Part shown: one piece after another, positions 1 through 64,000 of the stretch
Position numbering within the stretch: the first letter of the stretch is position 1
How the letters are laid out: the number at the start of each line of letters is the position of its first letter
Assembly: GCA_965263275.1 (NCBI GenBank)
Contig: OZ253668.1
Span: 795,154-859,153 of the forward strand
Direction of reading: 5' to 3'
From: Thermodesulfobacteriota bacterium
GTDB taxonomy: Bacteria > Desulfobacterota_D > UBA1144 > Nemesobacterales > Nemesobacteraceae
Length of the DNA: 64,000 nucleotides
Notes under the pieces: model-generated
What the model saw: the letters and a program-made list of their open reading frames with translations, nothing else
Databases searched by the model: none
What the model was told of the DNA's origin: nothing
Program-made: the position numbers and the translations under genes

Positions 1-1024
1 AAGGAAATCTAAAACAAGAACACCGGACAAAGACATCCCGTCTCTTGATCTGTCCGCAAGACCGAGAAGAAACCGGAAATCCTCTTCCATAAGAAACCTC
101 GTGCGGGAAACCTGCCTTCTGCCCGGAGATCTCATCTACCCGCTTTTTATCCACGATAAAGACGGCGATGAGGAAATAGAATCAATGCCCGGGTGCAAAA
201 GGTGGAGCGTTTCTGGTCTCGTGGAGGAAGTGAGAGAGGCCCACGGTCTGGGTATAGGGGCTGTGATGATCTTCCCGGCAATAGAAGACGGACTTAAATC
301 CCCTTTTGCCGAGGAGTGCTACAATCCCAGGGGTTTGGTGCCAAGAGCAGTAGCGGCCATTAAAAAACAGGTTCCCGAAGTCGCCGTAATAACGGATATC
401 GCGCTTGACCCCTACTCAAGCGACGGACACGACGGGGTGGTATCCCCCTCCGGAGAAATACTTAACGACGTAACGGTAGAGGTGCTCTGCAAGCAGGCTC
501 TATGCCACGCCGCCGCGGGAGCAGACATAGTAGCCCCAAGCGACATGATGGACGGTAGGATCGGAGCGATCAGAGAGATTCTTGACGAGGACGGTTATAC
601 GAACGTTTCTATAATGTCGTACACGGCCAAGTACGCATCCTCTTTTTATGGACCGTTTCGCGGAGCGCTTGATTCGGCGCCCAGGGGCGGGGACAAGATG
701 ACTTACCAGATGGATCCCGCGAACTCAACAGAAGCCTTGAGGGAACTTATTCTGGATGAAGAAGAAGGTGCGGACATTGTAATGGTAAAACCCGCGGGGT
801 ACTACCTTGATCTCGTATCCCTGTTTCGGGAAAACACCGATCTTCCCCTGGCGGCTTATCAGGTAAGCGGAGAGTACCTTATGATAAAGGCGGCCGCGGG
901 ATCAGGGTGGCTTGACGAGGAAAAAATCATCCTTGAGAGCCTGCTCAGCGTAAAAAGAGCCGGGGCCGACATCGTAATCACTTATTTTGCGAAAAAAGCC
1001 GCTGAAATTCTGAGCCGGACTTAG
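1..1024 (+). CDS. hemB: porphobilinogen synthase (delta-aminolevulinic acid dehydratase), 5'-truncated by window edge
   Basis: ORF 101..1024 stays open in frame back to position 2 (RPRRNRKSSSIRNLVRETCLLPGDLIYPLFI), matching the HemB N-terminus. Conserved ALAD segments are present (SIMSYTAKYASSFYGPFR, YQVSGEY). Confidence 0.9.
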   Translation, partial: RKSKTRTPDKDIPSLDLSARPRRNRKSSSIRNLVRETCLLPGDLIYPLFIHDKDGDEEIESMPGCKRWSVSGLVEEVREAHGLGIGAVMIFPAIEDGLKSPFAEECYNPRGLVPRAVAAIKKQVPEVAVITDIALDPYSSDGHDGVVSPSGEILNDVTVEVLCKQALCHAAAGADIVAPSDMMDGRIGAIREILDEDGYTNVSIMSYTAKYASSFYGPFRGALDSAPRGGDKMTYQMDPANSTEALRELILDEEEGADIVMVKPAGYYLDLVSLFRENTDLPLAAYQVSGEYLMIKAAAGSGWLDEEKIILESLLSVKRAGADIVITYFAKKAAEILSRT

Positions 1025-1115
1025 CAATCAGGAAAAACCGATGCCGCGGCGCGCTTTACAAAATTTTATAGTCGTATAAAATTCCGTTTCTGATAAAAAA
1101 TACTGGATAGATAAA

Positions 1116-1397
1116 ATGAAAAAAGAAATTCACCCAGATTATAACTACGTGGTCTTTAAGGATTCATTCACCGGGCATATGTTCCTTACGCGCTCGACCA
1201 GAACATCCGAGGAAACTACGAAATGGGAAGACGGAAACGAGTACCCGCTTATAAGCGTGGAGATCTCAAGCGACTCTCACCCTTTCTATACCGGGAAGGA
1301 AAAACACTTTAAAAAAGAAGGCAGGGTCGAAAAATTCCGTCGCAAGTACCAGAAAAACTCCGCCAAGAAAGAAACCGAGGAAGAGGCTTCACAGTAA
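1116..1397 (+). CDS. rpmE: 50S ribosomal protein L31
   Basis: 93 aa, [14 protein letters not shown]...SHPFYTG is the L31 signature. AAAATACTGGATAG precedes the ATG. Confidence 0.85.
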
Positions 1398-1464
1398 AAG
1401 AGGCTTTTAAAACTTTCTGTTTTCCCCTTAACCGCCTGGCGGAAATTCCGGATCCACCTTGCCC

Positions 1465-2283
1465 TTACGCTAATGCAACGATGAACAGGCGGCGGAAGGG
1501 ATACAGCATACGGTTATCCGAACGTTTGGGATAGGCATCTCGCAGTCGCTGCTTGTATGCCTTTAAAAACCAGTTCCGATCGGCATCACACAGACTATTT
1601 AAAATCGGGCGAAGACCGCTTCCCCTAACCCATTCAAAAACAGGGTCATCGCCTTCCAGTACATGGAGATATTGCGTTTCCCAGATATCGAGGTATCGCG
1701 TACAAGGGGCCAGAACATCATGGTAAACCTCCGTATTCTCAACCCAGTTGCTTGACAGGGAGACCCGCAACGCGGCGTCGCCGATGGGTGTCCCATCGGA
1801 ACCGCCCTGTGCCAAGGTGTCTCTCATCAGACGGTGAGACGGAAGATCCCAGCTAAGCGGCATCTGGACTGCAAGGCAACCTCCCGGGTTAAGGTAGCCC
1901 ATCAGGCGCGGAAACAGGTCAAAATGGCCGTTGACCCAGTGCAGAGTCGCATTGGAATAAATCAGGTCAGGGGTTTCCCGGGGAATCCAACTGCGGATAT
2001 CGGCATTCACCCAGTGCACAGTCGACGGCTCCCCGGCCGCCTCAGCCAGCATCTGCGGCGAATGATCAAGCCCGTAAACTTCGGACGAGAACCAGCGCTC
2101 GGCCAGAAGACGCGTCAGGTGGCCTGAACCGCAGCCTAGATCATAGATCACACCAGGTGCGCCAAGAGGTATACGGTCAAGTAATTCAAGAGCCGGCCGC
2201 AAGCGGTGCTCGGCGAACTTCAGGTACTGATCAGGGACCCAGTGCGTTCCGGCAACCTCGCCCTGATGCGCTCTTTCCGACAT
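1465..2283 (-). CDS. tam: trans-aconitate 2-methyltransferase-like SAM-dependent methyltransferase
   Basis: 272 aa. N-terminal HWVPDQYLKFAEHRLRP and methyltransferase motif I DLGCGSGHLT resemble Tam. Confidence 0.65.
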   Translation of the reverse strand: MSERAHQGEVAGTHWVPDQYLKFAEHRLRPALELLDRIPLGAPGVIYDLGCGSGHLTRLLAERWFSSEVYGLDHSPQMLAEAAGEPSTVHWVNADIRSWIPRETPDLIYSNATLHWVNGHFDLFPRLMGYLNPGGCLAVQMPLSWDLPSHRLMRDTLAQGGSDGTPIGDAALRVSLSSNWVENTEVYHDVLAPCTRYLDIWETQYLHVLEGDDPVFEWVRGSGLRPILNSLCDADRNWFLKAYKQRLRDAYPKRSDNRMLYPFRRLFIVALA

Positions 2284-2375
2284 GCGATTCCCCTGCTATT
2301 TCACCCCGCTCGGATATGTCCGGTTTGTGCGTTGCGCGGTCCGTGATGCCGCCTGCTGAATTTCAGGAGCCGTGA

Positions 2376-2927
2376 TCAGTTGCCGCTCAGGTAACTTACC
2401 ACATCATCTTGAATAGACTCGTCCACAAGCTCTTTCCACTCCTCATTGCCGCTTGCTATCGACTCGCGTATTTTGGTCGCTGATATGAACCCTATGTTCT
2501 CAGGCGGAAAAAACTCGTTCATCTCGTAACCGACTCCCCTGCCCCAGTTTACCGACTCAATATCCGGAATTACCACCACGACCACGTCATCACCCTTGCT
2601 CTCGTGATACTTTCTTATCATTCCGACCGTTTGCTCAGTTGTAAAAGGGTTTCTCGGGTCGGGAGGAATATCCCTTACCATTATCAGGCACGGAACTCCA
2701 TTGTCGAGTTTCTGCCTGACAAGGCTTATGTGTCCGGCGTGGTAGGGCTGATACCTGCCGATAAATATGGCTCTTCTGGAAGGAGAAGGCTTTATGTCCG
2801 GATGACCGTGATTTTTATATTCCCAGCTGTTCATTTTCACCTCGTCGAGTGGATTGAAAAAAGATTTTTCGTAACTGAAAAACGCACGGATTATACACAC
2901 GCTTGGGTTTTTTTCAACAGCGATCAA
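2376..2927 (-). CDS. nicotinamide-nucleotide adenylyltransferase-like cytidylyltransferase (archaeal NadM type)
   Basis: FIGRYQPYHAGH (HxGH nucleotidyltransferase motif) and NPFTTEQT resemble NadM. The true start is probably the internal Met at about 2834 (MNSWEYK...). Confidence 0.5.
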   Translation of the reverse strand: MIAVEKNPSVCIIRAFFSYEKSFFNPLDEVKMNSWEYKNHGHPDIKPSPSRRAIFIGRYQPYHAGHISLVRQKLDNGVPCLIMVRDIPPDPRNPFTTEQTVGMIRKYHESKGDDVVVVVIPDIESVNWGRGVGYEMNEFFPPENIGFISATKIRESIASGNEEWKELVDESIQDDVVSYLSGN

Positions 2928-2963
2928 AGAGAAAACCGCTGAACGGACCGCAAACGGCTAAGT

Positions 2964-3713
2964 TCAGACAGAAGGCATATGCGCTTTTTTTTCTGATGGG
3001 GCGCCAAGCAGGTCAATAAAACCGCTGAAAGTACGTCTGCTTAGCTCAGAAAGCGTATTTATGTTTTTCGGCGTTTGGGATCTTATGGTATCCGGGTTTA
3101 TCTTGCCGCCGAGCTCTTCGATTTCTTTTCTGTTAACAGGGGTAACAAGCCAGCGCTCTATCATAGGCGCGTCGACTTCGAGGTGGAACTGGAACCCGTA
3201 TACCTTATCTCCGTATCGAAATGCCTGGTTTGCGCACGCGGGAGACGTAGCCAAGTGCGAAGCGCCCGGCGGAATCTCAAAAGTATCTCCGTGCCACTGG
3301 AAAACCTTCTCAACCTCGCCGAATACACCAAGAAGCGGATCCCTCTTTCCTTCCTCGGTAGTGGAAACGTCATACCAGCCGATCTCCTTTTCGGGGTTTT
3401 TGTATACGCGGGCACCAAGGGCCTTGGCAATGAGTTGGGAACCGAGACATATGCCGAGCACGGGAAGGTCCATATTGATAAACTCCCTTATGGATTCGGT
3501 CTCCGGCACAAGGTAAGGATACTCATCGGACTCGTCCACGTTCATCGGGCCTCCGAGAACGACAAGACCGTCGTAGTTGCGAAGTTTGGGGATACTGCAA
3601 TTAGATCGGCCGAAGTTTACGTAACGCATCCTGAAACCGGCGTTTCTGAGCATCGGGTGAAGCGTTCCCAGTATCTCGTGAGGAACATGCTGAAAGACAA
3701 GCAATTTTGGCAT
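2964..3713 (-). CDS. class I glutamine amidotransferase (GATase1, GuaA-like) domain protein
   Basis: 249 aa, LPVLGICLGSQL (catalytic Cys region) and FQFHLE motif. Confidence 0.6.
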   Translation of the reverse strand: MPKLLVFQHVPHEILGTLHPMLRNAGFRMRYVNFGRSNCSIPKLRNYDGLVVLGGPMNVDESDEYPYLVPETESIREFINMDLPVLGICLGSQLIAKALGARVYKNPEKEIGWYDVSTTEEGKRDPLLGVFGEVEKVFQWHGDTFEIPPGASHLATSPACANQAFRYGDKVYGFQFHLEVDAPMIERWLVTPVNRKEIEELGGKINPDTIRSQTPKNINTLSELSRRTFSGFIDLLGAPSEKKAHMPSV

Positions 3714-3770
3714 GAGACGGGATTTTAACCATTTTTCCAGCCTCTGTCATTTCACCGGATGCCGGACAAC

Positions 3771-4451
3771 TCAGATCTGCCACACACCACGCAAAGTCTT
3801 TTTCCGAAGAGAGGATTTAAGTGCAAGCAGAAACTCTTTTCTGCTGATTTCTCTTCCTCCAAGAGTCCTCATATGATCCGTTGGAACCTGGGAATCTATA
3901 AAATCGAAACCGAATTCCCAGCATTTTCGCGCCAGGTGAAAAAGAGCTACCTTTGAAGCGTCGGTTTCGAGGTGAAACATCGATTCTCCGAAAAACGCGC
4001 CGCCGAGAGACACTCCGTAAAGACCCCCTACGAGGCTTTCTTCCGAATAGACCTCAAAAGAATGGGCGTAACCGAGTTCATGCAGCTTCCGGTAGGCAGT
4101 TTTCATCTCCTCCGTTATCCACGTCCCGCTCTGCCCTTTTCTTCTGACCTGAGCGCAGCCCTCGATAACCGCGGCGAAATCCGTATCGACTCGTACCGAG
4201 AATTTTCCGGAAGACGCAGTCTTTATGAGGGTTTTTGAAAATCTGAAGTCGCCAGGAGAAAAAACCATCCTCGGGTCGGGAGAAAACCACAAAATGGGGT
4301 CCTCCTCGGAATACCAGGGGAAAATACCAATTTCGTAGGCCAAAAGAAGCCTCTTCGGAGAAAGATCTCCTCCTATGGCCAAAAGCCCTCCCGGCCCCGC
4401 TTCGGACGGGTCAGGAAACCGTATTCGGGAATCGAGAAAGTAAACGGTCAT
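3771..4451 (-). CDS. aat: leucyl/phenylalanyl-tRNA--protein transferase
   Basis: 226 aa, LLAYEIGIFPWY...GESMFH motifs typical of Aat. Confidence 0.8.
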   Translation of the reverse strand: MTVYFLDSRIRFPDPSEAGPGGLLAIGGDLSPKRLLLAYEIGIFPWYSEEDPILWFSPDPRMVFSPGDFRFSKTLIKTASSGKFSVRVDTDFAAVIEGCAQVRRKGQSGTWITEEMKTAYRKLHELGYAHSFEVYSEESLVGGLYGVSLGGAFFGESMFHLETDASKVALFHLARKCWEFGFDFIDSQVPTDHMRTLGGREISRKEFLLALKSSLRKKTLRGVWQI

Positions 4452-4565
4452 GAACCCCGGATAAAACCCCTCTTATCGTGACGGCCGTCGCGACCGGTAA
4501 AGTTCCCCCGGGTATCCGCCGGGCAACTGCAGTTCGTAACGAAAGCATGCTAAGCGACTCTTGCT

Positions 4566-4949
4566 TCACTCAAGAAAATTCCCCGGGTCAACCAGGTCAA
4601 AGGAAGCCTCCGCGTTCTGGGATTTCAGGTATCTGTACGAATATCTGTCAAAACCTTTTGAATGGATATATTCAGAAACCTCTGGATAAGTCCATCTGAG
4701 GCGGGCTGAAATTCCAGGGATTTTACTTCCTTCCAGATAAAAATAGACTGCGGTAATCCCGCCCTTGGTTCTCCCCTTGGTGTCTCCGTACGCCTTCATA
4801 TGTTCTTGTGCTGCGTTATAGGGAATCTCTACCAGAAAGATCTGATTTCGTTTGCTCTTCCAGCGTTGAACTACATCAAAATCGTATGAGTGATCGTGCC
4901 CCCCGCAGGCCATAAGAATCAGGAACAAAAGCGGAAGCAGTCTTAACAT
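4566..4949 (-). CDS. hypothetical secreted protein or lipoprotein
   Basis: 127 aa. Hydrophobic N-terminus MLRLLPLLFLILMAC with a lipobox-like LMAC. No recognisable domain. Confidence 0.35.
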   Translation of the reverse strand: MLRLLPLLFLILMACGGHDHSYDFDVVQRWKSKRNQIFLVEIPYNAAQEHMKAYGDTKGRTKGGITAVYFYLEGSKIPGISARLRWTYPEVSEYIHSKGFDRYSYRYLKSQNAEASFDLVDPGNFLE

Positions 4950-5026
4950 GATAAAACCTCCTTTCTCCGTATCCTTATATAATTAACCAAACCGCAAAAC
5001 TGTGGCCTGCCGGTTCGCTCCAAACT

Positions 5027-5701
5027 CTACTCTCCCCAGTTTCTTTTAATGAAGCCTTCTCTTCCCGAACCTTTTTTGTAACTGCCGTAGTGAATCGGGT
5101 TTTTTTCGTAGTACTTCTGATGGTACTCCTCCGCCCTGTAGAAAGAAACGAACTTCTCTACCGAGGTAACTATCGGCTTTTTAAATTTCCCGGACTCCTC
5201 GAGTTTCTTTTTCGAAACAAGAGCCTCCTCTTTCTGTGAATCATCGTGGTAAAAAATGGCGGTTCTGTAATGCCTTCCCCTGTCGGCAAACTGTCCGTCC
5301 TCCTGGGTCGGATCAATATTTATCCAGAAAGTCTCAAGAAGGGTTCCGTAGCCTATCTTCTCGGGGTCGTAAACGACCCTTATCGCTTCGGCGTGACCGG
5401 TCCTCCCCTGCCAGACCTGCTCGTAGGTAGGATTTTCCTCTTTTCCCCCGGAGTAACCAACTACCGTCTCAACGACCCCGGTAAGGCTGTCAAAAGGAGG
5501 CTGCATGCACCAGAAACATCCTCCGGCAAAAGTCGCCTCCCGGTAACCGCTGTTTTTTCCGCTTTCCATGTTTTTAACCTCCCCTGAGCTTTCGTTGTAC
5601 ATGGAGAAAGTCACGCCCGCAAACACAACAAGCGCCATCGAAATAACCCGAAACCAAAAACCATTATATGACATTTCCCCTCCGTACCCTGTACAAATCA
5701 A
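5027..5701 (-). CDS. msrA: peptide methionine sulfoxide reductase MsrA (membrane-anchored or secreted)
   Basis: ATFAGGCFWC active-site motif with a hydrophobic N-terminal segment. The start may be the internal Met at about 5674. Confidence 0.85.
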   Translation of the reverse strand: MICTGYGGEMSYNGFWFRVISMALVVFAGVTFSMYNESSGEVKNMESGKNSGYREATFAGGCFWCMQPPFDSLTGVVETVVGYSGGKEENPTYEQVWQGRTGHAEAIRVVYDPEKIGYGTLLETFWINIDPTQEDGQFADRGRHYRTAIFYHDDSQKEEALVSKKKLEESGKFKKPIVTSVEKFVSFYRAEEYHQKYYEKNPIHYGSYKKGSGREGFIKRNWGE

Positions 5702-5759
5702 AAAAATCCTTGATTCGTCTGCTTTCCCGGTAATTCATAAAACCGGTTTCAGACGGAGA

Positions 5760-6923
5760 TCAGTTGTACACTCTTATTTCATTATAAAGCGCGTCTCTTT
5801 CAACGGGAACGTATCCCGAATCCCGGATCATCTTTATCATGAAATCCCTGCTGTGACCCACCTCAGAAGGAGCACCCGCATCGTGGATGATCTTTTCCCT
5901 CATTATCGTTCCGTCCGCGTCGCTCGCGCCGTAATGCAGGGCCACCTGGGCCGCTTTTTCCCCGAGGGTGATCCAGTAGGACTTTATGTGAGGGAAGTTA
6001 TCAAGATACAGTCTCGCGAGTGCGTGAACCTTCATGTCGTATGAAGCGGGGAAGGGTTTTACGTTTTTAAGACCCGTATTTTCCGGCTGGAAAAGAACCG
6101 GAATGAATGCGAAAAACCCCGGGGACTCGTCCTCTATTCTTCTCAGTCTCTCCATGTGGTCAACGACATGGAAAGGCTTCTCCAGATGGCCGTAAAGGAT
6201 AGTGGCATTTGTCGGAATACCGAGCTTGTGGGCGAGGTGGTGGATTTCCTCCCACCTTGTCGCGACCGTCTTCGGGGCGCAGATTTTCTTTCTTACATCT
6301 TCATGCAGTATCTCCGCTCCGCCGCCCGTAAGGGCGTCCACCCCCGCGTCTCGAAGCGTAAGGAGCACGTCTTTTAGCGAAAGACCGCTTATTTCCGAGA
6401 ACCAGTCGATCTCAACTGCGGTGAAAGCCTTTACGTGAATATCCGGGTAGTGGCGCTTTATCATCTTCACTATGTCCAGATAATGATCGAATTCCCAGTC
6501 GGGGTGAAGACCTCCGACTATGTGAACCTCCCTTATCTCGTCGCTTAGCATGGAAAGCATCTGCTCGTTTGAAAGTTCATAGGCGTTGGGGGATTTCTTC
6601 GTAGTTCCAAAAGCGCAGAACCGACACGATATGGCGCATATATTCGAAGGATTAATGTGACGGTTTACGACGAAATAGACCTTCTCCCCCGATTTCTTTC
6701 TCTTAACGTAATCCGCCATCATGCCAACGGTGTTAAGATCCGGGGAATCAAGTATCAAAAGTCCGTCTTCAAAAGAAAGCCTCCGGCCCGTAGCGACCTT
6801 CTCCATTATCGGAAGCAGACTCGCGTCCGTGCAGAAACTCTCCGTCAGTTCCAGTACTCGCTCCATCTCGTCTCCACCTTGTCTTTTATATCTTCTGACA
6901 TCTCTATAACCGGGGGATACCAC
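5760..6923 (-). CDS. radical SAM menaquinone (futalosine pathway) enzyme, MqnC/MqnE family
   Basis: CAISCRFCAF radical-SAM cluster motif. The CofH/MqnC/MqnE-like fold runs for about 370 aa. It lies adjacent to the UbiD, UbiX and UbiA homologs. The start is probably the internal Met at 6866 or 6806. Confidence 0.7.
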   Translation of the reverse strand: MVSPGYRDVRRYKRQGGDEMERVLELTESFCTDASLLPIMEKVATGRRLSFEDGLLILDSPDLNTVGMMADYVKRKKSGEKVYFVVNRHINPSNICAISCRFCAFGTTKKSPNAYELSNEQMLSMLSDEIREVHIVGGLHPDWEFDHYLDIVKMIKRHYPDIHVKAFTAVEIDWFSEISGLSLKDVLLTLRDAGVDALTGGGAEILHEDVRKKICAPKTVATRWEEIHHLAHKLGIPTNATILYGHLEKPFHVVDHMERLRRIEDESPGFFAFIPVLFQPENTGLKNVKPFPASYDMKVHALARLYLDNFPHIKSYWITLGEKAAQVALHYGASDADGTIMREKIIHDAGAPSEVGHSRDFMIKMIRDSGYVPVERDALYNEIRVYN

Positions 6924-8620
6924 TGTTTTACTGTAGCGTCAATTCCCATTCTGCCGTCATAAAGAACCGCGGAACCCCGCAGTTCGGTATGTTCAAACAG
7001 AACATCCAGGTAAGGATCGAATCTAGTAAAGATACCCCAGATAAGCTCCGTGTCATCCATTATATCTATATCCGGGCTAACAATTGCAATTATACGTACC
7101 CCCTCAAGGCCGGGAGTTTCAAACAGCCTGCGTATCATCTCCTTGGGATCGGTCCTGGATTCATCAATCCGAACGACGCAGAAACCCCCCGCAAGAAGCC
7201 TGAACCCTGTTATATCCGCATGTTTTTCTCTGGGATCCGGAACCTTTTTTGCGTAGCTTTTCCTGTCAGCGGAGTTTTTCCTAACGGCGTTTATTCCCAT
7301 TTTGCTTCCCACGTTGAACTTGTTGCTCGTAAAATCAAGTGTGTCAAGAGGCGCCCACTGTATCATCAGGAAATCCTCTCTGGGATCGAAATTCTCCCCT
7401 ATCTCATTTAGCACCGCGGAAAAATCCCTGGGGTTAACGTCGCTTGAAACGCAGATCATGCATTTAGTCAGAAGAAGCTGTCCCGTTCCCCAAAGCGCGA
7501 GCATGACCTTTATCCCGCCTTTGGGATAGCGCTCATCTACGGAAACCGCGAGAAGGTTGTGAAACCCCGCTTCGGGGTACGCCCACATGTCCTTTACCTC
7601 CGGCTGTATTATCCTTATAAGCGGGGAGAACATCTCGCCCGCCGCGATCCCCAGGTAGACATCCTCCTGAGGCGGTTTGCCGACCACAATAGCGGGGTAC
7701 ACCGGGTTTTTTCTGTGGGTTATTTGCCTGAGATTAAAAACAGGGAAATCGGCCTCCATTGAGTAGTGACCGAAATGATCGCCGAAGGGTCCTTCCTGTC
7801 TCAGCACGTCTCTTGGAACAGAACCTTCAAGTATGAATTCCGCTTCGGCCGGGACGTGAAGCGAAATGCTTTTGCCCTTTACCATAGGCATCGGGCTTCT
7901 GCGAAGATAGCTTGCAAACGCAAGTTCATCCATGCCGTCTGGAAGCGGAGCGACCGCGGAGAAAATCATCCTGGGGTCTCCTCCGAGGATGACCGCAGCT
8001 TCAAGATCTCTTCCGAGTTTTTTCGCTTCGTGGTAGTGCGCGGCTCCTCCCTTGTGCGCGTGCCAATGCATCCCGGTGGTCTTGCGGTCAAATACCTGCA
8101 GCCTGTAAATCCCCAGGTTTCTCGAGCCGGTAGCGGGATCCCTTGTGAGCACCAAGCCGAAGGTTACGAACTTTCCCCCATCGCGCGGCCAGCATTTTAT
8201 CACCGGAAGCCTAGAGAGATCAGGTTCGGTTTCAACCTGCTGAACATCGCCGCGCCTCACTTTTTTCGTTCTCATGGAAAGCAGGCCGGCGGCCTTGGGA
8301 AGCACGGAGAAAATCCCCCCTATCGTGGGAGGATTAACCTTGCGGAATATCTCGACAAGTTCCTCGCCGACGTCTGAGGGTTTTCTGCCAAGGGCAAGCT
8401 CCACTCTTTCCTCGGTACCGAAGAGGTTTATGACCAGGGGGAAATCCGAGCCCTCCACGTTTTCAAACAAAAGGGCCGGGCCGCCGTCCCTAACGGTCCG
8501 CGAAGCTATTTCTGTTATTTCAAGTTCCGGCGAGACCTCGGTTTTTATTCTCTTGAGGTCGCCTATGCTTTCAAGATGGCTGATATAGCTCGAGAGATTA
8601 CGGAAACCTTTTGTGGACAT
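6845..8620 (-). CDS. UbiD-family (prFMN-dependent) decarboxylase, menaquinone/ubiquinone biosynthesis
   Basis: 591 aa, UbiD N-terminal pattern GPALLFENVEGSDFPLVINLFG. The 3' end overlaps the start of the radical-SAM gene. Confidence 0.8.
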   Translation of the reverse strand: MSTKGFRNLSSYISHLESIGDLKRIKTEVSPELEITEIASRTVRDGGPALLFENVEGSDFPLVINLFGTEERVELALGRKPSDVGEELVEIFRKVNPPTIGGIFSVLPKAAGLLSMRTKKVRRGDVQQVETEPDLSRLPVIKCWPRDGGKFVTFGLVLTRDPATGSRNLGIYRLQVFDRKTTGMHWHAHKGGAAHYHEAKKLGRDLEAAVILGGDPRMIFSAVAPLPDGMDELAFASYLRRSPMPMVKGKSISLHVPAEAEFILEGSVPRDVLRQEGPFGDHFGHYSMEADFPVFNLRQITHRKNPVYPAIVVGKPPQEDVYLGIAAGEMFSPLIRIIQPEVKDMWAYPEAGFHNLLAVSVDERYPKGGIKVMLALWGTGQLLLTKCMICVSSDVNPRDFSAVLNEIGENFDPREDFLMIQWAPLDTLDFTSNKFNVGSKMGINAVRKNSADRKSYAKKVPDPREKHADITGFRLLAGGFCVVRIDESRTDPKEMIRRLFETPGLEGVRIIAIVSPDIDIMDDTELIWGIFTRFDPYLDVLFEHTELRGSAVLYDGRMGIDATVKQWYPPVIEMSEDIKDKVETRWSEYWN

Positions 8621-8629
8621 GAGAGAGGG

Positions 8630-9181
8630 CTACTCCAGTTCGTCCCTTTTCCATCCCCTGCCGGTATCGACTCCCACAAGGCCTAAAAGTTTGTCCACAT
8701 ATCCGCTCACCACGTCCGAAATCGATTCGGCACCCATGTAGTCAGTCGGAGAAATCGGCGCGATCACGACTCCCTCGCGGGAGAGCCGCAGAGCGTTTTC
8801 AAGGGCGATTGTGCCAAGCGGGGTTTCCCGCAGGGCAATTATGAGCTTTCTTTTCTCCTTGAGCGCGACGGCCGCTATTCTGGTTATGAGTGTGTCGGCT
8901 ATGCCGTTTGCGATTTTCGCAAGCGTTGAAACCGAACAGGGCACTATGACCATGGAATCGAAATGGTTGCTTCCAGAGGAAAAAGGTGACGCCAGGTCGG
9001 AATCATTGTAAATATCGGTTACCCAGGGACGCATTTCCTCGACCTTGAGGCCGAGTTCCTCGTGAAGGACCCTCTTTCCCCATTTGCTTGCCACCAGATA
9101 TTTCTCATCGGGACATCTTCTTAGAAAATCAACCCCGTAAGCAACCCCTGAGGCCCCGGTAATTCCGACTATAGTTCTCAT
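8630..9181 (-). CDS. ubiX: flavin prenyltransferase UbiX
   Basis: 183 aa, MRTIVGITGASGVAYGV...VIVPCSVSTLAKIANG typical of UbiX/Pad1. Confidence 0.85.
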   Translation of the reverse strand: MRTIVGITGASGVAYGVDFLRRCPDEKYLVASKWGKRVLHEELGLKVEEMRPWVTDIYNDSDLASPFSSGSNHFDSMVIVPCSVSTLAKIANGIADTLITRIAAVALKEKRKLIIALRETPLGTIALENALRLSREGVVIAPISPTDYMGAESISDVVSGYVDKLLGLVGVDTGRGWKRDELE

Positions 9182-9184
9182 GGT

Positions 9185-10027
9185 TCAGGGTAAGTATATA
9201 CCCGCGAGGGTGAAAAACAAAACCGCAAACCCTATGAGAATATTGGTTCTGAAAAAAGCGGAATCCACCTGGCCGAAACTTCTGTGCTCAAGGTAAAGGA
9301 GGTACCCGCAAAGCGCTAGCGGCAAAAGCGCGAAGAAGGTCCGAAACGAAAGAAGGTACAGAAGAACAAGGGAAACGAACGAAAGCAGGTGAGCGATCCT
9401 GCAAACAAAAAGCGCCTTCTGTTTACCGAAACGGGCGACAAGAGAGAAAACACCGCGGCTGCGGTCAAATTCTTCGTCAGCGGTGGCGTATATTATGTCA
9501 AAGCCTGAAATCCAGAAAAAAGTGAAAAGCGAAAGTACGATTGCCGCGAGCATCTCATCAAAAGAGCACCTCACGGCAAGCCATCCGCCCAATGGGCCAA
9601 GCGCCAGAGAGAACCCGACGCCGAAATGACACAGGCTTGTGAATCTTTTCATCAGCGGATACACGGTAAATGCCACAAGCGGCAGCGGAGAGAGGAGAAA
9701 AACCAGCGGGCATATAAAATAAGCGGAGAGAAAGTAAAGCAGAGATCCCCCAACCGCTACCCCAACCGCTTCGTTCATGCCCATTCTGCCCGAGGGAAGC
9801 TCTCTTGCAGCGGTTCTAGGGTTTTCCCGGTCTATTTTCCGGTCGAAAATCCTGTTAAGCGCAAGGGCGACTGTCCGCGCTCCCGTGCCCGCAAGGATGA
9901 TAAGCACGAAAAGCCGGGCGCTGAAAATCCCGCCGGCGGCCAGAAAAGCCCCCGCGAAGATAACCGGAAGGGAAAAAAACGTGTGCTCTATTCTGAGAAA
10001 GCCCGAGAGGTTCTTTAAAAATGTCAT
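9185..10027 (-). CDS. UbiA-family polyprenyltransferase (MqnP or 4-hydroxybenzoate polyprenyltransferase-like)
   Basis: 280 aa multi-TM protein with NRIFDRKIDRENPRTAARELPSGRM (UbiA Asp-rich motif region). Confidence 0.8.
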   Translation of the reverse strand: MTFLKNLSGFLRIEHTFFSLPVIFAGAFLAAGGIFSARLFVLIILAGTGARTVALALNRIFDRKIDRENPRTAARELPSGRMGMNEAVGVAVGGSLLYFLSAYFICPLVFLLSPLPLVAFTVYPLMKRFTSLCHFGVGFSLALGPLGGWLAVRCSFDEMLAAIVLSLFTFFWISGFDIIYATADEEFDRSRGVFSLVARFGKQKALFVCRIAHLLSFVSLVLLYLLSFRTFFALLPLALCGYLLYLEHRSFGQVDSAFFRTNILIGFAVLFFTLAGIYLP

Positions 10028-10270
10028 TTTTAGATACGGAGTCCTACCGGATGTTTTATTTGCACGTACGGTCTTTTGAGTGAAAAGTCCCTCGCGCAGC
10101 CTTGCCCGGCTTTACTTTGCCTGTCATTTAAAATAACTGTAATCTTCTCAAACACACCGGAAATTTCAATGAGAATCCGAAAGGCAATTCCACGGGAGGC
10201 AAAAACGGGGGGCTGGATCCAATGCCGCTTCCGTTCCCCAGAACCCGCGTTTTGAACCTAGGCAAAAACG

Positions 10271-10962
10271 ATGGAAACATTTGAAGCGCTGATTTTAAGA
10301 AAATCCAGTTACGGGGAAGCCGATCTTCTGGTAACGCTTTTCTCAAGGGAATCCGGAAAATTCAGGGCGCTTGCCAAAAACGCGAAAAAAAGCCGGAAGC
10401 GCTTCGGAGGACGACTCGATTTCTTTAACCGTCTCTCAATTGACGTAACTCTGAACAAAGGAAGATTCAATCTCATCGGGGACGTGACCTTAAAGCAAAC
10501 CTACAGGGATATAGCGGAATCGGTGGACTCTTTCGCTACGGCAACCCGCGTTCTTGAACTTGTGGATTTCCTCATTCCCGAACAGGAACCCGCAAGCGAG
10601 TTGTTCGACCTCGCCGCAGACACTCTGGAACTTCTCTCAAAAAAATGGGAACCGTATTCCGTTTTCCTCGTTTTCCTCCTCCGCGCGCTAACTCTTTGCG
10701 GCTACAGACCCGATTTGCGTTTTGACAAGGGAAAAGACATTGCGGGTTTTGACGTGGAAAACGGGAGGGTCTGTAACCTCGAGAAACTCAGAGTAAAAGA
10801 AACGTTTATCACTTTCACATGGACATAATGAGACGTCCAGAAATCATGGATAAAAACCCTGAGAAAGTAAAGAACAACATACGGGTTCTCACGAGATACA
10901 CCGAATACCTTACCAGCAAGCGTCTTGGGAAAAGCGATTTTGCGGGTGAGACCGCAACATGA
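10271..10962 (+). CDS. recO: DNA repair protein RecO, interrupted by a frameshift at about 10805 in this sequence
   Basis: ORF 10271..10828 carries the RecO N-terminus (ALILRKSSYGEADLLVTLFSRESGKFRALAKNAKKS). The C-terminal continuation (...MRRPEIMDKNPEK...KRLGKSDFAGE) is in the +2 frame up to 10962. The shift lies at a T-run (cgtttatc). Confidence 0.6.
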
Positions 10963-10991
10963 AGTGGAGAGCCGCTACGCCGGGCCCCCTG

Positions 10992-12185
10992 TCAAGTCCT
11001 GTAATCAGAATTGATAGAGACATACCTGTGGCTCAGGTCGCTTGTAAGAAGCGAGTAAGTCTCTTTTCCCTCTCCAAGGCTCAGGGTTACCGTAAAGGAC
11101 GGTTTTTTGAATACGGAGGCGAACCTTGATTCCGGCTGGGACCTAACACCTTTTGAGAACACTTCAGTCTCATCGAAATAGAGCTTTATTTTTTCGGGAT
11201 CGATCCCGACGCCGGCCCTGCCGGCGGCCGCCACTATCCTTCCCCAGTTAGCGTCCTCTCCGTAAAACGCGGTCTTAACGAGCTGGGAAGTGGCTATCGT
11301 CCTTGCGATTTTCTCGGCGTCTCCCTCGGTCCTTGCCTCCGTAACACTGATTCTTACGACCTTCGTAGCCCCTTCACCGTCGCTTACTATCATTTCGGCG
11401 ATCTCCCCGCATAGAGACGAAAGCGCCTCTACAAACTTCCCGTAATCCTCGCTTTTCTCGGTGATTTTCCCGTTCCCGAGAACCCCGTTTGCGAGGATAA
11501 AAACGGAGTCGTTAGTGGAAGTGTCCCCGTCAACCGTCATGGCGTTAAAGGAACCTTCCGCGGCCGCAGAAAGAGCCTTCGAAAGAGCCTTCCGCCCGAT
11601 GTTAAGATCCGTCATTATAAAACAGAGCATGGTCGCCATGTCGGGACATATCATCCCCGCCCCCTTGGCGATAGCCGAGACGGTGGCGGTCTTTTCTCCC
11701 AATACTAACTCTCTCACGGGGAACTGCCTCGATGCATATTTGGGAAAGGCGTCGGTCGTCATTATGGCTTCCGCGGCCTCCCGAGCGTTATCCTCACCGA
11801 GGCCCCTTACGAGCCTGGGGATGGACTTTTTGATTTTCCCGGCGGGAAGCTTTTGCCCTATAACACCGGTTGACGAAGGAATTACGAGCGACTCGTCTAT
11901 TCCGAGCCGGCTGGAGAGCGAGTTTGCCACGTCAAGCGAGTCTTGGTATCCCCTTTTGCCCGTGCAGGCGTTTGCGTTCGCGCTGTTTATGATTATCGCC
12001 TGGCAGAACCCGCTTGCTATTCTCTCCTCGGCAAGAAGCACGGGCGCCGCCTTTATCAGGTTTTTCGTGAATATGGCGGACGCGCGGGCCGGAGCGGTTG
12101 AGAATATGAGAGCCAAGTCCTTTTTCTCGTTTTTCTTAAGTCCGGCGGATACGCCGCTTAGCAGAAATCCCGGTGCGTTTTTCAT
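10992..12185 (-). CDS. argJ: bifunctional glutamate N-acetyltransferase/amino-acid acetyltransferase
   Basis: 397 aa. The ATMLCFIMTD autoproteolytic-site region and overall ArgJ architecture are present. Confidence 0.9.
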   Translation of the reverse strand: MKNAPGFLLSGVSAGLKKNEKKDLALIFSTAPARASAIFTKNLIKAAPVLLAEERIASGFCQAIIINSANANACTGKRGYQDSLDVANSLSSRLGIDESLVIPSSTGVIGQKLPAGKIKKSIPRLVRGLGEDNAREAAEAIMTTDAFPKYASRQFPVRELVLGEKTATVSAIAKGAGMICPDMATMLCFIMTDLNIGRKALSKALSAAAEGSFNAMTVDGDTSTNDSVFILANGVLGNGKITEKSEDYGKFVEALSSLCGEIAEMIVSDGEGATKVVRISVTEARTEGDAEKIARTIATSQLVKTAFYGEDANWGRIVAAAGRAGVGIDPEKIKLYFDETEVFSKGVRSQPESRFASVFKKPSFTVTLSLGEGKETYSLLTSDLSHRYVSINSDYRT

Positions 12186-12316
12186 AGGGAAATTATATAC
12201 AAACTATGCTGTCTACGGAATAAGAACCGGAAAACCCGAAGGAAACTGCAACTCCCGCGGAACAACCGCCGGGAAAGAGGCTCCCCGTACCGCTTCCTTT
12301 AACGCTCCCGCTAGGT

Positions 12317-13420
12317 TCACTTGTGATCAGAACCGGTAATCTCGCTCAGGTCGCTAATTCCGTTTTTATCCATGAACCCAAGGAGCCCCCTGTTTATCGA
12401 GTTCGCAACCGATAGCCCCTCTCCGCGAAGACCAGTGACTACTTGGAGGGCTTTCGCTCCCGCGCGCAACTTCTCAAGCGCAGAAGCCGTGTCGCACACC
12501 CCTCCGACTCCGATTATCTCGACCTCCCCGCCGGTAGTGCGGTAAATGTGGGAAATAATTGACGTGGAAAGCGATTTGTACTCAAAATCGTTTCCGCTTA
12601 TTCCCCCAGGAAGACCTTCCCACTTCGCGCCGTATTTTCCCTTAACCAGGCCGCTGTCTGTCGTATTGGTGGCGATTACGCCTGAAATCCCGGAATCGAT
12701 CACGACCTTTAGTACATTGTCTATCGCTTCGGTGGCAAGGTCAGGAGAGATTTTTACAAACAGGGGTTTGGCGCCGGAAGAATCCCCGAGAGACTCCCTT
12801 ACGGCCCGTATTATCTCCTCAAGCCGCCCTCCGTCCTGAAGCCTCCTTAATCCCGGGGTGTTAGGAGAGCTCACGTTTATGGCAAAGTAGGCCGCGTTGC
12901 CGCGGAACTTCCGGGCGACGGCCGCGTACGCCCGCGCGGCGTCTTCGTGGTCTACATCGGAGTTTATGCCGAGGTTCACTCCCACGGGCATGTCCAGGCG
13001 GCCGTACCACGCGAGGTTTCGGAATACAGCATCCATCCCCGGGCTGTTAAGTCCAAGAGAGTTGAGACACACCTCCGGGGTCACCATGAACTGTCTCGGC
13101 TTCGGATTTCCCCTCTGGGGTCTCTCAACGACCGAACCCACCTCAACTCCCCCAAAACCAATCGAGTACAGGGCCTTAACCGCCCTTGCGGTCTTATCCC
13201 ACCCGGCACCCACGATAAGGGGGTTCTCAAAGGGCACTCCGGCAATCGTAACGCCAAGTCTTTTGTCCCGGACCCTGGCTCCACCGCTTGCGGCAAATTC
13301 AAGAAGTCTCAATGTAAGACCCGAGAACTCGCAAAGATGCATAAGCTCCTTTACGTTATGGTGCCATGTTTCAGAATCAAGGCGGTCAAGAACCGGTCTT
13401 ACAAAAGTTTTATAGCTCAT
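12317..13420 (-). CDS. pyrD: dihydroorotate dehydrogenase (quinone), class 2
   Basis: 367 aa with an N-terminal membrane-association extension, plus GLNSPG and NVSSPNTPGLR motifs. Confidence 0.9.
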   Translation of the reverse strand: MSYKTFVRPVLDRLDSETWHHNVKELMHLCEFSGLTLRLLEFAASGGARVRDKRLGVTIAGVPFENPLIVGAGWDKTARAVKALYSIGFGGVEVGSVVERPQRGNPKPRQFMVTPEVCLNSLGLNSPGMDAVFRNLAWYGRLDMPVGVNLGINSDVDHEDAARAYAAVARKFRGNAAYFAINVSSPNTPGLRRLQDGGRLEEIIRAVRESLGDSSGAKPLFVKISPDLATEAIDNVLKVVIDSGISGVIATNTTDSGLVKGKYGAKWEGLPGGISGNDFEYKSLSTSIISHIYRTTGGEVEIIGVGGVCDTASALEKLRAGAKALQVVTGLRGEGLSVANSINRGLLGFMDKNGISDLSEITGSDHK

Positions 13421-13491
13421 TACCCTGAGAAGATTTTATCCGAATCAGGGAACTTCGGGAAAAGCCGGCTTTAAAAAGGAATACCGGAAGA

Positions 13492-14592
13492 TCAGACATT
13501 GAACCTGAAAAACATCACGTCCCCGTCGCAGACCTCGTACTCCTTTCCCTCAACCCTCATCTTCCCGGCTTCCCTAACCATCTGCTCCGAACCCTCGTTT
13601 ATGTAATCTTTGTAGGATATGGTCTCGGCTCTTATGAAGCCCCTTTCGAAATCGGTGTGGATAACCCCGGCCGCCTGAGGCGCCCTGGTCCCTTGGCGAA
13701 CAGTCCATGCTCTTACTTCCTTAGGCCCCGCGGTAAAATAGGTGAGAAGTCCGAGATTCGAGTACGCGGAGTTAACAAGCCTGTCAAGGCCGGAATCGCT
13801 AAGCCCGAGTTCCCCTAGAAAAGCCGCCCTTTCCTCTCCTTCAAGCTCGGATATTTCAGCCTCTATCCTGGCAGAGACAATGATAACATCATCCCCCGAG
13901 CGGCTTGCGTGTTCTTTTACCTTCCGGACTTCAGCGTTTTCTTCAGTTCCCGAGACTTCATCTTCGGAGACGTTGCAGACGTAAATAACGGGCTTTGAAC
14001 TTAGAAGAAAAAGCTCCCGCACAGTATCCGCGCATTGCTCTGACCCGGGAAAGTCGCGCGCGCGCTTCCCCGTCTCGATAAACTCCCTAAGCGACCTTAC
14101 CGTCTCAAATGCCCGGACCATTTCCCTGTCCCTGCTTTTGGCCTGCGTTGAGAGTCTTTCCTCTCTTTTCTCAACTGTTTCAAGGTCCTTTAGGATAAGT
14201 TCGTCTTCAATCGTGCGGATATCCCGGATGGAGTCAATCCCCTCTTCCACGTGGATAACGTTTTCATCCTCAAAACATCTGACCACGTGCAGTATCAAAT
14301 CCACGTCCCTTATATGGGACAAAAAGGCGTTTCCCCGGCCCTTTCCCTCAGAAGCTCCCTTCACGAGCCCCGCGATGTCAACGATCTCTATGCTTGTGGG
14401 GATGGTTTTCTCCGGTCCTACGATATCCGAGAGCGCATAAAGTCTGGGGTCCGGAACTCCGACGACTCCTATGTTCGGATCTATGGTGCAGAAAGGAAAA
14501 TTGGATGCGGCAACGCTCGCGTTTGTGAGCGCGTTGAAAAGAGTTGACTTCCCGACATTGGGAAGTCCTACTATTCCGCATCCTAGTCTCAT
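13492..14592 (-). CDS. ychF: redox-regulated ribosome-binding ATPase YchF
   Basis: The track ORF runs to 14667, but its first 25 codons overlap tRNA-His. The real start is MRLGCGIVGLPNVGKSTLFNALT (G1 P-loop) at 14592. A C-terminal TGS domain is present. Confidence 0.85.
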   Translation of the reverse strand: MRLGCGIVGLPNVGKSTLFNALTNASVAASNFPFCTIDPNIGVVGVPDPRLYALSDIVGPEKTIPTSIEIVDIAGLVKGASEGKGRGNAFLSHIRDVDLILHVVRCFEDENVIHVEEGIDSIRDIRTIEDELILKDLETVEKREERLSTQAKSRDREMVRAFETVRSLREFIETGKRARDFPGSEQCADTVRELFLLSSKPVIYVCNVSEDEVSGTEENAEVRKVKEHASRSGDDVIIVSARIEAEISELEGEERAAFLGELGLSDSGLDRLVNSAYSNLGLLTYFTAGPKEVRAWTVRQGTRAPQAAGVIHTDFERGFIRAETISYKDYINEGSEQMVREAGKMRVEGKEYEVCDGDVMFFRFNV

Positions 14593-14622
14593 ATGTTTTT
14601 TCTTCCCGCAGCCTGAAGAAAA

Positions 14623-14701
14623 TGGGGTGGATGACCGGATTTGAACCGGCGACCTCTTGGGCCACAACCAAGTGCTCTAACCGGGCTGAGCTACACCCAC
14701 C
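14623..14701 (-). tRNA. tRNA-His (GTG) with genomically encoded G-1 and CCA
   Basis: Minus-strand cloverleaf G-GTGGGTG...anticodon loop TTGTGGC...T-arm GGTTCAAATCC...CATCCACC-CCA. The extra 5' G pairs with discriminator C73, as is typical for bacterial tRNA-His. Confidence 0.85.
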
Positions 14702-14847
14702 TTCGAAATCTTCTTCGTCTACGAAGCAAAACCGAATCCGCTAATATACCGGCAACTTTGTTAACAAACAAATCATCGCACACAAGGCACTAGGCCGCGA
14801 CGAAAACCGCTGTTTTTTGGACCTACGGACAGGTCTTGGAGTACATA

Positions 14848-14897
14848 TTTGATTTAATCGAGAAACTTGTTTATACTAGGCAATTTTTGATTTAATC
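14848..14897 (+). promoter_or_regulatory. direct repeat TTTGATTTAATC x2 (38-nt spacing) flanking a TATACT -10-like element upstream of the malate synthase/ICL operon
   Basis: Exact 12-nt repeats at 14848-14859 and 14886-14897. A 10-bp perfect palindrome TTGTTAACAA lies upstream. Confidence 0.3.
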
Positions 14898-14926
14898 TCA
14901 ACAGGTATCCGAGGAGCAACGAACCA

Positions 14927-16810
14927 ATGGGCACTGAACTGCACATAAGAGACAACATCGAGCAATCCTATGGCGACGTGTACACGCCAGAGGCGCTCGC
15001 GGCCCTTGAATTCATGGCCCGCTTTAACGGGGAACAGAAGGCGATTATGGAGAAAAGGACGCAAAGAAGGAAAAGACGCTATGAGTCCGGTGAGAGAATA
15101 ACGTTTCTTGATCCCGATTCCCTGATCCCGCGTACCAACATCAAAGTCCAGGACGCGAGGGACGGGAAATTCGAGGGAGCAGAGATTCCCCATGATCTCA
15201 AAAGACAGTGGATACAGGGAACGGGCCCTGCTGCCAAACCGAACTCGCCTGTTGAAAAAAGCATAAGAAACGTTGCCTACGCTCTTCTCTCGGGCGCCGA
15301 CGGGTGGATGTTCGACGGAGAGGACGCCCTCGGACAGATCTCCACGATGTCCCTTGACAACCAGCGAAACCTCAAGCTCGCCATCGCAAGAGACGAGGTC
15401 TTCATGAAAACAGCCGAGGCGGTAGCCGGAGAGATGAACAGGTGGGGACAGAGCTTCTTCGGACATGACATAATAGACGACTGGGAAAAGCAGCTTGACT
15501 TCACTACCGTTATTTTCCGTGCCAGGGGACTTCATCTCGACGACCGGCACATACGCAACGCTGACGGCGTAGCTCTTTCCGCTTCCGTAGCCGACATGAC
15601 TCTGTTTGTGGTGAACAACTACAGGGAGCTTGCGAAAAGAAACTCTTCCATAGTTCTTTACCTGCCCAAGATTCAGACCGCGGAGGAAGCGGCGCTTTGG
15701 AACGAGATGCTGACGGCTCTTGAGAGCCATCTCGGACTTCCCGAAGGGTCCATAAAGGTATACGTGCTGATAGAGCAGCTTGAGGAAACGTTCCAGCTTA
15801 TGGAAATCAGGGCCGCTTTGGGAAAACACTTCGCTGGATTTAACACCGGCAGGTGGGATTACATAAACAGCGTTTCGGACGCCATGGCGTGGGACAAGGA
15901 TTTTCTGAATCCGAACATAGAGTCGATCACCATGACCTACGGTTACATGAGAAACTACGAAGACCGCGTGAGAAGAGCGGTGAATACGCCTGATATAAAC
16001 GGAAAGTTCGCGCTCTGGCAGGGAGGGATGGAACCGAACATCCCAGTGGGGTCAAAAGAGGGCGTTCAAAGCAGCATGGAAAAAGCGTACGCAGGAGCCG
16101 TGCGCGAACAGCAGGAAGGAGCCAGCGGTAAATGGGTAGCCCATTGGAAAATGGTGCACATAATAAGGCCCGTATGGGAAAAAACAGGCGAGGAAAACCA
16201 GCTCGGAAGAGAGTTCCCTCCCCTGACCTATACCCAGGAAGACGCAGACGGCCTTACCCTTCTTGAACCGGCTCCAAGAACGATAAGAGGAGCCCGCAAC
16301 CTGCTCAGCGTGGGGCTTCAGTACGGAAACGCTTTCGGACAGGGCTTCCAGGCCGCGGCGCTAAAACCCGCGGATTTCTTCGGCAACGACGACATTCTTT
16401 ACCTGATGGAAGACGCCGCGACCGGAGAGATAAGACTGAGCATACTCTGGGAATGGGTCCACAAAGGAGCAAAGCTCACCGAGGACGACCCGGAAACCGG
16501 ACTGAAAGCGGGGGATGTGTTCACCATCGAGGTTTTCGAGAGGCTTCTTGAGGAAGAATACGAAAAACTGCAGAAAGCAAGTGACAGAGACGTCCATGAC
16601 ATCTCGAAACCCACCACGCTTCCGATAGCGAAACAGATAGTGAGAACTTATGTGCTTGACGACGTTAAGGTACCGTGGTACATAGACCTTCTCAACATAA
16701 ACCTAAACAACCACGATCACGATATAGCCGCGCAAAGAATCGAACTCTACATGTCGGAGTTTGCGGGCAAAGATAAGAGAATCACCGAGAATCTGGATTT
16801 TGTAATTTAG
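14927..16810 (+). CDS. malate synthase
   Basis: 627 aa. KHFAGFNTGRWDYI closely matches the PROSITE malate-synthase signature. It sits directly upstream of isocitrate lyase. Confidence 0.85.
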   Translation: MGTELHIRDNIEQSYGDVYTPEALAALEFMARFNGEQKAIMEKRTQRRKRRYESGERITFLDPDSLIPRTNIKVQDARDGKFEGAEIPHDLKRQWIQGTGPAAKPNSPVEKSIRNVAYALLSGADGWMFDGEDALGQISTMSLDNQRNLKLAIARDEVFMKTAEAVAGEMNRWGQSFFGHDIIDDWEKQLDFTTVIFRARGLHLDDRHIRNADGVALSASVADMTLFVVNNYRELAKRNSSIVLYLPKIQTAEEAALWNEMLTALESHLGLPEGSIKVYVLIEQLEETFQLMEIRAALGKHFAGFNTGRWDYINSVSDAMAWDKDFLNPNIESITMTYGYMRNYEDRVRRAVNTPDINGKFALWQGGMEPNIPVGSKEGVQSSMEKAYAGAVREQQEGASGKWVAHWKMVHIIRPVWEKTGEENQLGREFPPLTYTQEDADGLTLLEPAPRTIRGARNLLSVGLQYGNAFGQGFQAAALKPADFFGNDDILYLMEDAATGEIRLSILWEWVHKGAKLTEDDPETGLKAGDVFTIEVFERLLEEEYEKLQKASDRDVHDISKPTTLPIAKQIVRTYVLDDVKVPWYIDLLNINLNNHDHDIAAQRIELYMSEFAGKDKRITENLDFVI

Positions 16811-16849
16811 ATTCTCGAAGAAAACAATATTTTTTAGGAGAGCAGACTC

Positions 16850-19123
16850 ATGAGCCAGTTTGAAGCTGAGATAAGGAAAACGAAAAGGTATTTTTCAAGC
16901 GTGCGCTTCAAAGGAATAACCCGTCTCTACTCCCCCCGACAAGTAGTGGAGCAGAGAGGAACCATAAGAAGGGATTATTCGATCGCGAAAAACGCGGCGG
17001 AGAATTTTTACAAAAGACTCCGGGAGCTATTTTCCCAGAAAAAGCAGATAACGTCCTTCGGTCCGTACTCACCCGGCCAGGCCGTTATGATGAAAAGAAA
17101 GGGGATTGAGGCAATCTATCTTGGCGGATGGGCCACGTCGGCAAAAGGCTCAATGAACGAGGACCAGGGAGCGGATCTCGCAAGCTATCCACTAAGCCAG
17201 GTACCTGACGAAGCGGCTCCAATAGTAAGAGCCCTTCTGTCCGCGGACAAGAACCAGAGATACAACCGCTCCAGAATGACGGAGAAGGAAAGGGCTCGGA
17301 CACCGCAGATTGATTACAGCCCCTTCATAGTTGCGGACGCGGACACCGGGCACGGGGGCGACGCCCATGTGAGGAACCTTATCCGCAGGTTCGTTGAAGT
17401 AGGCGTAACAGGTTGTCACATCGAAGACCAGAAACCCGGAACCAAGAAATGCGGTCATCAGGGCGGAAAGGTTCTAGTACCTTCTGACGAACAGATAAAA
17501 AGACTAAACGCGGCAAGGTTTCAGCTCGATATCATGGAAGTGCCGGGGATAATAGTTTCAAGAACCGACGCCGAAGCCGCGGCACTTCTTGACGGAAACG
17601 GGGATGAGCGTGACCAGCCGTTTACTCTGGGAGCCACCAAGCTTAATATCCCAAGTTACAAAAACACTTACCTGACAATCCTTAAAAGGATCAATGAAAA
17701 GGGCGTAAAAGAGATAAACGGTCACAAGCTCTATAAAATAAGCGACGAGACCTACGCGGACACTGACAAGTGGCTCGAAAAGGTCGGAATAGCGTCGTTT
17801 ATAGACGAGAGCGTGGAGAAAATGAAAGGGGATACGCATGAGTTTGAAACCGTTTTCGATTCCATAGTTACCAATTTCGTCAAGACATGGGAAGAGGAAT
17901 CCGGGTTGAGCACTTTCGGCGAAACGATAGAGAAACTGATGCAGTTTAATATTGAGCAGGGCATTGAGTTTGACATGAGTGTCGAGCAGTGGAAAGAGTT
18001 TGCCAAAACCGCGTCGACAAAAGACGCAATGGCAAAAGCTGATTCCATGGGAATTGACTATATATGGGACACCGAGATCTCAAGGACTCCCGAGGGATAT
18101 CATCAGGTAAAAGGGGGAATCGAGTACGCAATCGCCAAGTCGCTTGCCGTAGCGCCTTTTGCCGACCTGCTCTGGATGGAAACCAAAACGGCGGACATAG
18201 AGGATGCCAGGCAGTTCGCAGACGCCATCCACGAAGTCTTTCCGAACAAGATGCTGGCCTATAACCTGTCCCCCTCCTTTAACTGGGATACAACGGGAAT
18301 GACCGACGAGGAAATGAAGAAATTCCCCGAAGAGATAGGAAAGCTCGGCTTCGTGTTTGATTTCATAACCTACGGTGGTCATCAGATTGACGGTATGGCC
18401 GCAGAAGAGTTCGCAACGGCGCTTCAGGAAGACGGCATGCTGGCCCTGGCTCGGGTACAGAGAAGACTAAGGCTCATAGATTCGCCTTACAAAACTCCGC
18501 AGAGCCACGTCGGAGGACCCCGCATGGACGGAGCGCTTGTGGCAAGCTCCGGCAGAACCGCGACGACAAAAGCCATGGGCAAGGGTTCCACCCAGTTCCA
18601 GCACCTGGTCCAGACGGAAATTTCCATCAAGCTTCTCGAAGAATGGCTTGAGTCTTGGACAAGGCACTACAAGATCAAGGACAGTTTCACCGTTGAACTC
18701 AAGCCCCACACCGTGGGAACGTTCGTGCTTGAACTGAACATTCTAAACGGCAAGGGCGAGAAGGTAGCGGACATCATATTCGAAATTCTGCAGGACAGAA
18801 AGGGAGAAAAAATACTTACGATAAGGGATGAGAACAATTTTGATACTGCTCTTCGCCAGAAACGTCTCGCCACCCTGCTCCATCTGTTCCTCATTCATCG
18901 CTACAAAACGGACTTCGTACATTACGTAAGTCCCACGGATGATAACCTGATGCAGACCAAGGGAATGATGAGACTCGGGATTTACGAATCGGTCAACACC
19001 GAAGTCGGTCATATAATAGTGACCAAGGTAAACGTCGATTACGTAAAAGAGTTACTGAGTCCCGACCGCAGGGAACTGAAAAAGCTTATAGCGAAGAAAA
19101 CCAAATCCCGTAAAAAGAAATAA
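16850..19123 (+). CDS. aceA: isocitrate lyase, long (ICL2/AceAb-like, about 757 aa) form
   Basis: [16 protein letters not shown] signature, with a large inserted and C-terminal region as in the ~766 aa mycobacterial ICL2. RBS AGGAG is 7 nt upstream. Confidence 0.9.
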
Positions 19124-19160
19124 AGAGATCCTAAATTGAATAGAATCTCTTTTCGTACAT

Positions 19161-19195
19161 GCTCAAGGCGAAAAACAACGCTTTTTGCCTTGAGC
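19161..19195 (+). terminator. stem-loop downstream of aceA (putative terminator)
   Basis: Perfect 9-bp inverted repeat GCTCAAGGC...GCCTTGAGC (17-nt loop) about 40 nt after the aceA stop. A second shorter hairpin AAGAGAT...ATCTCTT sits at 19127-19155. Neither is followed by a U-tract. Confidence 0.35.
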
Positions 19196-19477
19196 TGTAA
19201 CCGTCTTTGTCTGGGTCTTTTGCGATATCTCCCTTGCTGATGAAATCTCGCTGCTCAATGACCACGCCCCTATAGGAGTTATGAGCGACCATACTCACAA
19301 AGCAGGTGAATGGATGGTCTCCTACCGCTACGGTTTCATGAAAATGGACGGAAACGGCTACAGCTTCACAGTCGGCTGGCAGATGTCAATCTGAAAACGA
19401 GATTCGATTAAAGAACCCTGCGATTGACATAAAAACCCAGAGAACTCTCCGTCAGCCATCATTCCGGAGCGGAGAGC

Positions 19478-19515
19478 CTTACGGTTTCAAGGAAAAAAAC
19501 CGTAAAATATATTTT
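19478..19515 (+). terminator. hairpin plus T-rich tract (rho-independent-like terminator) after the orphan small ORF
   Basis: TTACGGTTT-caaggaaaa-AAACCGTAA perfect 9-bp stem, followed by AATATATTTT. Confidence 0.35.
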
Positions 19516-19580
19516 CGTAGTAATCAATACCAAAAACTGTATCCTAATTTATTCAGAACAGAGGCGACTCAGCACGTCTC

Positions 19581-20983
19581 TTGAGAAAACACGTAACCGA
19601 GAGTGACGCAATGCCGGTAAACGTCAAAAAAACCTTAAAGAGAATAGACAGGGCTCTTGAGAAGGGAAACTGGGATGCCGTGAGAAGCATAACCCAGTCC
19701 ATGCACCCCCTCCGAAATAGCATCCCTGATACAGGCTTCTCCACAGGGGAAAAAGCATCTTATACTGGAGGCCCTGGACACGGAAGTAGCCTCCGAGGTC
19801 TATTTTCAGCTAAACCCCGAGGAACGCGTAAGCATACTGAAGCTTATGCGGGAAACATCCATAACCGCGATGACCGAAGAGATGGAATCGGACGATGCCG
19901 CCGATTTCCTGGAGAACTGCCGGAAGCTCTGGCGGAGACGGTTCTCAAGACCATGGACCCGGAAGAACGCAAGGACGTAACGCCGCTTCTCAAGTACCCG
20001 GAAGATTCCGCGGGCGGATCATGCAGACCGAGGTCCTTAGAAGTTCCCACGACGCCACTTCGAGAGAAACCGTCGAACTTATAAGAAAAATCGAGAAGGA
20101 AGATGAAGAAGACGTAGAGGACCTGCACATGGTCTACGTGGTGAACGAAACGGGAAGGCTCGTCGGAAGGGTTTTTCCGCTTAAGCTCTCAACGGCGGCA
20201 GCTGATTCTCCCCTTTGGACTATCATGGATCCGGTCGAGGTAACGCTCACTCCGAACATGGATCAGGAGGAAGTGGTCAAGATCTTCAGGAAATACGATG
20301 AGATGTCGCTTCCCGTGCTGGATGATTCCGGCGTGCTGCTCGGCAGGATAACCGCCGACGACATACTTGACGTTATCTCAGAAGAGGCAGGGGAAGACAT
20401 ATACAAACTCGGTGGAATAAGCGGCGAGGGACTGCACCCCATACACACATCCATATACGACAACGTGAGGCTGAGAGCGCCCTGGATAATGCTTGCTCTT
20501 GTTGGAGAGCTCTTCGTGGCGTTCATGATAATGCAGAAGTTTCAGACCACGCTTGAGAATTTCATCATTCTCGCGGCACTGCTTCCCCTGGTTATGGCCA
20601 CGGGCGGAAACGTCGGAGTTCAGACAAACACCATCACCGTCAGGATCATAGCCACCGGTGATTTCGTGATGAACCAGATAAAAGGCCTTCTTCTGGCGGA
20701 ACTCAAAGTGGGGCTGACTCTCGGGATCATAAGCGGTATTCTGGGTTCTCTGCTTGGAATTTTGCTAAATACAGCGGACATAGATTTCGTAAGGCTGTTT
20801 CTCGTAATATTCGCAGGAATTGTCGGAGCCACGCTCACAACTTCCTTTCTGGGCGTTGCAGGCCCTGTTCTACTTAACAAACTCAAGATGGATCCCGCAG
20901 TATCATCAGGACCATTTCTCGTTACGTTTAACGATATATTCGGTACCGCTTTCTACCTGTTTCTAGGTGCCGCACTGCTGTGA
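19581..20983 (+). CDS. mgtE: magnesium transporter MgtE, disrupted by three single-base indels in this sequence
   Basis: MgtE sequence is distributed over three frames: N domain in frame of 19581, PSEIASLIQ...DDAADFLE in another frame, LPEALAETVLKTMDPEERKDVTPLLKYPEDSAGG back in frame 0, then IMQTEV...CBS domains and the TM domain in the frame of 19895. Indels lie at C5 (about 19706), a G-run (about 19912) and about 20017. Confidence 0.8.
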
Positions 20984-21089
20984 AGATAGTAGAGTCAGAA
21001 TTTTTCGCAAATTTGGTTTGGAATTTCTTTTAATCCAGGTTTCTTAAAGAATTGCGTCCAATAAAAGGACTCTACCAGAGTATTGAATG

Positions 21090-21164
<75 letters not shown>

Positions 21165-21201
21165 CAAAAAACCAAACACGCATCAAATCACGAAGAAAAT
21201 G

Positions 21202-21274
21202 TCGGGGTGAGAGGGCTCGAACCTCCGACCTCAGCATCCCAAATGCTGCGCGCTCCCAGCTGCGCCACACCCCG
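21202..21274 (-). tRNA. tRNA-Pro (TGG)
   Basis: Minus strand CGGGGTGTGGCGCAGCTGGG...anticodon loop TTTGGGA...GGTTCGAGCCC...CACCCCG-A. Confidence 0.85.
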
Positions 21275-21340
21275 ATTTAAAAACTTGTAATTATAACAAC
21301 AGCGGCTGAAGAAAACAAAGCCACGGTTATAACGAAGAAC

Positions 21341-22235
21341 TCAGGAATCCGAAAGCCTGTATTTCTTCCAGTACCTTATAAGTCCGCCGGCGTTCATATG
21401 GTAAGGAGCCATGAGATCGTACTTGCGATAGATCTCTTCATTTACGCCTTCCCGCTCGAATATTTCCCTGAAGTAGGCGCCGAACTCTTCGGTTATGTCT
21501 TCATCGCTCTTCCCCGCCGATACTCTCTCGCCGACCCACTCCGACCACTCTTCGAGTCTTTCCGCGGCGGCATCAAGTCTGGCGTTAACATCCGTGTATC
21601 CGCCGAAATGGGTAAGATAAATCACGTCGGGGGATATCTCTTTCATCCTGTCAATAGAAGCGTGCCACTTCTCAAGGTGTATTTCGGGAGGAGGAGTCGC
21701 GGGAATCATAGGCCCACCCGCCATTACGCATCCAGCAGTATCCCCCGTAAAAAGGGAGTTCTCAACGAGATAAGAGTAATGATGTCCCGCATGTCCGCTG
21801 GTCTCAACAGCCTTTATTTCAACGCCTCCTATGCTGACGCTCTGGGCATCCTCAAGGGCAACCACGCGACTTTGATCCATTCCCCTGACCTCGCCCCACA
21901 GTTCTTCCATCTTATCCCCGTATATCCTTGCGGCAGACTTCATGAGTTTCTCGGGGGCAACAAGATGCGGAGCTCCCACCGGGTGAACATATATAGTGGG
22001 AACCCGCAGCGGCGAAACGCCAGGCGGCCCCTGAGTGGTCAAGATGGATGTGGGTTACGAACACGTGTTTTACGTCCGAGGGTGCATAGCCCAGATCCGA
22101 AAGACCGTTTTTAAGATTTTCAAACGAAGTGTCGGGACCCGTCTCTATCAGTATCGGCCCCTCACCGGTCTCGATAAGATAAGATGCTATCGTCTCTGTC
22201 GTGAAGAAATTAACGTCAATGATCTTTAAATCCAT
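21341..22235 (-). CDS. MBL-fold metallo-hydrolase, frameshifted at about 22003 in this sequence
   Basis: ORF 21912..22235 carries HIHLDHSGAAW (HxHxDH motif). The continuation (TIYVHPVGAPHL..., TTG-initiated ORF 21341..22042) is in another frame. The shift is at a G-run. Confidence 0.6.
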
Positions 22236-22273
22236 TTAGCTTTGTCCTCCTGAAAATTGCGTTTGCTCGTTGT

Positions 22274-22754
22274 TTAGAATCCAAAACGTAGACCTGCGTG
22301 GAATGTCGTATTGTCAACTGACCACGAATCTACTACATCGCTACTTCTGGCAATTCCTAGTTTTATCCTTGCGCTGTCACTCAGGTTCAAGAAGCCTGCA
22401 ACGGCTAACGCAGTGTTGCCTTCACACGGGTCTCCGCCCTTTACCGGGTAAGACGCCCCGTTTGTATAGTGACTAATGCCCATGCCCAACTTAACTCCTG
22501 CTACTTTGAAGCCCGCGCCTCCCGTAAACACACTGATATTATCAATCCCCGCGTATTTTTCATTTTAACGGGGTGTGTGACGCGGTTACGTCAAACGTAA
22601 CTTTTTGGTGAGCAAGTTCCGGTACCGCATGGATTGCGAGATTGTTGTTCTCAACGGTACTGCAATCTTCCGCGGTTGCCAGTGTCGGCAGAATAGCTAT
22701 TAAGCCCGCTATTAAGAACAGTTTAATTTTATTCATTTCACTACCTCCTTTCAA
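22274..22754 (-). CDS. small outer-membrane beta-barrel protein (OmpW/OmpX-like), frameshifted at about 22564
   Basis: Signal peptide MNKIKLFLIAGLIAILPTLATA in ORF 22560..22754. The rest is in ORF 22274..22531 and ends in the OMP terminal motif GLRFGF. The frames rejoin across an A-run. Confidence 0.5.
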
Positions 22755-22868
22755 TTAGAAACATAGCTTTTTCCGCTCGACGGTTAACCAATGCATGATA
22801 ATTTTTCCTTTTCAGATAGTTTTGGCAACTCTTCCGAGAAAACAATTCGCTCTGGACAACAGCATCTC

Positions 22869-23961
22869 TCACGCACCGGCCTTCACACGACCGGAGTCAA
22901 CGAAAAACGAGTGGAACTCCCCCCGACGGGGTATCTCGTCTTTATCGGTCGAGGTAACGAACACCTGCCCGGTAAATTCTGAGAGCGTCTGGAAAAGAAA
23001 GCCCCTGCGTTCCATGTCAAGTTCGCTCGTTATGTCATCAAGAAGAAGTATGGGATTGGTCCCCGTATGCTCCTTAAAGAGCCTTATCTCCGAGGCCTTG
23101 AGCGCCAGAACCAGGTTTTTTGACTGTCCCTGCGAGGCAAAGCGCGAAGCGTCCTGTCCGTTCAGCAGAAAACCGACCCGGTCCCTGTGGGGACCGACGG
23201 TCGTGTGACCTCTTTTTCTGTCCGAAGGGAAATTCTTTGAAAGTGCCTCCCTTATACCCTCACCGAGGTCCGCCTTGCGTTCAAAGGAAAACCCGTAGCT
23301 TATGTGCGCCGACGTGTCCGATTCCCCATGCTCCCCGTAAACTTCGGCAAGTTTGCGGTTAAAGCTCTTTATCATCTCGATACGTCTGCTTACGATGTCG
23401 GCTCCGCCCCTGGCTATCTGCTCGTCCCATAGTTCCATTGGAAAGCGCAGACACTTTCTCTCTTGAAGCAAGCATATGGTTTCTCTGGCTCACGGCCCTC
23501 TGGTAGTCGCGAAGCTGCTTGATGTGAACCGGGTAAACGGCGCTTATCACGGAATCAAGATAATTTCTTCTGGCCTGCAACCCTCCCTTTACTATCTCTA
23601 TGTCCGACGGAAGAAACAAGACCACTTTGAATCGACCGAAGTGCTGGCTTATGCTCCGCACGGTCTTTGAGTTAAGCCGTGTGTGGCGGCCTTCTTTCTT
23701 CACGGTTATGTGCACTTCGTTCAAGCCGTTTCCCGAAAGAATCTCCCCCTTTACGAGCGAGGCTTCGCAGCCGAAGCGCACAAGGTCAGAGTTTTTCGCG
23801 CCCGAGAAAGGCCGCAGCCCGCAGACAAGATAAATGGCTTCGAGAAGGTTTGTTTTCCCCTGGGCGTTTCGACCGTGAATGACGTTGAATCCCGGATAGA
23901 ACGGAAGGGAAAGGCTCTCGTAATTTCTGTAGTTCCTAAGGCTTAGATGTTTGAGCTGCAC
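22869..23961 (-). CDS. recF: DNA replication and repair protein RecF, frameshifted at about 23455
   Basis: The N-terminal half (MQLKHLSLRNYRNYESL...GRNAQGKTNLLEAIY Walker A) and the C-terminal half (ELWDEQIARGG...LLLDDITSELD signature/Walker B) are separate ORFs joined across an A-run. Confidence 0.8.
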
Positions 23962-24061
23962 TTGATTTGCCGACTGTTTTTTTTCTGAGAAAAACCGCTT
24001 CTCCGCTTTCCGCGGATACTTTCTTGACCATAAAATTTTAAGCGTTAATATCTTTTTTGAA

Positions 24062-26179
24062 ATGATATCGCTTAAAATATCGGAAATCCACTCAAAAGAC
24101 TGCGGGAAAGGCTATGCCAAGATCAGCAGCATGGACATGAAGGAGCTCGGCCTCACGTCCCGGGACCTCATACAGATAGACGGAAGAAGAAAGACCGTTG
24201 TGAGAGCCATGCCGCTTGATGCGGATGAACGGGAACCGGAGTCCGTCATAGAAATAGACATGGTAACCAGAGAAAACGCGGGAGTGGGGCTTGACGACAT
24301 AGTAATAGTAACAAAAGCCGATCTTGAAAAGGCAAGCCGGATAACCCTGTGTCCGAGAAACAAGGCTTTTCTCTACGACCCCGCTAAAAACAAGCGTCTT
24401 TGCAACAGACTCGAAGGACTTGCCGTAACGGCCGGAGACAGGGTGTCAGTCAAAATGTCCTCCGCTAAGACCGAAGACTTCGATGTGCTTACCACAATGC
24501 CTGAGCCCTCAGTGGTCATAAGCCAGAAAACCCGCATGGACGTGATACAGAGACCCAGAACCAGAGTAGACGCAGAGAGGATCTCGTACGCGGACATAGG
24601 AGGATTTTCAAGCCAGCTAAGAAGAATAAAGGAGATTTTTGAATTTCCGATACGCTTTCCCTCGCTTTTTGAAAAACTCGGAGTCCAGCCACCCAGGGGA
24701 ATCCTTCTGACAGGCCCCCCGGGAAGCGGAAAGACCCTGCTTGCAAAAGCCATAGCGTTTGAGACGGATTCAAATTTTCAAGTAATAAACGGCCCCGAGG
24801 TAATTCACAGGTTCTACGGAGAAAGCGAGGCCAAGCTGCGCCAGATATTTGAGAACGCGACGAAGAATCAGCCTTCAATAATATTCCTTGACGAACTCGA
24901 CGCGATAGCTCCTCGCCGGGACAAGGTGACGGGAGACGTGGAAAAAAGAGTAGTGGCACAGCTCCTCTCCCTCATGGACGGACTCAAGGACAGGGGAAAC
25001 GTTACGGTTATCGGAGCGACGAACCTTCCCGACATGATTGATCCCGCGCTACGGCGCCCGGGCAGGTTTGACAGGGAGATTTACCTCCCGGTTCCCGATA
25101 CCAAGGCGCGCCTCGAGATATTTCAGGTTCATTCAAGGAGTATGCCGCTTTCAAATGACGTGGATCTTCAGAGACTCTCTGAGCTTTCAAGCGGCTATGT
25201 GGGAGCCGACATAGAGAATCTCTGCAGAGAGGCGGCCATAAATTCTCTTACCAATATTCTGCCGGACATAGAGCATGACTCCGTCTCCGACCTCGGACAC
25301 AGCTTTCCCGTTGAAGTCAGTATGGAAGACTTCCTTGAGGCGCTTCGCAACATCCATCCCTCGGCAATAAGGGAGATAGTGGTTGAGATACCGAAAACCT
25401 CCTGGGAGGATGTGGGAGGTCTTGAGAACGTAAAAAACGATCTGATTGAATCCGTTATATGGCCGATGAAGCACAGAAATTTCTACGAAGCTCTCGACGT
25501 GACGTCACCGAAGGGAATACTGCTCTACGGTCCGCCTGGAACGGGAAAAACCCTTCTTGCAAAAGCGCTTGCGAACAGAACGGAAGTCAACTTTATTTCC
25601 ATAAAGGGAGCGGAGCTTCTCTCCAAGTATGTCGGCGAATCGGAGCGCGCTGTAAGGGAAGTCTTCAGAAAGGCAAAGCAGGTTTCTCCCTGCATAGTGT
25701 TTTTTGATGAACTCGACGCTCTTTGTCCCAGACGATCCGAATCAAACTCAACCCGCGTGAGCGAAAGAGTCGTAAGCCAGATGCTTGCTGAAATCGACGG
25801 GGTTGAGGAACTCCCGGATGTTCTGGTGCTGGCCGCGACAAACAGGATTGACATGGTTGAACCGGCACTTCTGCGACCCGGGAGATTTGACTTGGTAGTC
25901 GAAGTTCCGACTCCGTCAAAACAGGGAATTCTTGAGATCCTGAAGATCCACACTCGGAAAAAACCTCTCGGTACCGACGTGAAAATCACCGCGCTTGCAA
26001 AACAGCTTGAGGGCAGAACCGGAGCGGACGTAAGACTTGTATGCAACCGGGCTTCCCTGCACGCGATAAAAGAACACCTGGGGAAAAGCAGGAAAGTCCT
26101 TAAACTCTGCAAAAGACATTTCGACCTGGCGCTTTCGGAACTTCAAAAAAGAAGCCTTTGCATAACACCAAGGCACTAG
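24062..26179 (+). CDS. Cdc48/VCP/p97-like double-ring AAA+ ATPase (N domain + D1 + D2)
   Basis: 705 aa. N-terminal double-psi-barrel-like region, then two AAA modules ([18 protein letters not shown]...IIFLDELDA and [18 protein letters not shown]...IVFFDELDA) with SRH regions. Confidence 0.8.
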
Positions 26180-26183
26180 TCTC

Positions 26184-27049
26184 TTGGAAAATTCTTCTTT
26201 CTTTCTAAACAGCATTCTTCCCGGGATATGGTTTTTCATGCTGGGGGCGGCGCTTGGAAGCTTCGCGAACGTCTGCGTGAGGAGAATTCCGGCGGGGGTC
26301 TCCGTCATCTCTCCCCGCTCCCGCTGCAATAGCTGCGAAACCCCCATCAGGGCTTTTCACAACATTCCCGTTTTAAGCTGGGTTTTCCTCGGGGGCAGCT
26401 GTTCCTACTGCAAAGAGCGGATATCTGTCGAATATCCGATTGTGGAACTTCTATGCGGAGTACTTGCGCTTTTTCTCTACAGGGAGCTTGGAGTCTCGCT
26501 TGAGCTGTTTTTCTACCTCGCGCTTTGCGTATCGCTTGTTGTTATAACCCTGATAGACATAAGACATCTTATTATTCCCGACATGATAACGCTGCCGGGA
26601 ATAGCTGGCGGGATTGCGCTTAACGCGATCAGAACCGACTGGGGGACGGCGACAGATGTGCTTTTTTCTTCCGGGTTCGCGAACTTTCTGCCTGCAACAG
26701 CGAATATCGCGATTTTAAATTCCATAGGGGGAGCGCTGCTTGGAGGAGGAACTTTTTACTGATCGCTACTCTGTACAAAACAGTTAGAAAAAGAGAAGGA
26801 ATGGGAATGGGTGACGTCAAGCTTGTTTCAATGCTGGGCGCTTTCTTTGGAATGTGGGGAGTGCTGATCATAATATTTCTAAGTTCCATTCTGGGAACCC
26901 TGATAGGACTGTCGGTTATAATACTGCGCAGAAAGGACCCGGGACACGCTATTGCCTACGGTCCTTTTCTTTCCTTCTCGGCTGTGTTGTATCTGCTCGG
27001 AGACAAACTTTTTCTCCTCCTCGGAATAAACATCGGGCCCCTTGGGTAA
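26184..27049 (+). CDS. pilD: type IV prepilin leader peptidase (A24 family, PilD), frameshifted at about 26757
   Basis: N-terminal GSFANVCVRRIP and CNSC...CSYC zinc-binding motif. The downstream part GMGDVKLVSMLGAFFG (catalytic Asp region) is in another frame and rejoins across a T5 run. Alternative start at Met 26238. Confidence 0.75.
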
Positions 27050-27869
27050 AACCATGAACAGAATAATCAAAAATCTTTTTCTTCTGATCGTCATAGTTAT
27101 CGCGGCTAAGTTTCTGTTTGCGACATTCGGAAAGGGCCTTTCCACCGAATACACGGAAAAAATAATCCTTGGGGATTGGACGGAACAGAGCATTGAAACG
27201 CTTATAGAAAAAGCCGGCGCGAAAGATAGTCCCGAGGGGAAAATAGAATTTCTCTCGGAAAGTTTCCTAGAAACTCCCTACGCCGACAATACCCTCGGCG
27301 GAGGAAGCGGGCAGAGGGAGCAACTTACCGTGGATCTCTCAGGACTCGACTGTTTTACCTATATCGACTACGTGGAATCGCTAAGACTGTCGGGAAGCTT
27401 CGGGGAATTCAAGGGAAAGCTCGCGGAAATCAGATACAAAGACGGTGCGGTGAAGTGGGAGAGAAGGAAACATTTTTTCTCGGACTGGGTTAGCGGAGAC
27501 GATAAAAACGCGAATGATGCCACCAGGGAAGTCGGAGGCGACGCCGTGGCAACGGCAACCAAGGAATTAAACAGGAGAGCAGACGGCTCTTTGTGGCTCC
27601 CGGATCTCGCGGCAGTAAAAAGGGAGATAAACTACATCCCCTCTCAGGAAATCAGCCCACAGATACTTCGAGCGATACAGACGGGAGACTACCTCGGGAT
27701 ATACTCCGATAAAGACGGTCTTGACGTTTCTCACACAGGGATCGCTGTAAGAAAGGACGGCGGGGTTTACCTGCGTCACGCTTCTTCGGTGCATAAAAAA
27801 GTGCTGGACGAAGAGCTTACCGTTTACATGAAAAACAAGCCCGGACTCTTGGTATACAGGGTAAAATAA
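27042..27869 (+). CDS. DUF1460-like protein (putative Cys/His amidase-like), N-terminal membrane anchor
   Basis: 275 aa. TM helix NLFLLIVIVIAAKFLF, then conserved-looking LDCFTYIDYVESL and VSHTGIAV segments. Assigned from memory of the family, not from a search. Confidence 0.4.
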   Translation: MGKTMNRIIKNLFLLIVIVIAAKFLFATFGKGLSTEYTEKIILGDWTEQSIETLIEKAGAKDSPEGKIEFLSESFLETPYADNTLGGGSGQREQLTVDLSGLDCFTYIDYVESLRLSGSFGEFKGKLAEIRYKDGAVKWERRKHFFSDWVSGDDKNANDATREVGGDAVATATKELNRRADGSLWLPDLAAVKREINYIPSQEISPQILRAIQTGDYLGIYSDKDGLDVSHTGIAVRKDGGVYLRHASSVHKKVLDEELTVYMKNKPGLLVYRVK

Positions 27870-27935
27870 CAGATTATGTGGTAAAATCAGAACTGCCCCA
27901 AGGCGGGGCATGATCGCAATCAAGGAGGCGGATTA

Positions 27936-28352
27936 ATGTCTTTAGACCCAAAAGAACTCACGAAATGTCTTAAGGAAGTGAAAAAAGCGCAGGACTCTCT
28001 GGATAATATTCTGGATTTTGTAGACCTGATGAAAAACATAAAGGAATCGTTTCCGGGAGACGTAATGACTCCGGCTGAGAAGATCAAGGAAATCTCAAGC
28101 GCCGCGGCTCCTTACATAAAGGAGATAAAGGCCGTTTTTGACGTGGAGCTCAACAAGATTCCCATAAACGACGAAGAGGTTGCCGACGCCGCGAAGAAAC
28201 TGGTTCTTTATCATGGAGACCACGTGCAGGTTCTTATCTGGGCCGAACAGCAGAAGACGAACCACGATCCGGACTCCTACTGGTGGAGATATTGGGACGG
28301 TATAACGGGAAACGTAAGAGAGGATATGGCGCAGCATCAAAAACAGCCCTGA
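27936..28352 (+). CDS. hypothetical protein
   Basis: 138 aa ORF with good coding appearance (RBS-like GGAGG 8 nt upstream). No recognised domain. Trp-rich C-terminus (YWWRYWDG). Confidence 0.3.
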   Translation: MSLDPKELTKCLKEVKKAQDSLDNILDFVDLMKNIKESFPGDVMTPAEKIKEISSAAAPYIKEIKAVFDVELNKIPINDEEVADAAKKLVLYHGDHVQVLIWAEQQKTNHDPDSYWWRYWDGITGNVREDMAQHQKQP

Positions 28353-28422
28353 GCTTCGTTCCGGACACAGTAGTCCGAAAGACCGTCTGGCCATCCCCAG
28401 AACCGAAGCCCCCGCGAAATGA

Positions 28423-29863
<1,441 letters not shown>

Positions 29864-29875
29864 AAAAAATACGCC

Positions 29876-31024
29876 TCAGTTTCGCATGGAATCAATACCT
29901 GAATAAATCTCTTCCAGTACTTCTTCCTCGGTTTCGGTTTCAAGGAGACGCTCAAGCTCAACCAGGCAATCTTCGCCCTCAAGCCTGCAAAGCGCCCAGA
30001 CCGCGTGAGCCCTTATGATCGGCTCATCATCACAGATAAGGTTCCTTACATATTTTATATACTCCTTATTTCCGGAATTTCCAACAGCCACGAGTATATT
30101 TCTCATAAAACCCCTGCGTTTGGCCCTCTTAACGGGACTTTTCCTGAAAACCTCCCGGAAACCGTCCCCGTCAAGTCCCAGAAGCCATTTGAATTCTGGA
30201 CTGAGCAGTTTTTCGCGCGGCCTGAAATTTTCTTTCAGAGTAAAAAGGGCTTTGCTGTTCCACGGACAGACATCCTGACACACGTCGCATCCGAAAACGT
30301 TGTTTTCCACGCCTTCCCTCAGTTCAAGCGGTATTTTCCCCTTAAGCTCTATCGTAAGATAGGAGATGCATCTCCTGGCATCAAGCACATAGGATTCCAC
30401 TATGGCATCGGTGGGACACGCATCTATACACCTGGTACAGGTACCGCAGCGGTCCTCAACCGCAGTGTCGTAGTCAAGTTCAATATCGGTTATCACCTCG
30501 CCTAGAAAAAGCCAGGAACCGACCTGCTGATTGATAAGACAGGTGTTTTTGCCTACCCACCCTATTCCGGAATGGCTCGCGTGTACTTTCTCAAGAACCG
30601 GTCCCGTATCCACGTAAGCCCTAACTCCGGCATCCTCGGGACAAAGACCCGTCATGTAGTCGGCAAGCTCGCCAAGCATCTTTCCCATTACGTCGTGGTA
30701 ATCATCTCCCCACGCGTACCTTGATATCCAGCCCCCGCCCGAAGCTTCCGTCGAGAGGGGATTTTCCGTATTGTAGTTAACGGCGCAGGACACAACCGAC
30801 TTGGCACCGGAGAGGACTGTGTCCAACTCCTTTCTCTTCGAAAGTCCCCTCTCAAGATAGCTCATCTCCCCTGCGTAACCCCGCCCGAGCCAGCGCTCAA
30901 AGAGATCCGCTTCCCCGTAATGACTCTCAGCCGGACTTATTCCAACAAGGTCAAACCCGAGAGTGAGCGCATGATTTCTTATAAGCGCCGAGAGCCGAGG
31001 GGCTGTTCTCATCACAACACTCAA
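29876..31024 (-). CDS. queG: tRNA epoxyqueuosine(34) reductase QueG
   Basis: Two 4Fe-4S ferredoxin motifs (CGTCTRCIDACP, CDVCQDVCP), the QueG catalytic region (HSGIGWVGKNT) and a C-terminal HEAT-like tail. Confidence 0.85.
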   Translation of the reverse strand: MSVVMRTAPRLSALIRNHALTLGFDLVGISPAESHYGEADLFERWLGRGYAGEMSYLERGLSKRKELDTVLSGAKSVVSCAVNYNTENPLSTEASGGGWISRYAWGDDYHDVMGKMLGELADYMTGLCPEDAGVRAYVDTGPVLEKVHASHSGIGWVGKNTCLINQQVGSWLFLGEVITDIELDYDTAVEDRCGTCTRCIDACPTDAIVESYVLDARRCISYLTIELKGKIPLELREGVENNVFGCDVCQDVCPWNSKALFTLKENFRPREKLLSPEFKWLLGLDGDGFREVFRKSPVKRAKRRGFMRNILVAVGNSGNKEYIKYVRNLICDDEPIIRAHAVWALCRLEGEDCLVELERLLETETEEEVLEEIYSGIDSMRN

Positions 31025-31518
31025 ACTCCCTTCTTTGAGTTTACGATCAGATTCCCAAGCTCCGTGAAGACCGCTTCTCCGTCAAAGTTAGATACGTAGC
31101 TCGAGACCATTCTGAGTTCAAGCGGAGCGGAGTTGGGCGCTACGGAAAAAATCCCGGAACGGAAAAAATCAATGTCGTAGACCTCCGAACCGAGCAGCAC
31201 GCAATCTTTTTCCCCTACCCTTTCTTGAACGTAACCGTGGCCGGCGATGACGCGGTGACCGTTTCTTTCGATCAGGTCCCCGAACCCGCTTGTCGAAGCA
31301 AAATCCCTGTCCCCCGAACCGTAAAACACCACCTCGGTGTCAAGTGAACGAAGTTCCCGAAGAAGCTCGGGCGCAGAGAAATTCCCGGGAATCCCAAGGT
31401 CATCGCCTGACGGACAGCCAAACACCCCGACGTTTACCAGAAGGGAAGTGGCTTCGCGGAACCTCTTCTTCATGTCCGTCCTGATCCTTGTCAGAACACC
31501 TGTGCGGTGCTTTCGCAA
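31021..31518 (-). CDS. metallophosphoesterase (YfcE/MJ0936-like phosphodiesterase)
   Basis: GDxHG-like motifs (SGDDLGIPGN, GHRVIAGHGYV). The real start is likely an internal Met. It overlaps queG by 4 nt. Confidence 0.55.
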   Translation of the reverse strand: MRKHRTGVLTRIRTDMKKRFREATSLLVNVGVFGCPSGDDLGIPGNFSAPELLRELRSLDTEVVFYGSGDRDFASTSGFGDLIERNGHRVIAGHGYVQERVGEKDCVLLGSEVYDIDFFRSGIFSVAPNSAPLELRMVSSYVSNFDGEAVFTELGNLIVNSKKGV

Positions 31519-32286
31519 TTTACCCTAACTCCAGGAGTTATCTCAAACTCAAGTATACTTGTCGTGATAATGATACCGATTAGAAGCACGATAAGAACCG
31601 AAATCGTACCCTATGTAAATTACACGCTTCTCGCCGTAAACATACTGGTTTTCGCGTACATCCTTTCTCTGACGGGAGAGTCGCTTGGGACGTTCTATCA
31701 TACACACGGTATAGTGCCCAGCAAGATAACCGCCCTCGAAACCTACGGATTCTTTGAGAGGACGGCGAAATATTTCAGTTCCATGTTCGTTCATGAAAAC
31801 TGGCTGCACATAGCCGGGAACCTGATTTTTCTATATATATTCGGAAACGGAATTGAGGACCTGCTCGGCCACGCAAGATATCTGCTTTTCTATCTTGTCT
31901 GCGGACTGGTAGCCGTATTTATCCAAGTGACTTTAAACTCCCACTCGACAATTCCCGTAATAGGTGCAAGCGGTGCGATTTCCGGAGTTCTTGGCGCGTA
32001 CATGCTTTTTTTTCCAAGATCAAAGATACTTACGCTTCTAATAGTCCTTGTGTTTGTCCATTTCATACGCATAAAGGCCTACCTGTTCATACTTTTCTGG
32101 TTCGCCGTTCAGTTTCTGACCGGAATCGGCTATATTGGTGACGCGGGAACCGATGGTTTATGGGCCCACTTAGCAGGATTTGCTTGCGGGGCCATAGCTG
32201 GAAGCGGTTTTCTTTACACAAGGGGATATCGCAGTAAAAAATACAAAGCCGGTTATGGAACCGGGTGGTACGGAGAAGATGACTAG
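31507..32286 (+). CDS. rhomboid-family intramembrane serine protease
   Basis: HENWLHIAGNLIFLYIFG, the GASGAISGVLGAY catalytic Ser motif and the AHLAGF catalytic His. The start is probably Met at 31570. Confidence 0.75.
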   Translation: MLSQFTLTPGVISNSSILVVIMIPIRSTIRTEIVPYVNYTLLAVNILVFAYILSLTGESLGTFYHTHGIVPSKITALETYGFFERTAKYFSSMFVHENWLHIAGNLIFLYIFGNGIEDLLGHARYLLFYLVCGLVAVFIQVTLNSHSTIPVIGASGAISGVLGAYMLFFPRSKILTLLIVLVFVHFIRIKAYLFILFWFAVQFLTGIGYIGDAGTDGLWAHLAGFACGAIAGSGFLYTRGYRSKKYKAGYGTGWYGEDD

Positions 32287-33526
32287 CAAGACGATGGATA
32301 ACTTGGGAATAATAGCGGCCGGAGGACCCGCACCGGGAATAAACGGCGTGATAAGTTCAGCCACGATCGAGGCCAGGAACAGAGGGAAGAAAGTGATCGG
32401 CATTCTTGACGGGTTCAAATGGATTTCCAGGGGAGACACGTCAAAGATCCTGGATCTCAACATTCAGAACACATCAAGAATCCACACAACCGGCGGCTGC
32501 TTTATCGGAATATCCAGACAAAGCCCTCTTGTTACTGAGCAGACCTTTAAAAACACGGTTTCCTCGATTGAGAAACTGGGCATAGGCAACCTGATAACCA
32601 TAGGCGGCGACGGAACCATGTTTCTCGCAAAAACGCTTTACGAACACTTCGGGGGAAGACTAAAAATAGCGCACCTGCCCAAAACGATAGACAACAACAT
32701 AGCCCTTCCCGACTATATATCCACCTTCGGATTTGAAACCGCTAGGGATGTCGGGGCAAAGATAATGAATAACATAATGGAAGAGGCAAAAACTACGAGC
32801 AGGTGGTTTCTGATTATAACCATGGGCAGAAGAACGGGCCATCTGGCTCTTGGAATCGGGCAGGCTTCAGGAGCCACCATCACAATAATCCCCGAGGACT
32901 TCGAAGAGGAAAAAGTGCCGCTTGAAAAAGCCCTGGCTATTCTTGAGGGTTCCATAATAAAAAGAATGAGCATGGGAAGAGAGTACGGAGTGGCGATACT
33001 CGCTGAAGGGATGCTCGACAAGATAGATCCTGTCGACCTGGGGCTTATGGACAAGGACGGCATGGGAAGAATAAGATACGTGGACGTTAACTTCGGTCAG
33101 CTTCTGAAAAACTCTCTTGGCCAAAAGCTTTCAGAAAAAGGGGTTAACGTGGAGCTGGTGCACAAAAGACTGGGCTATGAACTGCGCTCGGCCGCTCCGA
33201 TTCCGTTTGACGTGGATTATACGCGAAAGCTAGGCTACTGCGCCGTCAAGTATCTGCTTGATGGAGAGGGAGGCGGGGCTCTTGTATACGTAAGAAGGGG
33301 AAAAATACAGGCGACCCCGTTTCAAGAACTCATAGATGAAGAAACAAATAGCATTAAGGTACGATATGTTGATAAGAACACAGAAGCCTATGAGGTCTCT
33401 CAGAAATACATGATCAAGTTAAACCGCGACGATATAGACACGCCTGCGACCCTGGAAAAACTCTCAAGACAGACCAACCTTACTAGCAGTGAATTCAGGG
33501 AGTACTTCTCAAAAATCTTCCGGTAA
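32279..33526 (+). CDS. pfk: 6-phosphofructokinase (group III, mixed ATP/PPi-type signatures)
   Basis: GIIAAGGPAPGINGVI, GGDGT and PKTIDNN motifs. The track ORF begins at 32255 and overlaps the rhomboid gene. Met at 32279 or 32294 is the likely start. Confidence 0.85.
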   Translation: MTSKTMDNLGIIAAGGPAPGINGVISSATIEARNRGKKVIGILDGFKWISRGDTSKILDLNIQNTSRIHTTGGCFIGISRQSPLVTEQTFKNTVSSIEKLGIGNLITIGGDGTMFLAKTLYEHFGGRLKIAHLPKTIDNNIALPDYISTFGFETARDVGAKIMNNIMEEAKTTSRWFLIITMGRRTGHLALGIGQASGATITIIPEDFEEEKVPLEKALAILEGSIIKRMSMGREYGVAILAEGMLDKIDPVDLGLMDKDGMGRIRYVDVNFGQLLKNSLGQKLSEKGVNVELVHKRLGYELRSAAPIPFDVDYTRKLGYCAVKYLLDGEGGGALVYVRRGKIQATPFQELIDEETNSIKVRYVDKNTEAYEVSQKYMIKLNRDDIDTPATLEKLSRQTNLTSSEFREYFSKIFR

Positions 33527-33536
33527 GGGGAATTAC

Positions 33537-33610
33537 AGCCGACGAGGGGATTCGAACCCCTGACCTGCTCATTACGAGTGAGCTGCTCTACCGGACTGAG
33601 CTACATCGGC
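33537..33610 (-). tRNA. tRNA-Thr (CGT)
   Basis: Minus strand GCCGATGTAGCTCAGTCCGGTAGAGC...anticodon loop CTCGTAA...GGTTCGAATCC...CGTCGGC-T. Confidence 0.8.
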
Positions 33611-33723
33611 AGTAATTATCCGTTTAATTATGACATAGGGAAAATTTTTGTGAACATTAAAGAAAGAGAATTTGGTGATTACCTCCATACTTGAAACAGA
33701 ACATAATCTGTCGCTAAAAACTT

Positions 33724-33754
33724 ACAACAAAATTGTTGTCAACAATTTTGTTGT
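33724..33754. repeat. perfect 31-nt palindrome (15-bp arms, 1-nt spacer), AT-rich
   Basis: ACAACAAAATTGTTG-T-CAACAATTTTGTTGT. It lies downstream of hemY and about 115 nt upstream (5') of tRNA-Thr. Confidence 0.5.
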
Positions 33755-33907
33755 ATAGCAGGGAAAAAATGGCCAGACATGTCGCCGAGCATAGTCAACC
33801 AAGTGAGAAACCCCTTGTAATTACATAGCGAAACACATTTGCGGAACCAGCATATGATCCTAGAAAATTAACGTTCTTCACCGCTTCCGCTTATATCCCG
33901 TTATAAA

Positions 33908-35305
33908 TCAACGGATCATATCCGCATAAATTTTTCTGGCCGCAAGTTCTGCTGAACGCACACAATCGGGAATTCCAACACCAGAATAGGCAGCTCCGCA
34001 AAGAGCAAGTCCCGAGTGGTGGGAAAGCCTGTGCATAACCCCTGAGATTTTTTCCTTATGTCCCAGCGCATAACGCGGCATGGACATCGGATATCTCCTG
34101 ATATGAGTTTCCGTCGGAGAGTTGTCACATCCGAATATTCTCGAAAGTTCCTCCATCAAAACGGCCTTTATCCTCTCCTCGTCCCAAAGAACCGCTTCGG
34201 GGTTAAGTTCTCCGCCAAAAAAACACCTGACCACAACTTTGTCGCTTCCGGATTTCTCAGGGAACTTGCTGCTGTATAACGAACACGCCACAAGATTCAT
34301 TTTCTCCACAGAAGGAATTATAATCCCCAAACCATCGGGAAGACCGCGGAAATCCTTTTCATCGAAGACAAGACTCGCGACAACGGAAGAGACATAGCGC
34401 ACATTTGAGAGTTCGGCTCCGAGCCGCGGATCAACATCAGAGAGCAGCAGCCCCGCCGTATCGGCGCGGGTGGACAGAACTACGGCGTCAAACTGTTCCT
34501 CTCCACGGTCAGAACCAAGAAGCCATCCCTTCCCCGATTTCTTAAGGGACAAGACCGCAGTCTCAAAATCCTGTCTCGCAAATTCGGCGCTTTCGCGAAG
34601 TTTCTCAACGATAACGGACATCCCCTGAGCGGGAGTTAAAAAAAGGCCGTACCTGGCACCACTTTCACCACGGGAGGTGGGAGGATTACGAAGAAGATCC
34701 CAAAGAACGCTTCCGCTTCGCTTCTCCATTTCAAGGAACTGTGGCATGGTGGACGAAAGACTGAGCTTGTCCGGGTCGGCCATGTAGATTCCGCCTAGAA
34801 GAGGCTGCGCGGCCTTGTCAAAAATTTCCCTTCCGAATCTCCTTTCCACAAACGAAGAGACGCTTTCATCCTCTCCGCCGCCGCGCGGAACCAGGGGTTC
34901 AAGAAGCACCCTAAGTTTGGCTCCGGCGCTGAACAGCCCGCAGCGCAGGAAGGGCAGAAGCTTTGAGGGAGCCATGAGAAAAAAACCTTCGGGAAGTGCT
35001 TGCAGCTTCCCGCCGTGATATACAAACGTGTTTTTCCCGCTGCCGTAACCCACTCCGAGGAGCGAATTCTCAAGTCCCAGTTCTTTTGCAAGATCAAGCG
35101 CCCAGGGCTTTGACGTTATGAAGGAGTCGGGACCAAGTTCAAGAACCATATCCCCCTTTTTTACAGTATCGAAAACCCCGCCCAGGCGGTTTGAGGACTC
35201 AAAAAGAACAAGTTCGAGAGGAACACTCTCCTCCCGGCAAAGCTTTCTCAGATAATGGGCAGAGGAAAGACCCGAGATCCCTGCGCCGACAATCGCGACT
35301 TTCAT
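33908..35305 (-). CDS. hemY: FAD-dependent protoporphyrinogen/coproporphyrinogen III oxidase (HemY family)
   Basis: Rossmann dinucleotide motif VAIVGAGISGLSSA. The 465 aa length is PPOX/CgoX-like. It is last in a hemE-hemH-hemY cluster. Confidence 0.75.
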   Translation of the reverse strand: MKVAIVGAGISGLSSAHYLRKLCREESVPLELVLFESSNRLGGVFDTVKKGDMVLELGPDSFITSKPWALDLAKELGLENSLLGVGYGSGKNTFVYHGGKLQALPEGFFLMAPSKLLPFLRCGLFSAGAKLRVLLEPLVPRGGGEDESVSSFVERRFGREIFDKAAQPLLGGIYMADPDKLSLSSTMPQFLEMEKRSGSVLWDLLRNPPTSRGESGARYGLFLTPAQGMSVIVEKLRESAEFARQDFETAVLSLKKSGKGWLLGSDRGEEQFDAVVLSTRADTAGLLLSDVDPRLGAELSNVRYVSSVVASLVFDEKDFRGLPDGLGIIIPSVEKMNLVACSLYSSKFPEKSGSDKVVVRCFFGGELNPEAVLWDEERIKAVLMEELSRIFGCDNSPTETHIRRYPMSMPRYALGHKEKISGVMHRLSHHSGLALCGAAYSGVGIPDCVRSAELAARKIYADMIR

Positions 35306-35320
35306 ACCGAACTATCTTAC

Positions 35321-36262
35321 TTATTGCTGGGAGTTTTCTGAATTGAAGAGTCTCAGCACCCCGTCACCGAGGGCCATTATGTAGCGGTCATCATCGTTCA
35401 CAGTCTCGGCCCTGTGCAGGTTCACTCCGCACTCGCGCGCGGCCTCGCTGGCCTCAACCCCTATATCGAAAAGCACTTCAATATGATCGCACACAAACCC
35501 TATCGGCTGAACCACAATGTCGGTGAAACCCTGGTCAGCGAGATTCCTTATCACATCGCATATGTCCGGCTCAAGCCACTTTTCGTTCGGAGAGCCGCTT
35601 CTGCTTTGATAGGCGGTCATCCATTTTTTGTGCCCGGCTCCGTCTGCCACCAGCATGGCGGAAGTTTCAAACTGCAAGGCATAGGGGGATGAATCCGACA
35701 TTTTCTGCGGAATGCTGTGAGCGGTAAAGACGAGCATAGTGGTATCAAGCCTGTCCGCGGGAATCTCGCGCAGACATTCGATGACCTTGCCCGCAGAGCT
35801 CTCTATGAAAAAAGGATGATTGAAAAGCGGCGGGACGTATTCCACGTGAAGCTCCATCCTGAGATCTTCGCAAGCCTCGCTTACATCCCTCATGTATCTC
35901 TCCCAACTCGCATCGGAGCGGTAAACGGCCATTATGAGGCCTACGAGGTTTTTCACCCCATTTTCCCGCATGCTCTCAAGAGAGTCCTTAATGAACGGAT
36001 GCCAGTTTCTCATTCCGACGTAAACCGGAAGACCGTACCCGTGTTCCGAAAGAAGCTTCTCAAGTTTTTGAGCCTGCTTGTACGTGAATTCGTTCAGAGG
36101 AGATTTTCCGTCGAAGATTTCGTAGTGATGGGCAACTTCCCGCAGCCTGTCCTCGGGTATCGGTCTTCCGCCCGCTACATTTCTTAGAAAGGGCATTATG
36201 TCCTGTTTTTTCTCGGGGGCGCCGTATCCGATCATCATTATCGCGTCAAAATTTTTTGCCAT
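35321..36262 (-). CDS. hemH: ferrochelatase (or coproporphyrin ferrochelatase)
   Basis: 313 aa, MMIGYGAP...VFTAHSIP...QPIGFVCDHIEVLFD motifs of ferrochelatase. Confidence 0.9.
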   Translation of the reverse strand: MAKNFDAIMMIGYGAPEKKQDIMPFLRNVAGGRPIPEDRLREVAHHYEIFDGKSPLNEFTYKQAQKLEKLLSEHGYGLPVYVGMRNWHPFIKDSLESMRENGVKNLVGLIMAVYRSDASWERYMRDVSEACEDLRMELHVEYVPPLFNHPFFIESSAGKVIECLREIPADRLDTTMLVFTAHSIPQKMSDSSPYALQFETSAMLVADGAGHKKWMTAYQSRSGSPNEKWLEPDICDVIRNLADQGFTDIVVQPIGFVCDHIEVLFDIGVEASEAARECGVNLHRAETVNDDDRYIMALGDGVLRLFNSENSQQ

Positions 36263-36274
36263 ACAGCTTTTCTC

Positions 36275-38236
36275 CTAAATACCTGTTCCCGCGGAGTACT
36301 GGTGAACTTCATCAATCAGCCTGAGAACATTGTCAACCGGTGTCTGCGGCAGTACTCCGTGACCCAGGTTGAATATGTGGCCGGGCTTCCCTCCTACCCT
36401 GTCCAGTATCTTCCTTGCCTCCTCAACGACGTGAGAGGGGGTTGAGAGCATAGAAACGGGATCAAGATTCCCCTGAACCGCAAGAGAGCTGCCGGCTCTG
36501 CGCCAGCCGTCAAGAATATCGACCCTCCAGTCAAGACCGATAACTCCAGCTCCGGTCCTCCCCATGAGTTCGAGAAGAGAGCCGGTTGCGGTCCCGAACA
36601 ATATTACCGGAACACCCGACGGGAGCGTGGAGATGAGTTTCTTTACGTGCGGAAAGATGAACTTTTCATAATCCGCAGGAGAGAGACAACCTACCCAGCT
36701 GTCGAAAATCTGCACTGCATCGGCCCCTGCTTCCACCTGAGCGCAAAGGTAGTCCGAAATGCTCGCGGTCAGAATTTCCATAAGCCTCTCCCACAAAGAA
36801 GGGTCCCCGTACATAAGCTTTTTCGTGTTGACGTAGTTTCTTGAGCCCCTTCCCTCAATCGCGTACGACGCTACGGTAAACGGAGCGCCGGCAAAACCCA
36901 GAAGCGAAACTTCGGGATCAAGCGCCTCTCTGGTAGTACGCACAGCCTGGTAGACAAAGTCCATGCTTTCCGGATGAAATTCTCTCAGGGCCTCTATGCG
37001 TTTTCGTGTTCGAAGGGGGTTGGCTATCACGGGACCGTCAACGCTTGAATACTCAAGCGAAAGCCCCAGGGGTTCCAGGATAAGCAGTATGTCGGAGAAA
37101 ATGATAGCCGCGTCCACGCCGAGTCGGTCAACCGTCATAAGCGTAATTTCCGAAGCTATGTCCGGGGTCTTGCAAAGCTCCATGAACGGAACGCGGGAGC
37201 GGACCTCTCTGTATTCCCGGAGAAACCTGCCCGCCTGGCGCATAAGCCAGATGGGAGTATGATCGGCTTTCTCGAGCCGGCACGCCTTCATAAACGCCCC
37301 CGCGGACGTAATTTCGCTTCTTCGGGCCCGCGTGCCGTCCCCAGACCAGACCATCTGCGTACGGCTCCAGTTTCGGGTATCGACACCGTTTTGAAAGGCG
37401 GTTCTTTTTTTCGCCAGAAGCGCCGCGGACCTTCTGGCCGTCTCTCTCACCAGATTTCCCATTTTCGGGCTGTCGGGCTCATAGTCAACGGATATTCCGT
37501 TTCCTCTAAGCGTTTCGGTAGTGGATGGTCCGATTGAACATATAAGAGCTTTTTTCATCCCCTCCATAAATTCAGTGGCACACTCGTGCGTACCTGCCAC
37601 CTCAAAAAGATTGGATACCTGCCGGGAACTTGTGAACAGCAGACAATCCTCAGCGCCCTCGGATATGGACCTTACCGCGTCCTGCAGGGGACCCAGATCC
37701 TCCGGCAGCGCCCATCTGTAAATTGGAATTCTTCTTACGTCCGCCCCTCTTTTTTCAAGGGAAGCGAGAAATTCTTCATTGGAAACGCCGTATTCCTGAA
37801 CATACACGACCAGGTCTTCAAGCGACATGTCCCTCTGGTCAAAAGTGGAGAGTATATCCCTCCACGTGTTCGGTTCAGAAACGGTGATATCAGGCCTCAT
37901 GCCGAATCTGCGAAGGGCCGCGACGGGTTTCGGACCTCTTGTGAGAATCGTTGTTGAGCGCAGAGCCTCAACATACTCTTTTTCCCCGGACTCCTCGATT
38001 ACCATGTCGGAGAGAATTCGGGTTCCCACCCCAGTCATCAGAATAAGCATATCAACGTTGCCGGAGAAAAGGTCATCAGCAAACCTGACAACGTAAGGAC
38101 TTTTCAGATCAGGGACTTCCCTCATCGAGGGCGCGACCCTGGGGACACCGCCGTGATAAGAGATAAGTTTTTTCATCTCCTCACAGCGACGACTTTCAAA
38201 AGACGTCACCTTAAGTCCGTTAAAACCCTGTTTCAT
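36275..38236 (-). CDS. hemE: apparent bifunctional uroporphyrinogen-III synthase (HemD, aa 1 to about 275) / uroporphyrinogen decarboxylase (HemE, aa about 316-653)
   Basis: N-terminal HEM4/HemD-like domain, then PIWLMRQAGRFLREY (URO-D signature 1) and the full HemE domain. About 35-residue non-conserved linker contains an A7/T7 homopolymer at 37405-37411. Confidence 0.8.
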   Translation of the reverse strand: MKQGFNGLKVTSFESRRCEEMKKLISYHGGVPRVAPSMREVPDLKSPYVVRFADDLFSGNVDMLILMTGVGTRILSDMVIEESGEKEYVEALRSTTILTRGPKPVAALRRFGMRPDITVSEPNTWRDILSTFDQRDMSLEDLVVYVQEYGVSNEEFLASLEKRGADVRRIPIYRWALPEDLGPLQDAVRSISEGAEDCLLFTSSRQVSNLFEVAGTHECATEFMEGMKKALICSIGPSTTETLRGNGISVDYEPDSPKMGNLVRETARRSAALLAKKRTAFQNGVDTRNWSRTQMVWSGDGTRARRSEITSAGAFMKACRLEKADHTPIWLMRQAGRFLREYREVRSRVPFMELCKTPDIASEITLMTVDRLGVDAAIIFSDILLILEPLGLSLEYSSVDGPVIANPLRTRKRIEALREFHPESMDFVYQAVRTTREALDPEVSLLGFAGAPFTVASYAIEGRGSRNYVNTKKLMYGDPSLWERLMEILTASISDYLCAQVEAGADAVQIFDSWVGCLSPADYEKFIFPHVKKLISTLPSGVPVILFGTATGSLLELMGRTGAGVIGLDWRVDILDGWRRAGSSLAVQGNLDPVSMLSTPSHVVEEARKILDRVGGKPGHIFNLGHGVLPQTPVDNVLRLIDEVHQYSAGTGI

Positions 38237-38279
38237 GACTTAATCCCAAGTTCAGGAGCCAAAACCACTACCTTCGATA

Positions 38280-39545
38280 CTATAGGAATTCCGCAATGCT
38301 CTCGGCTTTCAGCATATCCTCTAGAGTCTCCCTGGCCCTTATCTCGCAGTATCTTTCACCGCTTACAAGAACTTCTGCCGCCCGGGGCCTCGTATTGTAA
38401 TTCGACGACATCACGAAACCGTAGGCTCCCGCGCTGAAAACCGCAAGCAGTTCGCCCGCGGAAACCGCGGGAAGACTTCTGTCTCTGGCCAGAAAATCTC
38501 CCGATTCGCATATGGGACCTACTATATCCACCACCCCGCAGGACTCAGAATCTCCCCCGCGCACCGGTTCTATCCGGTGAAAGGAATCGTAAAACGCGGG
38601 TCTCACAAGATCGTTCATCGCGGCGTCAACTATTACGAATTTCTTTGAAGTTCCCTCTTTAATATAAAGCACCTTGGTAGCCATTATTCCCGCGTTGCCC
38701 ACCATTGATCTTCCGGGTTCAAGGACCAGCCTGTAACCGGTATCGCGAAGATGTTCCTCAAAAACTTGCGCGTACTCAGATTTCGCCGGAGGTTTTTCCC
38801 CGCTCTCGTAGCTTATCGCCAGCCCCCCTCCTATATCTATGTAGGAGATTTCAATCCCGTCGCTCCCAAGTCTGTCAGCAAGATAAACCAGCTTTGATAT
38901 GGACTCGGAAAAAGAGGAAAGATCAAATATCTGGGAACCTATATGGGCATCAATTCCCCTTATCTCAATTCCCTTCATCCGCGAGGCGTCTCTGTAAACA
39001 TCCATCGCTTTTTCGATTCCGATTCCAAACTTGCTTTTCTCAAAACCCGTTGATATGTACGGATGTGTATCGGGATTAATATCAGGATTCACCCTTATCG
39101 CAACCGGAGCCTTTTCCCCGATGGAAACGGCCACATCGTTTATATTTTGAAGCTCCGCTTCGGACTCCACGTTGAAAAAAAGTATCCCGGCGCGAAGTGC
39201 GGCTTCTATTTCCTCTTCGGTCTTTCCGACTCCCGAGAATACCACTTTCGAGGGGTCTCCCCCCGCGGCAATCACCCTCCGCAATTCCCCCGACGAGACG
39301 ATATCGAAACCGCTGTCCATGGAGGAGAAGATCTTCAGTACGGATATATTTGAGTTCGCCTTAACGGAATAGCAGATCAGGGGATCGATTTCACAAAACG
39401 CCTGCTTATATTCAAGGAAGCTTGACCTGATGTAATTGTGGCTATAGATATAGATGGGAGTGCCCAGATTCTCGCATATCTCTCGCACCGGAACTTTTTC
39501 CACGTAAAGTTCGCCGTTGGTATATTCAAAATCGAAAGTCATCAT
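38280..39545 (-). CDS. lysA: diaminopimelate decarboxylase
   Basis: GTPIYIYS...CYSVKAN (PLP Lys region)...EPGRSMVGNAG...CESGD motifs. The track ORF extends to 39653, but conservation begins at MMTFDF (Met37). Confidence 0.9.
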   Translation of the reverse strand: MMTFDFEYTNGELYVEKVPVREICENLGTPIYIYSHNYIRSSFLEYKQAFCEIDPLICYSVKANSNISVLKIFSSMDSGFDIVSSGELRRVIAAGGDPSKVVFSGVGKTEEEIEAALRAGILFFNVESEAELQNINDVAVSIGEKAPVAIRVNPDINPDTHPYISTGFEKSKFGIGIEKAMDVYRDASRMKGIEIRGIDAHIGSQIFDLSSFSESISKLVYLADRLGSDGIEISYIDIGGGLAISYESGEKPPAKSEYAQVFEEHLRDTGYRLVLEPGRSMVGNAGIMATKVLYIKEGTSKKFVIVDAAMNDLVRPAFYDSFHRIEPVRGGDSESCGVVDIVGPICESGDFLARDRSLPAVSAGELLAVFSAGAYGFVMSSNYNTRPRAAEVLVSGERYCEIRARETLEDMLKAESIAEFL

Positions 39546-39688
39546 ATAAGTCCCCGCAGGTTTGAAGGTAGAAAATTTACCCGAAAAAAACAGTGGAAAA
39601 CAATTACCGACCCCGCATCCGACTGAAGTTCTCAAGCTCCCGGACATAAGCAATGATGAATGAAGTAAACTCCCCCCTTCAAATTTTG

Positions 39689-39717
39689 CTTGGACAAAAC
39701 CCAGATTTGTTTTATAA
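39689..39717 (+). promoter_or_regulatory. sigma70-type promoter upstream of exbB
   Basis: TTGGAC, a 17-nt spacer, then TATAAT (perfect -10), about 70 nt upstream of the exbB ATG. Confidence 0.45.
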
Positions 39718-39785
39718 TGGTTTCGTCGTACCTAGAACCTAAACTTTTGGAGCGAAAACCTCTCTTTAATCAAGGATAAATTCCC

Positions 39786-40406
39786 ATGGACGCAATTGTT
39801 GATCTGTTTACCAAGGGCGGAATATATATTTTCCCCCTCATTTTATGTTCCATATTCGGACTTGCAATTTTTCTGCAGAAGCTTCATACGCTTCAGAAGA
39901 AAAAGCTTCTTCCGCAAGAATTTCTTTCAAGCTTGTATGAGGCTGTCGAGACAAAGGGGCTTGACGAAGCGAAATCGCTTTGCGCTTCAAACGACTCCGC
40001 GGCAGCAAGGATAGCGCTTGTCGCCGCAGAGAACTCAGGCAAATCGAAAGCCGAGATGCAGGAAGCGATCGAGACGGCCGGGAAAGCGGAGACGCAAGGT
40101 CTTGAAAAATATATTGAGACTCTGCTCACCATAAGCAGCATAAGTACTCTAATAGGGCTTCTCGGAACGATATCGGGCATGATAAAGGTGTTCGCCGTCA
40201 TATCGGAGAAGGATATAGTGGATCCGCCTTCCCTCGCGGGAGGTATCTCAGAAGCCCTTTACACAACGGCCCTCGGACTCACGATAGCGATTCCGGCACT
40301 CATAGCCTACAAGTACACCGACGGGAAATTCAAGGAGATACTTTCCGAGCTTGAGGACGAAGGCAAGAAAATACTGGAGGCTTTTTCCGCAAAGACATCC
40401 CTATGA
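39786..40406 (+). CDS. MotA/TolQ/ExbB proton-channel family protein
   Basis: 206 aa, three TM segments and the conserved GLLGTISGMIKVF...ALYTTALGLTIAIPAL region. A near-consensus sigma70 promoter lies upstream. Confidence 0.75.
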   Translation: MDAIVDLFTKGGIYIFPLILCSIFGLAIFLQKLHTLQKKKLLPQEFLSSLYEAVETKGLDEAKSLCASNDSAAARIALVAAENSGKSKAEMQEAIETAGKAETQGLEKYIETLLTISSISTLIGLLGTISGMIKVFAVISEKDIVDPPSLAGGISEALYTTALGLTIAIPALIAYKYTDGKFKEILSELEDEGKKILEAFSAKTSL

Positions 40407-40804
40407 ACTTCAGGACAAAGAAAAGTTCTGGTGCAAGATACGGCATAGACCTCGCCCCTATAGTGGACGTGGTTTTTAATCTCCTTATTTTCTTCGCCCT
40501 TACACTGAACTTCGCCATATCAAGCGGCATAAAAGTCAACCTGCCGAAAGCGACCGGTGAAATCGTGGAGATAAGAGACGTAAACATAAACATTGCCAAA
40601 GACGGAAAAGTTTACTTCAACGACATACTTATGCCCTCCGCTAACTCCTTAAAACGCGAGTTCCAGAAAATACCTGACAAAGACACCCTGATAATAATCA
40701 GAGCTGATTCCGAGGCCCTGCACGGCCCGGTGGTAAGCACCATGGATCTGGCGAAAACCCAAGGGTTCTCAAAAATAGCAATCGGAGTTGAGCCGAAGCG
40801 ATAA
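40403..40804 (+). CDS. ExbD/TolR biopolymer transport protein
   Basis: 133 aa, single N-terminal TM (IDLAPIVDVVFNLLIFF) plus a periplasmic domain. The start overlaps the exbB stop (ATGA). Confidence 0.7.
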   Translation: MNFRTKKSSGARYGIDLAPIVDVVFNLLIFFALTLNFAISSGIKVNLPKATGEIVEIRDVNINIAKDGKVYFNDILMPSANSLKREFQKIPDKDTLIIIRADSEALHGPVVSTMDLAKTQGFSKIAIGVEPKR

Positions 40805-40860
40805 AACTCCCCCCAATCATTCCCCCGACAATCCGGCGACCCTGACGATAACAGAAGAAG

Positions 40861-41790
40861 TTGAACTCTCTTAAAGACTTGGTAACAAGGTTTTTCATAC
40901 TCTGGATAATACTGTTTTCGGCTGTTGCGTACTTGTTTCCCTCCGTTTTTGAAAATCTCGGTTTCCTCATAGTTCCCATGCTCGCTGTGATAATGTTCGC
41001 GATGGGCATAACCCTCAGGACCGATGACTTCAGGAGGGTTTTTTCAAGACCGCTTGAGATCCTGGCGGGGATTTCCGCTCAGTACGTCGTGATGCCTTTT
41101 CTGGGTTTCATCCTCGCCCTTGCGTTCGGGGTAAGCCCTTTGATTGCTGCGGGGGTCGTTCTTGTGGGTTCGTGCCCCGGGGGAACCGCATCAAACGTGA
41201 TCACTTACCTGGCAAGGGGCGACCTGGCGCTTTCAGTAACGCTTACGTCGGTTTCAACACTCCTGTGCCCGTTTCTGCTGCCCGCACTAATGTACGTTTA
41301 CGCGGGAAGGTGGATAGACGTTCCGATGGTCGATCTTTTCATCTCGGCACTTCAGATAGTACTGCTGCCGGTACTTCTGGGAGTGATTTCAAGAAAAATG
41401 CTCGGGAGAAAATTAGAGACGGTCCTGCCTTTTCTACCCTCCTTATCGTCTCTGGTGATAGCGCTTGTGGTAGGAATAATCGTGGCTTTGAACGCAGAAT
41501 CCATAAAAACCATCGGCGCGGTAGTTTTCCTTATCGTAGTTATTCATAACACTCTGGGTCTTGCGTGCGGTTACCTTATAGCGAAGGCGCTGGGTTTCGG
41601 AGAAAGCAGCGCCAGGGCGATATCCATAGAGGTGGGAATGCAGAACTCGGGGTTAGCGGCGGCTCTTTCCCAGTTGCATTTCGGTTATCTCTCCGCACTT
41701 CCCGCGGCGCTTTTCAGCATCTGGCATAATATCTCGGGCGGAGCGATAGCGTGGTTATGGAGAAACAGCAGCATTCATGAACAAAACTGA
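40861..41790 (+). CDS. bile acid:sodium symporter (BASS/SBF) family transporter
   Basis: 309 aa polytopic membrane protein, GSCPGGTASNVITYLARGD signature region. Confidence 0.65.
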   Translation: MNSLKDLVTRFFILWIILFSAVAYLFPSVFENLGFLIVPMLAVIMFAMGITLRTDDFRRVFSRPLEILAGISAQYVVMPFLGFILALAFGVSPLIAAGVVLVGSCPGGTASNVITYLARGDLALSVTLTSVSTLLCPFLLPALMYVYAGRWIDVPMVDLFISALQIVLLPVLLGVISRKMLGRKLETVLPFLPSLSSLVIALVVGIIVALNAESIKTIGAVVFLIVVIHNTLGLACGYLIAKALGFGESSARAISIEVGMQNSGLAAALSQLHFGYLSALPAALFSIWHNISGGAIAWLWRNSSIHEQN

Positions 41791-42688
41791 GAAAAAAGAA
41801 AAGCTTCCAATAAAGGGCTATCTTTTTCTGATAGCCACCGCTTTTTTTACGGCGCTTTCCTACGCCATAGGAAAGTCGCTTGAGCGAAGCGACCTTCACC
41901 CGGAAACCACTACGTTTTTCTGGTTTTTCGGGGCTTTTGTGGTTGCCCTGATTCTGTTCCCGTTTCTTCGCGCGCAGAGAGAGGAACTGAAAAGAATCCG
42001 CCAGTACCGCGACATTTTCATCTGGAGCTCCGTGATAACCTCGGCCGGAGCCGCCTTGTGGATGGTGGCGCTTTGGACAATCGGACCGGCCATTACCTCG
42101 TTCCTGATGAAAGCCCAGACGCTTTTTGCGCTCCTGCTCGGCATAATCTTTCTCGGGGAAAGGCTTAACAAGGGGGAGAGCATAGGAATAGCTCTGACCG
42201 TGGCGGGCGGAGTGGTAGTCGCCTACCAGAGAGAAGATTATCTCATCTTCGGAACCGCGATGGCTCTTGGAGCCGCGTTTTTGTATTCCCTTCTTTCTTT
42301 CATGGTAAAGAAGATAGCGCAGGACCTTAACATGCTCACAGTCGCGACGCTTAGAACTCTTGGAGTCTCCATAGTTCTTTTCATTTACCTTATGCTCACC
42401 GGAAGCTTCGAGCCCCCTAACCTTAAACAGGCGCTTGTGATGGCATGCGGAGGAGCATGCGGAGCATACATAGCCAAAGGAAGCCAGTTTCACGCCATAA
42501 AGCTTCTCGACATCTCAAGAACAACGGCCGTGATGCCGATGGAATCGATCTTCGTACTGATTCTCGCGCACGTTTTCTTCGACGACCTGCCGTCGGTCAC
42601 GAAACTTTTGGGGGGAGCTTCAATAATCGCCGGAGTCGTTTTTCTGGTGCTTTTCCGGGGACAGAAAAACGATATTCTCGGCAAGTGA
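41777..42688 (+). CDS. EamA/DMT-family transporter
   Basis: 303 aa, 10 predicted TM segments with two EamA-like repeats. Confidence 0.6.
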   Translation: MNKTEKKEKLPIKGYLFLIATAFFTALSYAIGKSLERSDLHPETTTFFWFFGAFVVALILFPFLRAQREELKRIRQYRDIFIWSSVITSAGAALWMVALWTIGPAITSFLMKAQTLFALLLGIIFLGERLNKGESIGIALTVAGGVVVAYQREDYLIFGTAMALGAAFLYSLLSFMVKKIAQDLNMLTVATLRTLGVSIVLFIYLMLTGSFEPPNLKQALVMACGGACGAYIAKGSQFHAIKLLDISRTTAVMPMESIFVLILAHVFFDDLPSVTKLLGGASIIAGVVFLVLFRGQKNDILGK

Positions 42689-42692
42689 GTTC

Positions 42693-43805
42693 CTACCGGG
42701 AACTAGAAAAATCTGTTCTGAGTTCCCTTCTCATCCGATGTCTCTGCTCTGCAAGCTCAACCAGCATCTCGAGCATTTCCCCGACGCAAAGTCCGCTTGC
42801 CTCCCACAGCTTCGGATACATGCTTATGGGCGTAAAACCCGGGATCGTGTTTATCTCGCTTACAAACACCTGTTCCGTATCGGCATCAATCAGAAAATCC
42901 ACTCTGGCCATACCGGTGCAGCAAAGAGCAGAATAAGAAGCAACAGAGAGAGTTCTGATTCTATCCTGAATCTTTTGGTCAAGGTCGCAGGGAATGCGGA
43001 ATTCCGTGGATTCATCTTGGTACTTCTTTGCGTAATCGTAAAAACTCCCTTCCACAACAAGTTCCCCGGGAATTGATGCCCGAGGGTCATGGTTCCCTAT
43101 AACGCTTACTTCCACCTCCCTGAGATTCAATACCGCCCGCTCAACGATCACCCTTTCAGAAAAATCAAAAGAAGCCTCCACGGCATCACCAATTGCCGCC
43201 GGAGAACTCACCTTTGAAACTCCGACCGAAGAGCCAAGGTTCGAGGATTTTACAAAGCAAGGAAAGCCTATTTCATCTTCCAGGCTACGGAGAATTCCTT
43301 CTTTATCTTTTTGCCAGCTGGTTTTTGCGAAACCAAAAAAGGGGACAACCGGAATACCATTATCCCTGAGGATGGTTTTTGAAACTATCTTATCAATGCA
43401 AAGCGAAGACCCAAGCAAATCCGCGCCCACGCACGGAACACCCATAAGATCGATGAGACCCTGTACCGACCCATCCTCGCCGAAGGTTCCGTGAAGAACG
43501 GGGAAAACGGCATCCACGGAGAAAATCTCCCTTATCTCTCCTTCGATTATTTCAGCGAAACGGCCCGGGGGAGAACCGTAGAGCATGGGAACAATCTCGG
43601 AGTCGGGAACCAGGGCGGGAGGTTTCCCCTCCGGCCAGTTCTCAAGAAAAGCCCTCTGCCAGCGACCCTCTTTCGAAATAAAAATCGGCAACAGAGCGAA
43701 TTTCAAAGGATCAAGGTTGCTTACGATAAACTTTGAGGAGACAAGAGATACCTCATGCTCAACCGAAATCCCACCGAAAAGAACCGCAACGGTTTTTCTG
43801 CTCAA
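42693..43805 (-). CDS. ddl: D-alanine--D-alanine ligase
   Basis: VAVLFGGISVEHEVSLVS N-terminus, an ATP-grasp domain and the ARVDFLID...EINTIPGFT C-terminal motifs. Confidence 0.9.
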   Translation of the reverse strand: MSRKTVAVLFGGISVEHEVSLVSSKFIVSNLDPLKFALLPIFISKEGRWQRAFLENWPEGKPPALVPDSEIVPMLYGSPPGRFAEIIEGEIREIFSVDAVFPVLHGTFGEDGSVQGLIDLMGVPCVGADLLGSSLCIDKIVSKTILRDNGIPVVPFFGFAKTSWQKDKEGILRSLEDEIGFPCFVKSSNLGSSVGVSKVSSPAAIGDAVEASFDFSERVIVERAVLNLREVEVSVIGNHDPRASIPGELVVEGSFYDYAKKYQDESTEFRIPCDLDQKIQDRIRTLSVASYSALCCTGMARVDFLIDADTEQVFVSEINTIPGFTPISMYPKLWEASGLCVGEMLEMLVELAEQRHRMRRELRTDFSSSR

Positions 43806-44022
43806 CTCATGACTCCCGGTGTGTTTCAGGAAAAATTTTTAAGAGAAACTGTAAGAAAACAAAAACCTGCTAAATCCCGTTTCTATAAAATCTCCCACAA
43901 CATACTTTGACTATTGAAACTATGTGGTTAAAATTATTATACAAATAACTGAAGAAAAATAAACCGGAAGACTTTCTTCGGGGCATTATTGTCCCCGCCA
44001 TTGATTAAAAATTACGAAAATA

Positions 44023-45723
44023 ATGAATAATATGGATAAATTTACCGCAGACAGAATCAACTCCAGCTTAATCGTGATGCTTTCCGCGGTTTTCACCGTT
44101 TTTCTCCCGTGGTTTCCCGCTACCGCTTCAAGTCAGGATTTACTGAAACCACACACATCTCTGGAAGAAGCACAGATCGAATTCGTCGAGTTAGCTCAGA
44201 GAGCTGAAGAAATCGAGGAAGTGGACACTGATACCGCGGCCCAATTGTCTTCTGACTCTGGCGAACAAACCCCACAAGTTCCCCTGACACAACCCGAGGC
44301 CGGGGAAATCGGGGAAACGGATACCGTTACGGCGCTCCAACTATCTTCTGACCCTGACGAAAAAATCCTTCAAGCTGACCAGACAGAACCCGGGACCGAA
44401 GAGATCTCAGCGGTCGAGGACACGGAAACTTCACAGGATTATGAGGACATAAAATTCGAGATAAAGAGAAACTCAAGGGTTGAGCATTACATCCGCCGGT
44501 TCTCAGGAAAAGGAAAGGAAGGCTTCGCTACGATTCTCAACCGCTCCGGGAAATTCCTTCCGGAGATTAAAAAAACGCTTCTCTCCGAGGGAATTCCTTC
44601 AGACATCGCGTATCTGCCGCTTATAGAAAGCGGATTTAACCCCCGTGCCGTTTCAAGAAAGAGCGCCGTCGGTCTCTGGCAATTCATAAGACCGACCGGG
44701 CTGAGATATGGACTAAAAGTAAACTATTGGGTAGACGAGAGAATGGATGTCGAGAAATCGACCCTGGCGGCAGCCAGATATCTCAAGGAGATGTTTGACG
44801 AATTCGGTTCATGGGAACTTGCCCTAGCCGCCTACAACTGCGGAGAGAGTAGGGTGTCTAAGGCCATCACCAGAACAGGTTCGACCGACTTCTGGACACT
44901 TTCAAGGAAGCTCCCGAGAGAAACAAGAAACTATCTGCCGAAATTCAACGCCGCTTTGATAATAGCCAAGAACCCGGAGAAATACGGCTTCAGGATTATG
45001 GAAGCGGAGAAAGATTATGAAACTGTAAATGTTCCGCCCAGAAAGAGTCTCGCGGAAATCGCTAACCTGCTTGACATGGGGTACAAGGAAATTTCCAGGT
45101 ACAACCCCTCACTTATCGGACTTACCACTCCTCCTGGAGAAAGCTATGAGCTTAAGGTTCCCAAGGGCTACGGGGAGAAACTCGTTTCAGTCCAAAGCCA
45201 GGTGGTGGCCCTAAAAGACATTGAAATTCCTTTCAGGACAAGACCCACGAGATACACGGTGAAACCGGACGACAGTCTCTGGAAGATAGCCAGGCGATTC
45301 GGAACCTCCATCGAGAAACTCAAGTACGCAAATCGCCTCTCCAGTTCAATCATACGTCCCGGACAGAGGCTTAAGATACCCACAAGAGGAAATGTCGTAT
45401 ACGTAAAGCACAAAATTCGTCCCGGGGAAAACATTTACGTCCTGGCGAAAAAATACGGCGTTTCCATTGACGAGATAAAAAGGGCTAACAACCTCAAGGG
45501 TTCGCTTATAATAGCGGGGAAGACCCTTTCAATCCCCCAGAGACTTTCCTCCACTTACGTGCAGCGGGACGTTCCGAGAAAAATGAGCCACAAAATAATA
45601 CCCGGCGATACTCTGAGCGAGCTGGCGCTTCGTTACAGGGTATCGGTCTCCCAGATCAAGAGATGGAACAACTTGTCCTCAACCACCCTGATCGCCGGAA
45701 GAAATCTCGTCATTTACAAATAA
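44023..45723 (+). CDS. mltD: membrane-bound lytic murein transglycosylase (MltD-like): SLT domain plus three LysM repeats
   Basis: N-terminal signal/anchor, acidic tandem-repeat region, SLT motifs (ESGFNPRAVSRKSAVGLWQF, AAYNCGESRV) and three C-terminal LysM domains (YTVKPDDSLWKIARRFG, HKIRPGENIYVLAKKYG, HKIIPGDTLSELALRYR). Confidence 0.75.
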   Translation: MNNMDKFTADRINSSLIVMLSAVFTVFLPWFPATASSQDLLKPHTSLEEAQIEFVELAQRAEEIEEVDTDTAAQLSSDSGEQTPQVPLTQPEAGEIGETDTVTALQLSSDPDEKILQADQTEPGTEEISAVEDTETSQDYEDIKFEIKRNSRVEHYIRRFSGKGKEGFATILNRSGKFLPEIKKTLLSEGIPSDIAYLPLIESGFNPRAVSRKSAVGLWQFIRPTGLRYGLKVNYWVDERMDVEKSTLAAARYLKEMFDEFGSWELALAAYNCGESRVSKAITRTGSTDFWTLSRKLPRETRNYLPKFNAALIIAKNPEKYGFRIMEAEKDYETVNVPPRKSLAEIANLLDMGYKEISRYNPSLIGLTTPPGESYELKVPKGYGEKLVSVQSQVVALKDIEIPFRTRPTRYTVKPDDSLWKIARRFGTSIEKLKYANRLSSSIIRPGQRLKIPTRGNVVYVKHKIRPGENIYVLAKKYGVSIDEIKRANNLKGSLIIAGKTLSIPQRLSSTYVQRDVPRKMSHKIIPGDTLSELALRYRVSVSQIKRWNNLSSTTLIAGRNLVIYK

Positions 45724-45730
45724 ACCCCGG

Positions 45731-46375
45731 ATGTTGACAGTACGGTCAATAAGGGAAAACCTTCCGAGCAAAGCTCCCGAGATACGCTTCAAACTCAGGG
45801 AATTTGAAAACGTTATCAAAAACGCTTCCGAAGAGGTAATTTTCGAGGAACTGGTTTTCTGCATATTCACGGCCGGGACAAGCGCCAAGATGGGGCTAAG
45901 CGCGATTCGCGCTGTAAGGAACATACTTCCGAGCGCAAGCGAGGATGAACTCAGGGAGAGGCTTCGCGGAGTATACAGATTTCCAAACGTGCGCTCAAAA
46001 CACGTGATCCACACAAGGGACTATCTTGCCCGCGAGTACGGACTCAAGCTAAGGCCGCTTCTTCTCTCCTTTGAAGATCCGGTTGAGAGAAGAGATTTTT
46101 TCGCACTTAACAGCGACGTAAAGGGACTTGGTTTCAAGGAAGCAAGCCATTTTCTGAGAAACATCGGTTTTCGCGGCTACGCAATACTTGATAAGCACAT
46201 ACTCCAGTGCCTTTTCGAACTCGGTATAACGGAATCTGCCCGGGCACCACACTCAAGGTCGAAATACATCGAGATTGAAAACAAGTTTAGAAGTTTCTCG
46301 GAGAGAAACGGATTTGATTTTGATGAAATGGACCTGTTTCTCTGGAGTGAAAAGACAGGCGAAATACTGAAATAA
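45731..46375 (+). CDS. Ogg2-family 8-oxoguanine DNA glycosylase/AP lyase (HhH-GPD), copy 1
   Basis: 214 aa, VKGLGFKEASHFLRNIGF matches the archaeal/Thermotoga-type Ogg2 helix-hairpin-helix Lys region. Confidence 0.6.
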   Translation: MLTVRSIRENLPSKAPEIRFKLREFENVIKNASEEVIFEELVFCIFTAGTSAKMGLSAIRAVRNILPSASEDELRERLRGVYRFPNVRSKHVIHTRDYLAREYGLKLRPLLLSFEDPVERRDFFALNSDVKGLGFKEASHFLRNIGFRGYAILDKHILQCLFELGITESARAPHSRSKYIEIENKFRSFSERNGFDFDEMDLFLWSEKTGEILK

Positions 46376-46400
46376 CGCCTCGAAAAACAGGGGTCTCCGA

Positions 46401-47051
46401 ATGACGGAAAAAGAAAAACGAGAACTCCTAGAACTTTATGAGCTTAAAAAAGAAGAAATAAGGAACCAGCTTTTGGAATTCAAAGAAGCTTTTCAAGAAG
46501 CTGACGACCACCAGATCTTCTGTGAACTTTCATTCTGCATACTGAGTTCCGGGGTCGGTCCCAAAATAGCTGGTCAATGCATGAGGGCCATAGGAGAAAA
46601 GCTCGCGGACGGAGAAGAAGATGAACTGCTAAGCAGCCTTGAAGCAATTCACAAATATGCCGAGAACGTGTCCCGCTACATTGTTTTTACCAGAGAATAT
46701 CTTAAAAAAGAACACGGATTTCTTCTGAAATCACTTGTCAGTTCCTTTGAAGACAGGGTGGAAAGAAGAGACTTTTTCGTAAAAAACCCCGGGATCAAAG
46801 GGCTTGGATACGTGCAGACAAGCCATTTTCTAAGGAACCTAGGATTTCCCGGTTACGCAATTCTTGACCGAAACAACATAACATCTCTTTTTGAACTGGG
46901 GATTATAAGCGAGGCGAAATATCCCCCGACAAAAAAAAGATATCTTGAAACCGAGAACCTGATGACGGATTCCGCGCGCGAACTGGGAATGAGTCTTGAT
47001 GAATTTGACCTGCTTCTTTGGTCAAGGAAAAGAAAATATGTCCCGAGGTAA
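46401..47051 (+). CDS. Ogg2-family 8-oxoguanine DNA glycosylase/AP lyase, copy 2 (divergent paralog)
   Basis: 216 aa, IKGLGYVQTSHFLRNLGF. It is collinear with copy 1 over the full length at roughly 40% identity, 25 nt downstream. Confidence 0.6.
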   Translation: MTEKEKRELLELYELKKEEIRNQLLEFKEAFQEADDHQIFCELSFCILSSGVGPKIAGQCMRAIGEKLADGEEDELLSSLEAIHKYAENVSRYIVFTREYLKKEHGFLLKSLVSSFEDRVERRDFFVKNPGIKGLGYVQTSHFLRNLGFPGYAILDRNNITSLFELGIISEAKYPPTKKRYLETENLMTDSARELGMSLDEFDLLLWSRKRKYVPR

Positions 47052-47053
47052 GA

Positions 47054-47773
47054 TCACCCGGAGGCGCATCTTATAAAAACCTCAGCCCAAAGCGGTGCGA
47101 ATCCGTCCGCGGTATCGTGAAAAGCCCCCCTGTACCTGTTAAGACCCATTATGCCGTCGGTATAGTCCTTGTAGGCCGTCTGGCTTCTGTGCGCTTCAAT
47201 AGCCCGGCGCTTGCGGTCGGCAAAAGGGGTTATATCCTCAATACGGTCGTATGAGGGAAAAGGTGTCCATACTTCATAAAACCAGCATTCGCACTCAAAA
47301 GCATCCGCGTCGGTCGCGGCGCTCAGGCAATCAAGCGTCAGTCGGGAAACTGTTCTGTGGGTTTTGTGTTTGTCAATTTCGGGATGGGGGATGTATATCT
47401 CATTTGGACAGAGCTTGGTTATAATTTCCAGCATCCTGGAACTGAATTCATGCTTGTTCGCATCAGATTCCATATCTGCAAAACCAAGAAGGGAAAGCTC
47501 CACACCAAGTGCCCTTGAAGATTCCCTGACTTCCCGCTCCCTCGTCCGTATAAGCTCCTCCCGCGTAATACCCCTCGGGTTTGCGCTTCTCCTCCCATCG
47601 GTAACGACAACGGAAATCACGTCCATACCTTTTTCCAGAAGCAGGCACACCGTTCCTCCCATGCCTATCTCAAGGTCATCGGGATGCGGGGAAATTATAA
47701 GGGCTTTTGCGTCGGACATATGAATTTTCTCGATAAAAAGATTGCCGGAATCTACATTACACCGTGAATTCAA
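47054..47773 (-). CDS. PIG-L/LmbE-family N-acetylglucosaminyl deacetylase
   Basis: ALIISPHPDDLEIGMGGT motif. The real start is likely Met at about 47719. Confidence 0.7.
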   Translation of the reverse strand: MNSRCNVDSGNLFIEKIHMSDAKALIISPHPDDLEIGMGGTVCLLLEKGMDVISVVVTDGRRSANPRGITREELIRTREREVRESSRALGVELSLLGFADMESDANKHEFSSRMLEIITKLCPNEIYIPHPEIDKHKTHRTVSRLTLDCLSAATDADAFECECWFYEVWTPFPSYDRIEDITPFADRKRRAIEAHRSQTAYKDYTDGIMGLNRYRGAFHDTADGFAPLWAEVFIRCASG

Positions 47774-47881
47774 ATTAGAAAAATGCCAAGAAGCACTCGT
47801 CAGATGCTTTCTCGGATAACATTCTACGGTGCCAGAGGTCTATAGAACAGAAACCCACTGATTCAGTAATAATTAACATGG

Positions 47882-48799
47882 CTATCTATGTTTTGAAGAA
47901 GATTCTGAAAGGACATTTACCAGCAGGTCGTGCTGCTTTCTGTGCTTATCAGGGTTTGTGTCTCGTAGTTTCTTCAAATTCTGAAGCTTCCACTGAACTG
48001 CTGGAAATTGTTCAAAGTCATAAAGACTCCAATCAGGTTCAGCATTGTCAGCACGTAAAAGAAAATCCTTGTCTTCGTCAGTAAGAGACACATTTATCAT
48101 CCAAATTAGTTTATTTCTAGCTTTTTCGTATTCCTCGTAGGAGAAAGGTTCACGTGACATGCCTTCAAATTGGTTCTCAAAGATATCTCTTTGGTCTTGC
48201 GGTCGCGGGGCAAGCAATTCATACATCGGCCTGTCACTACAAAGCAGACCGTATAAAAAACCACGTTTTATGTCATTGAAAAAACCTTCTTGATCCATAA
48301 GCGGACTTAAGTCAAAAAAATCTCTGGGGTGCTGTCGATCCAGGGCCGCACAGACCTTGCCACCATAGAGTTGGCTTGTTGGCACCAAATGCATCGCACA
48401 AAACGTATCAAACTCTGATTGCGCACTTTGGCAGAGCTCTAATTGTTCAGGAGGCGCAATAACACCCCGTTTTACCATGTTCACTTCAATTTTTGTTTGT
48501 GCACCTGAGCGAGAGATAAAAAGCTTGCAGACATTTTGTTGATGAACAACCTGCATGCCTCTCTTTTTTGATTCAATACCACTTTTTATTCTGCTTAACC
48601 CTTGATTGATATTATTCAAAGATGTATCCCTGTCTTCAAGCGGCACATAGGTTAAATCAATGTCAACGGACAGACGTGGCATCTCACGCACGAAAAAATT
48701 AATTGCCGTACCACCATGGAGCACAAAGCAGGATTGCTTTGCCACCTCAGGCAAAACTTCAAGCAAAAGTTCCACCTGTTCTTTATAGTCCTGTCTCAT
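47882..48799 (-). CDS. abiEii: nucleotidyltransferase AbiEii/AbiGii toxin-family protein (type IV TA / abortive-infection component)
   Basis: 305 aa, LHGGTAINFF...RLSVDIDLTY pattern of the AbiEii (DUF1814) family. Located in a low-GC island. Confidence 0.65.
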   Translation of the reverse strand: MRQDYKEQVELLLEVLPEVAKQSCFVLHGGTAINFFVREMPRLSVDIDLTYVPLEDRDTSLNNINQGLSRIKSGIESKKRGMQVVHQQNVCKLFISRSGAQTKIEVNMVKRGVIAPPEQLELCQSAQSEFDTFCAMHLVPTSQLYGGKVCAALDRQHPRDFFDLSPLMDQEGFFNDIKRGFLYGLLCSDRPMYELLAPRPQDQRDIFENQFEGMSREPFSYEEYEKARNKLIWMINVSLTDEDKDFLLRADNAEPDWSLYDFEQFPAVQWKLQNLKKLRDTNPDKHRKQHDLLVNVLSESSSKHR

Positions 48800-49568
48800 T
48801 GCTCTTTGCTTCTAATTCCTTAGGAACAGTGATTTGATACTTTGGCACATAAACACCATTAGTCAGAAGACTTCGTTTGCCTTTGCCCAAATCGATTTTT
48901 TCTAAATCCAGAAAATTAAACCAGTCATGCTCCGCTTTCTCGCTCATATACAAAAAAAGCCGCTTCACTTTCACCGAACGGCACTGCTCAAGCAATGTCT
49001 GCACTTGGGCAGGTCTTAAATTGTTAAGTCCCTCCATCAACTCAAAGGCCTCAAGCAAAGACTGCTTTTCAGGCGCAAGATAAAGGCATTCCATTAGTGC
49101 TCGCGCAGCCCCGGACACATTGACGGAAAAAGTTTTCAGTTCAACGCTGGTCAGTCCCAGTTGTGGGGGAAGAAAGGAAGATGCGCGGTAGTAAACATCT
49201 AACTCCCAATCATACTTCTTAAACCAAAGGGGTAATCTTTCGCTAGCATGACCAAATAATATTGCCCGTTTCGGGGACAATTCAAGATAATGGGATTTAC
49301 CGAGCAATGATAAAGCAGTTCGACCACCAGGGTGAACACTTAAACCTTGCTGTTTTTGCAGGGCATAGACCGCACCCAAATAATCAACTTCGTCTCCCGC
49401 ACGGACCATAGCACCCGCACCTATTGATTCAAACCAATAACTGCGTCGATAGCGTTTCTGAAGATCCAGGCTGTAACCCCGCTCTGCCAGCCATGGTGAC
49501 AAGAGTACAACTCCTCTAGGTACAGTCCTTAAGAGTCGGTTTATTTTAGAATTATTTTGGGTACTCAT
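48783..49568 (-). CDS. abiEi: AbiEi antitoxin-like transcriptional regulator
   Basis: 261 aa, winged-helix-like N-terminal region. It lies immediately upstream of the AbiEii gene, which it overlaps by 17 nt, the usual AbiEi/AbiEii pairing. Confidence 0.55.
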   Translation of the reverse strand: MSTQNNSKINRLLRTVPRGVVLLSPWLAERGYSLDLQKRYRRSYWFESIGAGAMVRAGDEVDYLGAVYALQKQQGLSVHPGGRTALSLLGKSHYLELSPKRAILFGHASERLPLWFKKYDWELDVYYRASSFLPPQLGLTSVELKTFSVNVSGAARALMECLYLAPEKQSLLEAFELMEGLNNLRPAQVQTLLEQCRSVKVKRLFLYMSEKAEHDWFNFLDLEKIDLGKGKRSLLTNGVYVPKYQITVPKELEAKSNETGL

Positions 49569-49824
49569 AGTACCAATATATAATATTCTTTAAACCTAGT
49601 CAAGAATAAAGTTTATTAAACAACTTTTAAAGGTACTAAAAGTCCTTTTAAACATTATTTTATAAACCGACAATCTACTATACCTAATCCTCCCAGAACA
49701 TGTTGTTCCAGCATCCATGTTCAAAACTCAAGTAGAAATACTTAAGCAGGGTTGCCTGCGGGCCAAGCGCATATATAATCTTCGCTCGGTTATCTTTATC
49801 AAAATTCCCCTGAAGGAACAACCA

Positions 49825-51255
49825 ATGGAATACGAAGCGGTAATCGGTCTTGAAGTGCATGCGCAGCTTGCCACCGAATCAAAGATATTTTCTTCTTCCT
49901 CAACTAAATTCGGAAGTCCTCCCAATTCCCAAGTGAACCCGGTCTGTCTTGGAATGCCGGGGGTGCTGCCGGTTTTCAACGAAAAGGTTCTTGAGTACGC
50001 GATAAGAGCGGGATTGGCGACCAACTGCGAAATTGCCCTGAAATCCAGATTCGCGAGGAAGAACTATTTCTACCCGGATCTTCCGAAAGGCTACCAGATT
50101 TCCCAGTACGATGAACCACTGTGTCTTCGGGGACACCTCGAGATAGATCTGGGGAACGGTAAAAAGAAAATCAGGATAACCCGCATACACCTCGAAGAAG
50201 ACGCAGGGAAGCTCGTGCACGAATATTCCGACTTTGAAAGCTACGTGGATCTGAACAGGGCTGGAGTGCCCCTTGTGGAAATAGTGAGCGAGCCTGACAT
50301 CTCAACCGCCGAAGAAGCGGTCAAATACGTAAAGAAACTGAGAACCATCTTGAGATATCTTGAGGTCTGCGACGGAAACATGGAGGAAGGAAGCCTGCGC
50401 TGCGACGCGAATGTTTCCGTGCGACCGGTAGGACAGAGCAAACTTGGAACGAAAACCGAGATAAAGAACCTGAATTCATTCCGTTTTATACAAAGAGCCA
50501 TAGAATATGAAACAAAGAGGCATGAAGCGGTTCTGCGAAGCGGAGGAAAGATTGTTCAGGAAACAAGGCTTTTTGACTCCCAAAGAGGGGTCACGTTCGC
50601 AATGAGATCAAAAGAAGAAGCTCACGACTACAGGTATTTTCCAGACCCGGATCTTCTGCCGGTTGTAGTGGAAGAGGATTACTTAGAAGAAATCCGTCTC
50701 TCCCTTCCAGAGTTGCCCGATGAAAAACTCAGCAGGTTCGTGGATGAATTCTCCATATCGAAAAACGACGCGGAGACACTTTCGTCCTCAAGACCGCTCG
50801 CGGAATATTTTGAAGAGTGCACAGAACACGCAAACGACAAGAAGGCTGCAAGCAACTGGATTTTAAACGAGCTACTAAGAGAGGTTGAAAACGAGGACAG
50901 GATAAGGGGATTCCCCGTCAAGCCCAAGGATCTTGCCGAACTATTAAACATCCTCGGGGAAGGAAGAATAAACCGCAAAACCGCCAAGGAAATATTTTCC
51001 GAGATGATAAGCGGAGGTAAAGGCGCCGAAGAAATAGTAACGGAGAAGGGGCTTACCCAGATTACGGATGAAGACGAGATTTCTTCAATTATAGCAAAAA
51101 TAATTGAAGAAAGTCCAGAGGAAGTCGAGAGGTACAGGGGCGGGGACATGAAGCTTCTAGGCTTTTTCGTCGGTCAGGTGATGAAGGCAACAAAGGGAAA
51201 AGCCGACCCCGCGGTTGTAAACCAAACGCTCAGGAAATCCCTCGAAAAAGAATAA
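49825..51255 (+). CDS. gatB: Asp-tRNA(Asn)/Glu-tRNA(Gln) amidotransferase subunit B
   Basis: MEYEAVIGLEVHAQL N-terminus with GAAGGA RBS. The track ORF extends upstream to 49717 without conservation. A C-terminal YqeY-like domain is present. Confidence 0.9.
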   Translation: MEYEAVIGLEVHAQLATESKIFSSSSTKFGSPPNSQVNPVCLGMPGVLPVFNEKVLEYAIRAGLATNCEIALKSRFARKNYFYPDLPKGYQISQYDEPLCLRGHLEIDLGNGKKKIRITRIHLEEDAGKLVHEYSDFESYVDLNRAGVPLVEIVSEPDISTAEEAVKYVKKLRTILRYLEVCDGNMEEGSLRCDANVSVRPVGQSKLGTKTEIKNLNSFRFIQRAIEYETKRHEAVLRSGGKIVQETRLFDSQRGVTFAMRSKEEAHDYRYFPDPDLLPVVVEEDYLEEIRLSLPELPDEKLSRFVDEFSISKNDAETLSSSRPLAEYFEECTEHANDKKAASNWILNELLREVENEDRIRGFPVKPKDLAELLNILGEGRINRKTAKEIFSEMISGGKGAEEIVTEKGLTQITDEDEISSIIAKIIEESPEEVERYRGGDMKLLGFFVGQVMKATKGKADPAVVNQTLRKSLEKE

Positions 51256-51319
51256 CGTAATTCTTGAGGATGAGAGGGGATACTACGCGCGGCGATGAAA
51301 CCCCAGAAAAAACGGCAGC

Positions 51320-51838
51320 ATGAAGAATTCCAAAAAAATACTAATCATTGCCGGACCCAACGGCGCTGGAAAAACTACATTTGCCGCGGAGTTCCTTCCT
51401 AACGAGGCTCGCTGTCCGACTTTCATAAACGCAGACCTGATAGCGGCGGAACTTAACCCGCTTCAACCGGATCTAGCGGCAATTCAGGCTGGCAGGCTGA
51501 TGCTGAAGATGATTCACGACTGCGTGGAAAAAGAGGAGAGCTTTGCCTTTGAGACCACCCTTAGTGGACGTATCTACACACGCATGATTCCCCTTTGCCA
51601 AAAAGAGGGTTACCTAATAAAACTGCTATTCTTGAGATTACCGATACCGGAAATGGCTATAGCCCGTGTCAGGCAGCGGGTCCTAGAGGGAGGACATGAT
51701 GTACCGGAACAAACAATCCGTCGCCGGTTTCATTCCGGGTGGGACAATTTTCAGTTAGTTTATAAAGATATGGTGGATGATTGGAAAGTGTACGACAGTT
51801 CCGGAGGCATCCCTATACTCATCGAGCAGAAGGATTGA
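51320..51838 (+). CDS. zeta-toxin-like P-loop kinase (AAA-family ATPase, Zeta_toxin domain)
   Basis: 172 aa, ILIIAGPNGAGKTT Walker A...FINADLIA...SFAFETTLS pattern typical of short zeta-toxin/UNAG-kinase-like proteins. Confidence 0.5.
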   Translation: MKNSKKILIIAGPNGAGKTTFAAEFLPNEARCPTFINADLIAAELNPLQPDLAAIQAGRLMLKMIHDCVEKEESFAFETTLSGRIYTRMIPLCQKEGYLIKLLFLRLPIPEMAIARVRQRVLEGGHDVPEQTIRRRFHSGWDNFQLVYKDMVDDWKVYDSSGGIPILIEQKD

Positions 51839-51840
51839 CT

Positions 51841-52044
51841 ATGGCTACGCAGAAACAACAAGGTTTAGGTCAGGATAAGGAATTGTGGAATCAGGATTTG
51901 GTTGGTGCGGAGGCGGCGATGCTAAGAGCCGCCAAGCTAGCATGTAGCAGGGCCATAGAAACCACTGGTTCGGTAGCTATTTTCAGGGATGGCGAGATCG
52001 TCTGGGAAAAGGATATAAGAAAAATTTTCCCGGAGGATAACTAA
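51841..52044 (+). CDS. small hypothetical protein (67 aa) immediately downstream of the zeta-like kinase
   Basis: The ATG at 51841 overlaps the stop of the kinase gene (TGACTATGG). No recognised domain. The track ORF 51781..52044 has a longer upstream start inside the kinase gene. Confidence 0.25.
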   Translation: MATQKQQGLGQDKELWNQDLVGAEAAMLRAAKLACSRAIETTGSVAIFRDGEIVWEKDIRKIFPEDN

Positions 52045-52105
52045 GGCAACTGATTCTAGCGTAAGAACCTCAGCCTCAGAGGCTGGAAGTGTTCAAGACA
52101 TCCTC

Positions 52106-53368
52106 TCAACCCGAAGATCGCCCGCTTTTTATATGCTCCTCAAACTCGTCCCTGAATTTTCTCACTATCGAGTCAACAGGCATGGCGCAACCATCTGCAA
52201 GGGCACATATGGTTGTTCCCCTCATCTGCGAGCATGCGTCAAGTATTATGTCGATGTACTCAATTGACCCTTTACCTTCGTCAATCTCTCTCAGTATCTT
52301 TTCAAGCCACCACGTTCCTTCCCTGCACTGAACGCATTGCCCGCATGACTCATCCCTGTAGAAATGGGCAAGATTCTGGGCTACCTTCACCATGCTCACC
52401 GTTTCATCCATCACCGTTACGCCAGCCGTTCCAAGCATTGAACCCGCGGCCGCCATGGAATCGAAATCCATCGCAATGTCCAGTTCATCCGCGGAAAAAA
52501 CCGCGGAAGAAGAACCGCCGGGAGAAACAGCCTTTATTCCCTTTCCCCCGAGAACTCCTCCGCCGTACTCTTCAATCAGTTCAAGAAGGTTTATTCCGAG
52601 GGGAAGTTCGTAAAGCCCAGGTTTGTTTACGTGCCCGCTTAGCCCGAAAATCTTGGTTCCCGTGTTTCTTGGAGTACCTATTGAGGCAAACCAATCCGCC
52701 CCGTTGTTTATTATATGCGGAACGCAAGCGAGCGTCTCCACGTTATTAACTATGGTGGGACAGCCGAAAAGGCCTATCTGGGCCGGGAAAGGAGGTTTTG
52801 GCCTCGGTTCTCCCTTCTTCCCCTCTATTGACTCAAGAAGACCGGTTTCCTCTCCGCATATGTAGGCGCCGGCGCCGATGTACAGCTTGATATCGATATC
52901 AAAACCGCTTAGAAGTATGTTTTTGCCGAGATAGCCGTGCTCGTAGGCTTCCCCTATGGCCTGCTGTACCCTTTTAGCTCCGTAGGGCATCTCTCCTCTT
53001 ATGTATATGTAGGCTTTGTGGGACCGGATAGCGTAGCAGGCAATTATTATGCCCTCAATCATCTGGTGAGGATCTTTTTCCAGGATCTCCCTGTCTTTGA
53101 AGCTTCCGGGTTCGCTTTCGTCGGCGTTGCAGCAGAGATAGACGGGCTTCTTGGAATCAGGCGGGATGAAACTCCACTTTATTCCCGCCGGAAAACCCGC
53201 CCCTCCCCTTCCCCGAAGACCCGATTTTTTGACCGCGTCGGTTATATCCCCCGGAGCCATTCCAAGGGCCTTTCTGAGCGCTGAATATCCGCCGGAGGCA
53301 AGATATGATTCGATAGTGTAGGAGTCAGGCCTATCGACGTAATTTCTTATGATTCTCTGCTCGGGCAT
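52106..53368 (-). CDS. nuoF: NADH:quinone oxidoreductase 51 kDa subunit (NuoF-like)
   Basis: SGLRGRGGAGFPAGIKW (FMN site), the GAGAYICGEETGLLESIEG NADH site and the C-terminal CGQCVQCREG 4Fe-4S motif. No nuoE or nuoG is adjacent. Confidence 0.85.
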   Translation of the reverse strand: MPEQRIIRNYVDRPDSYTIESYLASGGYSALRKALGMAPGDITDAVKKSGLRGRGGAGFPAGIKWSFIPPDSKKPVYLCCNADESEPGSFKDREILEKDPHQMIEGIIIACYAIRSHKAYIYIRGEMPYGAKRVQQAIGEAYEHGYLGKNILLSGFDIDIKLYIGAGAYICGEETGLLESIEGKKGEPRPKPPFPAQIGLFGCPTIVNNVETLACVPHIINNGADWFASIGTPRNTGTKIFGLSGHVNKPGLYELPLGINLLELIEEYGGGVLGGKGIKAVSPGGSSSAVFSADELDIAMDFDSMAAAGSMLGTAGVTVMDETVSMVKVAQNLAHFYRDESCGQCVQCREGTWWLEKILREIDEGKGSIEYIDIILDACSQMRGTTICALADGCAMPVDSIVRKFRDEFEEHIKSGRSSG

Positions 53369-53497
53369 TTTCGAGTCCGGTTAAAGCAACTTCTAAATGG
53401 AAAAGAGGATAAGTACGGATAAATATTAAATGCGATTGCCGGAATTTTTCAAGAAAAAACGGAAAAAATAAGAGCGGGCGTAAAAAAAGCCTGTCGT

Positions 53498-54712
53498 TCA
53501 CCGCGCCTGCGGCTCTATTTCCTCAAGGAGTATGTCCGCCACATACTTGGCAAATGACATTGAAGAGGTAAAAGCGGGCGATATCGCGTTTAACACGTGA
53601 AGACTGTCCCCTTCTGCGAAGACAACATAATCCATCACGAGCTTTTTCTCTTCCCAGTCCACAAGCTGTGAGCGGATGCCTGTTCTCGCGGAGGAGATAA
53701 GATTGCGGGGAAGAAGCGCGGGAACCAGCTTTTTGGCCTCGGAGTAGAAATGCCGCCCCAGATATTTTTTTGCCTCGGAGAACGCGTTTGCCCTGAAGCC
53801 GCTGTCGCTCATGAACATCGATGCGTTTCTGTAAAGAAAGCGAAACGACTCAAGTCCCAGATCCTCAAGAAACCCGTAGCTCTCCCTCCCGAGAACCGGC
53901 ACGGCTGTAGGGCCGATAAAGACCCGCCCCGAAGTGCTCCTTGTAAAATGCACCCCCAGAAAAGGCATTCTCGCGTCGGGAACCGGGTAGATGTTGCCGC
54001 GGACAAGATGAGAGCTGTTTTCCGTAAGTTCCCTGTAGGAACCCATAAAAGGAATAGATCTGTATTTAAGACCTACTCCGAAATGGCGTGCCACTACGTC
54101 CGCGTGGAGCCCCGCAACGTTTATGAGTTTCCCGTAACTTACGTCTCCCCTGCTTGTAAGAGCGACGCGATCCTCTTTTTTTCCGATAAAAGCCGCATCA
54201 AAAAGCACACGGGCTTTTCCGGTTCTTTTAATTTCGGAGTAAAGGGCTTCGAGAACCCCCAGGGGGTCAAACACGGATGTCGCCGGAGAATATATGGCTT
54301 TCTCAAACGTAACGGCATGAGGTTCTATCTCCGCAAGCTCTTTTTCATCAACAAGATACGATTCCACTCCGTTTCTTTTTGCCCTCTGCTGGAGTTCCAA
54401 AAGTCCCTCAAGCTTCTCCTCAGAGTCCGCCACGATGACCTTGCCACATTCAGATATGGCAACTCCGTTCTCCCGGCAGAAATCCCTCATCAACCGGTTT
54501 CCCTCAATGCAGTACTTTGCCTTGAGAGAATCGGGCGCATAATATATCCCGGCATGAAGAACACCGCTGTTTCGACCGCTTGAGTGCGCTCCGAGACTTC
54601 TTTCCTTTTCCAAAACAAGAATGTTCTTACAACCGCGCAGAAGAAGTTCATTCGTGATGGCAAGACCCACAATTCCCGCGCCCACGACAAGAAAATCGCA
54701 ACTTTTCTCCAT
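53498..54712 (-). CDS. lhgO: FAD-dependent oxidoreductase, L-2-hydroxyglutarate oxidase/dehydrogenase-like (DAO family)
   Basis: DFLVVGAGIVGLAI dinucleotide motif. The DAO-family length is about 400 aa. The track ORF extends to 54844; Met at 54712 fits. Confidence 0.6.
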   Translation of the reverse strand: MEKSCDFLVVGAGIVGLAITNELLLRGCKNILVLEKERSLGAHSSGRNSGVLHAGIYYAPDSLKAKYCIEGNRLMRDFCRENGVAISECGKVIVADSEEKLEGLLELQQRAKRNGVESYLVDEKELAEIEPHAVTFEKAIYSPATSVFDPLGVLEALYSEIKRTGKARVLFDAAFIGKKEDRVALTSRGDVSYGKLINVAGLHADVVARHFGVGLKYRSIPFMGSYRELTENSSHLVRGNIYPVPDARMPFLGVHFTRSTSGRVFIGPTAVPVLGRESYGFLEDLGLESFRFLYRNASMFMSDSGFRANAFSEAKKYLGRHFYSEAKKLVPALLPRNLISSARTGIRSQLVDWEEKKLVMDYVVFAEGDSLHVLNAISPAFTSSMSFAKYVADILLEEIEPQAR

Positions 54713-54796
54713 TACTCCAACCCTTCTCACCCGTTCTCTGGTAAATCGACCGTAAATCAGGTAGATTATCGGTTTTGTATAACTTAACTTAATAAA

Positions 54797-55294
54797 ATGA
54801 GCAAGAAATTTAAAGCAGGGCAAAACGCCGTGTATCCAGTGCATGGGGTGGTTGAGGTTCAGGGAGTCGAAGAAAAGGAGATACTGGGTTCGAGAAAAGC
54901 CTTTTACATACTTAACGTTCTTGAAAGCAACGTAAAACTCATGGTTCCCACGGACAACATAAACTCCGTAGGTTTAAGGCCCGTGGTAGCTAAAAATGAA
55001 GTAAAGAAAATCCTCGACATCCTAAGGGAAGAAGACGGCAAAATACCAAAACTAGGTGTACAGAGCTGGAACAAAAGGTACAAGGAATACGCCGACAAGG
55101 TTAAAAGCGGAGACATCTACGAAATAGCCGAGGTATTGAGGGACATACATCATCTGAAAAGGGTGAAGAATCTGTCCTTCGGTGAGAAAAGAATAATGGA
55201 AAACGCCCTCTCTCATGTAGTCAAGGAACTCTCCATAGCGCTTCGGAAAAAAGAGGGAGAAGTCAACGACCAAATAGAGGAAATCTTCTCCTAA
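54797..55294 (+). CDS. CarD/CdnL-family RNA-polymerase-binding transcription factor
   Basis: 165 aa, FKAGQNAVYPVHGVVEV (CarD_CdnL_TRCF RNAP-interacting domain) plus a C-terminal helical domain. Confidence 0.8.
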   Translation: MSKKFKAGQNAVYPVHGVVEVQGVEEKEILGSRKAFYILNVLESNVKLMVPTDNINSVGLRPVVAKNEVKKILDILREEDGKIPKLGVQSWNKRYKEYADKVKSGDIYEIAEVLRDIHHLKRVKNLSFGEKRIMENALSHVVKELSIALRKKEGEVNDQIEEIFS

Positions 55295-55300
55295 AGCCAG

Positions 55301-56719
55301 TCACTCAAGAATATCCCTTCCGTCAACACCCCGGGGAATATCAAGCCCTAGATAACGGACGATGCTTGAAAAGATATCCGCGGTTCGTACGTAGTCGCAT
55401 TGCGCCGGTCGGCTTATAAGAATGGGGACCACCATGTGGTCTTTGTGCAGGGAGCCGTGGGAACCGTGATGTTCGGGGTTCTCGTGGGTAGCCCTGAGGT
55501 CATAGCCCGGTTTTGAACTCACTACCACATCACCGGTGCGAGGTGATTCGAAAAGCTGGAGAATCTGGAGGGGTGCGTCGGGGTAATCAGAATCTATCGT
55601 GAGTCGAAGCGACTCGGCAGCATCCATCTTCCTTGACTGAAAGCCGTAGCCGAGAGGGTCACCCGAAACATTACGGTAGCAAATGAAACCTTCACGATCT
55701 ACGCTCAAAAGAGCCTCTCCTCTCGGGTTTATTATTTTTACCTCACCACCCGTCCCGCCAGTTCTAGCGCAGACAATGTCCACTTCGGGCCGGCTGGAGA
55801 GATCACCCACTATATCCGCTATTTCTTCGCAGCGCGTATGTCTCTTCCATCCATCGGAATTTTTGAAATAGTAATGTGCCATGGAGTTTCCCGAAACCAT
55901 GACGGATGAATCGGCATCGAGAAAATGCCTCAGCACGTTGGTGTAATAAAGCGGTTTGAAGCCCCGGTTGCGAAGAAAATCCAGGGAATCGAAATGGGAA
56001 TGGGTGGACGTAAGACCATGGTCGCTTCCCACAACGAAAAGCGTATCGTCAAGTTCCCCCCTCTCCGCGATCTTCTTCGCTACCATTCCAACATACCGGT
56101 CAAGCCTTCTGTAGGATTCAATAACCCTCTGGTGAAACGGATGGTAGCGGTGGGAGTAGGAATCTATTGCGGGGAAAACGCAGAAAATAAAACGCGGAGA
56201 ACTTTTAAGGGAGTCAATCAGAATTCTTCCCGCGGCCTCTTCGACACTGTCACTTCTTTCCGTGAAGTGGCTTTTCAAAACCAGATAATATTTAAGATAT
56301 CTGGTTCTGTTGTTCCAAGCGGGCTCTATATCCCTGGTTATCTCGTTAAGAATGCTGACACTTCCCGGTACCAGTCCGAAAAGTGTCGGGGAGTCGCACT
56401 CTATGTCCCGGTTGATAAGAAACGACTGGGGACCCGCATAGCTTCTGAACCTTCGCAGGGAAAAGGGGGTCGCATCGTAATACCTCCTGTCAAACCACCT
56501 TATGCCCGGGAGATTGCATCTGCCGGGGAATCTGCCGAGAAGGTACGGTGTATAAGCCGGACCCGTCGTTGAAGGAAACACCGTGATTCCCTTAAGGAAT
56601 TTTCCGGGCTCTACGACATATTTCTGTATATTCTCAAGATCGCCTCTTTTGAAAAGCTCGGCGAAGACATCCAGTCTAGAGCCGTCGGCAAGAAAAAAAA
56701 CGCATTTCCTTTTATCCAT
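55301..56719 (-). CDS. alkaline-phosphatase-superfamily protein (type I phosphodiesterase/nucleotide pyrophosphatase-like)
   Basis: 472 aa, FVVGSDHGLTSTHSHFD and EHHGSHGSLHKDHMVVPILIS metal-ligand motifs of the AP/NPP/sulfatase superfamily. Confidence 0.55.
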   Translation of the reverse strand: MDKRKCVFFLADGSRLDVFAELFKRGDLENIQKYVVEPGKFLKGITVFPSTTGPAYTPYLLGRFPGRCNLPGIRWFDRRYYDATPFSLRRFRSYAGPQSFLINRDIECDSPTLFGLVPGSVSILNEITRDIEPAWNNRTRYLKYYLVLKSHFTERSDSVEEAAGRILIDSLKSSPRFIFCVFPAIDSYSHRYHPFHQRVIESYRRLDRYVGMVAKKIAERGELDDTLFVVGSDHGLTSTHSHFDSLDFLRNRGFKPLYYTNVLRHFLDADSSVMVSGNSMAHYYFKNSDGWKRHTRCEEIADIVGDLSSRPEVDIVCARTGGTGGEVKIINPRGEALLSVDREGFICYRNVSGDPLGYGFQSRKMDAAESLRLTIDSDYPDAPLQILQLFESPRTGDVVVSSKPGYDLRATHENPEHHGSHGSLHKDHMVVPILISRPAQCDYVRTADIFSSIVRYLGLDIPRGVDGRDILE

Positions 56720-59520
56720 CAGGCGCTTCCCAAAAAATATTTGTTATGAATTCCCCTGATATCCACCGTCACACGCGCGTATTCAGCTTTAAGGGAATCT
56801 CCCCTGCCGCCGAAACCGAACTCAACGGCCATCCGGTCAAAATCGTTCCGTGTAATCTCGTTTTTGGCCCGCTCGTTTAGCAGGCTGAGCAAATTGCCCA
56901 TCCTCCTCAAAAACAGGTAGCCTTCGGCAAGCGTTTCAGACTCCCCCCTCTCAATCAGCCCGGACCGGCCGAGTGCCCTGATAGCCTCCATTGTGCTTAC
57001 CGTTCTGACCTCATGGGTTTCCCCTCCATGGGCAAGCTGAAGCATCTGGACCAGGAACTCCACGTCTATCAGCCCTCCCCTGCCAGTTTTCAGGTTGAAT
57101 CTTGATTCCGTCTCGTTGGCAAGTTCCTTTTCAATTCTCCCGCGAAGTTTGTAAATTTCCTTCGGAAAATCCGGAGCAAGTTTTTTCGCGTAGACGAAAT
57201 TCTCGATGACTTTCATGACCTTCTCACCAAGCGCACGGTTTCCCGCGACCGCCCGGGCCTTTAGGAGGGCCTGTTTTTCCCAAGTAAGCGCGCTTGAATC
57301 ATGGTACTCCTCAAAAGCATCAAGCGAGGTAACAAGGGCTCCCGAGTTTCCAGACGGGCGCAGTTCCACGTCTACCTTGTAACAGAAGCTCTCAGAAGTA
57401 TAAACCGAAAGATTGGATATAAACCTCTGACCGTACTTTGAGAAAAGTTCATGATCCTCTCCCTCGTAAATGAAAATTATGTCCAGGTCGGAAGCATAGC
57501 TCATTTCCCTTCCCCCAAGTTTCCCGAGTCCCAGGACAAGCATGTTATCAAGAAGCTTCCTTTTCCCGGCAGAGCACCTAAGAGACTCCTTGGCAAGCTC
57601 AAGGCTTGAGTCCATCACCACGTCCGCCACCATCGAGAGGTATTTCCCCACGTAGATCGGATCCAGATCCTCGGAAAGTTCTCTGAAGCAAAGCTTAAGG
57701 GACTCAATGTGCTTGAAACTTCGAAGGGCGTTTAGCTTATCCTCAAAAAACTCCTCCTCAGAAACGGCTTCCGTAAGTGCCGAAGCCAAAGCATCTTTTG
57801 AATCGTAGAACCGCGTTACGTCCTTTAATATGATCGAGTCAAGGTACTCTGGATGCCTGATAAGAAAATCGGACAGCATGCCGCCTCTTGAGAAGAGCTT
57901 GGACAGAAGAGAGATGATTTCCGGATTTTCCGTTAAAAGCGCGTAAACTGACATCTTGGAGCCCAGACCGGAGATGAATCTTTCAAGATTCACAAGCGCC
58001 GAGTCCGGGTCGCTCAGCTTGATTATGGTTGAAAGAAAAGCCGGTATTACTTTTTTCGAAAGTATCCTTCCTCTTTCCGTGAGTCCGGCCCTTCTGGGAT
58101 CCACGAGGCGCGATATGATTTCGACCGCGTCGTCCGGAACCGAAAAACCGAGATTGCCAAGAGCTAAGACCGCCTCCTCGTGGTTTACGTTCCCCTCGGC
58201 CATAAAGTCAGCCACTTCCCAGAATTCCCTGCCTCTTTCCTCAACCTGCATGCCCGGGTCGTAGAACAGGTTCCTGTAGCTTTTCATAACAAGCGAAGTT
58301 ACCTCTTCGTAAGCGGCTTTAAAATCATCTGTCCTTTTAAAACCCATCCTCCTCGAGAGCCTTGCAAGTGAATTTTTCTCCGTGGGAATTCTGTGCGTCT
58401 GAACCTCATCCCAGAGCTGTATCGAATGCTCCACTTTTCTTAGGAAAAGATAGCAATGCTCCATCTCTTCCTTTACCTGTTCGGTTATAAAACCCGTCTT
58501 TGACATGGTCCTGAGAGCGTCAAGAGTATTCATAAGTCCTCTGAGCCTTTTTACCGCTCCGCCGCTCATAAGCTGGGTCGCCTGTACGAAAAACTCAACA
58601 TCTCTTATTCCGCCCCTGCCAAGCTTCACATCGTTTTCCTTCCGCACGCCCTCAAGACGAACCTTCATGTCCTTAAGATCCTCTATGGACTCGTAATCAA
58701 GGAACTTGTGGTATATGACCGGTTCAAGCTCCGCCAGAAACTCGCGACCAAGCTCGAGGTCCCCCGCAACCGGGGTCGCCTTAAGCAGCACCGCTCTCTC
58801 CCAGGTCTCAGCCCAGTGGTAATAATGATCAAGTGCCACGTCAATCGATACCGCGACCGGACTCCTGCTACCTCCCGGGCGCAGTCCCAGATCCACTCTG
58901 TAGAGAAAACCACCGGCAGAGACAGAACTTATCGTTCTGGTAATCGAGGAGGAAATCGTGAATATCTGTTCGGCGTACCGCTCGCCTCTGTAAAGATAGA
59001 CAAGGTCTATATCGGAACTGAGGTTAAGAAGCCTCCCGCCGAGTTTCCCCATACCCAGTACCACGAATTCGAATTGATCTCCGCCTTTGGCTCTTGACCT
59101 GTAAAAATCAAGCACCGCCCTGACCACCGCAACAGCAAGATCCGAAATTTCCTCCATGGTCTGGCGAAACGCGCAGAGACCCAGAATTTCTCTGTAAATT
59201 ATTCTCGAAAGCTCTGTGTACTTGTATTCCTTCAGCCTTTCGGAGAGCTGTTCTGAGTCCTGCGAATTCCTCACAACTGAGGCAAGGGGGATTTTGTGGG
59301 AAGAAAGCGTTTTTTTTCTCCCGAGAGCCTTTTTATTCGCGAGTATGTTCAGCGTACGGGGATTTCTTATGATTGAACTGCCGAGGAATCTGCTGTGCGA
59401 GGAAACAGCGTAAATAATTTTCTCCTCTTCCGCAGAAAGCCTGCCATTTATCTCCCGGAATCTTTCAACGGTTAAGCGCCCGTTTCCCTCGTCGGGGAAA
59501 AAAATTTTCTTTTTCATCAC
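56719..59520 (-). CDS. glnE: bifunctional glutamine synthetase adenylyltransferase/adenylyl-removing enzyme
   Basis: 933 aa with two nucleotidyltransferase cores (VVLGMGKLGGRLLNLSSDIDLVYLY and LVLGLGKLGGREMSYASDLDIIFIY), each followed by a GlnE helical domain. Confidence 0.85.
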   Translation of the reverse strand: MMKKKIFFPDEGNGRLTVERFREINGRLSAEEEKIIYAVSSHSRFLGSSIIRNPRTLNILANKKALGRKKTLSSHKIPLASVVRNSQDSEQLSERLKEYKYTELSRIIYREILGLCAFRQTMEEISDLAVAVVRAVLDFYRSRAKGGDQFEFVVLGMGKLGGRLLNLSSDIDLVYLYRGERYAEQIFTISSSITRTISSVSAGGFLYRVDLGLRPGGSRSPVAVSIDVALDHYYHWAETWERAVLLKATPVAGDLELGREFLAELEPVIYHKFLDYESIEDLKDMKVRLEGVRKENDVKLGRGGIRDVEFFVQATQLMSGGAVKRLRGLMNTLDALRTMSKTGFITEQVKEEMEHCYLFLRKVEHSIQLWDEVQTHRIPTEKNSLARLSRRMGFKRTDDFKAAYEEVTSLVMKSYRNLFYDPGMQVEERGREFWEVADFMAEGNVNHEEAVLALGNLGFSVPDDAVEIISRLVDPRRAGLTERGRILSKKVIPAFLSTIIKLSDPDSALVNLERFISGLGSKMSVYALLTENPEIISLLSKLFSRGGMLSDFLIRHPEYLDSIILKDVTRFYDSKDALASALTEAVSEEEFFEDKLNALRSFKHIESLKLCFRELSEDLDPIYVGKYLSMVADVVMDSSLELAKESLRCSAGKRKLLDNMLVLGLGKLGGREMSYASDLDIIFIYEGEDHELFSKYGQRFISNLSVYTSESFCYKVDVELRPSGNSGALVTSLDAFEEYHDSSALTWEKQALLKARAVAGNRALGEKVMKVIENFVYAKKLAPDFPKEIYKLRGRIEKELANETESRFNLKTGRGGLIDVEFLVQMLQLAHGGETHEVRTVSTMEAIRALGRSGLIERGESETLAEGYLFLRRMGNLLSLLNERAKNEITRNDFDRMAVEFGFGGRGDSLKAEYARVTVDIRGIHNKYFLGSA

Positions 59521-59526
59521 GCCGGG

Positions 59527-61950
59527 TCACATGAAATCATAAGGGTCAACATCCACTACAAGCTTAATTCCCGAAGCGTGTTTTTTCAACGAATCGTAAA
59601 GTGCAGAAGCATAGTTTCTAAGCAACCCCAGATTTTTTGACACAATAATAATCTGCCACCTGAACCTGTTTCTCAACTTGTATATGGGAGCCTCGGAGGG
59701 ACCGAGCACTTTAAGCGATCCGGGTGGAAGTTTGAGGAGAAACTTTTCCGCCGTGCTTTTCATCTTTTCGGCGAAATCTCTTGTTTTTTCCTCATTAAGT
59801 CCATTTATCCTAAAAGATATGAACCTTGAGAAAGGAGGCTGGTTAAGAGACTCTCTAAGTTGCAGTTCTTCCTCCAGAAACCCGGAACTGTTATGAGTAA
59901 CGGCAAATTCTACCGAAGGATGTCCGGGGTTATGTGTCTGCAGAATAACCGTCCCGGGCTTCTCTCCCCTGCCCGTTCTCCCGGCTACCTGTGTCAGTAC
60001 CTGAAACGTTTTTTCTCCCGAGCGGAAGTCGGGCATCCCGAGCATATGATCGGCAGAGAGAACGCCGACCAGCGTAACCCCCGGCAAATCATGTCCCTTG
60101 GCCACCATCTGGGTTCCGACAAGAACGTCCACCCCTCCGGATTCAAGCCTTCGGTAAAGGTCAAAAAGCTTGGTTTTTCCGCGAATGTAATCCCTGTCCA
60201 TAACGAAAACCCTGGCATCAGGGAGGATGTTTCTTACCTGTTCCTCTACTTTCTGGGTACCTAGGCCCTTGCCCATGTATCTGGCCCCGCAGTGACTGCA
60301 GCTGTTCTCGAACTCCTGGCGGATTCCGCAGTAATGGCACTTGATTGAATTATCTTTTTTGTGAAAAGTAAGGGTTATCGAGCAGTTGGGACACTTAAAA
60401 AGTTCACCGCAGTCCCCGCAGACTAAAAAACTGGAAAAACCTCTTCTGTTAATAAAAAGGATCGTCTGTCCCCCGCGGCTGAAGTTCTCCACAAGAGCTT
60501 CCTTGAGGGGGGGGGAGAAGACACTTTCATTTACGTTTTTCATATCCACAAGCTCAACATCGGGAAGCCTGCTTGTCCCCACTCTCGCCGGAAGAGAAAG
60601 ATATTCGTATTTGCCTCTGATCGAGTTTGCGTAGGATTCAATGGAAGGAGTCGCGGAGCCCAGAATAACCGGACAGCCGTATATCGTTCCAAGCACGACC
60701 GCGGCGTCACGGGCGTTGTAACATGGCGTCTCGCTCTGCTTGTAGGAGGATTCGTGCTCTTCATCCACCACCACGAGGCCGAGATTCTCAAGCGGAGCGA
60801 AAACCGCGGAGCGTGCGCCTATTACAACGCTTAACTCGCCGCTACGGGCCCTTCTCCAGACGTCAAACCTCTCCCCTTCGCTGAGTCCGCTGTGAATCAC
60901 CGATACCGCGTCGGCAAAACGGGAACGGAATCTCTTCACCAGAAGCGGGGTAAGCGCTATTTCGGGAACCATAACTATCGCCTGTTTTCCCCCGGCTATC
61001 ACTTCGCTCACAACCCTGAGGTAAACCTCGGTTTTTCCGCTTCCCGTAACCCCGTGAAGAAGAAAGCAGCGATATTCACCCCTTTCAATGTAAGGCAGAA
61101 TTTTGTCTATAGCCATCCGCTGATCCTGAGTAAGTTGCTTGGGCGGCTCCTCCTCAGCATCAAAGACGGCGTAAGGATCTCTTCCGATCTCCCTCAGTTC
61201 CACGGAGACCAAGGCGTTATCTGCAAGCCACTTTACGTGAGCCGTGAAATTACCGAATATCTCCTTTAATTCCGAATGGGACACCGAGCCGTGGAGGTTT
61301 ATGAATTCAAGTACGGCTCCCTTGGCCGGTTTTTTTTTCTTGATCCCCAAAACGGTGTCCGGATCGCAGGCGGCACCGTAGATTTTTTCGTATTTTACTT
61401 TCTCGTCGCTTATAACCCTGTAGTCAAATTCAACATGCCCTCTTCTCTGAAGAGAGTTAAGATTCTCAAGCGATGCTCCGCCACTGAGTTCCAGAAGTTT
61501 CTCCGAAGTCAGTTCCTCTTCAAGCAAAAGAGTTTCAAGGATTTTTTTCTCGAGGTTATCCGAGCCCTTTTCCCGAAGACGGTTTTTTCCTTCTTCCGTG
61601 ACCCGCACGGTTTTCTCGACGCTTTTACCGAGCCCAAGAGGATGCGCGAACTTAAGCACGATTCCGAGAGACGCCATGTAGTACTCGGAGACCCAGCGGA
61701 AAAATTCCAGGCGTTTTTCGTCAAAAAGCGCGGATTCATCCAGAATGTCGATTATATCCTTTAACTCGAAATCGACTTTCCGTTTCCTTTCATGCCCTAC
61801 CACGTACCCTATGGCCTTGCGGTTCCCTAGTGGAACGAACACCCTCTTTCCCGTAGCGATACTGTCTTGGAAATGTCCCGGAACCGAATATAGAAAAAGC
61901 TGTTCGGAATGAATTGGCAAAGCTACTTGAACAATCTTTCCTGAAGCCAT
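59527..61950 (-). CDS. priA: primosomal protein N' (replication restart helicase PriA)
   Basis: 807 aa, N-terminal 3'BD/WH domains, Walker A (FLLHGVTGSGKTEVYL), DEEH, and a Cys-rich zinc-binding insert (CGDCGELFKCPNCS...CHYCG...CSHCG). Confidence 0.9.
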   Translation of the reverse strand: MASGKIVQVALPIHSEQLFLYSVPGHFQDSIATGKRVFVPLGNRKAIGYVVGHERKRKVDFELKDIIDILDESALFDEKRLEFFRWVSEYYMASLGIVLKFAHPLGLGKSVEKTVRVTEEGKNRLREKGSDNLEKKILETLLLEEELTSEKLLELSGGASLENLNSLQRRGHVEFDYRVISDEKVKYEKIYGAACDPDTVLGIKKKKPAKGAVLEFINLHGSVSHSELKEIFGNFTAHVKWLADNALVSVELREIGRDPYAVFDAEEEPPKQLTQDQRMAIDKILPYIERGEYRCFLLHGVTGSGKTEVYLRVVSEVIAGGKQAIVMVPEIALTPLLVKRFRSRFADAVSVIHSGLSEGERFDVWRRARSGELSVVIGARSAVFAPLENLGLVVVDEEHESSYKQSETPCYNARDAAVVLGTIYGCPVILGSATPSIESYANSIRGKYEYLSLPARVGTSRLPDVELVDMKNVNESVFSPPLKEALVENFSRGGQTILFINRRGFSSFLVCGDCGELFKCPNCSITLTFHKKDNSIKCHYCGIRQEFENSCSHCGARYMGKGLGTQKVEEQVRNILPDARVFVMDRDYIRGKTKLFDLYRRLESGGVDVLVGTQMVAKGHDLPGVTLVGVLSADHMLGMPDFRSGEKTFQVLTQVAGRTGRGEKPGTVILQTHNPGHPSVEFAVTHNSSGFLEEELQLRESLNQPPFSRFISFRINGLNEEKTRDFAEKMKSTAEKFLLKLPPGSLKVLGPSEAPIYKLRNRFRWQIIIVSKNLGLLRNYASALYDSLKKHASGIKLVVDVDPYDFM

Positions 61951-62136
61951 AGCAATCTCAGAAGATCCGAAAATCTAGTCTCACAGAAAAGTATATATAA
62001 AAGCCGGGAAAGAACCTTGGGTTCGGGCCGAGAAGTTTCCCTTATTAACTTCGAGATATGGAAAGCGGGAACATGTACGCAAAAAAGGGGATATGAAACC
62101 AAAGCCCTGCCCCGCGCGATTCACCCACGCGCAATA

Positions 62137-63843
62137 TCAGGCAAGATCTGCGGGCATCATTATCATATCGTCCATCGTACCGCCGGGAGCTATCATCGGA
62201 TAAACCATTTCCGTTTCATCGACCTCTATTTCCATGAGGACAACGCCGGGAGTGTTAAGACCTTCTCTGAGAGTGGGCTCAAGTTCTTCGGGTTTCACCG
62301 CCCGAAGGCCTCTGGCACCGAAAGCCTCGGCAAGCTTTACGAAATCCGGCAGCACTTCAAACCGCGACGCGGAGTAATTGCTATCAAAGAACATCGTCTG
62401 CCACTGCCTTACCATTCCGTGATGACCGTTGTTGAAAACAATGATCTTAAGATCCATATTGTTTTCAACCGCCGTTGCGAGTTCCTGGAAATTCATCTGG
62501 AAGCTTCCATCGCCGGCAACGCATATCACCCGCTCATCCGGTCTTGCGTACTTCGCTCCCATAGAGGCGGGGAGGCTGAATCCCATTGTTCCCAGTCCCC
62601 CAGAGGTAATGTGGGTTCTGGGTCTTTCGAACTTGTAGAACTGGGCTACCCACATCTGATGCTGACCCACGTCGGAAACTATTATGGAGTCCCCATTCGT
62701 GATCTTGTAAAGCATGTCTATGGCGTAGGTCGTGAGAATCTTCCCGCTTCCCTGAGAATAAGTAAGCGGATGTTTTTCCTCCCAATCCCTTACCCGCCTG
62801 AGCCAGGATTCCCTTCCCTCAAGGTCAATCTCGCCGGGAAGAGCGTCAAGTATCTGGCGCAGTATGGTCTTGGCGTCCCCTACTATAGGACACTGAACCG
62901 TTATGTTCTTGTCTATCGAGGAAGGGTCTATGTCTATATGGATAATTTCCGCGTGGGGGGCAAACTCTTCAAAGTTTCCACCCGTAGCCCTGTCGTCAAA
63001 CCTCCCGCCTACCGAGATAACGAGATCCGATTCGGTCACAGTCATATTGGCCGCGTAGGAACCGTGCATCCCGAGCATGCTTATGAAAAGCGGATCGCTT
63101 GCCGGATAACCTCCAAGCCCCATAAGGGTTGAAGCCACAGGTATCTGAAGCCGGTGGCAGAACTCAAGGAGCTCCTTCGTAGCCCCGGACCAGATAACTC
63201 CTCCTCCGGAATAGACGACGGGTCGCTTTGAGGCAACCAGCATCTCGACCGCCCTTTTTATCTGCGAGGGATTTCCCTTCATAGTGGGCTTGTAGCCTTT
63301 GATATCTATTTCATCGGGGATTACGAATTCGTCTTCTCCTATGAGAACATCCTTCGGCATATCAACAAGAACCGGGCTGGGTCTTCCGGTGCCGGCTATG
63401 TGGAAGGCCTCTTTCATTACTCTCGGAAGATCCCGGGTTTTCCGCACAAGGTAGTTATGTTTCGTGCAGGGCCTTGTTATGCCGATATGATCGGCTTCCT
63501 GGAACGCATCGCTTCCAAGGTACTGTGTCGGAACCTGTCCCGTAAAAATAACTATGGGAGATGAATCCATCTGCGCCGTCGCGATACCGGTAACGGTATT
63601 GGTTGCTGCTGGACCCGAAGTGCAGAGTACAACTCCCGGTCTTCCAGAAGCTCTTGCGTACCCGTCTGCCATGTGCGTCGCTCCCTGCTCATGTCTCACC
63701 AGGACGTGCTTTATCCTGTCGGTGTAACCGGTCATCACGTCATAGACCTTGAGAACGTAACCTCCCGGCAGTCCGAAGACCACGTCAATACCTTGGTGAA
63801 GGAGCGTCTCAAAGAACATCTGTGCGCCGAGCATCTTGGCCAT
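62137..63843 (-). CDS. ilvB: acetolactate synthase (biosynthetic type), large catalytic subunit
   Basis: ThDP-enzyme architecture with the GDGSFQMNFQELAT ThDP motif and a FAD domain. The track ORF extends to 63930. Met at 63843 (MAKMLGAQMFFETL) fits the family N-terminus. Confidence 0.9.
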   Translation of the reverse strand: MAKMLGAQMFFETLLHQGIDVVFGLPGGYVLKVYDVMTGYTDRIKHVLVRHEQGATHMADGYARASGRPGVVLCTSGPAATNTVTGIATAQMDSSPIVIFTGQVPTQYLGSDAFQEADHIGITRPCTKHNYLVRKTRDLPRVMKEAFHIAGTGRPSPVLVDMPKDVLIGEDEFVIPDEIDIKGYKPTMKGNPSQIKRAVEMLVASKRPVVYSGGGVIWSGATKELLEFCHRLQIPVASTLMGLGGYPASDPLFISMLGMHGSYAANMTVTESDLVISVGGRFDDRATGGNFEEFAPHAEIIHIDIDPSSIDKNITVQCPIVGDAKTILRQILDALPGEIDLEGRESWLRRVRDWEEKHPLTYSQGSGKILTTYAIDMLYKITNGDSIIVSDVGQHQMWVAQFYKFERPRTHITSGGLGTMGFSLPASMGAKYARPDERVICVAGDGSFQMNFQELATAVENNMDLKIIVFNNGHHGMVRQWQTMFFDSNYSASRFEVLPDFVKLAEAFGARGLRAVKPEELEPTLREGLNTPGVVLMEIEVDETEMVYPMIAPGGTMDDMIMMPADLA

Positions 63844-64000
63844 TTTATACTGTCTCCCGTGATTGTTCTGAAAATGCGGAATACCTACAACCCACCCGCT
63901 TAATCTATCACTGCGTGCAGACAACTTCAAGACCGGCAGGGAAAAAGATTCCTACCGCCGTTTCGGCGACGACATTTCACGCTCCGCTGCGGAGCGGCGA

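Follow-up and report, generated by a model that had tools for sequence, protein, structure and literature searches.

Frameshift-truncated gene calls caused by indels in long-read assemblies have been described (PMC13087279; see also PMC9262707), and long-read metagenome assemblies are known to contain both frameshift and zero-coverage errors (PMC13087279). HiFi reads are nearly error-free once they are homopolymer-compressed (PMC13087279). With the metaMDBG assembler, contigs receive their bases from reads, and the errors, which are "mostly homopolymers", are polished afterwards with uniquely assigned reads (PMC11392814). The combination of HiFi reads and metaMDBG was used for the Sanger sponge cobiont MAGs, including those of Dadabacteria (PMC12648040).

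The window (the whole stretch of DNA analysed, 64,000 nucleotides) comes from a metagenome-assembled chromosome of Candidatus Dadabacteria, a sponge-associated bacterium. The organism is not enteric, as its isocitrate lyase gene gave no megablast match in E. coli genomes. Its interrupted genes resemble the long-read (meta)genome truncations addressed by IDEEL-type protein-length checks, in which conserved genes are broken by single-base run-length errors into neighbouring ORFs that lie in different frames, and here the changes are also private to one assembly and mended by 1-bp edits. Unlike the spread errors of those cases, they occupy one patch of ~16 kb, about the length of a read, within clean sequence, and the runs concerned are short (1–6 nt). 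By analogy, the locus also resembles unpolished or low-support regions produced by minimizer-space, homopolymer-compressed HiFi assemblers (metaMDBG, with base-space conversion and then racon-like polishing), in that run lengths are wrong and substitutions almost absent; the patch lies amid strain-specific insertions, and several sibling-strain contigs could capture reads. Another likeness is to the homopolymer pseudogenes of eroding endosymbionts, some of which are rescued by transcriptional slippage, as run frameshifts are found here in repair genes (recF and recO) of a host-associated bacterium. The real endosymbiont cases, however, are shared by related strains, lie in long A/T tracts, and come with substitutions and further decay, none of which holds here. 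On comparative sequence grounds, the nine single-base indels of the window are read as consensus errors of one assembly and not as mutations in the organism, with a probability of about 0.9.

Interrupted genes and their lesions

Lesions were placed by alignment with near-identical independent contigs, and the notation used gives the true run length followed by the run length in the window. Eight of the lesions are coding frameshifts and the ninth is an indel in the spacer that precedes mgtE; all are 1-bp changes in mononucleotide run length. The genes split are recO, mgtE (three lesions), an MBL-fold hydrolase, a 153-aa secreted protein, recF, and a prepilin peptidase. An earlier reading of the sequence without database searches (the sequence-only reading) had reported interrupted conserved genes, and these are real: their identities hold in Pfam and NCBIfam, and 1-bp reversions close six ORFs. 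It had also listed the indels at mononucleotide runs, which stands for all eight coding ones; the ninth (19416) had been missed, and the runs are short, with true lengths of 1–6.

The recO gene (10271..10962, plus strand; 230 aa when intact) has A4->A3 at 10784-10786, with one A lost. A frameshift had been placed there in a T run at about 10805, which was right in its presence, ~20 nt off, and of the wrong base. The identity of RecO is given by matches to RecO_N, RecO_C, and TIGR00613 (Pfam and NCBIfam). A 185-aa recO fragment is on record in a protein collection.

The mgtE gene (19611..20983, plus strand; 457 aa when intact) carries C4->C5 at 19706 (+1), G3->G2 at 19911 (-1), and A2->A1 at 20018 (-1). 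The first two had been recognized as a C5 at about 19706 and a G run at about 19912, in agreement with the alignment, while the third, given as a G run at about 20017, was correct in place and wrong in base. The protein has MgtE_N, CBS, and MgtE domains and matches TIGR00400 with 296 bits against a cut-off of 233 (Pfam and NCBIfam). The remaining indel is a 1-bp deletion (C4->C3) at 19416..19418 in the non-coding spacer between the isocitrate lyase (ICL) gene and mgtE, upstream of the mgtE start as called in independent contigs. No Mg riboswitch or other RNA was found in this 490-bp spacer, the Rfam matches in the whole window being four tRNAs only.

Three genes are affected on the minus strand. 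The MBL-fold hydrolase (21341..22235; 297 aa when intact) has an extra G (G2->G3 at 21998-22000), a G/C run having been proposed at about 22003, and each of its two fragments has a Lactamase_B match (Pfam). The 153-aa secreted or outer-membrane-like protein (22274..22736) has an extra T (T3->T4 at 22563-22566), as had been correctly indicated (A run at about 22564), and the same 153-aa gene is called in four independent contigs. Its N-terminus is signal-peptide-like and its C-terminal residue is Phe; the earlier label, OMP, is unproven, with no family match in Pfam or NCBIfam. In recF (22869..23961; 363 aa when intact), the frameshift assigned to about 23455 exists but lies 16 nt away, as T1->T2 at 23438-23439 (extra T); the protein has the RecF domain and matches TIGR00611 with 329 bits (Pfam and NCBIfam). 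The prepilin peptidase gene pilD (peptidase A24; 26238..27049, plus strand; 270 aa when intact) has lost one T (T6->T5 at 26753-26757), matching the T5 noted at about 26757, and A24_N_bact and Peptidase_A24 matches are found on both fragments (Pfam). The other genes had been described as intact, which is true. GlnE is a 933-aa ORF in the window versus 932 aa called elsewhere, a start-codon difference.

Comparison with sister assemblies and relatives

The window was compared with eight or nine contigs of independent origin, taken from four other ENA assemblies (loci L078-L094); their coverage labels run from 14x to 537x, and one is a 1.69-Mb circular contig. These contigs are 99.0–99.97% identical to the window over the covered stretches, 1-47947 and 48480-64000. 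None of the nine indels (0/9) was found in any near-identical contig from the four other assemblies. At each lesion site, all 5–10 other sequences share one in-frame run length; for instance, the recO site reads AAAA in 6/6 matching loci. All six genes are intact, at the lengths given above, in all independent contigs. The truncated products of recO, the MBL-fold hydrolase, the 153-aa gene, recF, and pilD are each recorded from a single contig, of 1,920,574 bp, from which the window presumably comes, and the intact alleles of the same genes are found on 6–15 contigs.

When the nine indels were reverted, six full-length ORFs were obtained. Five of the six repaired proteins match their ctg58061 counterparts at 100% identity and recO does so at 99.6%, and no further decay was seen in the six repaired genes. 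Among 11–25 species-level Dadabacteria relatives, each gene is full-length and in a single frame, and the three closest (91–97% at the nucleotide level) have none of the indels. The sequence-only reading had named the presence of the same indels in independent strains as evidence against error; the check was run over the four other assemblies and the 11–25 relatives, and it was negative. Since the genes are unbroken in every independent assembly of this population, the six apparent pseudogenes are almost certainly not real, being an artefact of nine length errors in one 16-kb stretch. The opposite case, with the window right and the other assemblies wrong, was rejected, as the other state is in-frame, common to all assemblies, and conserved across species.

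Extent of the stretch and run-length statistics

The error-rich stretch (10436..26757) holds all nine private indels together with two of the three private substitutions (10436 and 22490), corresponding to ~6.7e-4 private events per base (~Q32). The events private to the window inside 10436-26753 thus number 9 indels versus 2 substitutions, and the private substitutions in the six genes are one non-synonymous and one synonymous only. The remaining ~47 kb has 0 private indels and 1 private substitution, with a recombinant allele patch at 48.5–48.8 kb left aside. The location of nine indels inside 15,969 bp of the 63.5 kb compared has P ~1e-4; at the rate inside the stretch, 26.8 indels would be expected outside, and 0 were seen (P ~2e-12). 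The earlier description of the frameshifts as systematic overstates the case because the damage is regional (~16 kb, 10.4–26.8 kb). A contig-wide error rate was also considered and rejected, with 0 private indels outside 10.8–26.8 kb.

Within the 16-kb stretch, the indels are unevenly distributed: seven are packed into 19.4–23.4 kb, and none falls in the 8.6 kb with argJ, pyrD, ychF, malate synthase, and isocitrate lyase (max-gap test P = 0.034). Selection that spares important genes would also give an uneven spread of hits, and recF, recO, pilD, mgtE, and the hydrolase are of the kinds that host-associated bacteria can lose; both points stand against error. One of the nine indels is non-coding, versus a non-coding share of ~11% of the sequence (estimated from gene coordinates), as would be expected of indels placed without regard to genes.

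The association of the indels with mononucleotide runs exceeds chance. Each of the five deletions lies in a run of at least 2 and each of the four insertions repeats the base next to it (chance probability ~1e-3), and the mean true run length at the lesions is 3.2 versus 1.9 for random bases (P = 0.003). The true run lengths are mostly 1–4 nt and do not exceed 6, unlike classic long homopolymers. Homopolymer error of the classic type is found mainly in long runs, which counts against error here.

Origin of the indels

The frameshifts might be genuine, very recent, and private to one symbiont strain in which genome erosion is ongoing and RecFOR repair, the Mg transporter, and pilin processing, among other functions, are being lost. 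In favour of this, the broken genes could plausibly be dispensed with, no housekeeping or metabolic gene lying between them is hit, frameshifts arise naturally by slippage at mononucleotide runs, and the population clearly contains diverse strains. Such a history is nevertheless improbable, as eight frameshifts, three of them in one gene, would have been fixed in 64 kb against only 2–3 substitutions (indel:substitution ~4:1), whereas real bacterial lineages typically have far fewer indels than substitutions. The events are also confined to 16 kb, with none in the other 47 kb; one indel is intergenic, and not one allele is common to any other contig. Genuine pseudogenes are recognized by a lesion shared with relatives or by relaxed-selection substitutions and decay, and neither was found. 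The 9:2 ratio of private indels to substitutions and the absence of other decay after repair fit consensus error and not pseudogene evolution, so the preference of the sequence-only reading for error over authentic pseudogenes is upheld, the indels being private. Lower in probability still is a localized mutation shower, by which the indels would be real in a single symbiont lineage: a DNA break followed by error-prone repair synthesis over ~16 kb, for instance, could have produced clustered run-length frameshifts and knocked out recF, recO, mgtE, and pilD together.

Functional explanations of the run-length changes are the least probable. The position of every lesion at a mononucleotide run would suit frameshifts that are decoded, either by programmed ribosomal frameshifting or by frame-restoring transcriptional slippage as at endosymbiont poly(A) tracts, but this is scarcely credible when near-identical strains, related species, and all homologues have the genes in one frame. 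Programmed frameshifts are conserved among relatives, and the earlier judgement that they were unlikely here can be strengthened to exclusion, since a single frame is used for these genes in all relatives. Appreciable transcriptional slippage takes place in runs of about 9 or more, far above the 1–6 nt of these tracts, and mgtE would require three separate events. It is just as hard to believe that a change in tract length has turned off phase-variable contingency loci at these sites, even with lesions that are run-length changes. Contingency loci have long tracts, usually 7 nt or more, that are length-polymorphic among strains; neither a long simple-sequence tract nor strain length polymorphism was seen here, where tracts are 1–6 nt and the 5–10 other sequences per site share one in-frame length. 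The genes hit, moreover, have housekeeping roles in repair and transport, and one of the sites lies outside coding sequence.

Consensus error remains the preferred reading, and its cause is likely, by analogy with described assemblers, a patch that was left unpolished or had poor support when a strain-rich metagenome was assembled from long reads. The ~16-kb stretch (~10.4–26.8 kb) would carry run-length errors at raw-read level, ~1 per 1.5 kb (~Q32), between clean flanks. Because the patch is about the size of one long read and the region is full of strain-specific insertions, a single long read, or very few, probably supplied its sequence, which polishing then missed. In pipelines of the metaMDBG type (the platform and assembler of the window's source are inferred only from the names of sister contigs and the literature), contig bases are first taken over from individual reads, and homopolymer errors are only later removed by reads uniquely assigned to the contig; where sibling-strain contigs capture those reads, the errors remain.

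The practical value of the case is a warning against false recF/recO loss, its biological interest being low. In a publicly available chromosome-level MAG from an uncultured phylum that lives with sponges, one patch appears to make six false pseudogenes, two of them in the RecFOR pathway. Calls taken at face value would lead to wrong inferences on repair loss and symbiont genome erosion, and would load databases with spurious truncated proteins, five of the fragments having been recorded already. Even in long-read metagenome assemblies of high quality, strain-rich regions can contain patches of about read length that polishing has missed, and such patches are detectable without reads, by comparison with sibling assemblies. 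Other assemblies of the same population carry private frameshifts of their own elsewhere, such as priA G6->G7 in a 29x contig, and a 14x contig of this population has a private 13-bp duplication.

Gene content and relatives

The window DNA is bacterial, with a GC content of ~50%, and was grouped with Candidatus Dadabacteria MAGs, titled 'Thermodesulfobacteriota' at NCBI, in an isocitrate-lyase-based scan of species-representative genomes. The nearest syntenic relatives, L066, L022, and L003, share 91–97% nucleotide identity with it, and a wider group ~80–88%. From 10.2 to 27.9 kb, the gene order is recO, argJ, a pyrD-type DHODH, ychF, malate synthase, isocitrate lyase, and mgtE, followed by two tRNAs, an MBL-fold hydrolase, a 153-aa secreted protein, and recF, and then by a CDC48-like AAA ATPase, prepilin peptidase (pilD), and an AmiA-like amidase. 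Malate synthase and isocitrate lyase (14927–19123, plus strand) form a glyoxylate-shunt pair that is kept across the Dadabacteria relatives, the lyase being unusually long at 757 aa. A fused HemD-HemE protein of 653 aa (HEM4 and URO-D) is encoded at 36275–38236 (minus strand).

Private single-base indels and their clustering

Exact-protein look-ups led to loci L078–L094 on near-identical contigs of four other ENA assemblies (coverage labels 14x to 537x, one circular 1.69-Mb contig included), which are 99.0–99.97% identical to the window and jointly span 1–47947 and 48480–64000. Compared with these, nine single-base indels, and no more, are private to the window: in recO at 10784 (A4 to A3); in the non-coding spacer upstream of mgtE at 19416 (C4 to C3); in mgtE at 19706 (C4 to C5), 19911 (G3 to G2), and 20018 (A2 to A1); in the MBL hydrolase gene at 21998 (G2 to G3); in the 153-aa gene at 22563 (T3 to T4); in recF at 23438 (T1 to T2); and in pilD at 26753 (T6 to T5). 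All nine are run-length changes, an excess over chance (P ~1e-3), and the affected runs, short nonetheless, have a mean true length of 3.2 in the near-identical contigs versus 1.9 for random bases (P = 0.003). Both halves of each suspect gene were matched by Pfam on adjacent ORFs in different frames, and alignment against L066, L022, and L003 gave 1-bp gaps specific to the window, located at or close to the positions proposed by the sequence-only reading. Its six genes and eight frameshifts were all confirmed by alignment to the near-identical contigs; five of its positions were correct within a few bases, whereas the recO and recF sites lay 16–20 nt away, two runs had been given the wrong base, and the non-coding indel at 19416 had been overlooked.

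Only three private substitutions (10436, 22490, and 28770) occur in the entire window, the recombinant allele patch at 48483–48781 excepted. Nine indels and two substitutions fall in 10436–26753, versus no indel and one substitution outside. The 11 events per 16.3 kb correspond to ~Q32. The 63.5 kb compared has all of its nine indels inside a 15,969-bp segment (P ~1e-4), and at the inside rate ~27 further indels would be expected elsewhere, where none was observed across the compared window; the damage is thus regional, whereas the sequence-only reading had proposed it to be systematic. Placement within this patch (~10.4–26.8 kb) is also uneven, with seven indels in 19.4–23.4 kb.

Artefact or mutation

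Taken together, seven agreeing lines of sequence evidence point to the nine indels being an artefact rather than mutation. The earlier interpretation as sequencing error is supported by their private nature, their confinement to one patch, their clean repair, and the excess of indels over substitutions. The same indels in independent strains, which had been named as evidence against error, were looked for in the near-identical contigs, and none of the nine window alleles was found in any independent contig; the 5–10 other matching sequences per site share one common in-frame run length. The truncated recO, MBL, 153-aa, recF, and pilD products are each recorded on a single contig only (1,920,574 bp, presumably the source), and their intact alleles on 6–15 contigs.

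Genuine strain-private pseudogenes are improbable. The disrupted genes are of the kind that a host-associated bacterium might lose, and the 8.6 kb of the patch with argJ, pyrD, ychF, malate synthase, and isocitrate lyase holds no indel (P = 0.034), which could reflect selection sparing important genes. However, reverting the nine indels gave proteins that match their counterparts on the sibling-strain contig ctg58061 at 100% identity in five cases and at 99.6% for recO, with no further decay found relative to it, and the alleles are absent from every independent contig. The indel:substitution ratio of ~4:1, with three indels in one 1.4-kb gene (mgtE), is unlike bacterial lineage divergence and typical of long-read consensus errors. 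Since ~11% of the patch is non-coding, as estimated from gene coordinates, the one non-coding indel of nine is the expectation for gene-blind placement. A localized mutation shower would account for about half of the small probability left to real pseudogenes. Programmed frameshifting or slippage rescue is far less probable still: a conserved shift, its defining feature, was looked for and not found, and all species-level relatives (11–25 per gene) encode each gene full-length in a single frame, so the clade has conserved these genes and has no programmed frameshift in them. Phase variation is just as remote, the long polymorphic tracts that define it having been sought and not found. Our verdict, from sequence comparison, is that the six split genes are very probably not a biological feature, and recF, recO, mgtE, pilD, the MBL hydrolase, and the 153-aa gene are to be treated as intact; the value of the case lies in this caution for gene calls.

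The patch is about one long read long, with roughly the accuracy of a single HiFi read. Its bases may rest on one read, or a sibling contig may capture its reads, so that run-length errors would survive polishing; several sibling-strain contigs are present together within single assemblies. The names of the sister contigs, together with the literature on sponge cobiont MAGs, which metaMDBG assembled from PacBio HiFi reads (PMC12648040), point to the same reads and assembler here. metaMDBG operates on homopolymer-compressed reads and takes contig bases from individual reads; its polishing then removes errors, 'mostly homopolymers', with those reads that have a unique contig assignment (PMC11392814). 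Frameshift and zero-coverage errors are on record for long-read metagenome assemblies (PMC13087279). The case illustrates unpolished patches about one read long in strain-rich assemblies of this type.

Strain-variable sites and lesions in sibling contigs

The patch sits where sibling strains differ by insertions, in and around it, which were seen in L089 (an rve IS between ubiA and recO, 10056–10270), L085 (a Type ISP restriction gene beyond argJ, 12186), L091 (DUF2442 and a 69-aa gene in the isocitrate lyase gene–mgtE spacer, 19329–19493), and L080/L093/L094 (Transposase_mut copies near 33.7 kb, 33651–33873). Inter-strain substitutions are mosaic, with blocks of 0 versus 10–60 differences per 2 kb. 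In ctg105524_54x (L078, 14257–22274), a defence-like island of Dcm methylase, Vsr, HATPase_c_3, Z1, DUF4420, and AIPR directly follows mgtE; the same position in the window (20983–21341) has a tRNA pair (21090–21164 and 21202–21274, minus strand) and then the MBL hydrolase. Judged from these sequences, the site 3' of mgtE resembles an integration hot spot that varies between strains. At 47882–49568 (minus strand), the window carries a type IV toxin-antitoxin pair, AbiEi_3/AbiEii, in intact form; AbiEii is shortened to 122 aa in sibling strains, with other genes downstream. Within this segment, 47948–48479 has no counterpart in sibling contigs, and 48483–48781 is a strongly divergent allele with 43 private substitutions.

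Private lesions also occur in other assemblies of this population. The priA gene (59527–61950, minus strand) has a G9 run at ~60507–60515 in the window and ctg58061; in ctg104496_29x (L084), it reads GGTGGGGGGG, exceeding the other GGTG6 alleles by one base (G6 to G7), a frameshift private to that assembly that splits priA into 500 and 321 aa. At window position 146, ctg58061 (14x, L087) has a private 13-bp duplication (CTTCTACCCGCTT), with the result that its ALAD (hemB) is called at 279 aa, down from 344 aa.

Follow-up and report, generated by a model that had tools for sequence, protein, structure and literature searches.

Archaeal Cdc48/VAT proteins, such as VAT of Thermoplasma acidophilum (PDB 5g4f/5g4g), and eukaryotic p97/VCP share an N-D1-D2 architecture, Walker A and B motifs, and arginine fingers. 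All of these recur in an ATPase encoded in the stretch of DNA that we analyzed, a 64-kb window from a Dadabacteria-type bacterium. Unlike archaeal Cdc48/VAT, however, this protein is bacterial, lacks a HbYX tail, and is encoded in a putative operon with the prepilin peptidase gene pilD. Sporadic archaeal-type Cdc48s have already been described in nonactinobacterial bacteria, whose homologues fall in the archaeal cluster (Ziemski et al. 2018, PMC6017811). The window protein resembles these in being bacterial and from outside the Actinobacteria, but it belongs to its own long-stemmed clade and has a clade-specific gene context. Cpa, in turn, forms a lineage within the Actinobacteria and interacts with the 20S proteasome without a classical HbYX motif (PMC6017811). 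Like Cpa, the window protein is a bacterial double-ring Cdc48 relative without HbYX; unlike Cpa, it comes from a Dadabacteria-type organism, with no proteasome gene seen in the 64-kb window, and our tree contained no Cpa sequence. The product of pilD has the two invariant aspartates, the four-cysteine motif, and the polytopic membrane topology of PilD/XcpA/GspO (MEROPS A24A), yet the gene lies directly 3' of cdc48 rather than beside pilB/pilC or gsp. A comparable situation is seen where pilD is stably paired with housekeeping genes of unrelated function. Finally, a third gene encodes a predicted amidase of the same family (PF07313) as Bacteroides AmiA/DUF1460 (PDB 4h4j, 4q5k), with conserved Cys-His-His motifs, but unlike for Bacteroides AmiA, its gene lies in the cdc48-pilD cluster together with that for a 138-aa protein specific to the clade. 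The Bacteroides AmiA and DUF1460 NlpC/P60 amidases were reportedly treated by Xu and colleagues in 2014.

Open reading frame calls confirmed four co-oriented genes on the plus strand: cdc48 (positions 24062 to 26179), pilD (26184 to 27049), the AmiA-like DUF1460 gene (27042 to 27869), and the open reading frame for the 138-aa protein (27936 to 28352), which is preceded by a Shine-Dalgarno sequence, AAGGAGG. The gaps between them are 4 nt (26179 to 26184), −8 nt (27049/27042), and 66 nt before the last gene, exactly as given in the preliminary description. While the order and spacing of that four-gene set stand, pilD is not a single open frame in the window; it is split into reading frames of 192 aa (26184 to 26762) and 82 aa (26801 to 27049) that lie in different frames. 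The break coincides with a run of five Ts (26753 to 26757) that has six Ts in four related loci (L002, L097, L098, and L099), and in a fifth (L095) the extra base sits one position further on. When one T is added to the window sequence, a 288-aa PilD is restored. The window and L097 are 99.9% identical over 10.4 kb and differ by just two indels, both of which break conserved genes: pilD at 26753 and, at 23438, the divergent neighbor recF (22869 to 23961, minus strand), which is split because it has one T more than its counterparts in L095, L097, L099, and L002. Because pilD is intact in assemblies that are 99.7 to 99.9% identical to the window (L095, L097, L098, and L099) and is under purifying selection (dN/dS 0.09 to 0.19), its frameshift most likely arose either in the assembly or through a lesion of very recent date. 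From a practical standpoint, the window assembly has single-base indels that break real genes.

The gene for the GTPase Obg (28444 to 29481, plus strand) follows downstream in the same orientation. Its counterparts in syntenic loci carry GTP1_OBG/MMR_HSR1 domains, and obg also lies 3' of the small reading frame in a distant locus (L093); it possibly belongs to the same transcription unit as the cluster. A G+C-rich hairpin with a 7-bp stem (27894 to 27910) lies in the gap that separates the small reading frame from the AmiA-like gene; having no T-tail on the plus strand, it does not qualify as a canonical terminator of the operon. A Pfam survey of 30 further large reading frames in the window returned housekeeping genes only.

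Upstream of cdc48, a consensus scan revealed a putative sigma-70-type promoter (24024 to 24051, plus strand) consisting of TTGACC, a 16-nt spacer, and TAATAT. The scan was not enriched overall, with 5 promoter sites versus 3.7 expected. In an alignment of the recF-cdc48 intergenic region from 12 clade loci, the −35 and −10 blocks of this promoter are the best-conserved columns. It was the sole conserved promoter motif that we found for the cluster; recF carries its own back-to-back promoter-like motif, and no operator motif shared by the two promoters was seen in the intergenic alignment. Since the gap between cdc48 and pilD ranges from −23 to +44 nt across the clade, scarcely any space, or none, is left for a separate pilD promoter, although cdc48 itself could contain one near its 3' end. 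Judging from gene order and the promoter motif, cdc48 and pilD are probably co-transcribed, and their co-expression is very likely.

The first gene had been described as encoding a Cdc48-like ATPase with an N domain and D1 and D2 rings, and in this respect family score, domain content, and alignments agree. The 705-aa protein scores 803.9 bits against TIGR01243 over residues 2 to 675, a narrow margin above the cutoff of 802.65. Pfam identified CDC48_N (PF02359, E = 2.3e-19, residues 4 to 87), a double-psi-barrel substrate/adaptor domain, along with two AAA (PF00004) and two AAA_lid_3 domains; CDC48_2 was not among the listed matches for the window protein and was detected in relatives. Alignments extend over residues 19 to 674 with p97 (E about 1e-196) and 2 to 595 with VAT (E about 1e-191). 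Both rings carry a Walker A motif (GPPGSGKT at 218 to 225 and GPPGTGKT at 490 to 497), a Walker B motif (273 to 280 and 545 to 552, with DELD at 277 to 280 and 549 to 552), an arginine-finger motif (RRPGRFD at 331 and LRPGRFD at 604), and a pore loop with an aromatic residue (FYG at 251 to 253 and YVG at 523 to 525). Across the clade, the Walker, arginine-finger, and pore-loop motifs are invariant or nearly so, and dN/dS for cdc48 is 0.07 to 0.16. By these sequence criteria, the protein is a genuine CDC48-family N-D1-D2 ATPase with the motifs of two active rings. It would function as an archaeal-type hexameric unfoldase that threads proteins through its aromatic pore loops, with both rings hydrolyzing ATP. 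A routine FtsH/ClpC-like protein is ruled out by the TIGR01243 and Pfam results together with the p97/VAT alignments. The window protein ends in ...CITPRH, and a HbYX C terminus is absent here and in every subclade; the motif occurred in none of 41 other bacterial homologues versus 11 of 36 archaeal ones. Lacking this tail, the protein is not expected to dock to the 20S proteasome, and its most likely role is that of a cytoplasmic unfoldase or segregase that works on its own in protein quality control.

Restored PilD has seven hydrophobic segments and matches A24_N_bact and both halves of Peptidase_A24 in Pfam. Its residues D125, D211 (in GMGMGD), and C48/C51/C73/C76 are invariant in eight clade sequences, and the protein is predicted to be the canonical bifunctional enzyme that both cleaves the leader of type IV pilin-like proteins and adds an N-methyl group to them. 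Its likely substrates would be pseudopilins of a type II secretion system (T2SS) or type IV pilus (T4P) pilins whose genes lie at other sites in the genome. Neither the 64-kb window nor any of 16 clade loci contained a prepilin-type reading frame, and T4P and T2SS genes were likewise absent from the window and from the loci of the clade. A T2SS has been reported for some Dadabacteria clades only (PMC8115339).

The 275-aa product of the third gene matches PF07313 (E = 1.1e-65, 221.3 bits, cutoff 27) and has structural relatives in the PDB (2p1g, 4h4j/4q5k/4q68). Its Cys104, His231, and His246 fall in conserved motifs that align to 2p1g, and a CHH catalytic triad has been described for DUF1460/AmiA-like amidases (PMC10318531). 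With one N-terminal hydrophobic segment (residues 4 to 22; an alternative ATG start lies at 27054) that resembles a signal anchor, it is by sequence an exported NlpC/P60-type amidase, predicted to be a muramoyl-L-alanine amidase that would take part in cell-wall turnover. The 138-aa protein, by comparison, had no match in Pfam, NCBIfam, or PADLOC. Of its 67 homologues, all those that carry an organism name are from Candidatus Dadabacteria, and only 34 representatives match among 1.84 billion proteins. Structure prediction, which the preliminary description had recommended, yielded a confident AF2 model (pLDDT 92.7) of a five-helix bundle, presumably cytoplasmic, for which fold searches returned no informative match; the motifs LYHG and SYWW-YW are invariant. 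Values of dN/dS were 0.14 to 0.24 for the amidase gene and 0.09 to 0.24 for the small reading frame, so that all four genes (0.07 to 0.24) are under purifying selection. PADLOC defense models had no match for PilD or the AmiA-like protein either, while Cdc48 gave generic AAA-domain matches only (IetA, TRIP13) and no specific defense system.

Our comparative results reveal that cdc48 and pilD form a fixed pair. In nine of nine subclades of a monophyletic Dadabacteria-type clade, with Cdc48 identities of 58 to 98%, pilD follows cdc48 at once, and the stop and start codons sometimes overlap. The pair survives rearrangements on both sides amid wider flanks that are scrambled among subclades; it is retained in lineages whose RecF is merely 44 to 51% identical and in one locus (L094) where recF is not upstream. 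Conservation of the order over so deep a clade is more than chance would give. By contrast, the linkage is absent at the 77 other bacterial and archaeal Cdc48 loci among the matches listed, including with a PilD profile HMM, and none of the 36 archaeal loci has a cdc48-pilD context. The linkage is thus confined to one clade. The pairing had been called unfamiliar, and we too found no precedent for it in the literature.

The proposed four-gene operon fared less well than its core. In most subclades, two genes, one for a histidine kinase and one for a sigma54 regulator, lie between pilD and the AmiA-like gene with its small reading frame, so the four-gene form seen in the window is secondary. 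The ancestral cluster was cdc48-pilD-histidine kinase-sigma54 response regulator-AmiA-like gene-small reading frame, and this lineage has lost the kinase/regulator pair, which is absent from the window. Some clade kinases contain a HAMP domain; as to a possible kinship with PilS/PilR, the two-component system that regulates pilins, the pair in L093 best matches the AtoS/ZraS and AtoC/NtrC models, with all scores below cutoffs. In the ancestor, pilD would have been followed by this pair, the kinase of the HAMP type and the response regulator of the sigma54 type.

Outside the clade, the claim that Cdc48-type proteins are rare in bacteria beyond the actinobacterial Cpa group proved overstated. 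A scan for homologues gave at least 594 matches; among the best 80 of them, which we examined, are 41 bacterial loci that lie outside the clade and come from many phyla; bacterial Cdc48 homologues are sporadic but not rare. The window protein is about equally similar to archaeal and other bacterial homologues (46 to 53% identity), and the pilD-linked Cdc48s form one monophyletic, long-stemmed clade. At five of the other loci (L017, L038, L041, L056, and L073), cdc48 occupies the gvpZ position and is flanked by gas-vesicle genes (gvpH/Hsp20, gvpF/L, gvrA/B/C). Like the ancestral cluster, these are conserved operons that encode, besides a bacterial Cdc48, a histidine kinase as well as a sigma54 regulator. 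Yet the gas-vesicle-linked proteins belong to a different Cdc48 clade in the tree, and gvp genes are absent from the window and the pilD-linked clade loci, where cdc48 has pilD as its neighbor instead. From gene order, GvpZ of Serratia may itself be a Cdc48 homologue.

Taken together, we favor the interpretation, with a probability of roughly 55%, that the locus is a lineage-specific Dadabacteria-type operon composed of ordinary parts, probably expressed from a sigma-70-type promoter, in which cdc48 and pilD would be co-expressed but need not share a mechanism. The preliminary description had proposed an extraction or processing module, which is speculation given that there is no pilin-type substrate and no T4P or T2SS gene nearby. 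It is possible, but distinctly less probable, that Cdc48 and PilD constitute a functional module for handling membrane proteins. A Cdc48 hexamer would engage the cytoplasmic leader or N terminus of pilin-like inner-membrane proteins, or PilD itself, and extract uncleaved, surplus, or misassembled proteins from the membrane for degradation, with PilD cleavage deciding whether a substrate keeps its Cdc48 handle. In ERAD, p97 works downstream of the GxGD intramembrane protease SPP, a suggested analogue. The tight or overlapping pair has been strictly kept despite changing flanks, and its linkage has a single origin in the tree; yet recF is nearly as conserved without a plausible functional tie, and the 77 other Cdc48 loci lack the linkage. 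Purifying selection on both genes is consistent with a module, as are the envelope-related genes of the cluster (an exported amidase and a two-component system) and the aromatic pore-loop residues in both rings, which fit a processive unfoldase and are also found in VAT. Nevertheless, PilD is of normal length, with no extra Cdc48-binding domain. We regard as doubtful an undescribed dislocation and processing module in which a recruited archaeal-type unfoldase pulls pilin-like proteins, or PilD clients, from the inner membrane by their cytoplasmic leader. Cleavage by PilD would then be a license for assembly rather than removal, the 138-aa helical protein would be a possible adaptor, and the functional analogue would be p97 in ERAD, where its partners are intramembrane proteases of the GxGD or rhomboid type.

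An argument can also be made that history explains the arrangement. If cdc48 was inserted beside pilD once, after horizontal acquisition, the two genes may simply be transcribed and used independently. A single origin within one clade fits such an event, as does the retention of other unrelated neighbors, namely recF (in eight of nine subclades) and an MBL hydrolase gene, which makes synteny alone weak evidence for shared function. Still, we consider this unlikely: the small gaps and the sole conserved promoter motif upstream of cdc48 leave hardly any scope for independent expression, and the pair has outlasted rearrangements on both sides. Its persistence through deep divergence and loss of recF exceeds what neutral synteny usually gives and favors a selective link, which speaks against our favored interpretation. 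Least probable is that recF is the relevant partner, with the unfoldase helping to clear DNA of proteins in gap repair and pilD as a mere passenger. Although recF and cdc48 are divergent across a short shared intergenic region in the same eight subclades, their promoters are separate, pilD is kept where recF is missing, and recF was near none of the 77 other Cdc48 loci among the matches listed.

Our analysis assigns a fixed genomic partner, pilD, to one of the scattered and functionally unassigned Cdc48 homologues of bacteria, throughout Dadabacteria, an uncultured candidate phylum that is often found in sponges and in the ocean. The survey also turned up a second and unrelated fixed context for Cdc48 in gas-vesicle clusters. 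If the paired genes do not share a pathway, the locus is one more warning that housekeeping genes of unrelated function can be joined in tightly conserved operons. If they do, a Cdc48-type segregase that cooperates with an intramembrane aspartyl protease would be seen in bacteria for the first time, and it would provide a simple prokaryotic model for ERAD-like extraction.

The association between cdc48 and pilD is real and conserved, backed by both the family assignment of the ATPase and the comparison of gene order. The 705-aa product of cdc48 (24062-26179, + strand) is a true CDC48-family ATPase, and the family call of the preliminary description was upheld. Specifically, the protein scored 803.9 bits against the TIGR01243 model (cutoff, 802.65), and the FtsH, PAN, and ClpX models fell far under their own cutoffs. 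Pfam recognized CDC48_N as well as two AAA modules with two lids, and the protein aligned to p97 across residues 19-674 and to archaeal VAT across residues 2-595 (E of ~1e-191 to 1e-196). Walker A/B motifs, arginine fingers, and pore loops (FYG in D1, YVG in D2) were all present, and they vary little or not at all across the clade of pilD-linked homologues. In the aromatic character of its D1 pore loop, the protein resembles archaeal VAT rather than p97. The HbYX tail was found in no sub-clade of this clade and in none of 41 other bacterial homologues, compared with 11 of 36 archaeal ones, and its absence suggests that proteasome docking is not to be expected.

When the best 120 Cdc48 matches were clustered, about ten sub-clades emerged, and in all nine that we examined pilD lay directly 3' of cdc48. 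Gaps ranged from -23 to +44 nt, and in two loci (L091 and L094) the stop and start codons of the pair overlap. In the window, the coordinates agree with the four co-oriented genes described previously, at spacings of 4, -8, and 66 nt: cdc48 is followed on the + strand by pilD, which starts at 26184, the AmiA-like DUF1460 gene (27042-27869, 275 aa), and a 138-aa ORF (27936-28352). The most frequent order in the clade was recF on the - strand, then cdc48, pilD, a HAMP/HisKA kinase, a sigma54 response regulator, the AmiA-like gene, and a ~130-aa ORF; in one locus (L093) obg comes next, as in the window. The window lineage and one other locus (L006) have the same order without the kinase/regulator pair, which suggests that the apparent four-gene operon is a secondary juxtaposition inside an older co-directional cluster. 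The kinase and regulator matched only generic NtrC-type NCBIfam models, under cutoff, and cannot be called PilS/PilR.

A scan of species-representative genomes returned at least 594 matching stretches, and the best 80 of these comprised 3 loci in the clade and 77 outside it. At 45-53% identity, the outside loci were divided between 41 from bacteria of many phyla and 36 from archaea. The earlier view that Cdc48 is rare in bacteria outside the Cpa group was overstated, since 41 bacterial loci among the best 80 indicate a distribution that is sporadic but phylogenetically widespread. The archaeal affinity of bacterial Cdc48-type ATPases was noted already by Ziemski et al. 2018 (PMC6017811). By tblastn, PilD, the AmiA-like protein, the small ORF, and RecF were absent within ~8 kb of all 77 outside loci, and a PilD profile HMM likewise detected no PilD beside them. 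Furthermore, all pilD-linked Cdc48s formed one monophyletic, long-stemmed clade in a neighbor-joining tree. Taken together, the lack of pilD outside the clade and the monophyly within it indicate that the linkage arose once and has been retained since.

Five unrelated bacterial loci (L017, L038, L041, L056, and L073, at ~5000-14000 in each) carry a Cdc48 homologue in a gas-vesicle-type cluster. Their hosts are Phycisphaerales, Desulfobaccales, two 'Deltaproteobacteria', and Crenothrix, and the order is sigma54 regulator, Hsp20/GvpH, Cdc48, GvpF/L, GvpF/L, PAS histidine kinase, and receiver. By position only, Serratia GvpZ is inferred to be the Cdc48 homologue. Given these loci and the pilD-linked clade, bacterial Cdc48s are fixed in at least two distinct operon contexts.

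The pilD gene of the preliminary description is present, but it lacks a continuous reading frame in the window. Instead it is split into two ORFs in different frames (26184-26762 and 26801-27049), each bearing half of the Pfam Peptidase_A24 domain. The break falls in a run of five Ts (26753-26757) that has six in relatives, and inserting one T regains a 288-aa PilD. The window is 99.9% identical over 10.4 kb to one assembly (L097) and 99.8% identical to another (L095, a circular contig of 1.69 Mb at 537x coverage). It differs from these by just two indels, in recF (23438) and pilD (26753), each disrupting a conserved gene. Comparison with a 97% identical relative (L002) revealed additional single-base indels in mgtE (19706, 19911, and 20018) and an MBL-fold gene (21998). 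Relative to near-identical assemblies, several conserved genes are each broken into two ORFs by the window's single-base indels, a pattern that suggests error-prone assembly, not gene decay. Because pilD is unbroken in four near-identical assemblies and evolves under purifying selection (dN/dS = 0.09-0.19), an assembly artefact is the most probable explanation of its frameshift, which would at most be a very recent lesion; on the same evidence we rejected a pseudogene decaying in the lineage.

PilD itself is canonical, with an A24_N_bact domain carrying the invariant four-Cys motif and an A24 domain carrying invariant D125 and D211 (GMGMGD). The DUF1460 protein falls in PF07313 (E = 1e-65) and matches the solved AmiA-type NlpC/P60 amidases 2p1g and 4h4j/4q5k, whose Cys-His-His motifs it retains; having a single N-terminal hydrophobic anchor, it is probably exported. 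NCBIfam returned no family for intact PilD, the AmiA-like protein, or the small ORF. The 138-aa protein was without any family match. Of its 67 homologues, all those bearing an organism name are Candidatus Dadabacteria, and a profile search of 1.84 billion protein representatives matched only 34, with no relatives beyond this small family. Its predicted structure is a five-helix bundle (pLDDT 92.7), and fold searches with it returned nothing informative. PADLOC gave only generic AAA matches for the cluster proteins, ruling out a known defence system. Overall, the cluster proteins add new members to known families.

The recF-cdc48 spacer (23962-24061) holds a putative sigma-70-type promoter, TTGACC-16-TAATAT (24024-24051, +), back-to-back with a conserved promoter-like motif of recF's own, and when 12 clade loci were aligned, no blocks were better conserved than the two hexamers on the cdc48 side. 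The cdc48 -10 box ends only 10 nt short of the ATG in the window, with 15-30 nt more in relatives, so that the 5' leader in the window would be very short or lacking. Between cdc48 and pilD there is little or no promoter room, and none of the intervals between the four genes holds a convincing intrinsic terminator on the + strand; on these grounds we strongly infer that cdc48 and pilD would be co-transcribed. A sigma54 pattern (TGGCAC-N5-TTGCA-like, GG and GC fixed, at least 9 of 11 matches) occurred in none of 15 clade loci, and there is therefore nothing to suggest that the cluster is driven by its own regulator. Rfam and tRNA scans were empty at the locus.

The nearest named homologues belong to Candidatus Dadabacteria MAGs, and outside the locus the window consists of chromosomal housekeeping sequence (heme, menaquinone, glyoxylate shunt, PriA, and GlnE). 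Two distant clade members have an amine-oxidase (protoporphyrinogen-oxidase-like) gene past the pilD region, after the kinase/regulator pair in L009 (11982-13406) and directly after pilD in L013 (10958-12400). The window homologue (33908-35305, -) lies ~8 kb downstream on the opposite strand, a trace of local rearrangement. A 653-aa ORF (36275-38236, -) that fuses uroporphyrinogen-III synthase (HemD, N-terminal) to uroporphyrinogen decarboxylase (HemE, C-terminal) adjoins ferrochelatase and a protoporphyrinogen-oxidase-like amine oxidase. A strain variant (L096:147-4856; ENA ERZ26694896 ctg82281) has different content in the position of the stretch just upstream of 27936, its identity to the window beginning abruptly at 27868. 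The AmiA-like gene is not in that place there; upstream of the small ORF and obg lie Vsr, a DDE transposase, Multi_ubiq, a ThiF-type E1 (DUF6791), BubE, and an HSDR_N_2 protein, and the segment looks like a mobile insertion with a bacterial ubiquitin-like conjugation (Bub-type) cassette. Elsewhere in the window are two tandem paralogous Ogg-HhH (8-oxoguanine DNA glycosylase) genes (45731-46375 and 46401-47051, +) and an AbiEi antitoxin/AbiEii nucleotidyltransferase toxin pair (type IV TA/abortive infection; 47882-49568, -), the latter in the window's lowest-GC stretch (0.426 at 48-50 kb).

We favor, with a probability of about 0.55, an operon of ordinary parts that is conserved and probably co-transcribed, its cdc48 and pilD products being co-expressed but not necessarily coupled in mechanism. 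The main alternative is genuine coupling, in which Cdc48 extracts pilin-type membrane proteins or PilD clients. In favor of coupling, the pair persists unusually, with overlapping genes, through deep divergence, and the association behind the proposed extraction or processing module stood. Nevertheless, that module must be tempered, because the linkage is confined to one lineage and because pilin-like ORFs, T4P/T2SS genes, and known defence architecture were not found nearby. Specifically, the window has no pilus or secretion genes, and a prepilin (class III signal) regex over all frames of the window and 16 clade loci yielded only spurious antisense matches. According to published genome surveys, T2SS occurs in some Dadabacteria clades only (PMC8115339), and where it does, PilD would have an ordinary client. 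We regard coupling as possible but less likely.

Comparison of the window with the sub-clade most distant from it left only recF, cdc48, pilD, and occasionally the AmiA-like gene in common within 14-18 kb, and an MBL hydrolase is often conserved beside the cluster along with recF. Since these conserved neighbors are functionally unrelated, synteny in this clade is an unreliable sign of shared function, which further tempers the module reading. A frozen accident, with cdc48 and pilD transcribed independently despite the scant promoter room, is unlikely. A role for Cdc48 centred on recF is very improbable; recF is missing upstream solely in L094, where pilD is still joined to cdc48. Returning to the favored operon of ordinary parts, the locus would co-express cell-envelope genes and a canonical prepilin peptidase alongside a VAT-like, proteasome-independent unfoldase. 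The literature on Cdc48 and prepilin peptidase yielded no relevant match, and as far as our searches show, cdc48-pilD is an undescribed, lineage-specific conserved gene pair.

Follow-up and report, generated by a model that had tools for sequence, protein, structure and literature searches.

Evidence for a conserved HemD-HemE gene fusion read through an A7 homopolymer

We analysed a 64-kb window (the whole stretch of DNA under study, 64,000 nucleotides), in which a single reading frame joins a HemD-like domain to a HemE domain (Table 1). Its product of 653 aa carries the Pfam domains HEM4 (aa 20-263) and then URO-D (aa 314-647), and a run of seven A on the coding strand (A7; T7 on the + strand) spans codons 276-278 (AAA AAA AGA). 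The length of the frame and the position of the run agree with the first-pass annotation, as does its observation that one base fewer would end HemD early: removing one A yields a 315-aa HemD product whose TGA overlaps the ATG of Met316 (ATGA). Both features are statistically ordinary. The window contains 34 A/T runs of at least 7 bases, and the ATGA overlap arises because the conserved Met-Lys codons (ATG AAR) yield ATGA automatically; the stop of the -1-nt frame lies at the identical place in every orthologue having FMKAC.

Table 1 Features of the hemDE locus (window positions).
Feature	Position	Strand	Remarks
lysA (diaminopimelate decarboxylase)	38280..39653	-	43 nt upstream of hemDE, same strand; TIGR01048 508 bits
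fused hemD-hemE gene (hemDE)	36275..38236	-	single ORF, 653 codons + stop; Pfam HEM4 + URO-D
HemD (uroporphyrinogen-III synthase) part	37391..38236	-	aa 1-282, long C-terminal helix 259-282 included (AF2 boundaries)
A7 run	37405..37411	-	within codons 276-278, Lys-Lys-Arg
conserved junction segment	37346..37390	-	aa 283-297, NGVDTRNWSRTQMVW
short variable segment	37301..37345	-	aa 298-312, sole poorly conserved stretch
HemE (uroporphyrinogen decarboxylase) part	36275..37300	-	aa 313-653 + stop
ATG of Met316	37289..37291	-	internal residue, first HemE helix
hemH (ferrochelatase)	35321..36262	-	12 nt downstream of hemDE; TIGR00109 169 bits vs cutoff 124.6
hemY-type protoporphyrinogen/coproporphyrinogen oxidase	33908..35305	-	15 nt downstream of hemH; TIGR00562 256.8 bits vs 97.85

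The fused gene stands in a row lysA-hemDE-hemH-hemY, which most likely encodes a bifunctional enzyme among its products. Four orthologous neighbourhoods were examined (L001, L162, L163 and L164): hemH comes after the fused gene in every one, and after hemH comes hemY in three (L001, L162 and L163). The real start of lysA is probably near 39545, because the L001 orthologue is called at 421 aa. Scanning the operon for promoters and terminators gave nothing exceeding shuffled expectation, and Rfam and tRNA scans returned only four tRNAs, none close to hemDE.

The C-terminal 340 aa correspond to full-length HemE, like the stand-alone enzyme (TIGR01464, PF01208; 2inf from B. subtilis, 1r3q from human). 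The URO-D match has E 1e-122, TIGR01464, with a cutoff of 302.95, gives 399.8 bits over positions 2-338 of 338, and UROD chains in the PDB match at E 1e-82 to 1e-66. Foldseek comparison of the HemE part with 3cyv, 2inf, 2eja and 1r3q (TMt 0.90-0.94, rmsd 1.4-2.1 A) recovered the (beta/alpha)8 UROD fold. R333 and R337 (MRQAGR), D382 (IFSDIL), Y458, S513 (FDSW) and H626 (NLGHG) are invariant in 73 aligned sequences; by motif matching, with no residue-level superposition, we take them to be the counterparts of human UROD Arg37, Arg41, Asp86, Tyr164, Ser219 and His339. Unlike stand-alone HemE, the fused domain has no start codon of its own, and its N-terminus is covalently joined to HemD through a conserved segment. 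The first-pass annotation had placed a HemE start at Met316, where Pfam and PDB alignments do begin (aa 313-316). An internal start there was rejected: the residue is not conserved as Met (homologues read FMKAC, FLKAC, FIKTC or FVKAC), and aa 313-316 align to residues 8-18 of free-standing HemE chains, which therefore have 7-17 extra N-terminal residues.

The HemD part resembles stand-alone HemD (PF02602; 1wcw and 3d8n from Thermus thermophilus) in its two-lobed U3S fold and its whole-profile Pfam match (E 3e-35, 121.7 bits against a gathering cutoff of 27.5, profile positions 2-230 of 231). A sequence comparison pairs it with U3S of T. thermophilus (3d8n/1wcw; E about 1e-7). Foldseek recovered the two-lobed, flavodoxin-like U3S fold (1wcx TMt 0.75, 3re1 0.68, 4es6 0.65, 1jr2 0.63), the lower values being expected from hinge motion between the lobes. 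Unlike stand-alone HemD, the fused domain is divergent, and its C-terminal helix, ending in KKR, runs into HemE. Identity to the compared solved U3S structures is 13-24%, and the NCBIfam HemD equivalogs stay below their cutoffs (the best, NF004584, at 121.5 bits vs 233; NF005568 at 115.6 vs 273). The HemD part is thus a divergent subfamily, whose identity rests on Pfam, fold and context. FTSSxQ (201-206) and TGVG (68-71), which we take to be the usual HemD motifs, are invariant in the 73-sequence alignment.

This divergence is what favours a reading in which the frame is real and its HEM4-like domain is no working synthase; the domain could then bind substrate or act in regulation, and another hemD would lie elsewhere in the genome. 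Both the low identity and the unmatched equivalogs would fit it, and HemD sequences are generally poorly conserved. However, the Pfam score lies far above the gathering threshold, the U3S fold and the presumed HemD motifs are retained, and purifying selection on the HemD part equals that on HemE (pN/pS vs L002 and L162 of 0.10 and 0.12 for HemD, 0.09 and 0.13 for HemE). Furthermore, the subfamily is fused to hemE or lies directly upstream of it in 51 loci, and no second HEM4 gene was found within the 64-kb window. We consider a non-synthase role very improbable, and a working HemD domain remains the preferred reading.

The junction between the two domains was described by the first-pass annotation as a non-conserved linker; this holds only for about aa 298-312, and aa 276-297 form a conserved motif. 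The sequence from the A7 run onwards, KKRTAxxNGVDTxxWxRxxMVW, is conserved across homologues, with G284, W290, M295 and W297 invariant in the 73 sequences. Lys-Lys-Arg at 276-278 predominates among the 120 homologues listed, with few conservative R/K swaps; K277 never varies, and conservation is 90% or more at K276 and R278. The pN/pS values of aa 264-297 against L002 and L162 (0.09 and 0.11) match those of the catalytic domains, and those of aa 298-312, which vary in sequence and differ in length by 1-8 residues, are 0.32-0.49. The AF2 model of the fused protein (pLDDT 90.8, pTM 0.83) gives the junction a pLDDT of 80-95, with aa 283-297 lacking regular secondary structure (pLDDT 83-93) and a helix at 303-311 inside the variable segment (pLDDT about 80). 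The junction is not a floppy linker. The conserved Lys-Lys-Arg, the source of the A7 run, closes the last HemD helix, and the Trp/Met-rich conserved segment, then the short variable stretch, lead directly into the first HemE helix.

Fused HemD-HemE proteins proved to be present in databases, a check that the first-pass annotation had suggested. At least 120 homologues (the matches listed; 58-99% identity, 633-677 aa) were found, every one with both HEM4 and URO-D, and their 120-way alignment is unbroken across the HemD-HemE junction. Public collections include the exact 653-aa protein, which belongs to a 90% cluster of 57 members spread over many contigs; P0081 was found on 21 contigs, several of them Logan assemblies of public sequencing runs. 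About 20 representatives of 50%-identity clusters are full-length fusions, with identity down to 33%.

Orthologous spellings of the run bear directly on whether the frame is real. The strain assembly L001 (99.0% DNA identity, 208 mismatches) has an identical A7. L002, a chromosome-level record that is 93% identical in aa across its best-matching segment, spells Lys-Lys-Arg as AAG AAA AGA (A4); L164, L165 and L086 have AAA AAG CGC (A5), and L003, L082 and L085 have AAA AAA CGC (A6). The frame is unchanged in all of these. The peptide of the -1-nt frame is unconserved, and stops interrupt it in L082 and L086. Gene structure and sequence conservation thus support a genuine fusion, and we assign a probability of about 93% to 36275-38236 being a genuine, evolutionarily conserved gene fusion that encodes one polypeptide with N-terminal HemD and C-terminal HemE.

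Two readings of the A7 run compete with this fusion. In the first, the run would be a programmed slippage or phase-variation site, through which the cell makes the fused protein or, alternatively, HemD and HemE as two proteins. A7 within Lys codons is a classic slippery sequence, and the -1-nt frame in the window is open as far as the ATGA; yet the homopolymer shrinks to A4 or A5 in orthologues, the alternative-frame peptide is unconserved, and a HemE begun at Met316 would miss conserved N-terminal residues at a position held by L/I/V in homologues, so that we regard slippage as very improbable. The weaker reading, a sequencing or assembly artefact with a true run of A6 and a 315-aa HemD ending in a TGA that shares bases with the ATG of an independent hemE, was the suspicion raised by the first-pass annotation and has next to no probability left: deleting one A does produce this coupled layout, which is known from distant relatives, but the run length varies by synonymous change without a change of frame, which refutes it, and the A7 of the independent L001 assembly, the two Pfam domains in every homologue listed, the 57 members of the 90% cluster, the conservation 3' of the run, the unconserved alternative frame and the absence of a conserved Met at 316 all point the same way.

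The window assembly itself is not error-free, as it has at least one real homopolymer-length frameshift elsewhere, a point that would favour an artefact. The gene for prepilin peptidase is broken at a run of five T (T5, 26753-26757), which is 6 bases long in the 99%-identical strain. Homopolymer indels had been claimed for several other genes of the window; the claim stands for this gene. The mgtE gene is probably frameshifted as well.

We then considered the distribution of the fusion and its unfused relatives. When 164 loci were classified by HMM, 44 proved fused and 7 had the two genes adjacent but unfused; a further 98 held HemE alone, with no less than 900 nt of sequence available upstream of it. 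None of the 44 loci classed as fused has a stop between hemD and hemE. In the loci examined, all HMM-detected copies of this HemD subfamily beside a strong HemE match are fused to hemE or directly upstream of it, and most overlap the hemE reading frame. Stop-to-stop ORFs of 658-711 codons cover both domains in MAGs of many phyla, and single-ORF fusions occur in MAGs labelled Binataceae, Planctomycetota, Acidobacteriota, Omnitrophota, Myxococcales, Acidimicrobiia and Abditibacteriales. Uncultured bacteria of many phyla commonly have the HemD-HemE fusion, which is under-annotated in them.

Separate genes with the four-nucleotide overlap, which the artefact reading would expect of all orthologues, are absent from this lineage and present in the distant relatives L008, L030, L056 and L066. 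These coupled pairs have the same HemD subfamily directly upstream of hemE, with a HemD tail that stops just past the K/R-rich helix end; unlike the window and the entire clade to which it belongs, which have one ORF, they consist of two ORFs in different frames. The fusion probably arose from such a translationally coupled hemD-hemE pair with ATGA overlap, a layout that some relatives still have. In a nearest-neighbour identity table, fused and unfused HemE domains are interleaved (fused L003, for example, is nearest to unfused L018, at 70%), a hint of repeated fusion or fission, or of transfer, in a table too crude for counting events.

Described HemD fusions are CobA(SUMT)-HemD and HemC-HemD (Henry et al. 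2016, PMC4921024, Table 3), and HemD-HemE is not in that table. NCBIfam model NF005411 represents a HemD/HemX fusion; it matches 67 residues of the fused protein only and reaches 24 bits, where its cutoff is 414. SUMT (TP_methylase), porphobilinogen deaminase and HemX domains are absent from the 653-aa protein, in which only HEM4 and URO-D were detected. A 2026 Chem Rev haem review (PMC13564367) mentions HemH-HemQ as the sole fusion and no HemD-HemE. In the literature searched, of which coverage was partial and an earlier mention possible, we found no described HemD-HemE fusion. Like CobA-HemD, HemC-HemD and HemD/HemX, the protein unites HemD with a neighbour in the pathway, at a point where the intermediate is an unstable porphyrinogen or bilane. 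Unlike CobA-HemD, which feeds the sirohaem/B12 branch, it has as partner HemE, which consumes uroporphyrinogen III on the haem branch, and is a mirror image of that arrangement.

The first-pass annotation had also proposed a genuine bifunctional enzyme; gene structure and conservation bear this out for the gene, and for the activities we infer the following from domain identity. The HemD part would cyclise hydroxymethylbilane to uroporphyrinogen III, the HemE part would strip its four acetate carboxyls to give coproporphyrinogen III, and the products of the adjacent hemH and hemY would continue the pathway to haem. The intermediate, uroporphyrinogen III, oxidises easily, and the routes to sirohaem and B12 branch off from it. 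Fusion would hold the two activities at a 1:1 ratio and in one place, the likely benefit being that uroporphyrinogen III is handed directly to the haem branch; this arrangement may allow substrate channelling between the HemD and HemE parts. A bolder proposal, which we hold to be rather doubtful, is that the HemD subfamily is an obligate physical partner of HemE and that, in the Dadabacteria-like clade, the Trp/Met-rich junction locks the active sites in a fixed geometry, with uroporphyrinogen III passing directly to decarboxylation. If true, the tetrapyrrole branch point would be committed to haem, a functional mirror of CobA-HemD, and the small genomes of this clade would be expected to lack both a free HemD and the sirohaem/B12 branch.

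The case also shows that a homopolymer within an unusual fusion can be resolved through synonymous spellings in orthologues, even where an assembly has real homopolymer errors. Of the enzymes in the common tetrapyrrole pathway, HemD is the one conserved least, and it is often reported missing from genome reconstructions. Named public records label the fused protein "uroporphyrinogen decarboxylase" only. HemD is hidden in a protein annotated as a decarboxylase, and metabolic reconstructions could therefore wrongly score the haem pathway as incomplete in uncultured lineages such as Dadabacteria, Binatia and Planctomycetota. Furthermore, the fusion would offer a natural single-chain system for testing the channelling of oxidation-prone uroporphyrinogen III.

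The hemDE gene, which joins HemD (uroporphyrinogen-III synthase) to HemE (uroporphyrinogen decarboxylase), is a single conserved ORF; both of its domains are intact and under selection, and the junction between them is structured. Pfam placed HEM4 (uroporphyrinogen-III synthase) at residues 20-263 (E 3e-35) and URO-D at residues 314-647 (E 1e-122) of the product, which scored 399.8 bits against the NCBIfam hemE model TIGR01464 (cutoff 302.95). The features described in the first-pass annotation were all present in the window: the 653-aa ORF, a coding-strand A7 run in codons 276-278 (AAA AAA AGA) and, upon removal of one A, a 315-aa product ending in a TGA that overlaps the Met316 ATG (ATGA). 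None is out of the ordinary taken singly; the window holds 34 A/T runs of at least 7 bases, and ATGA appears in the -1-nt frame because of the Met-Lys codons, this frame ending at the identical site in every orthologue with FMKAC.

Five concordant lines of evidence (homologues, an independent assembly, synonymous spellings, downstream conservation and the alternative frame) refute a homopolymer artefact. Both Pfam domains were found in 120/120 listed full-protein matches (58-99% identity, 633-677 aa), confirming that fused HemD-HemE proteins exist in databases; the source-named homologues among the matches listed came from MAGs of Candidatus Dadabacteria, Thermodesulfobacteriota or Deltaproteobacteria and were labelled just "uroporphyrinogen decarboxylase". 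The exact hemDE protein is present in the protein collection, where its 90% cluster comprises 57 members from many contigs. The A7 run was identical in the near-identical strain L001 (99.0% identity across 21.7 kb, 208 mismatches). It codes for Lys-Lys-Arg, which predominated among the 120 homologues, a few of them having conservative R/K swaps (K277 invariant; K276 and R278 at least 90% conserved). Orthologous loci spelled these residues AAG AAA AGA (L002, a chromosome-level record whose best matching segment is 93% identical in aa sequence), AAA AAG CGC (L164, L165, L086) or AAA AAA CGC (L003, L082, L085), giving runs of A4, A5 and A6, respectively. Despite these spellings, the reading frame continued into HemE in every such locus; the -1-nt frame peptide was unconserved and met stops in L082 and L086. 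Met316, the supposed hemE start, was rejected as a start codon, as several homologues carry L, I or V there and solved free-standing HemE chains have 7-17 extra N-terminal residues ahead of the aligned point.

Downstream of the run, the junction was conserved as KKR[T/I]A..NG[V/I].T..W.R..M.W, with G284, W290, M295 and W297 invariant. Nei-Gojobori pN/pS of the window gene against L002 and L162 was 0.09 and 0.11 for residues 264-297, similar to HemD (0.10 and 0.12) and HemE (0.09 and 0.13); only residues 298-312 were relaxed (0.32 and 0.49). In distant fused lineages, a variable linker, often Ala/Pro/Arg-rich, followed the conserved K/R-rich helix end, and the NGVDT..W.R..MVW segment was seen in the Dadabacteria-like clade and in L003. 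This last locus (JANWYM010000263, labelled Abditibacteriales) encodes a fused protein that has the clade-specific junction motif (KKRTAHAHGVDTLQWKRVDMVW) in common with the Dadabacteria-like group despite just 52% identity, perhaps through horizontal transfer or because the contig is mis-binned; other inspected non-Dadabacteria fusions had variable, often Ala/Pro-rich linkers.

An AlphaFold2 model (73-sequence alignment; pLDDT 90.8, pTM 0.83) predicted that the last HemD helix (259-282) contains KKR, that residues 283-300 lack regular secondary structure yet are confidently placed (pLDDT 83-93), and that a short helix (303-311) precedes the first HemE helix from 314. Foldseek against the PDB matched UROD (TMt 0.90-0.94) and uroporphyrinogen-III synthases (1wcx, 0.75; 3re1, 4es6 and 1jr2, 0.63-0.68), and found no solved fused HemD-HemE protein. 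The motifs that we equate with the catalytic residues of human UROD were invariant.

hemDE belongs to a tight same-strand row, lysA-hemDE-hemH-hemY, whose genes are 43, 12 and 15 nt apart, in that order. hemH follows hemDE in L001, L162, L163 and L164; in L001, L162 and L163, hemH is in turn followed by hemY. No further HEM4, hemC or cobA gene was found within the 64-kb window.

Coordinates of window features
Feature	Position	Strand	Details
hemB	101-1024		
Interval	5702-6844		1143 nt
ubiD-ubiX-ubiA	6845-10027		
recO	10271-10828	+	185 aa; A7 at 10385, 10639
Glyoxylate-shunt pair	14927-19123	+	malate synthase, 627 aa; isocitrate lyase, 757 aa
mgtE	19124-20983	+	362-aa ORF; A7 upstream at 19493, 19626
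Prepilin peptidase	26184-27049	+	192 + 82 aa; break at T5, 26753-26757
hemY-type oxidase	33908-35305	-	
hemH	35321-36262	-	
hemDE	36275-38236	-	653 aa; A7 at 37405-37411
lysA	38280-39653	-	
SBF-family transporter	40861-41790		309 aa, intact
AbiEii/AbiEi	47882-49568	-	
Zeta-toxin/AAA_33-like	51320-52044	+	172 aa; A7 at 51332

The general worry over indels in other window genes had substance (prepilin peptidase split, apparent mgtE frame changes, possible recO truncation); hemDE is not among the broken genes. Prepilin peptidase is in two ORFs; one inserted base restores a single ORF, and the 99%-identical L001 has a 6-base run and an intact gene. The split stems from a sequencing error in the homopolymer or marks a genuine pseudogene. 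The mgtE ORF lacks the MgtE_N region, MgtE_N-like peptide pieces lie in two other frames of the 771 nt upstream (e.g. ...EEMESDDAADFLE...), and at least two frameshifts are likely. The RecO_C match ends at profile position 70/157, and recO may be truncated or frameshifted. The SBF-family transporter is broken by +1 and -2 indels in L001 (6507-6947, 146-aa call) and also fragmented in L163 (123 aa). The Zeta-toxin/AAA_33-like ORF is overlapped by an 87-aa ORF in a different frame, and may mark a further frameshift or a small toxin module.

Elsewhere, the AbiEii toxin/AbiEi antitoxin pair (type IV, abortive-infection type) lies just past the end of the L001 alignment (47947), malate synthase adjoins an unusually long isocitrate lyase with two ICL stretches, and the interval between msrA and the ubi cluster contained no ORF of at least 80 aa and no Rfam or tRNA match.

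HMMs made from the two halves of hemDE sorted 164 HemE loci into fused (44), adjacent but unfused (7), HemE alone with at least 900 nt available upstream (98), and HemE alone with the contig edge too near for judgement (15). Four unfused pairs (L008, L030, L056, L066) showed exactly the imagined ATGA overlap; the fusion may plausibly have descended from such a coupled arrangement. Scanning one genome per GTDB species, followed by stop-to-stop ORF analysis, revealed both domains within one ORF of 658-711 codons in MAGs labelled Abditibacteriales, Acidimicrobiia, Myxococcales, Omnitrophota, Pirellulaceae, Planctomycetaceae, Planctomycetia, Acidobacteriota, Terriglobia and Binataceae. About two dozen further fusions came from a scan of metagenomes, and searching the representatives of 50%-identity clusters exhaustively turned up some 20 clusters of full-length fused proteins, with identities as low as 33%. 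Sequence databases thus hold many proteins of this architecture, named after the HemE half only.

We infer that hemDE encodes a bifunctional enzyme, in which the HemD part would convert hydroxymethylbilane to uroporphyrinogen III and the HemE part would carry this on to coproporphyrinogen III, with fusion giving fixed stoichiometry and proximity of the two activities. At uroporphyrinogen III the pathway also branches towards sirohaem and B12; therefore, the fusion would favour the haem branch, mirroring the described CobA-HemD fusion. Henry et al. (2016, PMC4921024, Table 3) list uroporphyrinogen III with other unstable intermediates whose neighbouring enzymes are prone to fusion, and CobA-HemD, HemC-HemD (PMC4921024) and HemH-HemQ (PMC13564367) fusions are on record; a description of HemD-HemE was not found in the literature searched, in which review coverage is incomplete. 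The HemD-HemE fusion is real and would be no surprise to a specialist; annotation and experiments on channelling would probably benefit from it.

Follow-up and report, generated by a model that had tools for sequence, protein, structure and literature searches.

The window, a stretch of 64,000 nucleotides of a Thermodesulfobacteriota contig, carries a pair of overlapping genes placed between a gene for a PIG-L family deacetylase and gatB. Both genes lie on the reverse strand, with the antitoxin gene first. The pair is very probably an intact AbiE module of two genes, carried by a low-GC cassette of 1.82 kb at a variable spot between the PIG-L gene and the gatB promoter; its function and its history are inferred.

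The abiE genes and their promoter region

The abiEi gene (48783..49568, reverse strand) encodes an antitoxin and presumed autorepressor of 261 residues. Pfam places an AbiEi_3_N domain (PF17194, 8.4e-33) at residues 5-97 and an AbiEi_3 domain (PF11459, 1.3e-56) at residues 101-249, and the PADLOC AbiEi model matches at 4.1e-87. The abiEii gene (47882..48799, reverse strand) encodes a DUF1814 nucleotidyltransferase (NTase) toxin of 305 residues, assigned from Pfam, PADLOC, sequence motifs and predicted fold. The protein matches PF08843 at 1.8e-29 (103.8 bits, with a cut-off of 22.5) over profile positions 3-237 of 238, and PADLOC PDLC02290 at 4.5e-114 over its full length. The stop codon of abiEi overlaps the start of abiEii by 17 nt. 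[quoted passage not shown] Both proteins are members of the AbiE families, as the earlier note had proposed, and the Pfam and PADLOC matches lie far above the curated cut-offs. The pair belongs to the subfamily in which the antitoxin is of AbiEi_3 type and the toxin is a DUF1814 AbiEii. No NCBIfam model fits AbiEi, AbiEii, the zeta-like protein or the 67-aa ORF. An exact-sequence look-up of AbiEii returned no record, and sequence searches of the PDB gave nothing meaningful with AbiEii and no match at all with AbiEi.

The NTase motifs of the pol-beta type were defined as hGG (I), R..DhD (II), KxxAxxxR (III) and +DxxD (IV) (Dy et al. 2014, PMC3985639). All four are present in AbiEii, and the 15 residues between motifs I and II match the AbiEii definition. 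In an alignment of 42 homologues, G29, G30, R42, S44, D46, D48 and K148..R155 are invariant, as is R159-D160-x-x-D163 (R159 D160 F F D163 in the window). The invariant Ser44 stands two residues ahead of D46 and aligns with T65 of Streptococcus agalactiae AbiEii, the phospho-acceptor of that toxin (bioRxiv 10.64898/2026.01.19.700257). The R-x-T-x-D-x-D pattern suggests S44 as the putative phospho-acceptor, equivalent to S. agalactiae T65 and to S78 of MenT3. An AF2 model of AbiEii (pLDDT 91.4, pTM 0.89) has MenT4 and then MenT3/TglT as its top Foldseek matches in the PDB, and the protein is predicted to take the MenT-like fold of DUF1814 NTases. Across four genomes, dN/dS is 0.11-0.14 for abiEi and 0.17-0.33 for abiEii. 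Both genes are under purifying selection and are maintained.

A candidate promoter of sigma-70 type lies ahead of abiEi (49575..49603, reverse strand; TTGACT, 17 nt, TATATT) with 10 of 12 consensus matches, and its sequence is kept in the cassettes of three related loci (L082, L083 and L084). The -10 element ends 6 nt ahead of the ATG and the abiE mRNA may be leaderless; a consensus scan is the sole basis for both the promoter and the leaderless start. Two palindromes flank this promoter. O1 (49560..49574; GGTACT-cat-AGTACC), a candidate AbiEi operator, spans the abiEi start codon and is kept in 4 cassettes. O2 (49632..49646; GGTACT-aaa-AGTCCT), a candidate second operator, is placed about 30 bp upstream of the -35 element, and in L082 the same site is a perfect palindrome, AGTACTaaaAGTACT. 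The pattern RGTAYTNNNAGTNCY has three matches in the window, where 0.10 would be expected, and all three are at O1 and O2. The two palindromes are conserved in the four cassettes and unique in the window. An Rfam scan of 46500-52500 gave no match at E ≤ 0.1.

Composition, limits and flanking genes

The region 47774-49716 has a GC content of 41.8%, and the window as a whole 49.8%. When GC was computed in sliding windows of 1943 bp, just 0.16% of them had a lower value, and the minimum begins at 47751. The abiE region is the lowest-GC 1.9-kb stretch of the window. The earlier note had located this stretch correctly and overstated its depth, since the content falls from about 50% to about 42%, where 55% and 40% had been stated. 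In the flanking genes it is 50-52% (PIG-L) and 47-48% (gatB). Third codon positions depart from the host in the same direction: GC3 is 0.389 in abiEii and 0.405 in abiEi, against a mean of 0.551 (s.d. 0.052) for 46 ORFs of the window, corresponding to z-scores of -3.1 and -2.8. The edges are AT-rich as described before, with 28.4% GC at 49569-49716 and 39.8% at 47774-47881.

The coordinates 47774-49716 derive from the longest ORFs, and comparison with relatives shifts these limits. The starts of the neighbouring genes were corrected to 49825 (not 49717) for gatB and 47719 (not 47773) for the PIG-L gene. The segment absent from an AbiE-less relative (L002) is 47788-49749. The conserved low-GC cassette of 1.82 kb, found in different contexts and with its ends set from alignments, covers 47908..49727 on the reverse strand; it starts in the promoter region and finishes 8 codons short of the abiEii stop codon. 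A comparison of the cassette ends by eye for terminal repeats gave no more than a common 8-nt TGCTGGnA, which was treated as chance.

The PIG-L family deacetylase (47054..47719, reverse strand; 221 aa) is supported by PF02585 (9.2e-25) and by the gene call in a near-identical strain (L001). The gatB gene (49825..51255, forward strand) encodes 476 residues with GatB_N (1.5e-127) and GatB_Yqey (1.3e-50) domains, and an identical protein is on record. Its promoter (49752..49779, forward strand; TTGCCT, 16 nt, TATAAT) bounds the variable region on the right and aligns with the upstream regions of L002 and L083 as well as with the gatB 5' remnants of L001 and L083. About 25 bp separate this intact, conserved promoter from the end of the cassette on its upstream side. 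The insertion has not interrupted a gat operon, because gatB stands alone in relatives too, and in those without AbiE it lies beside PIG-L or beside Ogg and carA. A split gatCAB operon was rejected, given the solitary gatB of the relatives and a scan of ORFs ≥380 aa in which no GatA-sized amidase was found.

A zeta-like pair lies on the opposite side of gatB from abiE. A second Ogg copy near abiE is also stably low in GC. Each side of gatB is a small hot spot of gene flux, where TA-like modules gather.

Distribution among relatives and history of the cassette

The presence of the cassette is patchy. In a more distant relative (L003) the PIG-L and gatB genes are 68 bp apart and the site is empty, in the closer L002 a porin-like gene takes the place of abiE, and the cassette is absent from L002, L003 and L004. 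The placement of the pair as an insertion between these two genes is thereby corroborated, although L082 (GatB 92%) and L083 (GatB 88%) carry the pair at the same site and share with the window the junction to the gatB promoter. Adjacency of the PIG-L and gatB genes in relatives, which the earlier note proposed to look for, thus applies to L003 and not to L082 and L083, and the low-GC pair is found at the site in some relatives, not in all; among the close ones it is found there in 3 of 4. In L084 the cassette lies between rpmE and hemB, with 83.7% nucleotide identity over 47917-49727 (blastn). The L083 cassette is likewise 83.7% identical to that of the window, from 47908 (blastn). The rpmE and hemB genes are adjacent in the window, where they lack the cassette of L084. 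The occurrence at a different site in L084 indicates that the cassette moves as a unit. The proposal of a mobile, horizontally acquired pair is borne out by this second location and by the homologues, at least 8000 across phyla, with 315 plasmid records. In all cassette copies GC3 is 0.39-0.43, compared with about 0.55 in host genes. In the near-identical strain L001, abiEii is cut to 122 aa with the loss of motifs III and IV, and abiEi is retained.

Traces of mobility machinery are indirect and confined to relatives, as gatB 5' remnants and as an IS605-type TnpB near the site in L083. The earlier note had reported no integrase, tRNA or direct repeats, and scans of the window gave no tRNA within 14 kb, no flanking direct or inverted repeats above chance (only short matches in 47000-52200) and no integrase or transposase among the neighbouring genes and large ORFs scanned. 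A distant blastn search of a phage DNA collection gave no match. The remnants consist of the gatB promoter and the first 19-27 codons, pseudogenised, inside the variable region of L083 (~6898-7068) and L001 (8181-8302). The L083 remnant directly adjoins abiEi, and the two remnants do not end alike: their junctions correspond to positions 49881 and 49904. In a 2381-bp segment specific to L001 the ORFs are all frameshifted fragments with LRR-like motifs; apart from the gatB stub, this segment has no homologue in the compared loci. A general integration site at gatB was discarded, as 70 loci from other taxa contained no gatB 5' duplicates, only unrelated short intergenic repeats.

The acquisition is old, shared with some relatives and maintained, because L082 and L083 have the pair at this site too, equally low in GC3 and with dN/dS of 0.1-0.3. 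The cassette would have entered the site before the lineages of the window, L082 and L083 split, and its GC3 would have stayed low ever since. L002 has probably lost the cassette, and the toxin gene was probably truncated in L001. The synonymous divergence (dS) between the window and L082 is 0.11 for AbiE, 0.46 for gatB and 0.37 for PIG-L, whereas the cassette dS is 0.56-0.58 relative to L083. The low AbiE value could mean that members of the clade exchanged the cassette at a later time, and the picture of a single ancient acquisition is not clean.

A recent strain-specific insertion, in which the low GC would be that of DNA not yet ameliorated, was implied by the earlier note and is very unlikely. 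The window's lowest-GC stretch, the absence of the cassette from three relatives and its dS to L082, below those of gatB and PIG-L, are all in line with it, but the common site and gatB-promoter junction in L082 and L083 are not. The L083 copy largely refutes it; GC3 is steady in all copies, and in L082 and L083 the pair has diverged at roughly the pace of its flanks. Low GC does not date an insertion: a GC3 of about 0.40 has been kept in a host of about 0.55 over a dS of about 0.6. The same constancy, together with the similarly low GC of the neighbouring second Ogg copy and the occupation of this site in most close relatives, would suit a pair inherited vertically in the clade, with low GC intrinsic to the genes and no island at all. 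The empty site of L003, the different gene in L002, the precisely bounded copy at another locus in L084 and the spread of homologues across phyla and plasmids make such inheritance highly improbable. The tolerated loss of the toxin in L001 raises the question of a decaying TA remnant without present function; with both window ORFs full length, all catalytic residues present, dN/dS of 0.11-0.33 and promoter and palindromes conserved, this is extremely improbable.

The pair might also be what remains of the cargo of a larger mobile element. Such an element would have inserted at the 5' end of gatB, bringing its own gatB promoter and first codons, and would later have lost its integrase and all its other parts by deletion. 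The pseudogenised gatB remnants of L083 and L001, the varied cargo of one slot (AbiE, a porin-like gene, LRR pseudogene fragments) and the nearby TnpB of L083 point towards it. In the window itself there is neither an integrase nor a gatB remnant, and att-like repeats are absent; none of the 70 loci from other taxa has a gatB duplicate, and illegitimate recombination with DNA of relatives, facilitated by homology, would explain the remnants equally well. The larger element is unlikely. It is also unlikely that the few bases upstream of gatB and its first ~27 codons form a recurrent cassette-capture site in this clade. Were it so, promoter-bearing cassettes (AbiE, the porin-like gene and, on the other side of gatB, the zeta-like pair) would come and go without a recombinase encoded in cis, each event leaving a duplicated gatB promoter and 5' stub, and the 1.82-kb AbiE cassette would itself be mobile as a discrete unit, with the capacity to move to rpmE/hemB in L084.

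Known AbiE systems and proposed function

The intact, anciently acquired module is of a known kind, an ordinary AbiE pair, and leaves the knowledge of AbiE unchanged. It can be compared with three systems: S. agalactiae AbiE, Serratia AbiE-2 and Mycobacterium tuberculosis MenAT. Serratia sp. ATCC 39006 AbiE-2 (AbiE-A2/AbiE-T2) combines the same AbiEi_3 antitoxin family with a DUF1814 AbiEii toxin, and in both cases the locus is chromosomal and the antitoxin gene precedes the toxin gene. The toxin of Serratia lowers viability 10^6-fold and perturbs tRNA levels, and the antitoxin neutralises it (PMC7725324). The hosts belong to different phyla, and the candidate operators and possible leaderless start are peculiar to the window cassette.

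The S. agalactiae AbiEi/AbiEii genes (Dy et al. 2014, PMC3985639; Arrowsmith et al. 2026 preprint) also form a bicistronic overlapping operon, with motifs I-IV, the same 15-residue spacing between I and II, a Ser/Thr two residues ahead of the first catalytic Asp (T65 there, S44 here) and paired palindromes at the promoter. On the other hand, the S. agalactiae antitoxin is of the DUF4095/AbiEi_4 type and not AbiEi_3, the gene overlap is 4 nt instead of 17 nt, and the inverted repeats are 23 bp long and of other sequence. Transcription there starts 26 bp upstream of the ATG, whereas the predicted -10 element of the window abuts it, and the S. agalactiae locus resides on an ICE while the window has a bare cassette. 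The best structural match of the predicted AbiEii is MenT4 of the M. tuberculosis MenT4/MenA4 pair (Rv2826c/Rv2827c; 6y56, E 8e-6, TM 0.60), followed by MenT3/TglT (Rv1045) entries at about 1e-3. MenT4 and MenT3 belong to the DUF1814 NTase toxins that modify tRNAs, and their antitoxins are of the COG5340 type. Their identity to AbiEii is only 14-17%, the PDB sequence search did not detect them, and the target tRNAs and nucleotide preference of the MenT toxins cannot be transferred to AbiEii.

By analogy with these systems, toxicity, neutralisation, tRNA targeting, phosphorylation, operator binding and phage defence may be attributed to the pair. AbiEii would add nucleotides to the 3' ends of tRNAs; this addition would block aminoacylation and translation and bring about a reversible growth stop. 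The N-terminal winged-helix domain of AbiEi would bind the two palindromes of the GGTACT-N3-AGTACC type and repress the operon, and its C-terminal domain would neutralise the toxin, most likely by inducing the autophosphorylation of AbiEii on Ser44. If the antitoxin supply fails, for instance after a phage-induced shut-off or once the locus is lost, the toxin would arrest the cell, with abortive infection and/or addiction as the outcome. S. agalactiae AbiE did not protect against any of 32 coliphages, so a role in defence cannot be assumed. The locus is of value as a worked example of a well-known TA/abortive-infection family in a small (1.6-2 Mb) genome of an uncultured Thermodesulfobacteriota bacterium, whose near-identical strain is already without an intact toxin and keeps the antitoxin.

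The AbiE pair and its composition

The AbiE module in this region is intact and ordinary, adds one more member to a well-known family, and lies in a small gene-flux hot spot. The antitoxin gene abiEi (48783-49568, minus strand, 261 aa) precedes the toxin gene abiEii (47882-48799, minus strand, 305 aa), and the abiEi stop overlaps the abiEii start by 17 nt. Profile searches confirm the toxin-antitoxin pair claimed in the earlier note. AbiEii matches the whole Pfam profile AbiEii PF08843 (1.8e-29) and the PADLOC AbiEii model (4.5e-114), whereas AbiEi contains AbiEi_3_N (residues 5-97) and AbiEi_3 (residues 101-249) and matches the PADLOC AbiEi model (4.1e-87). At E <= 1e-10 there are at least 8000 homologues, and 315 plasmid records carry them. 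In the alignment of the window AbiEii with 41 homologues (55-95% identity), the residues G29 G30; R42, S44, D46, D48; K148...R155; and R159-D160-x-x-D163 are invariant. They correspond to motifs I-IV as defined by Dy et al. 2014 (PMC3985639), and motifs I and II show the same unusual spacing of 15 residues. PDB sequence searches gave no match for either protein. The AlphaFold model of AbiEii (pLDDT 91.4, pTM 0.89) predicts a fold whose top match among solved structures is MenT4 (Rv2826c, 6y56; E 8e-6, TM 0.60), followed by MenT3/TglT entries.

The interval 47774-49716 has 41.8% GC against a whole-window mean of 49.8%; only 0.16% of the sliding windows of the same length fall below it, and the window minimum begins at 47751. 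The low-GC stretch is real, but the fall from 55% to 40% initially described was overstated. The flanking PIG-L deacetylase gene and gatB have 50-52% and 47-48% GC, respectively, and the spacer upstream of abiEi 28%. The GC3 values of abiEii (0.389) and abiEi (0.405) compare with a mean of 0.551 (sd 0.052) across 46 window ORFs. At 45731-46375 and 46401-47051, both on the plus strand, two Ogg-HhH (8-oxoguanine glycosylase) paralogues lie in tandem. The second is also GC-poor (42.5%, GC3 0.42, z = -2.5), as it is in the related loci L082, L083 and L002; L004 has a single Ogg gene.

Promoter region and proposed mechanism

A motif match places a candidate abiE promoter (TTGACT-17-TATATT) at 49603-49575 on the minus strand. 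The perfect palindrome GGTACTatgAGTACC (49574-49560) directly follows the -10 element and holds the abiEi start codon, and about 30 bp separate the -35 element from a second, upstream copy, GGTACTaaaAGTCCT (49632-49646). The degenerate palindrome pattern has no further match in the 64 kb (chance expectation 0.10). Both palindromes are kept in three related cassettes, the second being perfect in L082. No Shine-Dalgarno sequence precedes the abiEi ATG, so a leaderless abiE mRNA is plausible. The AbiEi of S. agalactiae binds two inverted repeats, which the window palindromes parallel, although sequences and geometry are unlike.

By homology, AbiEii would act as a nucleotidyltransferase on tRNA 3' ends and stop translation. 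The wHTH domain of AbiEi would bind the two palindromes and repress the operon, and its C-terminal domain would neutralise AbiEii, probably via induced autophosphorylation of S44. In sequence comparison this residue appears to match T65, the reported phospho-acceptor of S. agalactiae AbiEii (bioRxiv 10.64898/2026.01.19.700257). The AbiE family was lately moved from type IV to type VII on the basis of such neutralisation by toxin autophosphorylation. Toxicity, neutralisation and tRNA perturbation have all been demonstrated for the AbiEi_3-type AbiE-2 of Serratia (PMC7725324). Phage infection or loss of the locus would free the toxin and lead to abortive infection or addiction; the data favour neither role in this host. 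In E. coli, the S. agalactiae AbiE protected against none of the 32 phages tested.

The PIG-L/gatB site and the cassette boundaries

Scanning genomes with GatB and looking up exact proteins yielded five informative relatives (L001, L082, L083, L002 and L084). L001 is the same strain (no mismatches over 48849-60000, two to the left) and carries AbiE with a truncated toxin. The pair occupies the same site, with the same low GC3, in L082 (about 92% nt identity, GatB 92%) and L083 (about 82%, GatB 88%), but not in all relatives. L083 has the order PIG-L, AbiEii, AbiEi, gatB 5' stub, 422-aa porin-like gene and gatB; L002 (Thermodesulfobacteriota MAG OZ241855.1, 1.64 Mb; GatB 89%), which is closest to L083, has only the porin-like gene at the site, and the more distant L003 is empty. 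The ancestral orders, Ogg, PIG-L, 68-bp gap, gatB, carA in L003 and Ogg, gatB, carA in L004 (also more distant), indicate that PIG-L and gatB are neighbours where nothing has been inserted, which bears out the proposed insertion. In this group gatB stands alone, and the insertion split no gat operon, contrary to an earlier suggestion.

The true starts are 49825 for gatB (MEYEAV...) and 47719 for PIG-L (MSDAKA...), 49717 and 47773 being longest-ORF artefacts. The 108 bp before gatB (49717-49824) contain its conserved promoter (TTGCCT-16-TATAAT, 49752-49779) and 5' UTR, both intact. The right end of the cassette falls short of this promoter. Four cassettes share the homology end points, right at ...GTTCAAAAC (~49727) and left at 47908, eight codons before the abiEii stop; the AbiEii C-terminal tails therefore vary by context. 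In L084 (84-91% nt identity), whose contig ends before the PIG-L/gatB site, the cassette (83.7% nt identity to 47917-49727) lies between rpmE and hemB, which are 14 bp apart in the window. There (L084 5517-8900) it adjoins the gene for a Hanks-type Ser/Thr protein kinase of 496 aa, and the two together make up a 3.5-kb insert. This neighbour may be a coincidence, but is noteworthy because phosphorylation controls AbiEii-type toxins.

The absence of integrase, tRNA and direct repeats reported earlier holds: flanking repeats do not exceed chance, the nearest tRNA is 14 kb off, and the neighbouring genes and large ORFs scanned, all housekeeping, include no integrase, transposase or GatA.

Age, possible exchange and gatB stubs

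Purifying selection acts on both genes, as indicated by the low dN/dS of abiEi (0.11-0.14) and abiEii (0.17-0.33). Cassette dS reaches 0.56-0.64 between the window and L083 and L084, yet GC3 is 0.39-0.43 in all copies, and low GC is consequently no sign of the recent arrival that the earlier note implied. Its overall interpretation is otherwise supported, apart from the GC figures and the disrupted gat cluster. The identities of AbiEi, AbiEii, GatB and PIG-L are 96.6%, 94.8%, 92.2% and 90.0% with L082, and 85.4%, 80.3%, 87.8% and 81.4% with L083. Towards L082, dS is 0.11 for AbiE, below ogg2 (0.30), PIG-L (0.37) and gatB (0.46) and near nuoF (0.16); some later cassette exchange may have occurred inside the clade. 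Along 44000-53400 synonymous divergence from L082 varies about fourfold within a few kb, a pattern suggestive of mosaic recombination within the population.

In L001, 2381 bp (6275-8655) stand in place of 577 bp of the window (47903-48479) that encode the C-terminal two-thirds of AbiEii; the left junction lies at most 6 bp from the cassette left end. The replacement holds frameshifted LRR-like fragments, a 118-aa zinc-ribbon-like ORF and a gatB promoter/5' stub of 133 bp that shares 77% identity with the resident copy. What remains is an intact antitoxin and a toxin fragment of 122 aa without motifs III and IV. The patch may be a chimeric assembly of this near-clonal sibling contig; the abiEii remnant (window 48480-48848), with 44 mismatches next to rightward sequence that is wholly identical, points to a recombination patch. 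The variable region of both L001 and L083 contains a decaying copy of the gatB promoter with the first codons of the gene, 19 in L001 and 27 in L083. The latter (~6898-7068), between abiEi and the porin-like gene, has ATG changed to ACG and an in-frame TAG. No such stub was found in 70 gatB loci of other taxa. We take the stubs for traces left by insertions in which the gatB 5' end was duplicated or replaced, possibly by homology-facilitated illegitimate recombination or through a lost integrative element. In L083, an IS605-type TnpB gene (9050-10282) interrupts PIG-L after codon 6.

A second TA-like islet (51320-52044, plus strand) lies across gatB. Its first gene encodes a short zeta-toxin/AAA_33 P-loop protein of 172 aa (Pfam 3.1e-8), labelled 'zeta toxin family' on 505 plasmids (best match a Synechocystis PCC 6803 plasmid, 61%); the 67-aa ORF that follows matches no family. 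Besides the window, L001 and L083 also carry the islet. L082 lacks it, with 25 bp between gatB and a nuoF-like gene, and in L002 its position is taken by a 573-aa transporter-like ORF.
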